Shown here: positions 1 to 64,000 of the stretch, in pieces
How the letters are laid out: each line of letters starts with the position of its first letter
Position numbering within the stretch: the stretch's first letter is position 1
From: Candidatus Gottesmanbacteria bacterium
GTDB lineage: Bacteria; Patescibacteriota; Microgenomatia; UBA10105; UBA927
DNA length: 64,000 nucleotides
NCBI GenBank assembly: GCA_963711735.1
Contig: CAVQFA010000005.1
Location: forward strand, 7,525-71,524
Direction of reading: 5' to 3'
Position numbers and translations under genes: made by a program
The notes under the pieces: model-generated
The model's input: only the letters and a program-made list of their open reading frames with translations
Databases searched by the model: none
What the model was told of the DNA's origin: nothing

Positions 1-275
1 ATATGAAGCTGTTCATAGAAAAGACGCCAGCCGGCTGCTGCGAGTGTCGGCATGAACTGTCCGAACGGCACATCAAACATGTCCCAGGGACTGGGATCTC
101 CCCAGGGGATATGGTCCGTAAGCTCGGGAGTTAACGGCCTTCCGATAAATTTAAGTCCTGCAAAGAAGATGTGGTGGAAGTCCCACGTCAGACCGTAATC
201 GTTCATAACAGCTAGGTGTATGGTAAGAGCCAGAAGAGTGATCGCGATGCCGGGAAGTAGGCGCTTAAATGTCAT
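1..275 (-). CDS. Partial CDS, 5' part only (runs off the window start): polytopic membrane protein of the same family as 4805..6448.
   Basis: Hand translation from ATG (revcomp of 273-275) gives MTFKRLLPGIAITLLALTIHLAVMNDYGLTWDFHHIFFAGLKFIG.... The W-D-F-H-H-I-F motif resembles HYWEDYFYLL (4805..6448) and HYYEDYFYYL (3948..4802). It is not in the ORF track because no stop falls inside the window. Confidence 0.45.
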   Translation of the reverse strand, partial: MTFKRLLPGIAITLLALTIHLAVMNDYGLTWDFHHIFFAGLKFIGRPLTPELTDHIPWGDPSPWDMFDVPFGQFMPTLAAAGWRLFYEQLH

Positions 276-319
276 GGCATTATAGTATCAGGAAAGAATA
301 AAGAGTAAAGAGAGGAGAT

Positions 320-1736
320 GTGGTATATTTGGTGCATATGAAGCGGATACCTCTCTTTTTGGGAATACTCACTGCAGGTTTTCTCATTTTCCACTTCCTG
401 TTTTTCTGGATGAACGGCATCGTTGATTCGTCTTTTTACTATGCGATAGGAAAATACTTCCAAACAGGACACTACCCGTTCAGCTACCCATTCATCTACA
501 GCCGTCCTACGACCATCTCACCGCCTCTGTATGGGCTTATGCTTGTCACCCTCGAATATCTGCCGCGTCCGGATGTGGTTCTCCATTTCCTGCAACTGGT
601 TATGCTTGTAGGCGTTGGGTTTTTTACGTATAAAATCCTCCGGATGCTTACGTCAAAATGGGTTGCTGTAGTTGTCGGGTGTGTCACAATTCTCATTCCC
701 GCCAATATTGTGTATGCATCATACATGATGACGGAAATCGGGGCTGAGTTTCTCGTTGCCGTTATAGTCTATCTCATGGTGAAGGGGATAAAGGAGGACT
801 CTAAATGTCTTGCGTACGCTATTTTCCTGTCATCCGTTGCAGTTGTCTGGAAATATGCATTTATTCTCTACGGGCTCATTGGTTTTTTTCTTCTTATTTA
901 TACAAAAGCTAAACGAACGTTCGTATGGATATTGCCTATATTAGGGGTATTGGTTGTAAGTTGTTGGTTATATGTTAATTTCACAATAACAGGTATTATT
1001 GGCCTTTCTGACGCTAACGGCGTACATCTGTGGAACGAGGTCGTGTGGTACGGACGGATACTTCCTGGCGAGTCAGCACCCGCAATGCAGAAGTTCAGAC
1101 AATATGTGCCGGCAAATGTTGATGTCTATAAAGGGTATTGGGATCTCCAGGGGTATATCCTTCCGAAGGAAGGAAACAGTTGGGCAAAAGTTGATGAAAT
1201 TCTCGGAAATGTTGCCAGAGAGGCAATCCGCGAGCAACCTTTTGCATACATACGTAGCTCAATAAATGGGATATGGACCATTCATTCGGGAGGATTACCG
1301 TATTGGGAGAACACCGGCAGCTTCGGAAAGAAATTCGCGTATCCGTATCCACCCGAGTGTGCCGGAATCGGCAAGTATGCGTTTTGTGAACCGGTTGTCC
1401 GCATTTCCAACCCGTATACCCTCTGGAATTCGTATGTGTCTTTGACCGATTGGTTTTATATTTATCTTTATCCTATTATTTCAGCAGGCATTTTGCTGCC
1501 CTTGGTTTTGTTTCTTCTTCTCAAAGGGGGAAAGGGCGGAAAGACTTCTCGTAATTCTCTATATTTTCGGAGTGCTTTCAAATGTGATGTACGAAAATCC
1601 CAACAGGAGATATCTCATCCCGTATTATCCGATTGCAGCGGCTATCATTGCTGCGGGTTTATACCGGATCGGTTTGAGCTTGACAGCGCTTTTGCATACA
1701 AACGCGCGTACCGCGGAATCCTCTCGAGAAGTTTAA
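320..1736 (+). CDS. GT-C fold membrane glycosyltransferase (ArnT/PMT, GT39/83-like), with an apparent frameshift in the purine run 1523-1545.
   Basis: ORF 320..1813 has about 12 hydrophobic helices. After ...LFLLLKGGKGGK (G5 at 1526-1530) it turns to non-membrane nonsense. Frame 0 downstream reads LLVILYIFGVLSNVMYENPNRRYLIPYYPIAAAIIAAGLYRIGLSL, a typical last TM helix, ending at TAA 1734-1736. Confidence 0.55.
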
Positions 1737-2424
1737 ACTTGGATGATCCTTTTGTTCTCCCTTTCCAAATCGTCGGAATTTCCGTCATTTTCGCTCCGTT
1801 TCCGTATGCCTGAAGACACAGATCTATGGATATTTCCACACCCGCAGCCCTGTCAAAAGTTATATTTTCCAATATTTCCTTCCGGTACATTTTAAATGAG
1901 TTTGTAATGTCGTGCGTCGGGATGCCGGTAAGCAAATGTATGGATTTACCGAAGATTGTGGAGAAAAAACCCTGCAGTGCCGGGCCGCCGGACTTCCCTC
2001 CGCCGTCAACATACCGTGATCCGGATACGACATCAAATCCTTTCTTTATACATGCGTACATGCGGTCGATATCGCCGGCATCATCGCACATATCCGCCAT
2101 GATAAAGACTATGATATTTCCTCCGGCGTTTTTTACTCCGCGAACAAGTGCACTCCCGAATCCGTCGGTGTCACTTGCGGTTTTGGGAATAATCCGTATG
2201 CGTTTGTACGTGCGGAGAAGCGGACGGATAACGTTGATCGTTTTATCGGATGGATCTATCCCGTCATCAACACAAACAATCTCATGGGGCGTTTGAACAG
2301 ACTTTTCCAGATTGAGAATCGTTGATTTGATCACAGCTTCTTCATTTCTGAACGGAACGATAATGGATATGACCGGTTTCATATGTGTTATAGTACAACT
2401 TGGGAGTTTCAAGAGAAAGGGCAT
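1645..2424 (-). CDS. GT2 family glycosyltransferase (polyprenol-phosphate/dolichol-phosphate sugar synthase-like).
   Basis: N-terminus KPVISIIVPFRNEE...VCVDDGIDPSDKT and the acidic motif IMADMCDDAGD are typical GT2 signatures. 259 aa. Convergent overlap with the upstream GT-C gene. Confidence 0.7.
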   Translation of the reverse strand: MPFLLKLPSCTITHMKPVISIIVPFRNEEAVIKSTILNLEKSVQTPHEIVCVDDGIDPSDKTINVIRPLLRTYKRIRIIPKTASDTDGFGSALVRGVKNAGGNIIVFIMADMCDDAGDIDRMYACIKKGFDVVSGSRYVDGGGKSGGPALQGFFSTIFGKSIHLLTGIPTHDITNSFKMYRKEILENITFDRAAGVEISIDLCLQAYGNGAKMTEIPTIWKGRTKGSSKFKLLERIPRYARLYAKALSSSNRSGINPQQ

Positions 2425-2457
2425 ATTAGGCTATATTCACTGCATTATGCGTTTTGA

Positions 2458-3023
2458 TCAGAACTGCGCGTAAATCCTGAGGCCTGTGAAATTCGGGAGC
2501 TCACCGTCAATGCGTGTATCCTGAGCAAGCTGAAGAAGCTTCCAACTTTGTGCCTGATCAACCGGACGCGGAAATAAAGGAGATTTTCTGTGTAATTCAA
2601 TGCGACCTTGAGGGCTTGTCTCGGGATATATGGTGAACGGACCGGTAAGCATATCAATTGCGAGCAAGTCGTGTCGTTCATTTTTCCCCAAGACGTATAT
2701 CAGATGTTTAAAATCCTGGCCAGACGAATCAGGATGTATCTGACCAATGATCGAAAAAACCGCAGGTATCTGTTAATATGTGGGTGTAATTTCCTTTCAT
2801 GAATTTTCATGTCATAACTTCCGGGATAGACGATTTCCGGTTTCCAATCGATGGAAAAAATTGGTTCTGCGGTTGATTCAGTATTGCAGATCCTGTCCCC
2901 GAGACAAGGAAAAGAATCACTGAAACCAAGAGGTATTTCCGGTTCAGGTGTTATCCCATGAACATCATAAAACAGTTGACGATTAGTATATGTGTCCGTT
3001 TCTTTTTGCCTTGGATTAGACAT
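2458..3023 (-). CDS. Hypothetical protein, possibly one gene split over two frames (ORFs 2700..3023 and 2458..2691).
   Basis: Two adjacent minus-strand ORFs in different frames with no recognisable domain. Weak. Confidence 0.2.
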
Positions 3024-3097
3024 AGATCACATTATAAACATAATTATTTGAAAAAAGCGAGGATTACATTGGTACATCGGTATAAAGTGATACGTTA

Positions 3098-4802
3098 TCA
3101 TAACGTGAAGACGACAATGGATGTATTTTCGTACAGTGATTTTAAAAATGGGTATTGTACTTTCAGGAGATTGACATCACCGTCTGCTTTTTTCCAGAGA
3201 ATGTATCCGATGTTATGTGTTGCGAGAAAATTTTTAGCAGTGTCGGCATCCATCTGGCGGGTGAAAAAAAGGACCGCATCGGCAATTTTTTTCGGGTACT
3301 CGTATGTGAGGCTGTGGTGTGCAACATACATTGTTTGCCCTGATATGACAGGGGTGAGGAGTTCCAGGTTATTGATGGAAAGGGCAATTTTTGTTTTCGG
3401 CTGGCGGCCAAGGACTGTCAGTCCTTCTATAACACCGGGATCGAGATGGTTCATCCATGAAGTGAGCGTGTAGTTGTTTGTCCGTGCACGGATCTCTTCG
3501 CGAATCATCGGAAGCTGGAAGGCCAGATACGGGATGAGGAATATATAGAAAATTCCAAGAAGAATGCTATTTACTGATTCAGAACTATTTGATTCAGACG
3601 GAATGCTGGTACGTTTAGAACGGATTAATACATTTAATCGTGACAAAAGGAAACCGGGCAGGTACATACCCTCTACGGCAAGTGCTGCGAGAATGACATA
3701 GGAGGGCGGTTGTGGGAGACGGAAATATGGTATACCTAACCTGTTCGGAATAGGGGAAAAATAGAGCGCAATGGGGACTATAGCCCAAATTACTCCAAGC
3801 GTGCGCAACGGAGGAAGTTTCCATAAGAACGGGATAAGTCCTGCAGTTGCAAAAAGGAGAATCGGACCGACGGAGTGTGAAAATATGTACCAGTTCGTCG
3901 GCCGTATCTGGTTTTCCCACCAGCGGAAATACTGGTAGTAGGGGATATTAAATGTCTGAATGAGCGCATGTGCTGACGGTATGAGGCTGACTGCCAGTAT
4001 AAAACCGATGACAACAAGAAGGAGAAGTCGCCGGATGGATGGACGGGTAATAAATATAATAATGCCGGCAAGTACCATTGCCAACGCGTTGGATGCCGTG
4101 TAAAGGGGATTGATGAGGGTTAAAAGGGACAAAATAACGGCGAGTATAAGGACACGTAAGGCGATGGGTTTCGTCACTCCCGGACTTTCTTTCACTTTCG
4201 TTAATATACTTCCAAAGATAAGTATGGATCCGAGCGAGAGGATATTCTGAAGGATAAGATGCACGACACCGCCCAGACGGTTGAGGCTTTCGGTATAGTT
4301 GTAAAAGAACTGGTACGGGTTGATTTTCAATGCTTGCGTCAGGATTTTTTTCAATTAGGTAATAACACGTTGTGAGTGTTGCTACGAGGAATGTTCCGAT
4401 GCGCTTGGCGCGGTTTGTAGGGAAGAGAATACACGCTCCCTTATAGGTGAGAAACAGTGAAAAAACAGTAACAACAAAAAGGGATACGGTGTATGCATCC
4501 CATGGGTACAGATGAAACAGTGCAGCAACTTTTCCGATTATGATATTGGTAAACCAGAGAGGAGTTGCAGGAATGGGTTCGGGAGTATAGAGGTTCCGTA
4601 CCATCCAGGCACCGTCCGCCCCCTGACGAACCTGCTGGAGGTAGTAAAAGTAATCCTCGTAGTAATGGGATATGCCGATAAATACGGTATCGGGAATACG
4701 GTTGAAATACTGCCGGATGATGTGCCAGAGGTTAGCGGCTGTTACTGCAATGATAGTTGCAATGACGAGTGAGGATTCAATGAAATTTTTTTTCCGATTC
4801 AT
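3098..4802 (-). pseudogene. Polytopic membrane protein, paralog of 4805..6448, split by a frameshift at homopolymer T7 4353-4359 (ORFs 3948..4802 and 3098..4354).
   Basis: ORF 3948..4802 N-terminus (FIGISHYYEDYFYYLQQVRQGADGAW) aligns with the N-terminus of 4805..6448 (LGTIHYWEDYFYLLNHFFQGAHGAF). ORF 3098..4354 (INPYQFFYNYTESLNRLGGVVHLILQNILSL ... C-terminal YILWKKADGDVNLLKVQYPFLKSLY) aligns with its middle and C-terminus (WPFQIWGTPHFAFDRLGGAPHHLLRTLMSML ... YILYTRKDGSPTSLQIQYPFLRIMY). The frame changes inside ttgaaaaaaatcc. Confidence 0.6.
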
Positions 4803-4804
4803 AC

Positions 4805-6448
4805 TTATTCTGTCTGGAATACTGCCGCACCTGATGACTGATACATAATCCTGAGAAATGGGTATTGAATCTGTAATGATGTTGGACTTCCGTCTTTGCG
4901 GGTATAGAGAATATAACGGATTGTGGATTGTTCAAGCCAATCTTTGGCTTCTTTGGTAGTCATTTGCAGATGAAAGAATGCAAGAGCCTGTGACTTTTTC
5001 TCTTCAGCATTGATTGTTTCAGCCAGATGTCCCGAGTAAGAGTTATGTCCTGACAAGGCAGGAACAAGCATATCCATATGTGTGGCTGGATTGGCAAGCA
5101 CCGCGTCGGTAAACGGCTTTTTCCCTTCCAAATAGGCAAATCCGTTATACATATCCGTCGGGAGAAAAAGTAAAGGGTCACTGGGAGGACGGTTGGCGGG
5201 AAGTTTCCACCCGAGCTCCCACATGAGAGTCGGAATTGTGACAACTCCGTAGAGAACAAGGAGTATGGAGAGAGCTACCGGTGATGTCATATGAAAACGA
5301 TTTTTGATAATTTCAGAGATTTTCACAATTCCGTACGCGGCAAAGACTCCGAAGAATGTAAAGGATATGGGTGCCAGAACGCGGAGATTTGAGAGTCCTA
5401 TAGCCTGCGGGACAGGGGAAAGAAAGATGGTGTATGTGACGAGGATAAAGAGAAGTCCGAAGAGCTCACCCCCGGTCATTTTTTTAAACCGCACAATGAC
5501 TCCAGCGATAAAAGGAATAACGACCGGTCCGATGGAAAGAAGTAAAAAAGGGATTGTCGTATAACTGTCCTGGTTTGCTTCCCAGATTTTTGCCTGGTTG
5601 TACGGAGGGAGTGTCAGCTCGTAATTCATAATAAAGAACATCACCATTGCGGCAATCCCGATGACACCATATCCGATGAGCAAATTTTTTTCCGGCAGCT
5701 GTTTGCGGGTTATAAAAATAAAACCTCTGACACAAACAAAGAGTCCGAAAATGAGGACTGCCTGCACGGGATTTACCGACGCAAAAACAAGAGTCACGAT
5801 AAGGGCTAGCAGTATGCGTTTTCTTGTACGCGGTTGCCATGACGGATCAAAAAGAACGAGGAAGAAAAGCATGGACATGAGTGTCCGAAGAAGATGATGC
5901 GGCGCGCCCCCGAGCCGGTCAAAGGCGAAGTGTGGTGTGCCCCAGATCTGAAACGGCCACCACGCCATGCCACCGGCAGCGGCGTGTACGCGGTTTATCA
6001 TGGATGTGGAAAATACTGCGAAGAGAAAACCGATAAGTGCATGCATGGATTTGCCCGGAAAAAATGTTTTCATGATGCGCCAGATTGACAGGATGACAAA
6101 GAATGAAAGGAGTAAAACCCACAAATTGTATGAGTATGCAGGAGGAAGTCCGATGAATCCTCCGAGTTTCCCCATCATGACGTTATTCCAGTACATGAGA
6201 TTGGCGGGGGTAGCTTCGTGGGTGAACTGGTTTGCCGCAAGGAACGCTCCGTGTGCACCCTGGAAGAAATGATTGAGAAGGTAAAAGTAATCTTCCCAGT
6301 AATGGATGGTGCCGAGGTATACGGTGCCTGCGGGCTGGCGGATAAGGTCAGTAAAGAATGCAAGGGAGTTCAGGATGGCCATTCCGATGCTTACGATAAA
6401 TACGATAATAAAGGGCCGAAGTTTCATATGGAACTTTGAATGTCCCAA
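4805..6448 (-). CDS. Polytopic membrane protein (about 12 TM plus a ~100-aa C-terminal soluble domain), possibly a GT-C-type glycosyltransferase. Intact paralog of 3098..4802.
   Basis: 547-aa ORF, highly hydrophobic. N-terminal HYWEDYFY motif and C-terminal QYPFL motif shared with its paralog. No confident family assignment. Confidence 0.6.
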   Translation of the reverse strand: MGHSKFHMKLRPFIIVFIVSIGMAILNSLAFFTDLIRQPAGTVYLGTIHYWEDYFYLLNHFFQGAHGAFLAANQFTHEATPANLMYWNNVMMGKLGGFIGLPPAYSYNLWVLLLSFFVILSIWRIMKTFFPGKSMHALIGFLFAVFSTSMINRVHAAAGGMAWWPFQIWGTPHFAFDRLGGAPHHLLRTLMSMLFFLVLFDPSWQPRTRKRILLALIVTLVFASVNPVQAVLIFGLFVCVRGFIFITRKQLPEKNLLIGYGVIGIAAMVMFFIMNYELTLPPYNQAKIWEANQDSYTTIPFLLLSIGPVVIPFIAGVIVRFKKMTGGELFGLLFILVTYTIFLSPVPQAIGLSNLRVLAPISFTFFGVFAAYGIVKISEIIKNRFHMTSPVALSILLVLYGVVTIPTLMWELGWKLPANRPPSDPLLFLPTDMYNGFAYLEGKKPFTDAVLANPATHMDMLVPALSGHNSYSGHLAETINAEEKKSQALAFFHLQMTTKEAKDWLEQSTIRYILYTRKDGSPTSLQIQYPFLRIMYQSSGAAVFQTE

Positions 6449-6788
6449 TTATCATATAGAATGATTATTTATTCAATCAGATTAATGCTTTACGGGATAC
6501 GATTTACGAATATTGTATGAGATAACGGGTCCTGTCTCTCGCGTATCCCATTCAACGTCCTCGCGACGCGGAAATGCTTATCCGGCATAAAGTATATGGA
6601 TGACCATTGGTTTTTGAACATCTTTATTCAGACAGGTGTACGCTGCTCCGGGCGGTTAATGGGACCCTCGCTCGAGTCACCCGTTATCAATACAAATCAA
6701 AGTAATGTAATCTCACGCATCATATTGATTTTTATTCTGTTGCGTGAGTATGCCATTCTAATCCGTTTTTTCCCCTGAAAATTTTGCT

Positions 6789-6822
6789 GAATGTTCACAA
6801 GAACATTCATTCCATGAATGTT
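6789..6822. promoter_or_regulatory. Candidate operator: perfect palindrome GAATGTTC-ACAA-GAACATTC (6789-6808) plus a third GAATGTT half-site (6816-6822), about 70 bp upstream of the epimerase gene. A TATACT -10-like box follows at about 6868.
   Basis: Read directly in the sequence: gaatgttcacaagaacattcattccatgaatgtt. Confidence 0.35.
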
Positions 6823-6888
6823 GCACAATTTTTAGGGTGTAAACCGGAGTAAGAATGGCATATATGCTATACTCTGAATGTAAAATAG

Positions 6889-7899
6889 TTGGTTTATAGT
6901 CCTATGAAGGCTCATCAACAATCATGGCGGGGGAAAAAGGTTCTGATAACCGGTGGCGCGGGATTTATCGGTTCAAATCTCGCAATTGCGCTTGTCCACA
7001 CAGGAGCGGACGTCACGGTTCTTGATAATCTAACACCGCATCAGGGGGGAAATCTTTTTAACCTTAAACCTGTTATCAAGGATATTGAAATTGACTTTTC
7101 CGATATCCGTGATGAGGGAGCGGTGAAAAAAGCAGTCCGGGGAAAAGATTATATCTTTCACCTTGCGCGGCAAACTGACCACATCATGAGCCTTACCAAT
7201 CCCTTTCCCGATATCGATGTTAACGTGCGTGGTACGACGATTCTCCTTGAAGCGGTCCGGTATATTGCTCCTCACGCAATATTTATTTATACGGGTACAC
7301 GCGGACAATACGGTCACGCCGTAAAACTTCCGGTATCGGAAAGCGCACCCACGAATCCCCGCGGTATATATGAGATTACGAACCTGACAGCCGAAAAAAT
7401 CATCCAAGTCTATCATGACGTACACAAGGTGCGTTCAGTGATGCTCAGGCTTACTAATATCTACGGACCCAGAAGCCAGATGAAACATGATCATTACGGG
7501 GTCGTAAACTGGTTTATACGCTTAGCTCTTGAAGGAAGAGTAGTAAAAGTATTCGGAGACGGCATGATGAAGCGTGATTTTCTCTATATTGATGATGCAA
7601 TCGACGCGATACTGAAAACTAGCGTATGCGAAAAGTGCTTCGGAGAAATACTCAATGTCGGTATAGATAAGGGGACGACTTTTCTCACGCTTGTAAAGAC
7701 AATTATCCGTCTTGCCAAAAAAGGGTCGTGGGAATACGCGCCATTTACGCCTGAGCGTGCTTCACAGGATCCCGGTGATTTCATAAGCGATATTACAAAA
7801 ATCAGAAAATTGACAGGATGGAATCCGACTACTACATTAACTGAAGGACTTGAACAAACCATCTCATACTACCGGGAACATCTCCGCGAATATATCTAG
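6889..7899 (+). CDS. NAD-dependent sugar epimerase/dehydratase (SDR family; UDP-sugar 4-epimerase or 4,6-dehydratase-like). Start probably at 6904.
   Basis: Rossmann motif VLITGGAGFIGSNLA at the N-terminus, 336 aa. First gene of a + strand glycan cassette. Confidence 0.85.
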   Translation: MVYSPMKAHQQSWRGKKVLITGGAGFIGSNLAIALVHTGADVTVLDNLTPHQGGNLFNLKPVIKDIEIDFSDIRDEGAVKKAVRGKDYIFHLARQTDHIMSLTNPFPDIDVNVRGTTILLEAVRYIAPHAIFIYTGTRGQYGHAVKLPVSESAPTNPRGIYEITNLTAEKIIQVYHDVHKVRSVMLRLTNIYGPRSQMKHDHYGVVNWFIRLALEGRVVKVFGDGMMKRDFLYIDDAIDAILKTSVCEKCFGEILNVGIDKGTTFLTLVKTIIRLAKKGSWEYAPFTPERASQDPGDFISDITKIRKLTGWNPTTTLTEGLEQTISYYREHLREYI

Positions 7900-7951
7900 T
7901 GAAAAAACGAACGGTGACAACAGCCCGACGGACGTGCTATAGTACCTTTTA

Positions 7952-8644
7952 ATGAAGCTTTCTTCCGTATCATTTCTCATCCCTACCTATAAAGATGAAC
8001 GCACCATAGAATCCGTCGTGCGTGATGCTGTGCGTGTAGGGAAACAGGCAGCAAAACAGTTTGAAATTATCGTTATCAACGATGCAAGTCCTGATAATAC
8101 CGGGAACGTGCTTGCACGGCTTGAACAAAGTATAAAAGAACTTCATGTCATAACGCACAGGATAAATGCAGGGTACGGAGCGACGATAAAGGATCTCTAT
8201 TATGCAGGAAAATCCGAGTGGCTCTTTACCGTACCCGGGGATAACCAGATCCCGGTTGAAGAACTTCTTACTCTGGTTCCTTTTGCCGGCAAAGCTGACA
8301 TGATTATCGGCTGGCGGGTAAACAGAAATGATCCGCCGGACAGGCTGAAACAATCCAGAGTGTACAACTCACTTCTCGGAACACTCTTCGGACTTACGCT
8401 TCATGACGTAAATTCCGTCCGTCTCATGCGGTCATCTATCATGAACCGTATCCGTCTTGCCACTTCTTCCGCATTTGTGGATGCGGAACTGGCCATCCGT
8501 GCAGAAAAAGAGGGACTCTGCGTCTTGGAGATTCCGATTGACCATAAAGCGAGAAACGATGAGAAACCGGGAGGCGGAGGCAGTTTGCGGACAATCCTTC
8601 CGACAATTTTTGACATGGTGTGGTTTTGGATACTGTCAAATTAA
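7952..8644 (+). CDS. GT2 family glycosyltransferase.
   Basis: SFLIPTYKDERTIESVV...IIVINDASPDNT pattern. 230 aa. Confidence 0.75.
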   Translation: MKLSSVSFLIPTYKDERTIESVVRDAVRVGKQAAKQFEIIVINDASPDNTGNVLARLEQSIKELHVITHRINAGYGATIKDLYYAGKSEWLFTVPGDNQIPVEELLTLVPFAGKADMIIGWRVNRNDPPDRLKQSRVYNSLLGTLFGLTLHDVNSVRLMRSSIMNRIRLATSSAFVDAELAIRAEKEGLCVLEIPIDHKARNDEKPGGGGSLRTILPTIFDMVWFWILSN

Positions 8645-8649
8645 ATCTT

Positions 8650-9786
8650 ATGATACCTATCTGTAATCTGACACGACAATACCGGTCGTTGCAACCGGAT
8701 GTAGATGCGGCTGTGAGCCGGGTTCTCGCGCGCGGGATGTTTACCCTTGGCGCCGAGGTTGCTGCATTTGAGAAAGAGTTTGCATCGTATCTGGGAGCAC
8801 GCTTCGCAATCGGTGTCGGATGCGGTACTGATGCTCTTACGCTGGCAGTCAGATCTTTGGGTTTGGGGAAAGGCGATGAAGTCATACTTCCTGCCAATTC
8901 GTATCCGACAGTATTTGGTGTCGCATTATCCGGTGTAACTATCCGCCTTGCAGACTCTAATGAATTGGGTTTGTTAGACATATCCAGGTTGAAACGTGCT
9001 GTCAGCAATAAAACAAAGGCAATTATTCCCGTTCACCTCTATGGGAATCCGGCAGATCTCAATGCCTTACATGATTTTATACTCGGAGTGAAGCAAAACA
9101 TTTTCGTGATCGAAGATGCGGCGCAGGCACACGGAGCGGAAGTTCAAATTTCACAAAGTGCATCCGCTGAAAAAATATGGAAGAAAGTCGGTGTGGTGGG
9201 GGATATCGGCATTTTCAGCTTCTACCCGACAAAAAACCTCGGAGCATACGGAGACGGCGGGATGGTAGTGACGAACAACCCCAAAACTGCAACAGTTTTG
9301 CGGGAGCTCAGGCAATACGGGGAAAAGACCCGGTATCAAAGCGAGAGAGTATCAGGCGTATCGAGGCTTGATGAGCTGCAGGCGGCTATACTCCGCGTTA
9401 AGCTGCGGCAATTAGATGCGTGGAACCGCCGTCGTCGGGAGATTACCGGGTATTATGCACGGGAACTTGAAGGAACAGGAGACATATCGCTTACAGCTGT
9501 CAAAAATCATCCCTCAACAAAATCCTGTTGTCATCTGTTTGTCATCCGGACAAAAAAGAGAGATGAGTTAAAGGAATTTCTGGAAAAGAAGGGGACAGGG
9601 AGTGCTATCCACTATCCGGTACCCATCCATCTCACCCCCTCGTTCGGGTATCTGGGGTATAAAAAGGGCGATTTTCCAATTGCAGAGGCGTTATCAAAAG
9701 AAGTCCTTTCCCTCCCTCTTTTTCCGGAACTCACGGACACGGAAGCATCAAAAGTCGTACAAACCGTGAAAGCATTTTTCCGATAA
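8650..9786 (+). CDS. DegT/DnrJ/EryC1/StrS-family PLP-dependent sugar aminotransferase.
   Basis: DALTLAVRSLGLGKGDEVILPANSY, IFVIEDAAQAHGAE and FSFYPTKNLGAYGDGGMVVTN are family hallmarks. The ORF opens at 8620; the internal Met at 8650 gives a typical MIP N-terminus. Confidence 0.88.
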   Translation: MIPICNLTRQYRSLQPDVDAAVSRVLARGMFTLGAEVAAFEKEFASYLGARFAIGVGCGTDALTLAVRSLGLGKGDEVILPANSYPTVFGVALSGVTIRLADSNELGLLDISRLKRAVSNKTKAIIPVHLYGNPADLNALHDFILGVKQNIFVIEDAAQAHGAEVQISQSASAEKIWKKVGVVGDIGIFSFYPTKNLGAYGDGGMVVTNNPKTATVLRELRQYGEKTRYQSERVSGVSRLDELQAAILRVKLRQLDAWNRRRREITGYYARELEGTGDISLTAVKNHPSTKSCCHLFVIRTKKRDELKEFLEKKGTGSAIHYPVPIHLTPSFGYLGYKKGDFPIAEALSKEVLSLPLFPELTDTEASKVVQTVKAFFR

Positions 9787-10055
9787 TCTCCCACGGGGTC
9801 CACCTTCGTCCTGCATAGATATACTACGGCGGATAAACCATGCCGTGCATTGTTTCCCATCTGACGTCTTTACACCGCAAAGCATTTGAGAGTATGTGTG
9901 CGTTTGGGATAAGCATCGGGTAATCAGCTGCCTTACGATGATCGTGTTTATGCGGTGTGCAAACGCAGACGGGATCCCTCAATGCACGTCACCCGTTAAC
10001 CAAACAACTCTATGTGAAATTGGTATAACACGAAATCTTATGGATTTGGTACTAT

Positions 10056-11603
10056 GTGGGTATGTTCTTCAAAGCAAAACACATTGTTCCGGGAGTACTT
10101 GCTATAGTCTCTCTTGTCCTTCTCATTCTGTTTCTTTCCTGGCACTACCGGATAGGGATGGTCCGGTATTTCGATGCGGATGAGTACGCGCATATGCACT
10201 GGGCGGCAAAGATTCTGGAGGGTAAGCGTCCGTATATAGATTTCCTCACGTTTTTCACCCCCGTATTCCACTGGATCCTTTCTCCTGCATTTGCATCAGG
10301 TTGGGGGACGACGGAGCCCTTTATCAGTGCGCGTCTTATCATGTTTCTCATTTTTGTCGGAAGTGCGATGATGACGGGAGTTCTTGTATGGCAGATCCGG
10401 AAAAGCCTGTGGCAGGCAGTGCTTGCCGGTGCAATCCTTGCGTTTCTCCCTTTGCCGTTTGATAAGCTCCTGGAGATCCGTCCGGATACCCCCGCAACGC
10501 TCCTAATGCTCCTTGCCGTATCATTCCAAATCATATGGATGAAGACGGGTAAACGCAGCCTTTGCTTTATATCGGGTATATTCTGGTCACTTTCCGTCCT
10601 TATGCTCACGAAAATGCTCCCAAATATGGCAGTTGGGGCGTTGGTAGGCTTACTATATATAATAGGTAGGGAGAAAGGTGAGGAATACAGGAAAAAACAG
10701 GTTTTTCAGGAGATACTTGCCTACATAGGCGGAATGGCAATACCGGTTCTCCTTTTTGGTCTATGGACCCTTACCCTTGGTAATCTCCCGCTTGTGTGGT
10801 ACTCCCTGACGCTTCTTCCCGTTGAGGCAAATAAGATAAGCAGGTATTTCATTATGATGCCGGATCTTTTTTTCTATCCCAATGATATTTATTACGGAAC
10901 AAGCGGGTGGGGAAGAGAGATCCTCGTCAATCATACACTCTGGGTGATCGGGCTTCTTGTGGGTTTAATCAGGCTTGTCGCACCTTTACAGAATCCTCTC
11001 GGACGGAAAAACTGGCTGGCGGAACTCCTGGTAGCATCCCAGTGTTTTGTTCAGGTATTGTTCTATACCAAGATAGTACCTCTCAAGCACGCCCAATATT
11101 TAATTCCCATTGCACCGTTTATCGCAATATATACCGCTGATGCGCTTGGCATGGTATACCGGACAGCTGCCAAAAAAACTATCCTTCAGGGGATGTTTAT
11201 CGGAGTATTTCTCATCGGCGCGTATTTTTTGGTCCAGGTATTTTCAGCTGCACACAGCCGCAAGCTTGAGTGGACGAACACAGCCGATTTATCTGCCGTA
11301 GAAAAACTATACCGTACGATCCCCATGTCAGAACCGGTTTTAGACCTCGACGGACGGATGCTCTATAACCCGGATGGATATTATGCATGCTGCATCCCGT
11401 TCGGGCAGTTTGCCCACTTCCTCTCCCGTCCTTTACCGTCGTTACCTCAAGCGCTTGAAGACGGTCATGTCAAATACATAAACCAGGGAGGTTTAAAGCG
11501 CGTATCAACGCTCCCAATACCGGATCAGCAGTATATATACGGAGCGTACCGTTCCCTACACGGCGATGACACGTTTCTTGTCCGGAATGATATACCGGAA
11601 TAG
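10056..11603 (+). CDS. GT-C fold membrane glycosyltransferase (ArnT/PMT-like), paralog of 47380..48879.
   Basis: 515 aa, more than 10 TM. First-loop acidic motif YFDADEYAHMHW and a FTPVFHWILSP motif shared with 47380..48879 (FGDEMVHVQY / CTPILHWILVP). Confidence 0.6.
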   Translation: MGMFFKAKHIVPGVLAIVSLVLLILFLSWHYRIGMVRYFDADEYAHMHWAAKILEGKRPYIDFLTFFTPVFHWILSPAFASGWGTTEPFISARLIMFLIFVGSAMMTGVLVWQIRKSLWQAVLAGAILAFLPLPFDKLLEIRPDTPATLLMLLAVSFQIIWMKTGKRSLCFISGIFWSLSVLMLTKMLPNMAVGALVGLLYIIGREKGEEYRKKQVFQEILAYIGGMAIPVLLFGLWTLTLGNLPLVWYSLTLLPVEANKISRYFIMMPDLFFYPNDIYYGTSGWGREILVNHTLWVIGLLVGLIRLVAPLQNPLGRKNWLAELLVASQCFVQVLFYTKIVPLKHAQYLIPIAPFIAIYTADALGMVYRTAAKKTILQGMFIGVFLIGAYFLVQVFSAAHSRKLEWTNTADLSAVEKLYRTIPMSEPVLDLDGRMLYNPDGYYACCIPFGQFAHFLSRPLPSLPQALEDGHVKYINQGGLKRVSTLPIPDQQYIYGAYRSLHGDDTFLVRNDIPE

Positions 11604-11696
11604 TATAGATTAATTATATTCATCGAATATTCCCGAAATATTCAGAAATACTTAAGCGTAGTTGCAAAATTGTCCGGAAATGTATACTATACACAC

Positions 11697-11722
11697 GAAA
11701 CTCAGAATTGTATCTGAGTTTC
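11697..11722 (+). terminator. Hairpin GAAACTCAGA-attgta-TCTGAGTTTC (10-bp perfect stem) followed by TTGGTAT, about 95 nt after the GT-C gene. Candidate intrinsic terminator or regulatory hairpin.
   Basis: Inverted repeat read directly at 11697-11722. Confidence 0.3.
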
Positions 11723-11800
11723 TTGGTATATGCCCCTCTAATCAGCTTTTTCGCCCTGACGGGCTTCAAATCTGAGTAAGACGGGCATATAAACTCTATT

Positions 11801-12523
11801 ATGTCCAAAAAGCGGACTTCCCTTGATCTTACCCTCGTGTTACCGTGCTGGAATGAGGCACTTCTTCTCGTTGACAGTGTAGAGCGTATCCGCGAAGCGC
11901 TCGTCATATCGAGATTCCGTTGGGAGATCATATTTGTCGATGACAAAAGTTCCGACAGCACCGCAGCGCTTATAAAAGAGCTCGTGAAGAAAAACAAGAA
12001 CTACCGGGCGGTATTTCATAAAACAAATACAGGCAGGGGACAGACCGTGGCTGACGGGATACGTAAAAGCCGCGGTACGGTTGTCGGATATATGGATGTA
12101 GACTGCGAAGTATCACCCATCTACATACCGACAATAGTCAATATGATTTTGAAAGGCAAAGCGGATATGGTCCTTGGAAAACGGCTCTACAGAACAACGC
12201 TGTCATCTATCGTCCGCGAGCTGCTTTCTGCCGGTTACAGGGTAATGGCAGACAAAATGGTGTCAACCGGGGGTTTGGACACGGAGACAGGGTATAAGTT
12301 TTTTAACCGGAAAAAAATTGTACCCATTTTACGGTTTGCGAGGCATCCCCACTGGTTTTGGGATACGGAAATAGTAGTCTTTGCCAGGCGGGCGGGACTC
12401 CGGGTTGTTGAGGTACCGGTATTATTCCTCCGCAGGTTTGACAAGAAATCATCAGTAAATATGGTTGAAGATGTTGCGGATTATCTGCAAAATCTGTGGG
12501 CTCTGTGGCGCAGACTCCTCTGA
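11801..12523 (+). CDS. GT2 family glycosyltransferase.
   Basis: LTLVLPCWNEALLL...IIFVDDKSSDST and YMDVDCE acidic motif. 240 aa. Confidence 0.75.
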   Translation: MSKKRTSLDLTLVLPCWNEALLLVDSVERIREALVISRFRWEIIFVDDKSSDSTAALIKELVKKNKNYRAVFHKTNTGRGQTVADGIRKSRGTVVGYMDVDCEVSPIYIPTIVNMILKGKADMVLGKRLYRTTLSSIVRELLSAGYRVMADKMVSTGGLDTETGYKFFNRKKIVPILRFARHPHWFWDTEIVVFARRAGLRVVEVPVLFLRRFDKKSSVNMVEDVADYLQNLWALWRRLL

Positions 12524-12564
12524 ACACGTTTCTTCATTGTCAAGGGAATCCCGTACGCGGTAGA

Positions 12565-13320
12565 ATGGTTTCTATGTCGAAGACATATAGCGTATCTCTT
12601 TATGAAAGCATAAATAAAGTCGAACGGACACATTTTTGGTTTCAATCCCGCGACAGAGCGCTCCGTATGCTTATTAAACGGTATATTCCCAAACCGTCAG
12701 GAAAGTCATTCCTCGAGGTCGGGTGCGGAACAGGAGTCGTTATACGGACGCTTGAGGATATGGGTTTTACAACTACCGGTCTTGACGTCAACGCAAAAGC
12801 TTTAGCCTTTGCGAAAATAGGAACACACGCAAAGTTTATCCGACAATCTTTCCATTCTCTTATTCATACGGGAAAATATCATGCACTCGGCATGTTTGAT
12901 GTTCTTGAGCACCAGAAAGATGACCAGGCATTTTTAAGGAAAGCAAATACGCTTCTTAGGCCCGGTGGGTATCTATTCATCACCGTGCCGGCTCTCCACT
13001 CACTCTGGAACGATGCAGATACGCTTGCCGGCCACCAAAGACGGTATACCCAAGACGGAATCATCCGAAAGGTCGAACATGCCGGATTTACCGTGAAATT
13101 TGTCAACTACTGGCAATTTGTACTGTTACCGCTTTATATTCTTTTCAGAGCGTATTGGCAGATGAAGCCTGACCGCGACATGGATATGTTTTTACATACC
13201 CCGGCAGAACCCGTCAATACGATCCTGCATTCACTTCTATACATAGAAAGGTTTTTTCTTTTCCGTATCCGGATACCAATCGGGTCATCGCTTATCCTTG
13301 CGGCAGAAAAAAGAGCGTAG
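12565..13320 (+). CDS. Class I SAM-dependent methyltransferase.
   Basis: Motif I FLEVGCGTGVV. ORF 12496..13320; the start is placed at the internal Met to avoid overlap with the upstream GT2. Confidence 0.75.
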   Translation: MVSMSKTYSVSLYESINKVERTHFWFQSRDRALRMLIKRYIPKPSGKSFLEVGCGTGVVIRTLEDMGFTTTGLDVNAKALAFAKIGTHAKFIRQSFHSLIHTGKYHALGMFDVLEHQKDDQAFLRKANTLLRPGGYLFITVPALHSLWNDADTLAGHQRRYTQDGIIRKVEHAGFTVKFVNYWQFVLLPLYILFRAYWQMKPDRDMDMFLHTPAEPVNTILHSLLYIERFFLFRIRIPIGSSLILAAEKRA

Positions 13321-13360
13321 TTGATACTTTTTTTCGAAAATGTGATATAAGAGAGAGGCT

Positions 13361-13897
13361 ATGAAGGCATTGAAGGCTATAGGTGTGAAAAAAGCATTTG
13401 CATTCGTTTGGTATGCGCTGCTCGGCAAAATTTTACACTGTGTGATTTTGCCTCAAGTCAGGGTGATTCTCATACGTCTTGCGGGAGGCAGAGTCGGATC
13501 AGACACTATTATCGGCAATGTAACATTTGCCAATCTGTACCACTATGGTTTTTCGAGATTAACCATCGGCAACCGCGTGTTTGTCGGTGATGAGGCAATG
13601 CTCGATGTCCGCGGAGGGATAACGCTCGAGGATGACGTGACTGTTTCCAACCGTACGTCCATCGTGTCGCACATAAACGTAGGATACGCCGATCATCCCG
13701 TCCAGAAGCACTATCCGACGAAAGAATCACCCGTTATTCTCAAAAAAGGAGCGTACATAGGAACCGCGGCCATAATCCTTCCGGGCGTAACCGTCGGGCG
13801 GGAGTCTGTCGTCGGGGCAGGAGCAGTTGTTACCCGTGACGTGCCGGAGAGAGTCGTTGTAGGAGGTGTACCGGCAAGGAAGATTAAAAAACTGTAA
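13361..13897 (+). CDS. Left-handed beta-helix (hexapeptide-repeat) acyl/acetyltransferase, sugar N- or O-acetyltransferase-like (PglD/WbpD-type).
   Basis: Hexapeptide repeats IGNRVFVGDEAMLDVRGGITLEDDVTVSNRTSIVSH...IGTAAIILPGVTVGRESVVGAGAVVTRDVPERVVVGGVPARKI. Confidence 0.82.
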   Translation: MKALKAIGVKKAFAFVWYALLGKILHCVILPQVRVILIRLAGGRVGSDTIIGNVTFANLYHYGFSRLTIGNRVFVGDEAMLDVRGGITLEDDVTVSNRTSIVSHINVGYADHPVQKHYPTKESPVILKKGAYIGTAAIILPGVTVGRESVVGAGAVVTRDVPERVVVGGVPARKIKKL

Positions 13898-13898
13898 T

Positions 13899-15041
13899 AT
13901 GATGCACATACCACTCACAAAACCATATTGGGGCCCTAAAGAAGAGAAGGCGGCTGTCCGGGCAATCCGGCAAACTTCAGGATCAGGTGACGGCCCGAAT
14001 ACCGCTAAAGCCGAGGCTCTCCTTCAAACGCTCACCGGTGCCGGGTATGCCATGCTCACGACATCCTGTACGCACGGGATGGAACTTGCTCTTGCAGCAC
14101 TTGTCATGAACGGAAAGTTGAAAACAGGAGATGAGGTTATCGTACCGAGCTATACCATGAGCTCGACTGCAAACGCCGCACTTCTATCCGGTGCAAAAGT
14201 CGTTTTTGCAGATATAGATCCCGTATTTTTCAATATAGATCCGGAGGATATCAAAAGGAAAATCACCAATAAAACACGCGGAATCATGATTGTCCATTAC
14301 GCAGGCATGCCATGCAGAATGGACGAGATCATGGAAATTGCCCGCCGGCACCACCTATGGGTTGTTGAGGATGCAGCGCATGCAATTGGGGCGTCATATA
14401 AAGATAAACCACTCGGGACATTCGGAGATATCGGCGTATATTCATTCCACGGGACCAAAAACGTAAGCTGCGGAGAGGGAGGAGCTGTTCTCACAAACAG
14501 TAAAGAACTTGCAGTCAGCATGGAAATATACCGGGCAAACGGTACCAACAGGAAGCAATTTTTAGAGGGTGTTATTGATAAATATAGTTGGGTCGGTAAA
14601 GGTAGTAGTTTTTTCTTATCTGATATACTTGCATCTATTCTATATGAACAACTAAAACAAATTACTACAATCAATACCAAAAGACAACAAATATCATCAT
14701 CTTTTACAAAATCGCTATCAAACTATTCAGACCTTATAGTACTTCCGTCAATTCCGAAATTTACCAAACCGAATTGGCATATTTACGCGATACGGTTTCG
14801 AAACCCCCAACATAAACGGATCTTTATGGCTCAAATGAGAAAGAAGGGTATCCAAGTAGTGTCTCACTATGTCCCACTCCATAGTGCGCCGATGGGAAAG
14901 ACCATATGGAAAGGGGAACTCCCGGTGACTGATGCAGTTGCCAATACACTTGCGCGGTTGCCTATCTATCCCGATTTAAATTTGAAAGAACGACGGTATA
15001 TAATATCTTCTGCCCAAAAAATATTGAAAAAACTGAGATAA
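13899..15041 (+). CDS. DegT/DnrJ/EryC1-family PLP-dependent sugar aminotransferase, second copy (WecE/ArnB/PglE-like).
   Basis: HIPLTKPYWGPKEE N-terminus, HLWVVEDAAHAIGASYKDKPLGTFGDIGVYSFHGTKNVSCGEGGAVLTN. ORF 13866..15041. Confidence 0.88.
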   Translation: MMHIPLTKPYWGPKEEKAAVRAIRQTSGSGDGPNTAKAEALLQTLTGAGYAMLTTSCTHGMELALAALVMNGKLKTGDEVIVPSYTMSSTANAALLSGAKVVFADIDPVFFNIDPEDIKRKITNKTRGIMIVHYAGMPCRMDEIMEIARRHHLWVVEDAAHAIGASYKDKPLGTFGDIGVYSFHGTKNVSCGEGGAVLTNSKELAVSMEIYRANGTNRKQFLEGVIDKYSWVGKGSSFFLSDILASILYEQLKQITTINTKRQQISSSFTKSLSNYSDLIVLPSIPKFTKPNWHIYAIRFRNPQHKRIFMAQMRKKGIQVVSHYVPLHSAPMGKTIWKGELPVTDAVANTLARLPIYPDLNLKERRYIISSAQKILKKLR

Positions 15042-15104
15042 GCGGGGAACCCTTTTTTCAATATCATTTCTGTATATAGAAAATACAATCAGCATTATTA
15101 TCAT

Positions 15105-16202
15105 ATGAAACCATATCTTTCTATAATCATTCCATATCATAATAGCGAAGATACAATCGGAAGGCTTGTGGAGTCGATATACCTCTCTCATAATGCACCG
15201 CTTTACGAAATCATCATCGTTGATGACGGATCAAGGAAGCAGCTCACGACTGACGGACCTTCACGAACAGACACAAGTTCACCCCTGATAGTCAGAAAAA
15301 ATCTGAAGAAACTGAATAAAAGATTAAAAATTATCCGGTTCAAAGTAAATAAAGGACCGGCTGCAGCCAGAAATAAGGGCGCAAAGCTTGCGCGCGGGAA
15401 GTTTCTCGTATTCCTCGACAGCGATGTAGAGCTTTTTCCTGATACGCTCCATAACCTCGCCCGTATCTATGAGGATGATCCGGATGTTGTGGCGCTGACA
15501 GGAGTCTGGGTAAAGGAACAGCATACGGATGCGTTTTTCCCTAATTTCAAAGCGCTTCGGGATTGGAGCTACTGGATAAACGAACGGGACAAAAGCGGGT
15601 ACTATTTCCTCTTTTCCACGCGTATCGCATCGATTAAAAAATCCGTATTTCTCAGGCTTGGCGGTTTTGATGAAATGTACCCCGGTGCGCTTGTGGAGGA
15701 TATTGAGCTTACGTACAGAATAGCCCGCCGGTATGCAATTATATTCGCTCCCGATGTACGGGTACGCCATGAATTTGAAAATTTTTGGCCGATTGCAAAA
15801 AAGTATTTCCTCCGCGCATATTATTGGACGAAACTGTACGAAAGACGCAAGAAATTTGATCCTGTTGCAACGACGCTCCAGGAAGCTATAACGGCGATAA
15901 GCGGAGTCGGCGTACTCGGGATTTTTGCTGTAGCTATCATCGCCGGTGCTTTCGGATACTGGATAGAAATGATTTCCGCGTCTCCTCTGGTTCCGCTTAT
16001 TCTGAAATGGCTCAATATTGCTCTTGCTGTGAGTTGGATTGTCACACTTATCATTCACACGCTCCTCGTGAGGACATTTCTCCTGTTTATGTATAAGGAA
16101 AAAGGACTGGCATTTGCGCTTCGGGGTTTTGGTACGGGACTCATCCTTTATGCGTTTATTGCGTCGGGGGCGTTGTGGGGGAAGGTGAAGAGATCTCCGT
16201 AG
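15105..16202 (+). CDS. GT2 family glycosyltransferase with C-terminal transmembrane helices.
   Basis: LSIIIPYHNSEDTIGRLVESI...IIIVDDGS, DSD motif FLDSDVE, and 3-4 C-terminal TM helices. 365 aa. Confidence 0.75.
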   Translation: MKPYLSIIIPYHNSEDTIGRLVESIYLSHNAPLYEIIIVDDGSRKQLTTDGPSRTDTSSPLIVRKNLKKLNKRLKIIRFKVNKGPAAARNKGAKLARGKFLVFLDSDVELFPDTLHNLARIYEDDPDVVALTGVWVKEQHTDAFFPNFKALRDWSYWINERDKSGYYFLFSTRIASIKKSVFLRLGGFDEMYPGALVEDIELTYRIARRYAIIFAPDVRVRHEFENFWPIAKKYFLRAYYWTKLYERRKKFDPVATTLQEAITAISGVGVLGIFAVAIIAGAFGYWIEMISASPLVPLILKWLNIALAVSWIVTLIIHTLLVRTFLLFMYKEKGLAFALRGFGTGLILYAFIASGALWGKVKRSP

Positions 16203-18210
16203 GTTGGGTTTGCGTCTCCATTGAAGGGCTTGCCGATGAGGGTAGTTCGAGTTTCGGTTTAATAATAGGTGTTGCTTCTCCGGACAACGGGGATAAAGGT
16301 TCTGCAAATTGTGACGTCCCGCTTTTCATATCGTTCACCGCCTTTTGCTCGTCTGCAGGCAGCGTTTTCATCACCGCATCCAACTGTGTCTGTACTCCCT
16401 GTCTGTCACCGGATGAGTCTTCGGGGAGAAGAAGCAATGTCTGTTTCAGGGATACCGCTTCTTTCAGAGGAATTTTCAGCTGCCTCCAAACATACGCGAG
16501 GTTATAATGGATATTGGGAAGATCCGGTTTGAGAAGCGCTGCAGTTTCAAGCTCGCGTGCGGCGGTTGTAAAATTTTGCTGGTTGATATAAATGCCTGCA
16601 AGCTCCATCCGAAGAAGCGGGTTTGTCGGATCCCGTTGAATAGCCTGTTGGTATGCTGCTACTGCCCACCCATCTGCACCGGTGACGATTGTCATGATGC
16701 TTCTGTAGAGACGTGCGAGTGTTTCCCAACCCGAAACATTTAAAGGGTTGAGGTTTGTGGCAATTTTTACTTCGCGGATTGCCTGTTGGAGGAGCTGCGA
16801 TATGAGCTTTCTGTCATCCTCCGTCAAAGCAGCACTAGGAGACCCTGATTTATTGGCGTTTGCCGCAAGTGCTTCTGAAAGTGCGTAATTCGTTTGGCTG
16901 TATGTGAGATGGTAGGCAGACATCATCGGATTAAGCTGAAGCGCACGGATTTGGAGATTATACGTTTTCGTACCGTCTTTCGCCTGCAGGGCCTTTAATG
17001 ATTGGTAATAGGTGAGCTCTCCTATATAGTAGCGGAGAGTGAAATATCCGCCGATACCGACAACAACAAGCCCCAGAATTCCTACTGCGAAAGACACCCA
17101 ACCGATGTGTTCAGGGATGGCACCGTCTGCTTTAATTATTTTTGAGTGCTTTTTCAGAAGAAGAATAATTGCCAGAAGCGAAAAAAGCGCAATATGGATA
17201 GGAACGAGGATGAGAGCCAGCGCAGTCATGCAAATAACGACACGCATGGCGACAGTTTCCTTCATAATCCCGCGGAAAAGAATGAATCCGACTATGGCAA
17301 GTGCAGCCAACCCCACGATACCTTCCGTTGTCCCTATATGAAAAAGCGTGTTTGCGCTTGTGGTAAAACGTATATTCCATATCGGTGAGAGGTTCATAGA
17401 TGCAGGCCGGGCGGCTGTAAATGCAGGGAGGAAATTTTCGATGCCTACACCGGTGAGGGCATATACGGGATTTTTGAACATTTCAAGCATTATTGACCAC
17501 GATACGCCGTACGGTAAGTGGATCGACGAAAATTTCGGGAGTATGTGCCAGATGAGAGACGGCAATGCAACTCCCATGATGGCAACTGATACGGCGCTAA
17601 ACGCAATACCAGCTTCTTTTTTTTCTTTTATTGAGCTGAGACATTCATCAATTGCCAGCGGAAAAAGAATTGCAAGAACGGCAAGTGTCACGAGGGATGA
17701 TCCGACCGGAGACCAGATAGGATCGGATAAAAATGTAATATCCGGAAACATGAGCTTCGCTATGCCAAACGAAGTATAAATAGCGGAAAGAGCCAGTATT
17801 GACCCGAGTCCTATTGATGCCCATTTGAGGATTGACCGCATTTTTTCTGATGAAAAATCCGTAAGAAGGAGCATGACCGCAATAGCTATAAGAGGAATTG
17901 GTCCGACAGTATATGTGAGTGCTTCCCATTTATTTGTTGATGAGACAATGACGCTCAAAACACCGGCTCCTGCAAGAAGTACAATTGCGAGAAGTGCTGA
18001 CGGAAATGTCAGAGTAACCATGCGTGTTATCGCAGACCGTATCGACCAGAGGATGAGAACAAAAAGAGAGCAAATCACAAATAATACACCCTTATTCGTA
18101 TCGTAGAAGTTTTGTGTGACCGGGAGAAACCAAAGAACTCCAATTGTGAGTGCGGCAATAACAATACATTGATTTATCCGGGATAACGCAGAATAGACGC
18201 GTTCGCGCAT
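16156..18210 (-). CDS. O-antigen ligase (Wzy_C) family polytopic membrane protein with a C-terminal TPR domain and a PT-rich tail. Candidate protein O-oligosaccharyltransferase (PglL/TfpO-like).
   Basis: About 12 TM. The loop GVGIENFLPAF...NTLFHIGTTEGIVGL carries a conserved His, as in WaaL/PglL. TPR-like helices follow (YQQAIQRDPTNPLLRMELAGIYINQQNFTTAARELETAALLKPDLPNIHYNLAYV). The tail is TQTQPTEISSPSPTTPPTQ. Divergent from the pilin genes. Confidence 0.6.
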   Translation of the reverse strand: MRERVYSALSRINQCIVIAALTIGVLWFLPVTQNFYDTNKGVLFVICSLFVLILWSIRSAITRMVTLTFPSALLAIVLLAGAGVLSVIVSSTNKWEALTYTVGPIPLIAIAVMLLLTDFSSEKMRSILKWASIGLGSILALSAIYTSFGIAKLMFPDITFLSDPIWSPVGSSLVTLAVLAILFPLAIDECLSSIKEKKEAGIAFSAVSVAIMGVALPSLIWHILPKFSSIHLPYGVSWSIMLEMFKNPVYALTGVGIENFLPAFTAARPASMNLSPIWNIRFTTSANTLFHIGTTEGIVGLAALAIVGFILFRGIMKETVAMRVVICMTALALILVPIHIALFSLLAIILLLKKHSKIIKADGAIPEHIGWVSFAVGILGLVVVGIGGYFTLRYYIGELTYYQSLKALQAKDGTKTYNLQIRALQLNPMMSAYHLTYSQTNYALSEALAANANKSGSPSAALTEDDRKLISQLLQQAIREVKIATNLNPLNVSGWETLARLYRSIMTIVTGADGWAVAAYQQAIQRDPTNPLLRMELAGIYINQQNFTTAARELETAALLKPDLPNIHYNLAYVWRQLKIPLKEAVSLKQTLLLLPEDSSGDRQGVQTQLDAVMKTLPADEQKAVNDMKSGTSQFAEPLSPLSGEATPIIKPKLELPSSASPSMETQTQPTEISSPSPTTPPTQ

Positions 18211-18299
18211 AGTGATCCTATCATACCCAAGTGCATGTTGAGTGTAAAGATATCATGTATATTGCATTTTATTCCGTGTGTTGACATACTGGATTTGAT

Positions 18300-19130
18300 A
18301 TGGAGAAAAATAAGGTATTCCGGTACGGATTTACCATCGTAGAACTTCTCATCGTTATCGCGATTCTCGTCATAGTTGTGGTTCTCGTTTTCACTGTTGG
18401 CATCAAACAATGGAGAAAAACGTTCGATACGAAGAGGAAAATGGATCTGGCAAAAATCCGTATAGCGTTTGAAAGCTTTTATGCTGACTACCAGTCGTAT
18501 CCGGATGAAAGCTATCTGACTCAATGCGGATCGACCGTATTGGACCCGTATGGGCTTAAAACTATACCGTGTGATCCGCAGACTAAACAATCATATTACC
18601 TTTATCCATCACCTGAAGGACTGACAAGCGGATACGTCGTTTATGCAGCACTTTCCAATACAGATGATCCTGACGTAGAGCGTTTAGGATGCAGCACACC
18701 ATGGGGATGCGGAATTCCCGGAAGTCCGGAATATAACTACGGTGTGGCGGCAAATATGTCAGTATACCTCGGAGAACCCACTGAAGGACCCGGAGATTTA
18801 CTGATACCGACTCCGAAATTCGGAGAACCGACATGGACACCCAAGCCGATACGGAAAACGCTTCCGCCCCGTCCAACAACCAGACCGACATGGGGGGGTG
18901 TACCTTTCCCGACCGTAACACCGGGAGGAGGAGGAAGCGGACCATGGCCTACAAATCCACCTGCACCGACGAATACGTCTGCTCCGGTTCCGACGGCAAC
19001 ACCGAAACCACCGACTTCAACACCCAAACCACCGACGCCGACGTCGCCGTGGATGCCCGGACCAAAGCCCACATATACACCGACACCGACGTCAAGTTCG
19101 CGTATAGGACCAGGACCGGGGGTAAATTAA
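18300..19130 (+). CDS. Type IV pilin-like protein (class III signal peptide) with a Pro/Thr-rich C-terminal tail.
   Basis: MEKNKVFRYG|FTIVELLIVIAILVIVVVLV prepilin leader, Glu at +5. FESFYADYQSYPDESY motif shared with the next two genes. Tail PPAPTNTSAPVPTATPKPPTSTPKPPTPTSPWMPGPKPTYTPTPTSS. Confidence 0.85.
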   Translation: MEKNKVFRYGFTIVELLIVIAILVIVVVLVFTVGIKQWRKTFDTKRKMDLAKIRIAFESFYADYQSYPDESYLTQCGSTVLDPYGLKTIPCDPQTKQSYYLYPSPEGLTSGYVVYAALSNTDDPDVERLGCSTPWGCGIPGSPEYNYGVAANMSVYLGEPTEGPGDLLIPTPKFGEPTWTPKPIRKTLPPRPTTRPTWGGVPFPTVTPGGGGSGPWPTNPPAPTNTSAPVPTATPKPPTSTPKPPTPTSPWMPGPKPTYTPTPTSSSRIGPGPGVN

Positions 19131-19170
19131 TTGTGGATTTATTTTTTTAATGGTGTATAGTAAATAGTAT

Positions 19171-19941
19171 ATGAACAAAAAACATTATTTTGTAACTGTA
19201 TCTTCAAATAAAATAGGATTTACCCTCATAGAACTTCTCGTATCCATAGCAATTATCGGGATCCTTGCCACAATGGTTGTTTTGAATATAATGGGATCAA
19301 TGCGGCGCGGCAGAGATGCAAAACGAAAAAGCGACCTCGCGCAAGTATCCAAGTCACTTGAGATGTACTACAACGACATGGGCCAGTATCCGCTCTCCGA
19401 CGGAGCAGGACAGATACTCGGATGCGGCGCTACCCGCACGGATGCATGTATGTGGGGAACAAGCGTTTTCGGTGATGAACCGTCAGGTATCGTTTACATG
19501 ATAAAACTTCCTACAGATCCGAAATCCAATGAACAATATTTTTATGAAAGCGCTGACGGAACATACTATAGAGTTTTTGCACACTTGGAGAATACCGGTG
19601 ACCCGAATTATAACGGTAACGGATATGTTGGGTCCAATTGCGGAACAACAGAAGGAGGAGGACCTTTTGAAGAAACTATAGATTGTACATATGGAGTAGC
19701 TAGCCCGAATGTTGTGTTGGAAACAGCTGAAATTCCTCCGAGTGAGCCGACAAATACACCCCCTTCGGGTCCCGGTCCGGCACCGACAAATACACCCCCT
19801 TCGGGTCCCGGTCCGGCACCGACAAATACACCCCCTTCGGGTCCCGGTCCGGTACCGACAAATACACCGTTTATGCCCGGACCACAACCGACAGCAACAC
19901 CTGCAACAAAACCACCGACACCGACGGTCTCGCCTATATAA
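19171..19941 (+). CDS. Type IV pilin-like protein with a tandem PSGPGPAPTNTP repeat tail.
   Basis: KIG|FTLIELLVSIAIIGILA leader, LEMYYNDMGQYPLSDG motif. Three 36-bp DNA repeats at 19749-19856 encode EPTNTPPSGPGPAPTNTPPSGPGPAPTNTPPSGPGPVPTNTP. Confidence 0.85.
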   Translation: MNKKHYFVTVSSNKIGFTLIELLVSIAIIGILATMVVLNIMGSMRRGRDAKRKSDLAQVSKSLEMYYNDMGQYPLSDGAGQILGCGATRTDACMWGTSVFGDEPSGIVYMIKLPTDPKSNEQYFYESADGTYYRVFAHLENTGDPNYNGNGYVGSNCGTTEGGGPFEETIDCTYGVASPNVVLETAEIPPSEPTNTPPSGPGPAPTNTPPSGPGPAPTNTPPSGPGPVPTNTPFMPGPQPTATPATKPPTPTVSPI

Positions 19942-19947
19942 TGCATT

Positions 19948-20448
19948 ATGAAAAAAGAAAAAGGATTTACACTTATTGAAATACTCGTTTCAATATCCAT
20001 CATGGCGCTGGTGCTGATTATTGCCATTCCGAACTTCGTATCCGCACGCGCACGCGCCCGTGACTCAAAAAATAAACAGGAAGCGAGAGAATTGAAAAGT
20101 GCCGTCCGGATGTACTATAACGATTATCAAACATACCCCGATGATGATGCCGGTGGCATATTAGGATGTGGCGCAAACGGTACAACCGCGTGCAGTTGTG
20201 CAGATACCTATAACTTTGCTGCAGGAGGGTCAGGATCAGACGTTGTCTATATGAAAACATTTCCTTCGGCATTCTGTGCAAATCCAATGACAATGCAGTA
20301 TTACCAACTTGATGATGCCGGTGAAACGTTTTGTATCAGAGTACCACTTGAAAACACCGGTGATCCTGATATAGCAACAAGCATGACGCAATGCTCTTCT
20401 TCCTGTCCCAACAGCATCGGTGCTTTTTATACTGTGTGTGAAGATTAA
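19948..20448 (+). CDS. Type IV pilin-like protein (short, no PT tail).
   Basis: KKEKG|FTLIEILVSISIMALVLIIAIPNF leader, VRMYYNDYQTYPDDDAG motif, several Cys. 166 aa. Confidence 0.85.
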   Translation: MKKEKGFTLIEILVSISIMALVLIIAIPNFVSARARARDSKNKQEARELKSAVRMYYNDYQTYPDDDAGGILGCGANGTTACSCADTYNFAAGGSGSDVVYMKTFPSAFCANPMTMQYYQLDDAGETFCIRVPLENTGDPDIATSMTQCSSSCPNSIGAFYTVCED

Positions 20449-20648
20449 ACCCCCACGTAAGAAGTTCAGATCCTCATTACGTTAGATAAAGTTATATCAT
20501 TGTGAGAAAGAGAATCTTCATTTTGTATATTTCCTTTCACTTTAATTTATTTATAGATATGCATAAAGAAAAAATATAAACCAATATCCTTGTGTAACTT
20601 TACTTACTCGCCGGGAACTTACATACAATTCACGAGATAGTAAAACTT

Positions 20649-41228
<20,580 letters not shown>

Positions 41229-41829
41229 AGAGGTTCCTCTATATACTAGTAAAACCCATTAATAATAAGCTTGTCAAGAGTCTGTCGAGGTTGAGGTGAT
41301 GTAGATGAGTAGTAGAGAGATATGTAAGCGTGAACGCAGTTATTGTGCAGAAATCATACCATTAATGAATATTTCACATATTCCCGCATAATAAGAAATA
41401 GCCATAAATAACAATATAAAATATAATCAATCTACAATTATAATTGATTAAATATAGATGTTATTACTGTCCGTTATTTCTTAGGCATTATTGCATTTCA
41501 TGATAAATGCGGAAATCAAAAAAAGCATCATAATGGGCTATATTTGCTCTTTAACCCATAATATTGATATTTCATACCTTATAGTATTTATTCCTTCAAA
41601 GACTACACATTTTGATTACATATACCCAAAAGCGTGTTATTAGGCTGATTTATCATTCACAATGCTTGATTGCTACATTTTCTTAAACACCTACAAGCGT
41701 GCTTCCGCCTGTCATTTTTTCTAAGTACACATAAATAAAAGGGAAGAGCGAGGCTATATTATTTAAATGGGATATAGTGTATAAACAGTCTTTATTCCGC
41801 ATTTTCGAACGATTTTACGTAGGTTCCAG

Positions 41830-44536
41830 ATGCAGCCGATATTCAATTGCTATATAATAGAAATCATGAAATCTCCAAATTCTTCATACAATCATGAATC
41901 GGTTGAAGCTGAATGGCAGAAAGCCTGGCAGCGTATAGCACTGGATACGGCGGATATAAACAACGCAAAACGGCCGTACTTTAACCTGATGATGTTTCCG
42001 TACCCGTCAGCTGAGGGGCTCCATGTCGGAAATATGTATGCCTTCACCGGCAGCGATATCAACGGCAGGTTTAAAAGGATGCAGGGGTACGATGTGTTTG
42101 AGCCTATCGGTTTAGACGGGTTCGGGATCCATAGTGAAAATTATGCACTGAAAATAGGGAGACATCCTGCCGATCATGCTGTTATTACAGAGCAAAACTT
42201 CTATAAACAGCTGCACACGATAGGTGCAATGTTTGACTGGACGAGGACAGTGGAGACATATGATCCCGGATACTACTCCTGGACGCAATGGCTCTTTGTA
42301 CAGATGTTTAAACACGGACTTGCATACAGAACTAAGGCAAAAGTCAATTATTGTCCCGGATGTAAGACCGTTGTTGCGGACGAACAAGTAATTGATGGTG
42401 TTTGTGAGCGTTGCGGGAATAAAATAGAAAAAAGACTATTGGAACAATGGTTTTTTAGAATTACCGCATATGCGGAGAAACTCCTTTCAAACATTCCCGC
42501 ACTTGATTGGTCAGAAGTTGTGAAAACCGCACAGACCCATTGGCTCGGAAAAAAAGAAGGGATAGAAATTACATACCCGGTGGTTGATACCTATAGTAGT
42601 GATATTGGATGGATTTCTTGTTTTACCACACGTCCCGACACCAATTTTGGTGCTACTTTTGTCGTTATAGCGCCTGAACACCCTTTTGTCAGTCATATGA
42701 TGTCAGTGCTGGACAACGCAAAGCGCGATGAGATAGGCCGTTACATAGAAGAAGCATTAAAAAGATCAGATCAGGAGCGTATCAGCGAGGGGAGGAAAAA
42801 AACAGGCGTTTCTACCGGCCTGTTTGCTATCAATCAGCTGAACGGCTCCAGGATGCCTCTGTATGTCTCCGATTTTGTCCTCATGGGGTTTGGGACCGGT
42901 GCAGTTGTCGGTGTTCCCGGACATGACCTCCGGGATTTCGAATTTGCCCAAGAGTTCCATATTCCTGTTATCCGTGTGGTTGTCGGAGAAGACGGAGTAA
43001 AGGCTCCGATAACTTCTTCAGACCAGGTGCAGGAAGATGATGGTATCATGACGAATTCTGAATTTTTGAACGGTATGGATATACATACGGCAACGAACCG
43101 GATGATGGATTATCTGGAGCAAAAAGGGTGGGGGAAGCGTGTCACGACATACCATCTGCGCGATTGGATAGTCAGCCGTCAAAGATACTGGGGTCCGCCG
43201 ATACCGATGATCTATTGTGCTTCATGTGCCAAAGCAGGGAAAAGCTGGTTTACGACAAAGGAAGCATCCGATTATCAATCAAACAAGATAAGCGCCAGAA
43301 ATTTTCCGGATCATCATGCCGGTATAAATACAGAATCTGAAGCTAAAAAAGAGGCATATCAGGAGGATGCCACAGGTGATATATCCTATAACATGAATGG
43401 GTGGTATCCGGTGTCCGAGAAGGATCTTCCCCTGATTTTACCCAAAATCGATGATTATAAACCGGGAGACGATGGTGTGGCTCCGCTTGCCAAACACAAA
43501 GAGTTTTATGAAACAAAATGTCCTGGCTGCGGAGGATCGGCTGTTCGGGAAACAGATGTATCTGATACATTCTTAGATAGTTCGTGGTATTTTTTACGAT
43601 ATCCGTCCGTTCAACGCACTGATCTATCCTTTGATCCGACAATAACCAAAAAATGGCTTCCGGTTTCCATGTATACCGGCGGGGCAGAGCATAGTGTTTT
43701 GCACCTTCTCTATTCACGCTTTGTCACGATGGCACTCCATACCTGGGGGTATGTAGATTTTGATGAACCGTTTCCGGTCATTTTACGCGCATGGTCTTGT
43801 TATCAAAGACGGTGCGAAGATGAGTAAGTCAAAAGGAAATGTAGTCACTCCGGATGAGTATATAAAAACATATGGTTGTGATGCACTTCGACTCTATTTG
43901 ATGTTTATGGGTCCTTTTTCCCAGGGCGGAGATTTCCGTGATACATCGATGGAAGGTATGGCGAGGTGGATCGGCAGGGTGTGGCGGATGGGTGTAGCGA
44001 GTATCGAAAAAAGAAATGAGAAAGACGGACAGAAGGATAAAGATCTGGAACGTGCGATGAATAAGCTTATTCAAAAAATAACTGATGATGCAGAGAAACG
44101 TCGGTACAACACGGCAATTGCCTCAATGATGGAGTACACAAATACGGTTGCCGATTCCGGTGGCACTCTGCCGGGTCCATTGCTTGAAAAATTTCTCCTT
44201 ATTCTCGCGCCCTTTGCGCCGTTTATCACTGAGGAATTATGGCAACGGATGCACGGGAAGACCGGTACAATGATCACAAAGAAAGATTCTATACATTCCC
44301 AACCCTGGCCGACAGCCGGGAAGGTTGATACTTCGGGGGAAACCGTCACCGTGATTGTGCAGGTTAACGGCAAACTCCGGGACAGACTGATACTTCCCAG
44401 AACTGATGCTGAAAATAAAACAAAATTGCAGGCTGCAGCGCTTTCTGCCGGTGGTGCCCGCACGTACCTTTCTAAAGGGAAGCTGACAAAGACGATTGTT
44501 GTCCCCGGCAAACTCGTGAACTTCGTTGTTTTGTAA
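41830..44536 (+). CDS. leuS: Leucyl-tRNA synthetase, split into ORFs 41830..43827 and 43760..44536 by a 1-nt frameshift near 43770-43780.
   Basis: N-terminal FNLMMFPYPSAEGLHVGNMYAFTGSDINGRFKRMQGYDVFEPIGLDGFGI is the class I HIGH region. The second ORF carries KMSKSKGNVV. At the junction ...GYVDFDEPF|PVILRAW versus MMNRFRSFYAHGLVIKDGAKMSKS, removing one C from gaaccgtttCCggtc restores EPFRSFYAHGLVIKDG. Confidence 0.9.
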
Positions 44537-44607
44537 GACGCAAAAATCTTTCAGGCGAACAATTTTTCCACTGGCAGGAGGCTGTATTTTATGTTTTACT
44601 AATCCTA

Positions 44608-45306
44608 ATGGACCTGCCCGGAAATCTCAACGACCCTAGTGGTGAGGGGAATGTACTTTCTCAGTATAAAATACCGATACTGCTCGGAGGAGTCAGCATT
44701 CTTTCCGTCATCATTGCCATCATTCTTCTTGTCCGGACGACCCAAAGTACCGATCCGATCAGTTTTTCCGATATAGAAGGGGATATTGCGGGTGTAAAAA
44801 CACAGTCGATAACGGTGGATATCGAAGGGGGAGTAGTACAGCCCGGTGTTTACACGCTGCCGGTAAATTCACGGGTAGAGGATGCAATTCTCAAAGCCGG
44901 TGGTCTTTCCGGGGATGCGGACACGGAAACGATCGCTAAAGCACTCAACCGCGCACAAATACTGGGGGATGGAGTGAAGCTTTTCATACCGAAAACGAAT
45001 ACCGACACGACATCGCACAATGTAGATTCTGCGACACGTACGAACGTATCACTTGATCCGGCGCTATTATCCGCAGCCGGATCCGGGTCGCAAAACATGC
45101 TTATACAGGATGGGACTTCTGTGAATATTCTTGTTAGCATTAACACCGCTGATGCAACTTCGCTTGATTCTCTGCCCGGAGTCGGTCCGGCAACAATTGC
45201 CAAGATTATAGCAGGCAGACCGTATGGGTCTTTGGAAGAGCTCGTGAGTAAAAAGGCAGTCGGCAAGGCGACATTTGCCAAAATTCAGGCTCTTATTAGT
45301 TTATAG
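44608..45306 (+). CDS. comEA: ComEA-like competence DNA-binding protein (N-terminal TM, SLBB domain, C-terminal tandem helix-hairpin-helix).
   Basis: TM ILLGGVSILSVIIAIILLV. SLBB-like VDIEGGVVQPGVYTLPVNSRVEDAILKAGG. HhH NINTADATSLDSLPGVGPATIAKIIAGRPYGSLEEL. Confidence 0.8.
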   Translation: MDLPGNLNDPSGEGNVLSQYKIPILLGGVSILSVIIAIILLVRTTQSTDPISFSDIEGDIAGVKTQSITVDIEGGVVQPGVYTLPVNSRVEDAILKAGGLSGDADTETIAKALNRAQILGDGVKLFIPKTNTDTTSHNVDSATRTNVSLDPALLSAAGSGSQNMLIQDGTSVNILVSINTADATSLDSLPGVGPATIAKIIAGRPYGSLEELVSKKAVGKATFAKIQALISL

Positions 45307-45458
45307 CATTGGGACGGTCTATATACGACCCTCCAGGATGCCCCAGGAAGGCTGATTTTACCGGTACCGGTTATATGATTCACAATTTAGATATCCGGAT
45401 GATTACATCATACTAAAATGAACATTCATATCCGATACCGTACAACATACAACCTACA

Positions 45459-46358
45459 ATGCTTATGATATCCATTTCCGATGTCACTCTCCGCATTGCC
45501 CAGTTTCTGCCCGAACCGCACGCAGGACTTTTATCCGGCATTCTTTTCGGTGCGAAAGCAGACATCCCGCGCGATCTTTATGATGCACTTGTGACGACCG
45601 GAACGCTCCATATAGTCGCGTTGTCAGGAACCAATATTACCATTATGACGACACTTGTCAGTCTCTCCCTCCTGTGGATTGTTTCGAGAAGAATAGCGAG
45701 TTTGCTAACGATTATAATTATTATAGGTTTTATATGGTTTGTCGGTCCATCTCCAAGTGTTATACGGGCCGCCATTATGGGCTGTATTGCACTTCTCGGA
45801 GTCATATTCGGTCGTTCCGTGTGGGCATTTTGGAGTTGGATTATTGCTATCTTCGCGATGCTTGTATTTGATATATCTAACGGTACGGATATATCCTTTC
45901 AGCTGTCGGTTTTTGCGACGCTTGGTATGATTCTCTATGGAGGTGAAAAGAAAAAACTGCATCACAGTACCCTACTGCCTGTTACTTCTCAAGTTTCAAA
46001 CCAGCCTCCCTTAGGAAGTTTCGCGTCTCAGCTAATTTCGTCCGTAAATGTTATTGTACAGAGCCTCAAAGATACGCTCAGGACAGACCTTCGGCTTACG
46101 CTCGCTGCGCAGGTTTTCACCATTCCCATCATACTGTTTCATTTTCACCGTATAAGTCTCATCTCCCCACTTCCGAATCTCGCAATCGGCTGGATACTCC
46201 CACCGCTTACCATGATGGGGTTTATTATGGTGCTTTGTAGTTTGATCTGGTATCCGCTTGGATATGCTACAGCGTGGATTTGCTGGCTGGCTTTGGATTA
46301 CGTGATCCGCGTGGTTTTCTTTTTCTCTTCCGTTCCGTTTGCATCGCTTGGATGGTAG
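45459..46358 (+). CDS. comEC: ComEC/Rec2 N-terminal membrane (competence channel) domain. It ends at an in-frame TAG (46356-46358) that separates it from the MBL domain ORF in the same frame.
   Basis: LSGILFGAKADIPRDLYDALVTTGTLHIVALSGTNITIM is the ComEC competence-domain signature. Multiple TM helices. Confidence 0.8.
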   Translation: MLMISISDVTLRIAQFLPEPHAGLLSGILFGAKADIPRDLYDALVTTGTLHIVALSGTNITIMTTLVSLSLLWIVSRRIASLLTIIIIIGFIWFVGPSPSVIRAAIMGCIALLGVIFGRSVWAFWSWIIAIFAMLVFDISNGTDISFQLSVFATLGMILYGGEKKKLHHSTLLPVTSQVSNQPPLGSFASQLISSVNVIVQSLKDTLRTDLRLTLAAQVFTIPIILFHFHRISLISPLPNLAIGWILPPLTMMGFIMVLCSLIWYPLGYATAWICWLALDYVIRVVFFFSSVPFASLGW

Positions 46359-46373
46359 TTTTGCATCTCTTCT

Positions 46374-47405
46374 TTGACTCTTCCCTCACGAATCTTTACT
46401 CTTATATATATGTTCCGTCTCCGCACAGGGTACCTTATCTCCGGAATTGCAACAGGAGTTATGATTCTCTTCTCGTTTCTCAATTCTTTACCTGACGGGA
46501 AGCTCCATATGGTGTTTTGTAATGTCGGTCAGGGTGATGCCGCGTACATACGTTTTCCGGACGGGAGGGATGCTCTTATCGACGGAGGTCCGAATAACTC
46601 GGTTTTGGCGTGCCTGGGGAGGCACATGCCGTTTTGGGACCGGACGCTTGATCTCGTCATCCTCACACATCCGGAAAAAGATCACATGAACGGTGTAATC
46701 AGCGTTTTGAGTCGTTACAACGTTATAAGTCTCGTCCGGAGTGATGTGTCGGCAGGGACGGAGGGATTTACGAAATTTGAAGACATCATCCGGCAAAAGC
46801 GTATACCGGTGAAGTTAGCCTCACGGGGACTCACGATGCGTGTCGGATCAGTCTCCCTTTTTACCATCTGGCCGTCCTCGGAGTATATCGCCCGGATAAA
46901 ACAGGACAATTCATCCGTCGGGTATATATCATCTGTCTCACCTCGGGTTCTGGGTGCGACTATAACCAATCTCAATGATGCAAGTGTTGTTTTACATCTC
47001 AGGTACGGGCTGTTTGATGCGTTTCTGCCGGGGGATGCTGATGCGGAAGTAGATCCGGGGATACTGTCAGGTATGCCCGTCATTCCCGACGGGCTTGAGG
47101 TTCTCAAAGTACCGCATCATGGGAGTAAAGCAGGGATGACCGACAGCCTCATTTCCCGTTTATACACAAGTACGGCTTCCGGGGGCGGCTATTTACAAAG
47201 CAAGAACAGTTCACAGCCTCTGGCAGTTGTTTCTGTCGGCAAAAACTCCTACGGCCACCCAAGTTCCGAAATGGTTGCCAAATTAGAAAAAAAGGGAGTG
47301 AGGATTGTGAGAACCGACCTGTCCGGTGACATAGAGATTATCTCCGACGGTCGTATATGGAAGGTAGGGACGCAGAAAGTTACTTCCTCACCCACCAATC
47401 TTTAA
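46374..47405 (+). CDS. comEC: ComEC C-terminal metallo-beta-lactamase domain.
   Basis: MVFCNVGQGDAAYIRFPDGRDALIDGGP, LVILTHPEKDHMNG, VLKVPHHGSKAG. Same reading frame as 45459..46358. Reading through the TAG gives W*FCISSLTLPSRIF.... Confidence 0.8.
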   Translation: MTLPSRIFTLIYMFRLRTGYLISGIATGVMILFSFLNSLPDGKLHMVFCNVGQGDAAYIRFPDGRDALIDGGPNNSVLACLGRHMPFWDRTLDLVILTHPEKDHMNGVISVLSRYNVISLVRSDVSAGTEGFTKFEDIIRQKRIPVKLASRGLTMRVGSVSLFTIWPSSEYIARIKQDNSSVGYISSVSPRVLGATITNLNDASVVLHLRYGLFDAFLPGDADAEVDPGILSGMPVIPDGLEVLKVPHHGSKAGMTDSLISRLYTSTASGGGYLQSKNSSQPLAVVSVGKNSYGHPSSEMVAKLEKKGVRIVRTDLSGDIEIISDGRIWKVGTQKVTSSPTNL

Positions 47406-48879
47406 GATCAGGCATCCGGCGGAAATTCGCGTACAGGTAATCCAGCGTGTTGATCGGTGTAAACCACGTTTCATAGTCACTCATGATGATGTACTCCACC
47501 CTCTCCCTTTTCCAGAAAGTTATCTGGTCTTCATAGCGAGCGCGCACCTGGGGTGCCACTTCAGGCAGAAATATTCCGTACGGCACATGGTAGGTGAATG
47601 ATCGAAACCAATAACCCGGATATATCCGCGCTTCCGCCGGGATTTTACTCCATATTGCTTTAACGTCCCGGATGCCTCCGTCCGAACCCATGTTTGAGCG
47701 AACTATATTTGCAACACTTGCAGACCTGACAGGAAAACTGATTAGAATTATGAAAATGGCTGTTACAACAACTCCGAAGATCATTGGTTTCGTCCGCGTT
47801 TCCATTATCCGTCCGAGCGCATACGAAGCAATAATACCGGCAAAAAGTACATGTGGTTGGTAATACTGGACAAACGCATTTTTAATCGTGAGGATGAGCC
47901 CAAGCTGTCCGACAAGCGAAAGTGTGATTACAGCCGGAAAGACCATCTCCCCTCTTTTTTTACGGATATTCAATAACCATTGCAGCAAACCTGCCATAAC
48001 GAGTATCGGAAGAGCATACGCAGCGAGTATCCAATGGTACGGTTTTCCCGGAAGGCCGAATATGAGATTGTTGTCCGGACGGTAAAAAAAGCCAAAGCGG
48101 ATCGGATTACCTATGGCTCCGGTCTGGCGGACAGCATCAACAACAACGCTTGTTGCCATAACCTGAAATGATCCCCGGATAAAGAAATATCCGCCGAACA
48201 GGAGGAATGGAAGGAGAAATCCGACAATGAGAATGCCAAGATTCATAATTTTCCTTGTTATGATGAGCCAAAGGGCAAAAAGCATGAGGGTAGCGGAGGC
48301 TGCAGGAAGGATCTTAACGGATGTTATGAGTCCGGTCCCAAAGAGGATGCCTGCAATCAGCCAGGATGCGGCTTTCTGTTTCTTTACCGCAACAGACGAA
48401 AAATAAAGGCCCGCCATCCAGAGTGTCAGCATGATGTTATCTGGCCGTATCTGCATACCGGAGAAGGTGGAAAACGGATCAAGGAGAAGGAGCACAACGA
48501 GTATCCATCCGGTCCGTACGCCCCAAACGTTGCGGGCAAAAAACCACGCGAAAGTAAGTCTCAGCAGGTAAAAAAGAATCATTATGATACGGGCTTTATA
48601 TACCGTATCAAACGAAAAACCAAAGACGGTAAAAAGCGGAACGAGGATCCAATGAAGTATCGGTGTACAAAACATCCAAAGATCTGTAAACAATTTTTGG
48701 CCACGGGCTATAAGATAGACGTACTGCACATGCACCATTTCATCGCCAAAGAACGAAAACCAGTAACCGGATCTCACAACGCCGGAGAGCAGATATAAAG
48801 CCAGAGCTATCCAGGAGGTTGTTTCTATTATTTGGATGACTTTCCGGACACGCATATGCTTTCCGTCTATTTTCTCCAT
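47380..48879 (-). CDS. GT-C fold membrane glycosyltransferase (ArnT/PMT-like), paralog of 10056..11603.
   Basis: 499 aa, more than 10 TM. FGDEMVHVQYVYLIARGQKLFTDLWMFCTPILHWILVP mirrors FDADEYAHMHWAAKILEGKRPYIDFLTFFTPVFHWILSP. Confidence 0.6.
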   Translation of the reverse strand: MEKIDGKHMRVRKVIQIIETTSWIALALYLLSGVVRSGYWFSFFGDEMVHVQYVYLIARGQKLFTDLWMFCTPILHWILVPLFTVFGFSFDTVYKARIIMILFYLLRLTFAWFFARNVWGVRTGWILVVLLLLDPFSTFSGMQIRPDNIMLTLWMAGLYFSSVAVKKQKAASWLIAGILFGTGLITSVKILPAASATLMLFALWLIITRKIMNLGILIVGFLLPFLLFGGYFFIRGSFQVMATSVVVDAVRQTGAIGNPIRFGFFYRPDNNLIFGLPGKPYHWILAAYALPILVMAGLLQWLLNIRKKRGEMVFPAVITLSLVGQLGLILTIKNAFVQYYQPHVLFAGIIASYALGRIMETRTKPMIFGVVVTAIFIILISFPVRSASVANIVRSNMGSDGGIRDVKAIWSKIPAEARIYPGYWFRSFTYHVPYGIFLPEVAPQVRARYEDQITFWKRERVEYIIMSDYETWFTPINTLDYLYANFRRMPDLKDWWVRK

Positions 48880-48914
48880 TTATGGGTGTTAGCGCAAGAA
48901 TGGGTTTTCAGGGT

Positions 48915-49391
48915 TTACTGATGTGATCTTTCTGCACCTGTCTGTATGTTATACAACATAGCAGTTTCAAGCACCATGGAAAGAGCATACCGGTAAAATG
49001 TAGTCGATTTGGTTGGACGCGCTGATAGCCGATTATACTCATCTGTAATCCATTGTATTCCCCGCGGTGTTAATACCAGAATCGGGAGTTTCGATTCCAG
49101 CTCATCTGTAAATCGGTTTTCTCTCGTTTGGAAGTACTTTATGTATGGTTCTTCGGTATTCGTGATTTCCGGTATGGCTCTTTGTATCCGTAGAACTGCC
49201 TTGCTTGCACGGATTTTAGCTGCGGGAGGTTCATATCCTTCAATGCGTAAATTCTTTATATACATTTGAAATAATACGAGATTGATAGGGAGATGGTCAG
49301 GATATTGCCGTACGAACGATTCCATTTTAGCCATGAAAGCTCCATCCGGTACATAATGTACCTCGATTATCTGTTCCTTTTTTGCTGTCAT
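48915..49391 (-). CDS. Hypothetical protein.
   Basis: 158-aa ORF with no recognisable motif. Confidence 0.35.
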   Translation of the reverse strand: MTAKKEQIIEVHYVPDGAFMAKMESFVRQYPDHLPINLVLFQMYIKNLRIEGYEPPAAKIRASKAVLRIQRAIPEITNTEEPYIKYFQTRENRFTDELESKLPILVLTPRGIQWITDEYNRLSARPTKSTTFYRYALSMVLETAMLYNIQTGAERSHQ

Positions 49392-49613
49392 AGTAAGGAA
49401 TTCTAATGCATAGGGAAGAGAAAGTAAAAAATACGGATATACCCAGTGGAAAATTTCTGGTTATTTTTCTTAAAAAATATCTATTTAAGGATGGACATAG
49501 GTTATGATGCAATTGGGTTGTCAGAAGAGGAAATATTAGATCCGGTTATATCATATATGCAACACAAAAAATCCTCTCTGCGGGGTTCTTTTTTATATTT
49601 GAATAAACAGCTC

Positions 49614-50642
49614 TCAATTGCAGATTCCCGAGACACATCCGATCGGACATTGCGGATTTGCAACCGCTCCATTGATGATCGGATAATCCCGTACCCACAG
49701 ATCGCCGTTTTCCAGCCACAAGCTGTTAAACAAACGCGGTACTCCGTATAGGTTATTCGGAGCAACAAGGTCAGATTGTGTCGCAACACGTGCTGTTCCG
49801 GGCAAACCGATTTGTTTTCTTGTCCGTACTGCCCATGTTGGTGTTGGTCCGGACCCGTCTACCGGCATGCTTTTTATAGCTGCAATATCTCCTTCAAACC
49901 AGAGCGTTTTGATGAATGTGTTGCCGACGCGTACTTCAGACATAGCCGTGACATTCTTATTTGCTACTTCAGTAGGCAAATCGCTGAATCGAGCGAGTAT
50001 CCATTTCCCGAATGAGTTCGTTTGCGTATTGTATGTACGCTGGAACATTTTTTGGAATGTCTGGAAATTGCCGTACAGACCCGATACCCAGACCGTCTGG
50101 TAGAGTATTGTGGATGTGCCCGGTGTATACCCCATAAAGTCAGATGCGGCATCGATTCTCAATGATTCGGGCATATAGTTTGGCACTGCCGCTAATACCG
50201 AAGGGATGATATTGAGCCTCGCGATCGGATTAGATAGTGCAGTCCAGTTTGCATTTGGTGTATTTGCCCATTCAGACCACACGTTGTAGCGTTGGTCCGT
50301 CGGTATATTTGTTTCACGGATATATAACTGCATTCCGGTTGATTTATCAAAACGGTAAATTGCCTGGTGCAGTTTGCCTCCGAAGATACTGTCTGTTTGT
50401 GCCGTTATAGTACCGGTTCCCGGAAGTCGTATGGACGGCACACTCGCAGTTCGTTTGACCCAGGGCATAGCGCATACCGGTGCAAAGCCGGATGCACGCG
50501 ACCGGGTATCAGTATTCCCTTTCTGCACCACCTGCATTGTTACAGCTATAATACCCAAAAGTACCGCAATGAAAACGAGCGGCATGATGAGAGACATAGG
50601 CGATTTGAATGCAGATTTCGTAATTTTCTTCATTTTTGCCAT
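49614..50642 (-). CDS. Hypothetical secreted or membrane-anchored protein (N-terminal signal anchor).
   Basis: N-terminal MSLIMPLVFIAVLLGIIAVTMQVV followed by 300 aa rich in W/Y/N/T and several Cys. Confidence 0.4.
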   Translation of the reverse strand: MAKMKKITKSAFKSPMSLIMPLVFIAVLLGIIAVTMQVVQKGNTDTRSRASGFAPVCAMPWVKRTASVPSIRLPGTGTITAQTDSIFGGKLHQAIYRFDKSTGMQLYIRETNIPTDQRYNVWSEWANTPNANWTALSNPIARLNIIPSVLAAVPNYMPESLRIDAASDFMGYTPGTSTILYQTVWVSGLYGNFQTFQKMFQRTYNTQTNSFGKWILARFSDLPTEVANKNVTAMSEVRVGNTFIKTLWFEGDIAAIKSMPVDGSGPTPTWAVRTRKQIGLPGTARVATQSDLVAPNNLYGVPRLFNSLWLENGDLWVRDYPIINGAVANPQCPIGCVSGICN

Positions 50643-50837
50643 AACATATCACCTCCTTATATATTTAGGATCTACTATCAGAATGAAGGAGTTATAGTAC
50701 GTTGTCAAGAAGTGTGAAGAATCAGACATGGGGATGATTCCATGCATGAGCTATAAGAATGTGTTTGGGGCATCAGGTGTCTTTTCTCACCAATAAAATT
50801 GTTCCGGATAAAGGCGGTAGAATAAAAAGCTGAAAAC

Positions 50838-51737
50838 CTATTTTTTTATCAGATACTTCTTTACGAAGTAGATAATGATAAGTATCGGGATCCAGATGAC
50901 GCTGTAAACCGCAAGCCAGATGCCGGCACCCGCAACTTTCCGGAGTTCTGATATGAGTGACCGTACGGCTGTTTTAAATATGACTTCCGGTCGCCATGTA
51001 TCTGATGGGGCATACGGGAGGGCTAACTCATCAGTTGAAAGGTAGATGGTGACGCGCGCGAGTTTGGCATTATTTTTCAATGCTTCCTGGGATCCTTTGA
51101 GGCTGTCGATTTGCTCCTGGATGTTGACTATTTGGTTTGTGAGGTTCGTGATATCGGAAATTTCCCGGGCTGTTGCCATGATTTCCTCATACTTCGTCAT
51201 GGTTTTTTCAAGGATTGCGATCCTTTTGTCGACATCGATGTACTGATCCGTCACGTCCGAGCCTGACAGGTTTTCTGACACAACTTTGACAGCCATACCC
51301 CTCAGCGCTGTCAGGAAAGTCTTCAGTTTATCTGATTCTATCCGTACCGTCACAGTTGCAGTCGGCGCATCCTGCGGGTTCGTGACACTCGATGACACCA
51401 TATATCCGCCCATCGTTTCGGCAATAGCGATAATCTGATCGGTGACACCCTGTACGTTTTTAACGAGAAGCGACAAATTTGACTCACGGATAACCATACG
51501 GTTGGTTACCCCGGGTTGCGGAGCTACATCAAACGACGGAGGCATGATTCCTATACTTTTCGCTGCCATCCCGCCGATGGCAGACGGAACTGACTCCATC
51601 ATTGCGTCGGATGACCGGAAAGTAGAAACAGTATTGGTACCCCCGAGCGTGATAATTCTGGATTTCGGGATGAGAAGAACGAGAATGATAACGATAAGAA
51701 GTGCAGTGAGTTTGTTTTGTTTAATCCACTGAATCAT
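50838..51737 (-). CDS. Hypothetical membrane protein (N- and C-terminal TM, central coiled-coil-like region).
   Basis: TM LTALLIVIILVLLI at the N-terminus and WLAVYSVIWIPILIIIYFV at the C-terminus. Confidence 0.4.
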   Translation of the reverse strand: MIQWIKQNKLTALLIVIILVLLIPKSRIITLGGTNTVSTFRSSDAMMESVPSAIGGMAAKSIGIMPPSFDVAPQPGVTNRMVIRESNLSLLVKNVQGVTDQIIAIAETMGGYMVSSSVTNPQDAPTATVTVRIESDKLKTFLTALRGMAVKVVSENLSGSDVTDQYIDVDKRIAILEKTMTKYEEIMATAREISDITNLTNQIVNIQEQIDSLKGSQEALKNNAKLARVTIYLSTDELALPYAPSDTWRPEVIFKTAVRSLISELRKVAGAGIWLAVYSVIWIPILIIIYFVKKYLIKK

Positions 51738-51769
51738 AGGAGTACTTCTATGCTACCTCTTGTTCGGAG

Positions 51770-52687
51770 GTGTTGTCAAATGCGCAGGATTATATTGATT
51801 TTCTTGTCTTAATGTGCTATATAGGGTCAAGCTTCTCTATGATGGTTGAATCTGGTCAGTCAAGAACTTTTGTACTAGGCGAACACATATGTCCTCCTGA
51901 TGATGTCAGTGTTACAGAGAAAATTTTTGGAAAGGGAGCCAGAATCATCGGCGATCCGTTACCGGAAATGGATTTGATTGAACTTTCAGAAACACACCCG
52001 GGTGAGTTTGTCGGGTATCAAAATGCACCACCCCTGTCAGACAAATGGTCCCAACTTGTCTGCCCTTTGGGTTGCCAGCGTCCCCATATTAAACTCGAGA
52101 ACGTTATAAGGGAAATTCAGAGTCCGTATTATCTGGGTCTTGCCAGCTGGATGGCAATCAGATACATAGGATTTCCGGAATATAAGTTGATCGGTCCGGA
52201 AGCCTATTTTATCGGTAAATTTAATAACAATCCGACTCATATTGCGCGCTATCTTGCAGGGGTAGGATTAACCCTGAAAGGAAACAAGCTGTACCCGGAT
52301 ATCTATGAGGGGTTAGGGCAGGGAATGTTTAATAATTTGGAACTGCCAAAGTTAGATATAATTGATGGAATTATCCATGGGAGTATTACGCAATGGCGGC
52401 AGATTATGACAAGAGAGGCATCGGATTTCCAGAGGGAAACAAAAAACGCCGTAGAGCAAATCCCATTCTCCCTCAGAAAAATATTTTTTGCACTGGATAC
52501 AGACAACAGACTTCAGCAATTTTTACTGTTTCCGCGACGCGAGATGCATCCCGCACTCGGAAAACCTGATTTACCCGAATTGACTTTCGAAGAACAGGAA
52601 GCGTATGACAGAATCGGACGGCTATTCCGGGGAACGCATCCATTTGCCAGGTATTTTATGAGACCTTCCGTTGAACCTTCATTATAA
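51770..52687 (+). CDS. Hypothetical protein (start uncertain).
   Basis: 305-aa ORF, no recognisable motif. Confidence 0.3.
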   Translation: MLSNAQDYIDFLVLMCYIGSSFSMMVESGQSRTFVLGEHICPPDDVSVTEKIFGKGARIIGDPLPEMDLIELSETHPGEFVGYQNAPPLSDKWSQLVCPLGCQRPHIKLENVIREIQSPYYLGLASWMAIRYIGFPEYKLIGPEAYFIGKFNNNPTHIARYLAGVGLTLKGNKLYPDIYEGLGQGMFNNLELPKLDIIDGIIHGSITQWRQIMTREASDFQRETKNAVEQIPFSLRKIFFALDTDNRLQQFLLFPRREMHPALGKPDLPELTFEEQEAYDRIGRLFRGTHPFARYFMRPSVEPSL

Positions 52688-52756
52688 TATCCCCCAAACT
52701 GTCAGGATAATTCATACAACTTTTTACCATTATCTGTGCGGTCTTGTTGAATGAAT

Positions 52757-53071
52757 TTACAAAAAGGTCTGCGGAGCCATGGACTCGACAACCGCTTGTG
52801 TAGATGCTTTATTATAATCAATAACAGTGTACCTGCATGCTTCAGAGATAATCCGTAAAGTACGATTAAGTTTCGAACACCCGATACATCCGGTGTTATG
52901 TTCGAGAATTTCAGCAAGTGTTACTTCCACGTCGCTTTGATATATGGGGATGAGGCTTTCACTCTGCATCAAAAGGATGATTGCGTTGCGGATTTCATTA
53001 CCCGTAGGGCATTGGGGACCAGCTTGATTACATCGGCGTTCCAAACCTGCCATAGTCTTTGTCGTGGGCAA
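52757..53071 (-). CDS. Small hypothetical protein with Cys pairs (C-x6-C ... C-x2-C).
   Basis: 104 aa. CNQAGPQC and TGCIGCSK motifs. Confidence 0.3.
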   Translation of the reverse strand: MPTTKTMAGLERRCNQAGPQCPTGNEIRNAIILLMQSESLIPIYQSDVEVTLAEILEHNTGCIGCSKLNRTLRIISEACRYTVIDYNKASTQAVVESMAPQTFL

Positions 53072-53411
53072 TAGACAGACAGAGTGTACGGTATCGTGAG
53101 ATACATTTCAAGTACACTACGAACCATCACAGTTTTCAGTCAGACCACAATATATCAGAATTCCAAAAATTACTAAAAAAATGATTATGGACTATCCTGA
53201 CAGGTCAATTTTCCCTACTTGACAGATGACATTATGAGGTGTATAAATATTTTTTACTCTTTTACGTCCTCCTGGACTTCCACCTCTCCTTAGGGGTGGA
53301 GATCCAAGAGGATTTTTTTGTTTATCTGACATAGCCTCATTGCATGATTCATTTTAAGCCTGATAATCTGTGCGTGTGGATTGAACTGATTTTTGGTATG
53401 ATGGAGGCAAG

Positions 53412-55442
53412 ATGAAGAAAGAATTAACGGATTTGTTATCAGCGATATTAAAGGATTTAGGGGTGGGTGACATCGACCCGGAAATTTCCATATCCGAAAA
53501 CCCCATACACGGGGAGTACACGACAAATGTTGCTTTACGGCTTACAAAAGTCCTGAAAAAGCCTCCGATGGACATCGCACTACAGGTTAAAGATGCTCTC
53601 GATGGTCATATTTCCAGCGTTAGCCACGACCAACCTGATCAGAACTTGAACCGAAGTGGTCAAAAGATATCAGCAGACAATAAGGTTTTTAGCGTGTTAC
53701 AGGATATAGAGAGTGTTGAAGTTGCTCCTCCGGGCTTCATAAATTTCAAAATTTCCGAGGCTAAACTTAGCAGTCGGATATCTGAAGTGCTAATTGAACA
53801 AGACCGCCGTGATACGCCGCAAACAAACAGCGCAAAACAGGGGAAAAACCGGGTTATGGTCGAGTTTGCTCATCCCAATACTCATAAAGCTTTTCACATC
53901 GGTCATCTTAGGAACATTTCAACAGGCGAATCCATTGTCCGTCTTCTGGAGTCCCGGGGGATAAAAGTGATACGAGCCAACTATCAGGGTGATGTGGGGC
54001 TCCATATTGCCAAGTGTCTGTATGCGATGCGGGAGCTGCCGGAGTATAAAAACGAGCTACCGAAGGTGAAAAATAAATCCATAAAAGAAAAAGTAGAGTT
54101 CCTCGGTAAAGTATACGCAGCCGGAAGCCAGGAATATGAAAAGGATGAGAAAATCAAAAAGATCATTCATGATTACAATTTTCTTATCTATGCGTCAGCG
54201 GCTAAGTTTTCAGTGGAAAGGGGTTTACCGCCGATATCCACCGATTACCTGACGTTTGTTAAAGAGCGTAAAGACGAGCTGGATGAAGTATATACACTGT
54301 GGATTGAGACGCGGCAGTGGAGTCTGGACTATTACGAAAGCATTTACAAACGCGTTTATTCCCGTTTTGACAGGCTGTATTTTGAAAGCGAGTGCCTGTC
54401 GGGGGTTGATTATGCCAAAGATGCCGTAAAAAAAGGAGTTCTGAAGGAAAGCGACGGTGCGATCATCTTTGACGGTAAACCATATGGATTGGATACGAGG
54501 GTGTTTGTCAACAGCCTCGGGCTTCCGACTTACGAAGGCAAGGAACTTGCACTTTCCACGATTCAGTTTTCCCAATATAAAGGAATAGAAAAACTCATTC
54601 ACGTCGTCGGGCCTGAACAGGTGAGTTTTTTCCGGGTGTCATTTAAGGCAGAAGAGCTTTTGGGTATCCAGAAAGGGCAGCAGTATCACCTCGTGTACGG
54701 CTGGGTGAGGCTTAAACACGGAAAAATGTCGTCGAGGCTTGGTAATGTCGTCACAGGTGAGGCGCTACTGGATGAAGTGAAGAAAGAGATATACACTATA
54801 CTGCATAAAAGTGATGTAAAACATAAAGAAAGTAAACAAAGTACAACTGATCTATCGCATAGTATTGCAAAAGAACAATACCGGTCCGCTCCCGATCACA
54901 CATCATTAACAACCGAAGAGATGGAAGATGTAGCAGAGAAGGCGACAATAGCAGCGGTTAAATATACATTTCTGAAGGTCGGAACACTTCAGGATATAGC
55001 ATTTGACATAAAAGAATCCGTCAATCTCAACGGCGACTCCGGACCGTACCTTCTTTATACCTACGCCAGGTGCAAATCAGTAATCAGTAAATCGAAAGGA
55101 ATAGCGTACAAATCACAACCTGCAACGTATACCTTCAACCCCGAAGAGCGCGCTCTCGCACGCCTCCTTCTCTTTTTTCCGGACATCGTTGCAGATGCGG
55201 CTGACAATTACTCTCCAAATACGATTTGTACATACCTATTTGAATTAGCTCAGGCATTTAATCTGTTTTACGCCAAACATTCTATTCTGGGAACTGACAA
55301 CTCACCTGCCCGCAATGCTTCGCAACGCGATGCAGGCGGGCAACCTACAACGTACAACCGTTTACGTTTGACCGATGCTACTGCCCGGATTCTCAAAAAC
55401 GGTCTTTCCCTCCTCGGGATAGAAACAGTAGAGAGGATGTGA
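53412..55442 (+). CDS. argS: Arginyl-tRNA synthetase (long form, 676 aa).
   Basis: N-terminal anticodon/D-arm-binding pattern LLSAILKDLGV...ENPIHGEYTTNVALRL. Class I HIGH region VEFAHPNTHKAFHIGHLRNISTGESI. Ends with TGA. Confidence 0.9.
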   Translation: MKKELTDLLSAILKDLGVGDIDPEISISENPIHGEYTTNVALRLTKVLKKPPMDIALQVKDALDGHISSVSHDQPDQNLNRSGQKISADNKVFSVLQDIESVEVAPPGFINFKISEAKLSSRISEVLIEQDRRDTPQTNSAKQGKNRVMVEFAHPNTHKAFHIGHLRNISTGESIVRLLESRGIKVIRANYQGDVGLHIAKCLYAMRELPEYKNELPKVKNKSIKEKVEFLGKVYAAGSQEYEKDEKIKKIIHDYNFLIYASAAKFSVERGLPPISTDYLTFVKERKDELDEVYTLWIETRQWSLDYYESIYKRVYSRFDRLYFESECLSGVDYAKDAVKKGVLKESDGAIIFDGKPYGLDTRVFVNSLGLPTYEGKELALSTIQFSQYKGIEKLIHVVGPEQVSFFRVSFKAEELLGIQKGQQYHLVYGWVRLKHGKMSSRLGNVVTGEALLDEVKKEIYTILHKSDVKHKESKQSTTDLSHSIAKEQYRSAPDHTSLTTEEMEDVAEKATIAAVKYTFLKVGTLQDIAFDIKESVNLNGDSGPYLLYTYARCKSVISKSKGIAYKSQPATYTFNPEERALARLLLFFPDIVADAADNYSPNTICTYLFELAQAFNLFYAKHSILGTDNSPARNASQRDAGGQPTTYNRLRLTDATARILKNGLSLLGIETVERM

Positions 55443-55472
55443 GGGAAAAAGAAGGATAATGTAAATGAAACA

Positions 55473-55859
55473 TTATTTACTTTCGTCTTCTGAGGTCATT
55501 CGTGTATAGATTTCAAACGCACTTTGTATCGTACCGGGATTTATGCCTGCACGGAAAAGTGCGAGTGAACTTTGTGTTGCTTCAAACGCCAATTCTCCGA
55601 GCGCTCCGAATACAGTTTCGGGATCCATTATTTTTCCGGCACGCTCATACGCAGGCTGAAGAGCGTGGATTCTGAGCCATTCCGACCCAGAATATCCCGG
55701 GGAATGATTCTTATCAGGATTTTCAAACGGTAAACCGTCATGGGATTTTTCAATTGCTTGTTGCAGTGCAAACGTCATGTACGCAACATACTTCGTTTTT
55801 TCCGAGTGGAATTTTCTTCCTTTAAATACTTCCGCAAACGATTTTCCGTTTTCTTTCAT
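55473..55859 (-). CDS. Hypothetical 128-aa protein (MKENGKSFAEVF...). The upstream part of ORF 55473..56309 is probably a shadow of the nuclease gene.
   Basis: The C-terminal 128 aa begin at an ATG (revcomp of 55857-55859). The remainder overlaps the well-supported + strand nuclease. Confidence 0.35.
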   Translation of the reverse strand: MKENGKSFAEVFKGRKFHSEKTKYVAYMTFALQQAIEKSHDGLPFENPDKNHSPGYSGSEWLRIHALQPAYERAGKIMDPETVFGALGELAFEATQSSLALFRAGINPGTIQSAFEIYTRMTSEDESK

Positions 55860-55946
55860 GGCATGCAGTATACCAAAAAATATTAAGCTCTGCAGATTGC
55901 ATATACTAATAGTACATTTCACAGGACGTTGCGTTATACTGGATGC

Positions 55947-56684
55947 ATGAAGCGCAAAGCATGCTGTGTAACGGAAAATATAGTACAGACCGTTCTTCTT
56001 ATTGTTCTTGCCATCTCTCTTATCCTCAATGCAGTCTTTTTGACAGAAAATTATCGCGGGAGTATCGTCACGTACGTTCCTGACGGGGATTCTCTTGACC
56101 TGGCAGACGGCAGGCGTGTGCGCCTTCTGGGTGTGGATGCGCCGGAGGTCGGTAGGTGCATGGCTGACCAAGCGCGTTTGCGGTTGGAACATGCAGCACT
56201 CGGCAGGCACGTGCGGATGAAAAATACCCTGACGGATTCGTACGGGCGGATTCTGGCAAACGTGATCGTTGAAGATCCGAAAGCATTCTTCGCATATAAC
56301 ATGTTCCAAATCAGAAAGATGCTCGGATATCAGGAAGACTTCGCGAAGATCGATCCTTATCTTAATCGCGCATTGGTACGCGACGGGCTAGCTAAATTCA
56401 CATTTGTTCGCAGTCCTTACTATGAAGTGCTAAAGAGTGCGCAGGAGACTGCCAGATCAATGAATCTTGGTATTTATTCAACATTATGTCGTAGTACCGA
56501 ACCTCCCGAAGGCTGTACAATCAAAGGCAACATCCGCGCGGATACGATGTATTTCTATCCTGAGACCTGTTCTCTTTGGAAACAGGTGATCGTTGATTTA
56601 AGTTTCGGCGATATGTGGTTATGTACCGTTGAGGAAGCAAAAGAGAATGGATTTGTACTGGCACCGGGGTGTGTTTCCAAGTAA
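55947..56684 (+). CDS. Secreted or membrane-anchored thermonuclease (SNase/micrococcal nuclease fold) with a C-terminal Cys-containing GC-x-IKGNI...Y-x-P domain.
   Basis: TM IVQTVLLIVLAISLILNAVFL. SNase motif VTYVPDGDSLDLADGRRVRLLGVDAPEV. C-terminus EGCTIKGNIRADTMYFYPETCSLWKQVIVD...MWLCTVEEAKENGFV resembles the C-terminal module of Bacillus YncB/YhcR-type secreted nucleases (from memory). Confidence 0.75.
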   Translation: MKRKACCVTENIVQTVLLIVLAISLILNAVFLTENYRGSIVTYVPDGDSLDLADGRRVRLLGVDAPEVGRCMADQARLRLEHAALGRHVRMKNTLTDSYGRILANVIVEDPKAFFAYNMFQIRKMLGYQEDFAKIDPYLNRALVRDGLAKFTFVRSPYYEVLKSAQETARSMNLGIYSTLCRSTEPPEGCTIKGNIRADTMYFYPETCSLWKQVIVDLSFGDMWLCTVEEAKENGFVLAPGCVSK

Positions 56685-56687
56685 ATA

Positions 56688-57419
56688 TTAATATTCCTTT
56701 CCTCCAAACACGAGATCGACTGCGTAGATAGTACCGTCTTTAATCCCAACACCGACACCCATATGGGTAAATTCGGTGCTGAGTAAGTTTGCATTGTGCG
56801 GTCCGCTCGATGCAAATACGTCACGGATGAGTGCCCGTGCGTCTTTCTTATTTCCATAGAAGGAATTTTCACCGAGCATCATGAACTTGAACTGTTTGGC
56901 GCGCGTTTCAAATTCCGCTTTAAACCCATCGTGCCCGTCCATACCTCCTATGGATATGTATGCGTTTGCACGCTCCTGAGCCCACCCTGCCAGTCCGTCA
57001 TTCCAGGTATAGGGAGACATACCTTTTTCGACACGATAGCTGTTCACTTCCGAAAATATCTCTTTCGGGTAGGTGTCTCGTGAACTTTCGTGAACAGGAG
57101 TCGGATTTGCTGTGACGTCTGTTTGATCTGTATCGCTTAAACGGGGACTGTGAGTCGGGATTATAAGAGTAGGAGTAGTTTCTGTTTCTTGCGTTGGGTA
57201 TGTTTCCGGGTAGTATATGACAGCAGATGGTCTATGTACCGGACTCGGGGTGGGTGTGGCGGGCGGAAGAGTAGGGTGCACCTCAAGTATTGCCGGAATA
57301 TATACGGTGTAAATACCCAAGACTGACGGACCTCCCTGAAGAGCGTACCGCATGATGCCTATGGCGCATCCAAGTGCAGCGATGAAAAATAAAATTGGAA
57401 TAAATCGTTTTCGTCTCAT
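56688..57419 (-). CDS. CAP/SCP/PR-1 (YkwD-like) domain protein with an N-terminal TM and a Pro/Thr-rich linker.
   Basis: TM FIPILFFIAALGCAIGI. Linker PTLPPATPTPSPV...TETTPTLIIPT. CAP core YTWNDGLAGWAQERANAYI...GPHNANLLSTEFTHMGVGVGIKDGTIYAVDLVF. Confidence 0.65.
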   Translation of the reverse strand: MRRKRFIPILFFIAALGCAIGIMRYALQGGPSVLGIYTVYIPAILEVHPTLPPATPTPSPVHRPSAVIYYPETYPTQETETTPTLIIPTHSPRLSDTDQTDVTANPTPVHESSRDTYPKEIFSEVNSYRVEKGMSPYTWNDGLAGWAQERANAYISIGGMDGHDGFKAEFETRAKQFKFMMLGENSFYGNKKDARALIRDVFASSGPHNANLLSTEFTHMGVGVGIKDGTIYAVDLVFGGKEY

Positions 57420-57579
57420 TTAGATAAGCCAAACCATGAAAAAAATACTTCCGTTTTTCATGGGGGGCAGGGGGTAGGATAATTCTATCTAACAGCATCC
57501 CCGGGGAGCGGTCAAGAGGGGAGATCTATTATTGTTTTATAGATTACCTTATTAACAGGAACAAAAATTGAATTCGGGG

Positions 57580-58131
57580 TTAACGTTGCCTATATACGCG
57601 GTTTATTAATACTTCTCCATCTTTTTCTGTAATTTCCAGCTTATGTGGTTCATACAAACCTAATCCTTTTCGTCCTTCATAATTATTCATTAATATGTAA
57701 GGAACACCTTGGTGTTCTTGAAGTATAGGTTGTACCAGAATATTAGGATCGTTCGGGTCTGTCTTGAGAAGATAGGAATGTGGTACCACTCCTAAATATT
57801 CGTTATCTATACCATAAAGCGGATATTCAGAAGATATTAAAACTAAACGCTGTTCACCTAAGGAAATGGTGACGAAACCAACCGTATGGTTAGCCTTTTC
57901 GGGCAATGTATCAACCAATCGGAACGGTTCCAAATAAACACCTTTTTCGGATTGCACATCGAGTATGAATGGCTCTGGTTTAAGCATAGCGTGAGAAACA
58001 GGAAGGAGACATTTTACGATAGCTCTTGTTGGCGACAGCATTTCTGTCTGTAACATTGATGAAGCGTCTTCTACGAATTGAGGATTATATACCCCGACAA
58101 TTTCACGTAAAAATTCCGGTTGTGTACTCAT
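57580..58131 (-). CDS. Hypothetical protein.
   Basis: 183-aa ORF, no recognisable motif. Confidence 0.35.
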   Translation of the reverse strand: MSTQPEFLREIVGVYNPQFVEDASSMLQTEMLSPTRAIVKCLLPVSHAMLKPEPFILDVQSEKGVYLEPFRLVDTLPEKANHTVGFVTISLGEQRLVLISSEYPLYGIDNEYLGVVPHSYLLKTDPNDPNILVQPILQEHQGVPYILMNNYEGRKGLGLYEPHKLEITEKDGEVLINRVYRQR

Positions 58132-58263
58132 AGTTTGGAGTATTATAGATAGATTATCTTAAAAATGCAACATTATAGTATTCACACGTAATCAATCCTA
58201 AAGTAAGAGTATCAGGGAGTAGCATCAGACACAATGACATCGGTTTCCTGATATAATCTTTTC

Positions 58264-60165
58264 ATGAATCAGGACCACATCCGCAATTTTGCCATCATCG
58301 CCCATATCGATCACGGGAAATCCACACTTGCCGACAGGCTTTTGGAGATGACCGGAACGGTTGCCATGCGCGACATGTCCGCCCAGCTTCTGGATTCTAA
58401 TCCGATTGAGCGCGAGAGGGGGATTACGATCAAACTTGCACCGGTGAGGATGAAATATCAGTCTAAAGTTTATGGGGAAAAGTTGAAACATGAAAGCTAT
58501 GTCCTGAATCTGATCGACACTCCCGGACACGTAGACTTTTCTTACGAAGTATCCCGGAGTCTGGCTGCGTGCGAAGGTGCCATTCTCGTTGTAGATGCGA
58601 CCCAGGGCGTCCAGGCGCAGACGCTTGCGCATCTTCACCAGGCGAGGCTTCATAAACTGACGGTCATTCCGGTTATCAATAAAATCGACATGCCGAATGC
58701 AAGAATCAGTACGTGTACGGACGAGTTGTGCGCGTTGGGATTTGCTAAAGATGAAATTATTGAAATTTCCGCTAAAATTGGCACTAATGTCGCTAGAGTG
58801 CTTGATGCAGTGGTTGAGCGCATACCACCGCCCCAGGGTATTTCCGGGAACCGGCTCCGCGCTCTTGTTTTTTCATCCCAGTATGATCCGCATAAAGGTG
58901 TCGTCGTATTTGTCCGAGTTGTGGATGGAGCAATACCTTTTACCGACATAAACAAAAATCAACTACACCTCCGATTTCTCGCATCAGGAGCACAAGTGAC
59001 ACCGATTGAAGTAGGGTATTTCAATCCGAAAATGGTGCGTTCTGACGGGATTGAAACAGGTGAAGTCGGATACATTGCAACCGGTCTTAAAGATATCCGC
59101 ATGGCGAAAGTAGGAGATACTGTCACTCTGGTAGGCGATAAAGTATCGACTATCAGTGATGTTCAACCTCTTCCCGGCTACAAAGAGCCTAAACCTATGG
59201 TATTTTTAAGCCTTTTTCCCGTATCTGCCGATGAATTCAGCGATGCGCGTGAGGCTATGGAGAAGCTCCGGTTGTCCGACAGCGCATTTACCTTCCGTCC
59301 GATTTCCTCAGCGGCGCTTGGCAACGGCTTCCACTGCGGATTTCTGGGCCTTCTTCACGCGGAAGTCGTACAGGAGAGAATTTTACGCGAGTTTGATCTG
59401 ACCATGATCGCAACAGCCCCGAGTGTTGAATACAGGCTGAAACTCAAACCCGGAGTCAAGTTTGATAAACTGGGATTTACCGCCAATCAGGTCGTCCGGG
59501 AGGATTCTTCATCACACGTTCTGGTTATCCAGTCTGCATCTGAATTTCCTGATCCGACTGTTATCGATGAGGTGAAAGAGCCCATGATGACGCTGACGAT
59601 TTTCACCCCCAAGAAATACGTCGGCGCAGTCATGCAACTTGCCCAGGAGAAGCGGGGAGAGTACATGGATCTGACGTATCTCGCTGACAATGCAGAATTT
59701 ACCTATATCATCCCCCTGTCTGAGATGATTATCGACTTTTTTGACCGTTTGAAGAGCATCTCAGAAGGCTACGCGAGCCTGGATTATGCGTTCTTCGACT
59801 GGCAGACGGTTGACGTGTCCAAAGTCGATATACTCCTGAATCATGAAAAAGTAGACGCGCTCTCATTTCTCGTGGTTAAAGAACAGTCCCAAAGGAGGGC
59901 ACGTGAGATCGTGGAACGCTTAGCAATGGTCATTCCGCGCCAGCAGTTCAATATTCCCGTGCAGGGGGCAATCGGGGGTGCGGTGATTGCCAGAAGCGAT
60001 ATTAAGCCCTTCCGTAAAGACGTCATCCAGAAGCTCTACGGAGGCGACCGTACGCGTAAAGACAAGCTCCTGAAAAAGCAGAAAAAGGGCAAAGCGAAGA
60101 TGAAACTTATCGGCCGTGTTGAGATTCCGCAGTCAGCCTTTTTCGAGGTTCTGAAACGGGAGTAA
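58264..60165 (+). CDS. lepA: Elongation factor 4 (LepA) translational GTPase.
   Basis: IRNFAIIAHIDHGKSTLADRLL G1 motif, DTPGHVDF G3, NKIDMP G4. 633 aa. Ends with TAA. Confidence 0.95.
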   Translation: MNQDHIRNFAIIAHIDHGKSTLADRLLEMTGTVAMRDMSAQLLDSNPIERERGITIKLAPVRMKYQSKVYGEKLKHESYVLNLIDTPGHVDFSYEVSRSLAACEGAILVVDATQGVQAQTLAHLHQARLHKLTVIPVINKIDMPNARISTCTDELCALGFAKDEIIEISAKIGTNVARVLDAVVERIPPPQGISGNRLRALVFSSQYDPHKGVVVFVRVVDGAIPFTDINKNQLHLRFLASGAQVTPIEVGYFNPKMVRSDGIETGEVGYIATGLKDIRMAKVGDTVTLVGDKVSTISDVQPLPGYKEPKPMVFLSLFPVSADEFSDAREAMEKLRLSDSAFTFRPISSAALGNGFHCGFLGLLHAEVVQERILREFDLTMIATAPSVEYRLKLKPGVKFDKLGFTANQVVREDSSSHVLVIQSASEFPDPTVIDEVKEPMMTLTIFTPKKYVGAVMQLAQEKRGEYMDLTYLADNAEFTYIIPLSEMIIDFFDRLKSISEGYASLDYAFFDWQTVDVSKVDILLNHEKVDALSFLVVKEQSQRRAREIVERLAMVIPRQQFNIPVQGAIGGAVIARSDIKPFRKDVIQKLYGGDRTRKDKLLKKQKKGKAKMKLIGRVEIPQSAFFEVLKRE

Positions 60166-60230
60166 CTATAGGATTTTAGGCTTGATAGTGATGATACGAT
60201 TTGATATCATCCGGATACTGCCATTAACCT

Positions 60231-61013
60231 ATGCCGTTACCTGAAAGGCAATTTGGATCAGAATTTTTAAACAGCCCGCCTGGTAGAATAAAACTCTTCG
60301 GGGAGTATTTTCAAACCGCCCGTGATTTTCAATTTCCACAGATAGGGTCTCCTGATATGCCCCAGGCGATGAGCGAGTTTACAGAATTGTTTTTCGATTA
60401 TATCCAAAACTGCGGATACTTTGAGCCAGCGGCAGTGTCAGATTATCATAATTATTGGATATATAATGCCATGTATGACCCGGTTTTGCAGGATGCATCA
60501 TTCCGGATCCTTGAGCATGCAGGATTAAATAATCAGGATGTCACGAAAACATTTTTCTGTCTCTGTCTTCGAAGGTCCGGTATCATTTTGCCTGAAGTCG
60601 AAGAGATGATGTATAGATTTGCATCCGGCATGGGGAAGGGAACTTTTGATAATCAGGACCATGCGGAAAGTTTTATATGGAAAATTGCAGATAATAGTAC
60701 GGAACGATCCGGAAAAAATGAGTTACTTTTTTATCGGGATAGGTTATACGGGAAAGAGCCGGATAAATTGGATTTATTTGATTTGTATTATGACTCTCCC
60801 AGAGGTAGACAACTGAGGCTTTTTGATTTCATTGATTTTTTATGCAACGACAGCGGTACAATAAGCGGAACTCTACCTCGTAATCCACTGATTCCTGAGA
60901 CTTTTGCTATCGAGCGGGTATCCGGTGAATATAAGGATTTTATATTCGGAATAAAAAACGGTGGTCTCCCGTTTATCCGGCATGATTTTGAAAAGTATAC
61001 TTCAGGAGTATAA
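60231..61013 (+). CDS. Hypothetical protein.
   Basis: 260-aa ORF, no recognisable motif. Confidence 0.35.
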   Translation: MPLPERQFGSEFLNSPPGRIKLFGEYFQTARDFQFPQIGSPDMPQAMSEFTELFFDYIQNCGYFEPAAVSDYHNYWIYNAMYDPVLQDASFRILEHAGLNNQDVTKTFFCLCLRRSGIILPEVEEMMYRFASGMGKGTFDNQDHAESFIWKIADNSTERSGKNELLFYRDRLYGKEPDKLDLFDLYYDSPRGRQLRLFDFIDFLCNDSGTISGTLPRNPLIPETFAIERVSGEYKDFIFGIKNGGLPFIRHDFEKYTSGV

Positions 61014-61049
61014 ATTTCCTCTTTCAGCTGATCGTGGTATAGTTTACTA

Positions 61050-61559
61050 TTGGAGAATATGCCTGATCATACTCCGTTAGATGGTGGTTATTTCGATTCC
61101 GACCAACAAGAAGAGGAGCAAAGAAAATGGATGCTGTACGCTCAGCGTATCGGTACGTGGCTGATGATTGCAGGAAAAGATAAGGAGAACCGTAAAGCTG
61201 TCAATATGCTCCGCGATGAACTTCAAAAAGGAAATGTCCTTTTTTCGATAGGGAGCAGCGTACCGGGCAGAAACGAGCCGATTGGAGTACGTGGTGGTCC
61301 TTGGAATATGGTTCAGCGTAACAACGAAAGAATTGCAGCATCCGGCACTGCACTGATTCTCTTTGTAACGCCGGATTTTTTGAGAAGTAAAATAAAATCG
61401 GAAACTACATCGGGTATCCTTCAGGATGCCATGCAGACAATCCTGGAGGCTCCGGACGTATCATCGCCAAACAGAATTATTGCGGAAACTCTTGAAAACT
61501 ACAGGTTTGTCGTTATAAAAGCCCGTCAGTTCCCGCAGGAAATTTTTAATCGTAAATAA
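61050..61559 (+). CDS. Hypothetical protein.
   Basis: 169-aa ORF. Confidence 0.35.
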   Translation: MENMPDHTPLDGGYFDSDQQEEEQRKWMLYAQRIGTWLMIAGKDKENRKAVNMLRDELQKGNVLFSIGSSVPGRNEPIGVRGGPWNMVQRNNERIAASGTALILFVTPDFLRSKIKSETTSGILQDAMQTILEAPDVSSPNRIIAETLENYRFVVIKARQFPQEIFNRK

Positions 61560-61612
61560 TAAGTATCTGCGACGTATCAGAGATTTGGCTTAAGCAGGAT
61601 GCTTCATCCGAT

Positions 61613-62110
61613 TTATTCCATTTTCACTCCGTATTCTCTATGTAAAAAGGGGTTAAAGGTAACGTCAGCAATGCCGTTCCCGTTTCTGTTTATAACCATC
61701 CTGACATAATTCCGTACAATGGGTGGAGTATTGTTTCCGTCATGAAGTTGTACTCCTTCCCGTCCACGTGCTGATTCCATATAGATAAGTACGCTATTAT
61801 CTTCATGCGATGCGCAGACTGAAACACCCGCGGTAAAAGTGCTGTCAGGATTTGTATAATTCAGACAAAGTCCGCCGTCATACACTCCGGTTACTATTTC
61901 CCACGATGTTTGGAAACTGAGAACCGCATCCCGGACATTCTCATCGAGATTTGGTATTGCATTCAACAGGTCGCCTACCGAATTGTGTAACTGCAATATG
62001 ATAAATCTCGGAGTATCTGCTTTTTCCTTTAACATTTTTCGGAGTTTCAAAATGTCATTGCAGGCTCTGCTCATGACTTGAGGTTGTATGCTTTCATGAC
62101 TTTGTCCCAT
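61613..62110 (-). CDS. Hypothetical protein, paralog of 62169..62669.
   Basis: LLNAIPNLDENVRDAVLSFQTSWEIVTG aligns with LIGAIPDIDPETAGKLTCLEGAWRTEIS in the adjacent gene. Confidence 0.4.
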   Translation of the reverse strand: MGQSHESIQPQVMSRACNDILKLRKMLKEKADTPRFIILQLHNSVGDLLNAIPNLDENVRDAVLSFQTSWEIVTGVYDGGLCLNYTNPDSTFTAGVSVCASHEDNSVLIYMESARGREGVQLHDGNNTPPIVRNYVRMVINRNGNGIADVTFNPFLHREYGVKME

Positions 62111-62168
62111 AATTTCCTTCTAGAAAAAATATCTTAAATACCATTAAACACAACCCTACATTTCAGAA

Positions 62169-62669
62169 TTACTCAGCACTCACGAGCCGACGACTTTGAT
62201 GAAGCTGTGTTTTTCTTGTCAAGTCATATAAAAATACACGCTCGCTGATTTGCTGAAGAGAAAGAGTAATGATTTCCCACGTCCTTCCGGCCTCCTCCCG
62301 TTCATGCTGATTGGGGTCATAATCACCGTATGTCATACTTAACGTAGCGGTCCACTGTTCGTATCTGAGTATCAAAGCCCTGTTCCTGTTATCCTGTGGT
62401 CTTTTTCTGAGTATTATGCTTATGTCCGGAGGCTGGGAAATTTCCGTGCGCCATGCTCCTTCCAAACAGGTTAGTTTCCCTGCCGTTTCAGGATCTATAT
62501 CAGGAATTGCGCCGATTAATGATCGTAATGGGGTTATGACATCGGCATTCCGGGCACCTGGCTCCGCTTGAGTGTCATACAGAGATTTGAAAATCCCGGT
62601 TATTTGTTCAACTGCTGCGCAAAGACCATTTCCGGATGGTAAATCTACTCTTCTATATTGTTCGATCAT
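62169..62669 (-). CDS. Hypothetical protein, paralog of 61613..62110.
   Basis: See the paralog alignment above. 166 aa. Confidence 0.4.
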   Translation of the reverse strand: MIEQYRRVDLPSGNGLCAAVEQITGIFKSLYDTQAEPGARNADVITPLRSLIGAIPDIDPETAGKLTCLEGAWRTEISQPPDISIILRKRPQDNRNRALILRYEQWTATLSMTYGDYDPNQHEREEAGRTWEIITLSLQQISERVFLYDLTRKTQLHQSRRLVSAE

Positions 62670-62842
62670 GCTGATTTAGGTTGGCATGGGATTGTGGCCG
62701 GATAATACGGGTTTTTTTGGCATCCGTCAAGCAGAGTAAAAATTCAATTTGTCCTATCAGAAACTCAAAAAAGATGTTCATACGAGAAAATTGATATTGT
62801 TTCAGATGGTATGATATACTCCAGGCAATTGTCATTCAAACT

Positions 62843-63379
62843 ATGATTGAAAGAAATCCACTGGAATTGCTTGTTTACGATTATCCTGACTGGTATCTGC
62901 CTGTCCGCGGTGCCGTAAGTACGCTTTGTATCACGAATGCTCCGAACCGGGTGGCAGAAAGGTATTTACCAATTGATCCGGATCATTTTTCCGTTGCAAT
63001 AATACAACATGTCGGAATTCTACCCCTGGTTATTGCTGTCGGACCTGTTGATTTACTGGGAAACACGCAAGTTATAACAGGCGGTTCCGCACCGGAAATT
63101 TCTTTTTTAACACTTTTTACACGAGCCGGAATGAGCAATATTCTGACACAGTATTATATTGATGATGGTATTCCACAATCTGAAATCAGCATATCAGAAC
63201 CGCTTTCGTCCGGAATGGATTCACAACCGTTTGGCGGGTCAATAAGAAAATCGGATTTCATCATGCCGGGTGCCGAACAAACCGGAATACTTGTCGTTTG
63301 TCCGGGTTGGACTATGAAGGGGGACAAACGAAGAGATCCTCCGATTTCCGGCATTTGGTTCCCCTCAAACCTCTCATGA
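62843..63379 (+). CDS. Hypothetical protein.
   Basis: 178-aa ORF. Confidence 0.3.
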   Translation: MIERNPLELLVYDYPDWYLPVRGAVSTLCITNAPNRVAERYLPIDPDHFSVAIIQHVGILPLVIAVGPVDLLGNTQVITGGSAPEISFLTLFTRAGMSNILTQYYIDDGIPQSEISISEPLSSGMDSQPFGGSIRKSDFIMPGAEQTGILVVCPGWTMKGDKRRDPPISGIWFPSNLS

Positions 63380-63948
63380 TATCAGAGTCTGAATTACCGC
63401 TTCTGAGACAAAGAATGGGTTGTACGCCCGCTGATGATGTTGCGTATGAAGCGATAACCGGCAGGTGGCAGGATTATCTGGATAATTTGCAGACTACCCG
63501 TCCTCTTTGGAATGAGGGTATCCAGTGGGAGCCGGAAAAGCCGACCTTCAATGATTTCCTCATAGGAATGAAAATTACTGTTGTAAGCGTTGATGATTTT
63601 GGACGCGTCGCCGGATTTGCATATATACGCCGGATCCGGGCTATGTATGACCGGACGAAGGAGATGGTTTTTGCATCGACGTCAGCATACATAGTACCGG
63701 GTGACAACAGGTCTGTCGGGTTGTCAAGAATTGTTATCAGTGCTGTGCATGAGAAAGTCTGTTCGCTCTATAAAAATTCAGGAGAGCGCCGGCCACTTCT
63801 TTTTTTTGAGTCTATGATTATTCCGGAAACAGATAAAACCGGAGGAATCCGCATGGGCATCGGGAGAATTCTTATGGACCTCGGGTATTCACAACCGTAC
63901 GGGGATGCAGAGTATTTGTTTGTAAAAGAACTTGAACCTTGCGTCTGA
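63376..63948 (+). CDS. Hypothetical protein (weak GNAT-like G-x-G-x-G patch IRMGIGRILMDLGY). ORF 63298..63948, start placed at the internal Met.
   Basis: The ATG at 63376 overlaps the stop of the upstream ORF (atga). Confidence 0.25.
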   Translation: MISESELPLLRQRMGCTPADDVAYEAITGRWQDYLDNLQTTRPLWNEGIQWEPEKPTFNDFLIGMKITVVSVDDFGRVAGFAYIRRIRAMYDRTKEMVFASTSAYIVPGDNRSVGLSRIVISAVHEKVCSLYKNSGERRPLLFFESMIIPETDKTGGIRMGIGRILMDLGYSQPYGDAEYLFVKELEPCV

Positions 63949-64000
63949 CAACGCAGGGCTGTAAATCGGAATAAGAATGGTATATACTCCCAATCGTATG

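Follow-up and report, generated by a model that had tools for sequence, protein, structure and literature searches.

The window, i.e., the whole stretch of 64,000 nucleotides analysed here from a Candidatus Gottesmanbacteria (CPR/Patescibacteria) genome, harbors between positions 6889 and 16202 nine genes that probably represent a modular, Gottesmanbacteria-specific glycosylation locus. The cassette would work on the outer face of the membrane, according to the lipid-monophosphate-sugar logic of the Arn, Gtr, and Pgf systems rather than that of Pgl.

Gene content and synteny of the cassette

The ORF list and the Pfam matches agree with the initial annotation on the order, the families, and the common orientation of the nine genes, the GT-C one being recognized by AlphaFold2 and Foldseek; the "four GT2 and GT-C genes" counted there correspond to three GT2 and one GT-C. 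Several of the listed ORFs start too far 5', and their starts were revised from gene calls on a Logan contig of identical sequence. The genes are the following:

6889–7899, + strand: extended SDR, GalE-like NAD-dependent epimerase/dehydratase family, first gene of module A (Pfam Epimerase, PF01370)
7952–8644, + strand: GT2a, short ArnC-like GT2 (230 aa), module A (PF00535, 63 bits)
8620–9786, probable start ~8650, + strand: DegT1, PLP sugar aminotransferase (378 aa), module A (PF01041, 321 bits)
10056–11603, + strand: GT-C fold membrane glycosyltransferase (513 aa; AlphaFold2 model and Foldseek)
11801–12523, + strand: GT2b, short GT2 (240 aa), module B (Pfam GT2, 89 bits)
12496–13320, probable start ~12574, + strand: class I SAM methyltransferase, variable accessory gene (Methyltransf_23, 75 bits)
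13361–13897, + strand: LbH (hexapeptide) acyltransferase, WcaF family, module B (Pfam Hexapep)
13866–15041, probable start ~13899, + strand: DegT2, WecE-type dTDP-4-keto-6-deoxyhexose C-4 aminotransferase, module B (Pfam DegT, 311 bits)
15105–16202, + strand: GT2-TM, GT2 catalytic domain and, C-terminal to it, hydrophobic helices (Pfam GT2, 99 bits; Glyco_tranf_2_2, 56 bits)

The comparison with related genomes, which had been proposed as a check, revealed synteny of these genes with their orthologues in other Gottesmanbacteria, at 40–70% amino acid identity; hence, the arrangement is not due to chance. Among 29 species-level related loci with full flanks, GT2-TM was found in 26, GT2b and LbH in 18 each, DegT2 in 16, DegT1 in 12, GT2a in nine, and the SDR in five. 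GT2b occurs together with LbH and DegT2 in 16–18 of these loci, the orthologues of the latter two being found together in 16, and an orthologue of the methyltransferase (at least 38% identity) is present in only five. Both modules are harbored by the window and by locus L001, only module A by L006, and only module B by L002 and L004; in these four loci GT2-TM, the most conserved gene, shares 61–64% identity with that of the window. Across the 29 loci, GT-C and GT2-TM form a constant core, around which module A (SDR, GT2, and DegT) and module B (GT2, LbH, and WecE-like DegT) come and go, as expected for interchangeable sugar-supply modules. The related loci are also crowded with additional GT-C families (PMT_2, YfhO, and ALG10-like), methyltransferases, carbamoyltransferases, and an EamA pair.

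Enzymes of the two modules

The initial annotation had compared the cassette to the pathways leading to bacillosamine (PglF/E/D) or to legionaminic and pseudaminic acid precursors, and had called the SDR a dehydratase/epimerase. On the basis of its sequence, the latter name holds as a family label only. The SDR scores 157 bits with Pfam Epimerase versus 43 with Polysacc_synt_2; on NCBIfam it reaches 27 bits with PseB and 29 with FnlA, every match being far under its cutoff; it lacks a membrane N-terminus and is not of the PglF/PseB type, and its closest PDB structures are the 4-epimerases 4zrm and 7ys8. Residue-level alignments revealed that the catalytic Lys is replaced by Asn (Y161-E-I-T-N165), which is invariant among the orthologues, so that the enzyme may be inactive or act otherwise. 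By motif it is not a 4,6-dehydratase either, as T137-R-G occupies the position of the dehydratase T-D-E and lacks the Asp-Glu pair.

The two aminotransferases also classify elsewhere. DegT1 is closest to the C-3 aminotransferases DesV and QdtB, its PDB scores being 335 bits for 7b0d, 299 for DesV (2oga), 261 for QdtB (3frk), about 130 for ArnB, and 47 for PglE (1o61), with PseC (2fn6) near the bottom of the list; no partner enzyme able to make the 3-keto sugar is visible. When the HMM classification proposed to separate PglF/PglE/PglD from WecE/ArnB was carried out, DegT2 passed the WecE-type equivalog NF008687 (dTDP-4-amino-4,6-dideoxygalactose transaminase) with 406 bits versus a cutoff of 375, scoring 361 versus 434.85 on TIGR02379. 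Its closest PDB structures are those of WecE (6blg and 4piw, ~1e-78), PseC being in the middle of the list and PglE near the bottom. Since the two DegT enzymes belong to separable modules, which are independent in the relatives, they would not act on one sugar.

According to its matches, LbH is WcaF/QdtC-like and not PglD/NeuD-like: it scores 83 bits on the WcaF family (cutoff 192) and 54 on NeuD/PglB/VioB (cutoff 160.8), the latter over 49 C-terminal residues only. Its PDB matches include both sugar N-acetyltransferases (7s43, 4mzu, WlbB 3mqg, and QdtC 3fs8) and maltose/galactoside O-acetyltransferases, to which it is equally near; it is the probable N-acylase of the amino sugar of DegT2.

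All three GT2s fall below every curated equivalog cutoff of NCBIfam. GT2a, which adjoins the SDR in L001 and L006 as well, has ArnC as its top match (56.8 bits versus a cutoff of 529) and as its only strong PDB relatives (three structures, ~1e-12, residues 4–202). The top matches of GT2b are PgfS, AglJ, ArnC, and PpgS, and its closest PDB structures are DPMS 5mlz, ArnC, and GtrB 5ekp. Both are therefore candidate polyprenyl-phosphate sugar synthases, GT2b being of the DPM synthase/ArnC/GtrB kind, with an acceptor suggested by distant homology in the 25–30% identity range; ArnC and GtrB possess C-terminal membrane helices, whereas GT2a and GT2b do not.

GT-C and the proposed mechanism

The only Pfam match of GT-C is PMT_2, below threshold (21.7 bits versus 26.1). 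Its AlphaFold2 model (pLDDT 90.3, pTM 0.92) assigns it to the GT-C fold, nearly all of the best 40 Foldseek matches being GT-C enzymes (AglB/STT3/PglB, ALG12, ArnT, ALG9, DPY19, AftA, Pmt4, and Emb). Among its 163 homologues, the named ones all belong to Gottesmanbacteria/Patescibacteria, the family being found only there. Their alignment revealed an invariant R35...D38-x-D40-E41 (DxDE), located in the first external loop, where GT-C enzymes usually have their catalytic residues. The prediction that polyprenol-phosphate-linked sugars are used on the outer face agrees with what homology and the structure model imply, i.e., DPM-synthase/ArnC-like GT2s alongside a GT-C.

What the analysis demonstrates is the gene content, the synteny, the family assignments, and the GT-C fold; the substrates, lipid carrier, order of steps, and acceptor, which we infer, would be as follows. 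In the cytoplasm, nucleotide sugars would be tailored first: in module B, DegT2 would convert dTDP-4-keto-6-deoxyglucose, which RmlA/RmlB would provide from genes located outside the window (both enzymes are needed for a WecE-type step, and neither is encoded within it), into a dTDP-4-amino-4,6-dideoxyhexose, which the adjacent LbH would N-acylate and which may also receive a methyl group from the methyltransferase of this genome; in module A, the non-canonical SDR and the C-3-type DegT1 would prepare a second sugar. GT2a and GT2b would load the sugars onto polyprenyl monophosphate, the lipid-linked sugars would then be flipped to the outer side (the window revealed no gene for a flippase), and GT-C, perhaps assisted by the upstream GT-C-like membrane proteins, would transfer single sugars to a surface acceptor. 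In its logic, such a cassette would resemble the Arn, Gtr/Csb "three-component", and streptococcal Pgf systems and depart from Pgl. The hallmark of three-component systems is a GT-C with a lipid-linked donor (PMC11127046). In S. mutans, PgfS (GtrB-type), the epimerase PgfE, and PgfM1/M2 (GT-C) add GalNAc to Ser/Thr-rich disordered regions and to adhesins whose genes belong to that cluster (PMC12041528).

Neighbouring genes, candidate acceptors, and alternative readings

The cassette is flanked by the following genes:

320–1813, + strand: further GT-C-like protein, also at the window edge (weak PMT_2, E = 0.0014)
1645–2424, − strand: GT2 at the window edge (Pfam GT2, 82 bits)
3098–6448, − strand: two paralogous ~550-aa polytopic membrane proteins, from translations (4805–6448; 3098–4802, split by a frameshift)
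16156–18210, − strand: 684-aa protein with a polytopic membrane domain, a TPR domain, and a Ser/Thr/Pro-rich tail, convergent neighbour
18300–20448, + strand: three type IV pilin-like genes (18300–19130, 19171–19941, and 19948–20448; Pfam N_methyl, T2SSG)

The two paralogues, divergently oriented with respect to the cassette, have an acidic "H-Y-x-E-D-Y" N-terminal loop and no Pfam match; their orthologues lie directly upstream of GT-C in L002, L004, and L006, which makes them conserved cassette neighbours and possibly further lipid-sugar transferases. The convergent 684-aa protein, syntenic in L001, L002, and L006, had been proposed as an O-OTase. It gave only TPR matches on Pfam at E ≤ 0.1, and neither the protein nor its homologues matched Wzy_C significantly (one of the 18 family members was hit, at E = 1.2e-3); the profile of its membrane domain retrieved nothing meaningful among PDB sequences, and with hhalign its "FH..T.EG..GL" stretch pairs with the His region of E. 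coli WaaL at E = 0.26.

A giant collagen-like Gly-X-Thr protein of about 6,600 aa is also encoded near the cassette. This protein, the first two pilin-like proteins, whose long Pro/Thr-rich C-terminal tails are 60% P/T/S, and the tail of the 684-aa protein are candidate acceptors. The idea of a protein-glycosylation island is plausible, but a cell-wall glycopolymer or a glycolipid could just as well be the acceptor. In the latter case, the same lipid-monophosphate-sugar/GT-C machinery would decorate or build a cell-wall glycopolymer or a membrane glycolipid, as CsbB/GtcA/YfhO do with lipoteichoic acid, GacI/GacL with rhamnopolysaccharide, ArnT with lipid A, and PpgS/Rv3779 or Emb/Aft with mycobacterial arabinogalactan; we assign to this reading of the locus a minor but appreciable likelihood. 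Most characterised bacterial GT2+GT-C systems target glycolipids or polysaccharides (PMC11127046; PMC7389260). Moreover, YfhO-family and several other GT-C genes are arrayed in related loci, a pattern reminiscent of mycobacterial cell-wall assembly; of 35 related loci, only 12 have pilins downstream and none has the Pro/Thr-rich tails; and six relatives lack a collagen-like gene within 10 kb. On the other hand, the protein acceptor candidates flanking the cassette here are unusually good, and the Pgf and GtrB/PgtC2 precedents indicate that such machinery can target proteins. Moreover, synthesis of teichoic acids or LPS is not known from CPR bacteria, which further weakens the non-protein reading.

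The remaining alternatives both involve preassembled glycans. In a Pgl-like pathway, a UDP-2,4-diacetamido-2,4,6-trideoxyhexose, either bacillosamine or a precursor of pseudaminic/legionaminic acid, could start an Und-PP oligosaccharide moved en bloc to pilins by a PglL/PilO-type O-oligosaccharyltransferase, and the presence of two DegT enzymes, an LbH, and an SDR, together with the downstream pilins and the weak Wzy_C-like motif of the 684-aa neighbour, would fit it; nevertheless, the classification of the enzymes described above largely refutes this model, which we judge very improbable. Equally little credit can be given to GT-C as a relative of AglB/PglB/STT3 that moves a lipid-diphosphate glycan, built by the GT2s in the cytoplasm, to Asn or Ser/Thr. 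AglB, STT3, and PglB do lead the Foldseek list (E 1.6e-8 to 2e-6, TM 0.47–0.57), and GT2-TM has generic GT2s as PDB matches, none clearly GtrB-like; but ArnT, ALG9/12, AftA, and Pmt4 score similarly (TM 0.46–0.55). Foldseek does not discriminate between monophosphate-donor GT-Cs (ArnT, PMT) and the diphosphate-donor OSTs, which in fact rank first; this also counts against the lipid-monophosphate reading. Against an OST-like role, identity to OSTs is 12–15%, and the protein, of just 513 aa, has in the model a C-terminal external domain of only ~100 aa and no WWD motif in its sequence. In agreement with the main reading, and against both alternatives, the ORFs scanned included no initiating phosphoglycosyltransferase (PglC/WecA-type), GT4, Wzx/PglK, or ABC exporter.

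Lastly, the genes at 320–2424 belong to the same glycosylation-rich region as the cassette.

Classification of the cassette enzymes

The window belongs to a genome of Candidatus Gottesmanbacteria (Microgenomates, CPR/Patescibacteria). The initial annotation described positions 6889-16202 as a Pgl-like cassette for a diamino or acetamido sugar. All nine of its ORFs were found, in one direction and in the order listed there, and all of them except the membrane protein (sub-threshold for PMT_2) matched the Pfam families attributed to them. The genes considered here are the following:

3098-4802, -, polytopic membrane protein, frameshifted
4805-6448, polytopic membrane protein
6889-7899, +, SDR
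7952-8644, +, GT2a
8620-9786, +, DegT1, first aminotransferase
10056-11603, +, GT-C, membrane protein
11801-12523, +, GT2b
12496-13320, +, methyltransferase
13361-13897, +, LbH, hexapeptide acyltransferase
13866-15041, +, DegT2, second aminotransferase
15105-16202, +, GT2-TM
16156-18210, -, membrane+TPR protein
18300-20448, +, three pilins
20649-40708, -, collagen-like gene
41830-44536, +, leucyl-tRNA synthetase

When each enzyme was classified, all but DegT2 fell outside curated families, and the Pgl assignment was not supported. The SDR is an extended SDR whose nearest structures are GalE-type 4-epimerases (4zrm, 7ys8). It does not resemble a UDP-GlcNAc 4,6-dehydratase of the PglF/PseB type: it scored 43 bits on Polysacc_synt_2 versus 157 bits on Epimerase, and in NCBIfam 26.8 bits on PseB (cutoff 407.75) and 28.7 on FnlA (cutoff 730). 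The catalytic motifs are Thr-Asp-Glu in RmlB and Thr-Ser-Glu in UXS/ArnA, plus Tyr-x-x-x-Lys. The alignment with 4zrm, 7ys8, 6pmh, and 10ke revealed T137-R138-G139 and Y161-E-I-T-N165 in the SDR, with Asn165 replacing the catalytic Lys, a substitution that is invariant among orthologues at 65-72% identity. Since the motifs are missing and the score on TIGR01181 (157.5 bits) is below the cutoff of 365, the roles of RmlB (dTDP-glucose 4,6-dehydratase) and of an ArnA/UXS decarboxylase were discarded; judging from the motifs, any 4,6-dehydratase or decarboxylase role is unlikely.

The subfamily to which this SDR belongs, defined from a scan of 1.84 billion representatives (members P0141-P0290), is large and un-named; in it, the catalytic Ser/Thr is followed by a conserved Arg (motif G-[ST]-R-x-x-[YF]-G). 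Among 125 sequences, the "Tyr" column has 61 Y, 54 N, and nine H, and the Lys column mostly K, with N in the window SDR and its orthologues; in some members two SDR units are fused, giving proteins of about 660 aa. None of six representatives reached the cutoff of any NCBIfam model, and no curated family covers the subfamily, which appears to cope without the canonical Tyr/Lys dyad and whose role may be a new one.

According to profile scores and nearest structures, DegT2 is a WecE-type enzyme and the sole cassette protein belonging to a curated family: it passed the cutoff of NF008687 (dTDP-4-amino-4,6-dideoxygalactose transaminase; 406.4 bits, cutoff 375), stayed below that of TIGR02379 (361 bits, cutoff 434.85), and is nearest to the WecE structures 6blg (6e-78) and 4piw (1.3e-77) in the PDB. 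DegT1 is nearest to 7b0d, its best match, on which no literature was found, and to DesV (2oga), QdtB (3frk), WlaRG (5u1z), and WbpE, the named ones being established C-3 aminotransferases; its match to ArnB structures is much weaker (about 130 bits). On the ArnB model of NCBIfam, the two DegTs scored 166 and 214 bits versus a cutoff of 631. Neither is of the PglE type, whose structures 1o61 and 4ztc came last or near last for both (E-values of 1.6e-11 and 1.4e-24), or of the PseC type (TIGR03588, 194 and 239 bits versus 423.5). A 3,4-ketoisomerase or 3-dehydrogenase partner for DegT1 was found neither in the window nor in three related loci (L001, L044, and L054); the genes nearby code for methyltransferases, a carbamoyltransferase, GNAT, SGNH, and more GT-Cs.

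LbH has WcaF as its best family (83 bits, under the cutoff of 192), and its structural relatives are N-acetyltransferases (7s43, 4mzu, WlbB, and QdtC) mixed with maltose/galactoside O-acetyltransferases; 3vbi and related entries, which are AntD structures, are also among its PDB matches. The PglD/NeuD type did not hold, the match to TIGR03570 (NeuD/PglB/VioB) being of 54 bits versus 160.8 and covering only residues 125-173 (49 aa).

As for the glycosyltransferases, GT2a has three ArnC structures as its only strong PDB relatives (about 1e-12), and an exact look-up of its protein gave no match. GT2b is nearest to the Pyrococcus DPM synthase 5mlz, ArnC, and GtrB (5ekp) in the PDB, and its best NCBIfam match is S. 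mutans PgfS (58 bits versus an equivalog cutoff of 500); the NCBIfam scores of GT2a and GT2b are all far under equivalog cutoffs. GT2a and GT2b lack C-terminal membrane helices, and GT2-TM consists of a generic GT2 domain followed by hydrophobic C-terminal helices.

The GT-C protein (513-515 aa) reached 21.7 bits on PMT_2, below the Pfam threshold of 26.1. Its AlphaFold2 model (30 homologues; pLDDT 90.3, pTM 0.92) was compared with the PDB by Foldseek, and the best 40 matches were nearly all GT-C glycosyltransferases, including AglB/STT3/PglB, ALG12, ArnT, ALG9, DPY19, AftA, Pmt4, and Emb. The first external loop carries D38-x-D40-E41, invariant in 30 homologues; thus, the window does contain a GT-C-fold transferase with an acidic first external loop, as in three-component and Arn-type systems. 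The WWD motif is absent, and an OST role was dropped on motif or score grounds. Relatives at 55% identity or less are labelled nearly all as Gottesmanbacteria or Patescibacteria.

The initiating phosphoglycosyltransferase (PglC/WecA/WbaP) and the Wzx/PglK expected of a Pgl system were not retrieved with Pfam/NCBIfam from the ORFs scanned in the 64-kb window, and neither were a GT4 nor an ABC exporter; RmlA, RmlB, and a flippase (GtrA/GtcA, ArnE/F, or similar) were not found in the window, and the intergenic gaps of the cassette contain no small membrane ORF. In the related locus L001, the GT-C gene is immediately preceded by two genes of the EamA family. The leucyl-tRNA synthetase gene is broken at about 43790 into ORFs 41830-43827 and 43760-44536, which overlap and are read in different frames; frame changes also split 3098-4802 and the collagen-like gene (near 35880 and at 32500-32950). 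Taken together, these splits suggest indel errors in the assembly rather than biology, so that caution is needed where a small gene, for instance one for a flippase, was not found. Scanning the window for Rfam families and tRNAs gave no match. Between 6300 and 20700, predicted promoters and terminators were not above shuffled controls; hence, operon boundaries could not be set.

Conserved frame and separable modules

Related loci were traced via GT-C homologues, and five neighbourhoods obtained in this way plus 58 species-level GTDB loci were compared by BLAST. Orthologues were counted over the 29 loci with full flanks.

Table. Loci with an orthologue of each cassette gene, out of 29 loci with full flanks.
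GT2-TM: 26
GT2b: 18
LbH: 18
DegT2 (WecE-like): 16
DegT1: 12
GT2a: 9
SDR: 5
methyltransferase: 5

The synteny comparison revealed a constant frame and separable sugar modules. The recurrent frame comprises GT-C, GT2-TM, the membrane+TPR protein in convergent orientation, and polytopic membrane proteins of about 550 aa in a divergent array. In the window, the latter are encoded by 4805-6448 and by its paralogue of about 568 aa at 3098-4802, where a frameshift near 4350 leaves two overlapping ORFs (3948-4802 and 3098-4354). Two modules can be separated, that is, SDR and GT2a, with or without DegT1 (module A), and GT2b, LbH, and DegT2 (module B). Module A occurs without B in L006, and B without A in L002 and L004; both are harbored by the window, L001/L007, L008, and L030. 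The two DegTs thus belong to independent modules, which implies that they do not build a single diamino sugar. Other genes of the related loci code for YfhO, PMT_2, and ALG10-like GT-Cs, methyltransferases, carbamoyltransferases, GNAT, and an SGNH protein. Many GTDB representative MAGs with a Gottesmanbacteria-type locus (L009, L011, L017, L018, and others) are titled "uncultured Gammaproteobacteria bacterium", apparently through mislabelling by the pipeline used for submission.

Proposed pathway and known systems

The best-supported reading of these sequences is that of a lipid-monophosphate-sugar glycosylation system, with the logic of Arn, Gtr/Csb, and streptococcal Pgf and GtrB/PgtC2; all the substrates, the carrier, and the acceptor are what we infer. 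DegT2 would aminate dTDP-4-keto-6-deoxyglucose at C-4, the substrate being provided by enzymes encoded outside the window. LbH would then N-acylate the product, because LbH and DegT2 are recurrently adjacent and because aminotransferase/acyltransferase pairs are known (WecE/WecD, VioA/VioB, QdtB/QdtC, and AntC/AntD). In the window genome, the methyltransferase may methylate the sugar, which GT2b would place on polyprenyl phosphate; module A would supply a second sugar via GT2a. The lipid-linked sugars would be flipped, and GT-C, probably together with other GT-C-like proteins, would transfer single sugars outside the cell.

Three-component systems have as their hallmarks a lipid-linked donor and a GT-C (PMC11127046). 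In streptococci, Pgf and GtrB/PgtC2 glycosylate adhesins encoded in the same cluster as well as disordered regions rich in Ser/Thr, and in Pgf the sugar moves from a lipid phosphate to such regions outside the cell (PMC12041528). The S. mutans Pgf cluster (the GT2 PgfS, the 4-epimerase PgfE, and the GT-Cs PgfM1/PgfM2) resembles the cassette in bringing together an epimerase-like SDR, a GT2 similar to GtrB/DPMS, and GT-Cs; in both cases, genes for surface proteins with Ser/Thr/Pro-rich regions are adjacent. However, the Pgf GT-Cs have a YfhO domain, whereas that of the window has a PMT_2/ArnT/OST-like fold; moreover, Pgf lacks aminotransferase, acyltransferase, and methyltransferase and transfers plain GalNAc.

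With the Arn system (PmrF; ArnA/B/C/D/T/EF, adding L-Ara4N to lipid A), the cassette would share its logic, namely the formation of a 4-amino sugar by SDR and DegT, N-acylation, the loading of undecaprenyl phosphate by an ArnC-type GT2, and GT-C transfer outside; besides, ArnC structures are the only strong structural relatives of GT2a, ArnT is among the GT-C fold matches, and the EamA pair of L001 is located where ArnE/F-like flippases would be expected. In contrast, the SDR has neither the ArnA decarboxylase residues nor the catalytic Lys, the DegTs are WecE-type and C-3-type rather than ArnB, the cassette has no formyltransferase/deformylase, no flippase was found in the window, and CPR bacteria are not known to have lipid A. 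The Arn pathway proper was dropped on motif or score grounds.

An aminotransferase is likewise found beside an acyltransferase in WecE/WecD (dTDP-Fuc4NAc, enterobacterial common antigen), VioA/VioB (dTDP-viosamine), and AntC/AntD (anthrose). The collagen-like Gly-X-Thr repeats of BclA bear anthrose, a 4-amino-4,6-dideoxyglucose that is N-acylated and O-methylated (PMC10050317; PMC6222408), and a methyltransferase and a giant Gly-X-Thr protein are encoded nearby in the window. In those systems, cytoplasmic glycosyltransferases take the sugar directly from the nucleotide, and Und-PP is the carrier on which ECA is assembled, whereas the neighbours here are GT2s of a putative lipid-monophosphate type and a GT-C; WecD, moreover, is a GNAT and not an LbH. 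With the Campylobacter/Neisseria Pgl system (PglF/E/D, PglC, PglB or PglL), only the broad classes SDR, DegT, and LbH and the nearby pilins are shared; the Pgl bacillosamine pathway was rejected, since the diagnostic features of the SDR, the aminotransferase, LbH, and the initiating transferase/flippase all fail. It follows that the co-occurrence of SDR, DegT, and LbH alone should not be annotated as a bacillosamine or nonulosonic-acid pathway.

To our knowledge, neither the linkage of tailoring genes (WecE-type and LbH) to a GT-C and to GT2s of DPMS/ArnC-like sequence, nor the modular swapping of sugar-supply units, nor a lineage-restricted GT-C family with a membrane+TPR partner, nor an SDR with a degenerate catalytic dyad has been described before. 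If the donor were a lipid-phosphate 4-acylamido-4,6-dideoxyhexose, the substrate range of ArnC/GtrB-type synthases and of GT-C transferases would be wider.

Nature of the acceptor and neighbouring genes

The CPR/Patescibacteria are ultrasmall, mostly uncultured epibionts, in which pili and giant surface proteins are thought to mediate host attachment. We know of no experimental data on CPR surface glycans; from the literature we retrieved only bioinformatic predictions of pilin O-glycosylation in Saccharibacteria and no CPR GT-C cassette of this kind. The locus represents a sound, sequence-derived, and testable model of CPR surface glycosylation, in which interchangeable cytoplasmic sugar-tailoring modules would feed a conserved outer-face GT2/GT-C core.

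The initial annotation regarded the locus as a protein-glycosylation island, which is plausible on the basis of the encoded sequences; an acceptor consisting of a cell-wall polymer or a glycolipid instead of protein is a serious alternative. Two of the three downstream pilins (18300-19130 and 19171-19941) have C-terminal tails, about 100 aa long and 60% Pro/Thr/Ser in composition, one of which contains a tandem "PTNTPPSGPGPA" repeat. The collagen-like gene, of about 20 kb, codes for an N-terminally anchored protein (about 6,600 aa if contiguous) whose short N-terminus is cytoplasmic and which has a single membrane helix and a beta-rich region; collagen-like Gly-X-Thr triplets, in their thousands, make up most of the protein, and the C-terminal domain is non-repetitive. 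The gene region has a local GC of 0.60 versus 0.45 elsewhere and a strong AT skew; its frame breaks reflect either an assembly indel or a pseudogene. The pilin tails and the Gly-X-Thr protein, together with the Ser/Thr/Pro tail of the membrane+TPR protein, count in favour of a protein acceptor. On the other hand, only 12 of 35 related loci have pilins in the 10 kb downstream, and no Pro/Thr-rich tail was detected in the pilins of these 35, which counts against it; the same applies to the absence of Gly-X-Y runs within 10 kb in six related loci, where the collagen-like gene is not a conserved neighbour.

That a lipid-linked, N-acylated (possibly methylated) 4-amino-4,6-dideoxyhexose is used by the lineage-specific GT-C to O-glycosylate the pilin tails and the Gly-X-Thr protein seems to us rather improbable, and we know of no GT-C enzyme described for this donor class (a polyprenyl-phosphate N-acylated 4-amino-4,6-dideoxyhexose). 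If true, BclA with its anthrose would have an extracytoplasmic counterpart, and a glycoprotein system would be defined for the first time in the Candidate Phyla Radiation.

The membrane+TPR protein (684 aa) has a polytopic domain of about 410 aa without a Pfam family, a TPR region, and the Ser/Thr/Pro tail; Gottesmanbacteria-like genomes are the only ones in which it was found, and it is convergent to GT2-TM in many loci. For its designation as an O-OTase candidate, no significant Wzy_C signal was obtained: Pfam gave no Wzy_C at E<=0.1, nor any in homologues, and a Wzy_C search over 18 members of the family yielded one match (E=1.2e-3). Its "GVGxENF...FHxxTTxGxxGL" resembles the O-antigen-ligase signature, and hhalign against E. 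coli WaaL (E=0.26) pairs "FH..TTEG..GL" with the WaaL His region; no test was significant. The profile of the membrane domain gave no meaningful match to PDB sequences, and Foldseek with the 684-aa model retrieved only TPR proteins among the best 50, the TPR domain swamping the search.

Other genes of the window are reported here as separate observations. A GT-C-like ORF (320-1813), whose C-terminal 100 aa or so appear to be out of frame and run into the next gene, is convergent with a GT2 (1645-2424), and a clear PMT_2 GT-C (48 bits) is present at 47380-48879. DNA-uptake genes are represented by a ComEA-like ORF (44608-45306; HHH_3 and SLBB) and by a ComEC split into two ORFs, one with the Competence domain (45459-46358) and the other of the metallo-beta-lactamase type (46374-47405).

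Follow-up and report, generated by a model that had tools for sequence, protein, structure and literature searches.

In the CPR/Patescibacteria, type IV pili are believed to play a central part in host attachment and DNA uptake. TfpW is a proven pilin glycosyltransferase; it is membrane-bound, has a periplasmic TPR domain and is encoded beside pilA. The genes of Wzy_C O-OTases adjoin their pilin genes (PMC9829042), and the combination of Wzy_C with TPR is found in WsfB and PglL (PMC2943079). One study only predicted pilin glycosylation in the CPR/Patescibacteria and left the enzyme unnamed (PMC11623550).

The window, meaning the whole 64 kb stretch of DNA that was analyzed, comes from an ultra-small bacterium that has not been cultured and contains three tandem pilin genes beside the gene of a membrane protein, here called FAM. 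A first-pass annotation had read this locus as a pilin O-glycosylation module. As a candidate module for pilin or protein O-glycosylation the locus was partly supported. The pilins, the WaaL/Wzy_C fold, the outer TPR domain and the recurrent adjacency of the genes agree with it, whereas the lost canonical His, PT-rich tails that are not general, pilin-free LeuRS loci and a rival GT-C enzyme in the neighboring cassette count against it. The FAM family was described nowhere in the searchable literature on O-antigen ligases and pilins in CPR/Microgenomates.

The pilin genes

18300..19130, + strand: pilin 1, type A, 276 aa; core aa 1-165, PT-rich tail of ~110 aa (nt 18795-19127)
19171..19941, + strand: pilin 2, type B, 256 aa; core ending C-x-Y-G-x-[SA]-S-x-N, PT-rich extension of 75 aa (nt 19714-19938)
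19948..20448, + strand: pilin 3, type C, 166 aa; GspG/ComGC-like small pilin without a tail

The three + strand genes encode prepilins. All three ORFs have the marks of a type IV pilin, namely a short basic leader, a G↓F-x-x-x-E site and a hydrophobic helix of ~20 residues, and the leader sequence G↓FT(I/L)(V/I)E(L/I)L followed by the helix is alike in pilins 1, 2 and 3. Pilins 2 and 3 scored 32.5 and 34.9 bits, respectively, for N_methyl/TIGR02532. Pilin 1 was marginal at 20.5 bits compared to the Pfam cut-off of 21.2 and passed TIGR02532. Strict and relaxed motif scans of the 64 kb window both returned precisely these three pilins. The three tandem pilins with class III leaders of the first-pass annotation were confirmed, with exact ORF coordinates. 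The YYNDYQ(S/T)YPD motif said to be shared by them is present in pilin 3 (YYNDYQTYPD), but is matched only approximately by pilin 1 (FYADYQSYPD) and pilin 2 (YYNDMGQYPL). Pilus assembly genes had been reported as missing from the window, and no pilB/pilC/pilD-type domains were found in the window ORFs of ≥150 aa that were scanned.

Long Pro/Thr/Ser tails were measured on two of the pilins, as had been described. The P/T/S content was 57% in residues 166-276 of pilin 1 and 61% in residues 182-256 of pilin 2. The pilin 2 tail contains 3 x PSGPGP(A/V)PTNTP, coded by a 36-bp repeat (3.4 copies, 98% identity, 19747-19868). No PT tail was present in any orthologous pilin compared. Orthologs of pilin 1 carry a Cys-rich C-terminal module where pilin 1 has its tail, and the extension of pilin 2 is missing from eight orthologs. 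As the orthologous pilins all lack them, the tails cannot account for the conserved linkage to FAM as its general acceptor.

FAM architecture and fold

16156..18210, - strand: FAM, 684-aa membrane protein; 11-TM WaaL-like domain, extracytoplasmic TPR and P/T/S-rich tail (ORF, AF2 model)
17029..18210, - strand: FAM membrane domain, aa 1-394, WaaL/Wzy_C-like fold
16333..16974, - strand: FAM TPR domain, aa ~413-626, predicted outside the membrane
16159..16320, - strand: FAM disordered P/S/T-rich C-terminal tail, aa 631-684 (pLDDT <50)
18211..18299: divergent intergenic spacer between FAM and pilin 1, 89 bp

The FAM gene lies upstream of pilin 1 and divergent from it, as the annotation had stated, with 89 bp between the two. 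A promoter-like match in this spacer gave no above-chance signal, and a promoter/terminator scan of the FAM/pilin locus returned the same counts as shuffles. No tRNA or Rfam features were found in the window. An identical copy of FAM is present in the database without a name. The few FAM copies that were checked carried no source name.

The AF2 model of FAM had a pLDDT of 84. From the AF2 helices, together with the positive-inside rule (13 vs 3 K/R), FAM is predicted to have 11 TM helices, an N-terminus inside and a TPR domain outside. The TPR domain and the catalytic-type loop are predicted on the same outer face. The C-terminal TPRs were confirmed by Pfam, with TPR matches in 68/69 FAM relatives.

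The assignment to the Wzy_C/O-antigen-ligase family was upheld by profile and fold evidence, but not by Pfam. Wzy_C (PF04932) matched neither the whole of FAM nor the membrane domain alone at E≤10, so the relationship depends on profile and fold evidence. PglL_A (PF15864) and Wzy_C_2 (PF11846) were absent from the FAM Pfam scans and from the top families of the 69 relatives. The membrane-domain profile matched nothing among PDB sequences at E≤10, and Foldseek gave no significant match to the PDB (best E 0.08). Comparison of FAM family profiles to E. coli WaaL by hhalign was not significant (E 0.3-0.6); the short stretch aligned had the same register as in the later significant hhalign alignment. 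That alignment was between the FAM family profile and P0172, a PF04932-bearing protein (92.8% probability, E 3.9e-7). Another PF04932 carrier, P0168, matched the FAM profile with E 9e-50. Weak Wzy_C matches were obtained for 10/69 relatives (best E 4.9e-6) and the inspected cases were all below the gathering score. FAM has a WaaL-like three-dimensional fold, with WaaL rather than ArnT or PglB as the best structural match. These results support FAM as a very divergent member of the WaaL/Wzy_C fold superfamily.

Conserved residues of FAM

In the characterized ligases and O-OTases (WaaL, PglL, TfpO, TfpM, PglS) the canonical, essential His belongs to an H-N-x-x-x-E motif (H338 in E. coli WaaL, H286 in TfpM); it aligns with A286 of FAM. 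This position is S in 52, R in 12, A in 10 and G in 6 of the 85 relatives of the locus set. The conserved loop His of the first-pass annotation is H291, which aligns with the Glu of the motif, five residues past the canonical His. It is His in only 34/85 relatives of the locus set and 39/69 of the representative set, and the claim of conservation was not sustained.

The most conserved residues of FAM are K40, N93, P168/G170, G254/G256, N273, W278, R/K268 and R281, all in predicted outer loops. Position 268 is R or K in 85/85 relatives, and position 281 is R or K in 81/85. Both positions align with Arg residues of P0172 and are common to canonical Wzy_C proteins, as is one Asn of the outer loops. 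The conserved loops read L-P-x-T-x-D-x-[YF]-D-x-N-K, S-x-N-K-x-E and W-T-P-x-G-S, with a further loop of G-x-G-x-x-N-F-x-x-A-F-x-x-x-R-P-x3-N-x4-W-N-x-R-F. This conservation, including two Arg and an Asn common to Wzy_C enzymes, indicates an active site.

It also bears on whether FAM could be a non-catalytic pilus accessory, a membrane-anchored TPR scaffold like PilF/PilW/Tgl that stabilizes or sorts the three pilins. The loss of the canonical His would fit such a role, two FAM homologs are labeled "Tfp pilus assembly protein PilF" by JGI, and there are weak TPR-only matches to PilW. However, the strongest conservation is in the membrane-domain outer loops with their Wzy_C-type Arg and Asn residues, and an accessory role appears very unlikely. 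Homology of FAM to PilF/PilW was rejected, as the matches were generic TPR matches far under the cut-offs (34 vs 154 bits).

Loss of the ligase/O-OTase His with retention of the Arg residues is also the pattern of Wzy polymerases. FAM might accordingly be a Wzy-like polymerase or WaaL-like ligase of a non-protein surface glycopolymer, which would polymerize repeat units or join them to a lipid or cell-wall anchor. The TPR domain would then be a scaffold, and the pilins would lie nearby through surface-gene clustering or inherited order. The extracytoplasmic TPR domain argues against this, as it fits protein recognition (compare WsfB, PglL and TfpW).

Distribution of FAM and linkage to pilin genes

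The FAM family sits in Microgenomates and is large, with 5584 representative clusters, a size that favors the surface glycopolymer. In 1.2 Mb of related loci 31/37 motif-defined pilin genes were located ≤2 kb from a FAM gene. Pilin density was ~0.107/kb within 2 kb of the FAM gene compared to ~0.008/kb farther off. Pilins of types A, B and C flank the FAM family in 18/84 related Microgenomates loci. They do so in at least five arrangements (divergent, convergent and co-directional among them) and in 9/15 sequence clusters. The adjacency was also present in the two closest relatives (contigs P0002 and P0003) and in metagenome locus L091. The metagenome scan from the pilin loci retrieved mostly generic GspG-like pilins, with a single true A-B-C trio, that of L091, and one pilin cluster without FAM (L090). 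Recurrence of the same three pilin types across this many arrangements and nine clusters points to a functional link with FAM. Passive synteny fails to explain adjacency kept through these rearrangements, which counts against a surface-glycopolymer enzyme.

Pilin neighbors were absent from most of the 84 FAM loci. In 26/84 the FAM gene adjoins LeuRS and pilin genes are absent to a distance of up to 10 kb; FAM is syntenic with LeuRS-ComEA-ComEC in these loci. Such a core-like setting is what an enzyme of a surface glycopolymer could show. As LeuRS without pilins is the commoner setting, a broader or different role for FAM is as likely as a pilin-dedicated one. ComEA and ComEC also lie within the window. 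In the Beckwithbacteria clade the module is bordered by DprA and ComM; a general DprA/ComM link was rejected, being confined to the clade of L066 and L059.

The sugar cassette

15105..16202, + strand: GT2 glycosyltransferase, four TM helices at the C-terminus (Pfam GT2 4e-28, TM segments)
6889..15041, + strand: sugar-modification cassette, comprising:
6889, + strand: 4,6-dehydratase-like gene
7952 and 11801, + strand: ArnC/DPM-like GT2s
8620 and 13866, + strand: two DegT aminotransferases
10056-11603, + strand: GT-C/PMT_2-like membrane transferase, 515 aa
12496, + strand: methyltransferase
13361, + strand: hexapeptide acetyltransferase

FAM and the GT2 gene at 15105..16202 converge, with a 47-bp overlap between them. 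A homolog was found ≤3 kb from FAM in 12 loci, and the arrangement is repeated in the P0002 and P0003 contigs. This GT2 is the most conserved downstream partner of FAM in the clade of the window. The tightest partner of FAM there is thus the GT2 with the sugar cassette and not the pilins, again in favor of a surface glycopolymer. The description of a complete glycan-building cassette was overstated. No initiating phosphoglycosyltransferase (PGT) or Wzx-type flippase was recognized in the window and no Wzz near FAM, and the same result weakens both the pilin-glycosylation reading of FAM and the surface-glycopolymer explanation, the latter being judged possible but somewhat unlikely.

The cassette looks like a polyprenyl-phosphate-sugar/GT-C system with its own candidate transferase. 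The pilins could be glycosylated by this PMT_2/PIG-M-like GT-C enzyme, as by TfpW/Pmt, with polyprenyl-phosphate monosaccharides from the ArnC/DPM-like GT2s, while FAM serves another acceptor. The cassette has the parts for this, with the ArnC/DPM-like GT2s, the two aminotransferases, the acetyltransferase and the GT-C-like 515-aa protein. TfpW is itself a GT-C enzyme, and a GT-C homolog accompanies FAM in 5 to 9 loci. However, the protein matches GT-C enzymes weakly (PMT_2 E 2.6e-4, under the cut-off; PDB E 0.0023) and has no TPR domain, and the gene is missing from most pilin-linked loci beyond the clade of the window. Pilin glycosylation by the cassette enzyme is considered improbable.

Proposed function of FAM

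On the sequence evidence FAM is a plausible pilin-glycosylating enzyme. The tentative proposal, held at somewhat less than even confidence, is that FAM is an outward-facing WaaL/Wzy_C-fold transferase that uses a lipid-linked glycan donor and acts on pilins. We infer its catalytic activity, donor, acceptor and modification site as follows. The active-site loops and the TPR domain would share the outer side of the cytoplasmic membrane, where the TPR domain would dock protein acceptors. The membrane domain would move a polyprenyl-(di)phosphate-linked glycan to Ser/Thr of membrane-anchored pilins, before these are built into a pilus of type IV (or of the competence type). The A, B and C pilin set would be the substrate or one of several. 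The PT-rich tails gained by two pilins in this genome may provide many additional acceptor sites. The neighboring amino-deoxy-sugar cassette and genes located elsewhere would jointly supply the glycan.

The wider proposal is that this literature-undescribed, Microgenomates-wide family with a WaaL fold, an outer TPR domain and no His serves these ultra-small bacteria as their protein (pilin) O-oligosaccharyltransferase, and it is regarded as doubtful. If true, CPR pili would for the first time have a glycosylation enzyme assigned to them, and FAM would extend the Wzy_C superfamily by a catalytic variant that works without the canonical histidine. An active WaaL-fold enzyme of this kind would bear on the mechanism of the entire ligase/O-OTase superfamily and could join glycoengineering toolkits. 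FAM is a concrete candidate with a conserved set of three pilin partners, and can be tested by heterologous reconstitution without cultivation. Should it build a surface polymer instead, it would still be a widespread Microgenomates envelope enzyme.

Comparison with known systems

Compared to the WaaL O-antigen ligase of Cupriavidus metallidurans (PDB 7TPJ/7TPG), FAM has 15% identity, lacks the catalytic His and has an extra TPR domain. Its host is not known to make a lipid A-core acceptor. LPS synthesis is not known from CPR/Microgenomates, so such an acceptor is unlikely for FAM. TfpW, the pilin arabinosyltransferase of P. aeruginosa Pa5196, has a GT-C (ArnT-like) fold, a DDX motif and a polyprenyl-P-Araf donor, whereas FAM best matches WaaL.

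TfpO/PilO, TfpM and PglS of Pseudomonas, Acinetobacter and Moraxella are, like FAM, polytopic members of the Wzy_C/WaaL superfamily encoded beside candidate pilins. PglS targets the competence pilin ComP, and ComEA and ComEC are present in the FAM window. In contrast to these enzymes FAM has no Pfam-level Wzy_C match, has Ala or Ser in place of the essential His, adds a ~220-aa extracytoplasmic TPR domain and has 11 TM helices rather than 12-13. As a candidate enzyme it is linked to three pilins instead of one, and its host is a monoderm-like CPR bacterium.

FAM differs from WsfB and PglL in having no detected PglL_A or Wzy_C_2 domain and no canonical His, with identity too low for direct detection. 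It shares with WsfB, the S-layer O-OTase of Paenibacillus alvei, and PglL, the general O-OTase of Neisseria, a membrane domain of Wzy_C type with a TPR motif on its C-terminal side. The bacterium in which WsfB acts lacks an outer membrane. The targets of general O-OTases are low-complexity regions rich in Ser/Ala/Pro, which the PT tails of pilins 1 and 2 resemble.

Pilin Genes of the Locus

The first-pass annotation had proposed a candidate pilin O-glycosylation module, and ORF calls placed its four genes at exactly the coordinates it had given. The gene for the membrane protein, here named FAM, is divergent from the pilin genes across a spacer of 89 bp. FAM and the three pilins are present in public data, all without a name. 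Judged from the closest relatives that carry names, the window belongs to a Gottesmanbacteria-like genome within the Microgenomates (CPR/Patescibacteria).

Genes of the FAM-pilin locus
16156-18210, minus strand: FAM, 684-aa membrane protein with TPRs
18300-19130, plus strand: pilin 1, 276 aa, type A
19171-19941, plus strand: pilin 2, 256 aa, type B
19948-20448, plus strand: pilin 3, 166 aa, type C

All three plus-strand genes are pilins, as had been claimed. They match prepilin N-methylation models, with the N-terminal leaders ...RYG/FTIVELLIVIAIL (pilin 1), ...KIG/FTLIELLVSIAII (pilin 2) and ...EKG/FTLIEILVSISIM (pilin 3). Pilin 2 also matches the T2SSG/GspG domain. Strict and relaxed motif scans of the 64-kb window each returned these three as the sole pilins. 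The YYNDYQ(S/T)YPD motif described as shared by them is only approximate, the actual strings being FYADYQSYPD, YYNDMGQYPL and YYNDYQTYPD.

Linkage of Pilins to FAM

Linkage was assessed in 84 genomic loci (80 encoding FAM relatives plus four others). Motif-defined pilin genes were concentrated near FAM, with 31 of 37 lying within 2 kb of the FAM gene (~0.107/kb) and six in the ~750 kb beyond (~0.008/kb). Three of those six are the trio of locus L011, moved off by an 8.7-kb insert. The FAM-adjacent pilins are orthologs of pilins 1-3, with the A-B-C order kept. Pilins of these types occur at 18 of the 84 loci in at least five layouts, and the pilin-bearing loci are spread over 9 of 15 FAM sequence clusters.

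Pilin types and their layouts relative to FAM
Type A: ~200-240 aa, Cys-rich C-terminal module
Type B: ~170-220 aa, ending C-x-Y-G-x-S-S-x-N
Type C: ~150-190 aa, ending ...Y-V-V-C-x-D
Divergent upstream, as in the window: L009, L014, L015, L016, L056; L011 at a distance
Convergent downstream: L022, L023, L034, L052, L058
Co-directional upstream: L059, L066
Co-directional downstream: L061
Type A alone: L036, L039, L062, L071

Both closest relatives also have a divergent pilin (the P0002 contig and L089, the latter type A). The only bona fide trio from a metagenome scan (L091) has a FAM gene divergently adjacent. The strongest argument that FAM and the pilins are functionally linked is that they have stayed adjacent while the locus was repeatedly rearranged. 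Against a role dedicated to pilins count 26 loci in which LeuRS, usually with ComEA-ComEC, is the divergent neighbor of FAM and no pilins occur within the sequence available. The order of genes at these loci appears ancestral; in the window, FAM is separated from LeuRS-ComEA-ComEC by the pilins and by giant repeat genes spanning ~20 kb. Synteny with core genes favors the alternative that FAM is a surface-glycopolymer polymerase or ligase with no relation to pilins.

The Pro/Thr/Ser-rich (PT) tails reported on two pilins are real by composition. Pro, Thr and Ser make up 57% of residues 166-276 in pilin 1 (29 Ser+Thr) and 61% of residues 182-256 in pilin 2 (19 Ser+Thr). At the DNA level the 3 x PSGPGP(A/V)PTNTP unit of pilin 2 is a 36-bp repeat, present in 3.4 copies that are 98% identical, and is therefore a recent expansion. 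In alignment pilin 2 has a full type-B core (38-45% identity to eight orthologs), and its 75-residue extension is absent from all eight. Pilin 1 has a type-A core with a ~110-residue tail in place of the Cys-rich module, a position at which type-A orthologs have short P/T/S linkers only. By these alignments the tails are a lineage-specific embellishment. As such they cannot be the acceptor behind the older, wider linkage of FAM and pilins. They are plausible as additional O-glycan acceptors.

Type-B pilins of the window (19171-19941) and of L009, L015, L016, L023, L052, L056, L059 and L066 have an invariant C-terminal C-x-Y-G/C-x-(S/A)-S-x-N. This motif lies near the C-terminus and is usually followed by T-T or V-T, giving an N-x-T sequon-like string. 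The motif may mark a conserved site of modification or serve structure alone.

Family and Fold of FAM

Only the C-terminal TPRs of FAM were matched in Pfam and NCBIfam. Its membrane domain alone matched no Pfam family at E ≤ 10 and nothing among PDB sequences. The family is large: at E ≤ 1e-3 the membrane-domain profile retrieves 5584 representative clusters, of which 811 remain at E ≤ 1e-30. Almost all of the best 150 of the 5584 matches are 600-720 aa long, and TPRs were present in nearly all of 69 relatives scanned. Weak Wzy_C matches were found in 10 of the 69 (best E 4.9e-6, Pfam); the two inspected cover the equivalent TM7-loop-TM8 region and fall under the Pfam gathering score. The family profile retrieves proteins bearing PF04932 and aligns with one of them, P0172 (hhalign probability 92.8%, E 3.9e-7). 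Two results count against placement with WaaL/Wzy_C: Foldseek against the PDB gave nothing significant, and hhalign of the family profiles with E. coli WaaL as sole target yielded no significant alignment. Three independent lines, including the weak Wzy_C matches and hhalign, place the membrane domain within the WaaL/Wzy_C superfamily. Relationship to the O-antigen-ligase family, as first annotated, holds through the family profile and hhalign and not by a direct Pfam Wzy_C match. Within the WaaL-fold superfamily, FAM is most suitably classed as a divergent Microgenomates branch, His-less and with TPRs fused to it. No description of the family was found in the searchable literature.

Topology and Conserved Residues

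From the model helices and the positive-inside rule, FAM is predicted to have 11 TM helices and an inside N-terminus. Of the K/R in its short loops, 13 are at the inner face and 3 at the outer. This places a conserved 66-residue loop (226-291) and the entire TPR domain (~413-626) outside the membrane. The best-conserved residues of the family all lie within four outer loops (K40, N93, P168/G170, G254/G256, N273, W278, F282). Position 268 is R/K in 85 of 85 relatives and position 281 (R281) in 81 of 85, and the two Arg of FAM align with Arg of the canonical Wzy_C protein P0172 (hhalign). Such conservation is the pattern expected of an outer-face active site. It argues against FAM being a non-catalytic TPR accessory of the pilus, which is highly improbable.

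The conserved loop His singled out by the first-pass annotation (LFH291IGTTEG) is not the catalytic one. It is His in 34 of 85 family members and Gln, Thr or Tyr in the rest. In the significant alignment, that with P0172, the canonical A-H-N-x-x-x-E (E. coli WaaL H338-N339...E343) pairs with S-A286-N287...H291 of FAM. FAM therefore has Ala at the canonical His position, and H291 occupies the place of the Glu. Across the family the canonical position is Ser (52), Arg (12), Ala (10) or Gly (6). Ligases and O-OTases with a Wzy_C domain are reported to need that His (PMC9829042), and its replacement makes the FAM family a His-less branch. The missing His also favors a surface-glycopolymer polymerase or ligase, a role we consider rather unlikely. 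H291 is commoner with the full pilin set (12/15 loci) than in others (22/66), a difference confounded by phylogeny.

Sugar Cassette

Sugar-modification genes lie upstream of the 3' end of FAM, on the plus strand.

Genes of the sugar cassette (6889-15041) and the adjoining GT2 (15105-16202)
4,6-dehydratase-like enzyme
Two DegT aminotransferases, one above the curated cut-off for dTDP-4-amino-4,6-dideoxygalactose transaminase
Acetyltransferase; methyltransferase
ArnC/DPM-like GT2s
GT-C-like membrane protein, 515 aa
GT2 with four C-terminal TM helices, overlapping the 3' end of FAM

The overlapping GT2 is the most constant partner of FAM in the window's clade (12 loci). The convergent 3' overlap is conserved, at 47 bp in the window (16156-16202) and 4 and 38 bp in the two closest relatives (P0002 and P0003 contigs). 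Describing the cassette as complete was unjustified because domain scans recognized no initiating phosphoglycosyltransferase or flippase in the window. The cassette does pair a polyprenyl-P-sugar synthase with a GT-C-like enzyme, and this logic makes the latter, instead of FAM, a rival pilin transferase, albeit an improbable one. Directly after ComEC, at 47380-48879 (minus strand), is another membrane glycosyltransferase, whose GT-C/PMT_2 match is clearer (E 1.5e-12).

Other Genes in the Window and Related Loci

ComEA and ComEC (Competence + MBL) occur near the module in the window (44608-47405, plus strand) and in 21 related loci. In the Beckwithbacteria-type loci L066 (5741-8214) and L059, the trio is immediately preceded by DprA and ComM. 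Given these DNA-uptake genes, the A-B-C trio might be competence-pilus pilins. LeuRS (41830-44536, plus strand) is two ORFs in different frames that overlap at 43760-43827; one, of 665 aa, encodes the catalytic and editing domains and the other, of 258 aa, the anticodon-binding domain. The cause could be a frameshift or a sequencing error, or the gene may be genuinely split.

Collagen-like G-x-T triplet repeats are encoded over ~20 kb (20649-40708, minus strand), with a GC content of up to 0.63 vs. ~0.45 elsewhere and long ORFs open in several frames. The region can be read as encoding one giant surface protein or two, with lengths of 3674 aa (20649-31673) and at least 1646 aa (35768-40708); the repeats may contain frameshifts or assembly problems. 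At the N-terminus an integrase-SAM-like segment precedes a TM helix. No repeats occur in the C-terminal ~1900 aa, which gave no Pfam match in the stretch tested. At the border of the repeat gene and LeuRS is a 171-aa ORF (40713-41228, minus strand) with a phage-integrase N-terminal SAM-like domain only (E 1e-14). A design of N-terminal domain plus TM helix similar to the start of the giant proteins is seen in a ~190-aa protein (MerR-like N-terminus, P/S-rich linker, one TM helix) preceding the FAM homolog on the same strand in two distant relatives (L001 9350-9913; L003 9373-9954).

Two tandem paralogs of an unannotated ~10-TM family sharing the motif HY(Y/W)EDYFY lie at 3098-6448 (minus strand). 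The second copy, spread over 3948-4802 and an overlapping ORF at 3098-4354, appears to carry a frameshift. In L011-L013 and L017 the tandem pairs that adjoin the cassette are intact.

Proposed Role and Comparison with Known Systems

The original observation is partly confirmed and its pilin O-glycosylation reading partly supported. The analysis establishes that the three genes are pilins, as well as the fold of FAM, its predicted topology, the conservation of its outer-face residues and its recurring linkage to pilins. We infer the activity, donor, acceptor and modification site of FAM, and propose tentatively that it is an outer-face transferase. It would use a lipid-linked glycan donor, and its TPR domain would recruit protein acceptors. 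The conserved A-B-C trio would be among the substrates, and the PT tails of this genome may supply added acceptor sites. A study of CPR pili gave pilin glycosylation as a software prediction only, with the enzyme not named (PMC11623550). FAM, which has unexpectedly lost the canonical catalytic residue, is a testable candidate for the open question of CPR pilus modification.

In its proposed working FAM is closest to the pilin-adjacent Wzy_C O-OTases TfpO, TfpM and PglS and to the Wzy_C+TPR O-OTases WsfB and PglL (PMC2943079). It differs from them in having no Pfam-level Wzy_C, PglL accessory domains or catalytic His, and by these defining features is outside those known families. Its overall architecture mirrors that of TfpW, which has 11 TM helices and a periplasmic TPR domain and is encoded beside pilA but, unlike FAM, has a GT-C fold.
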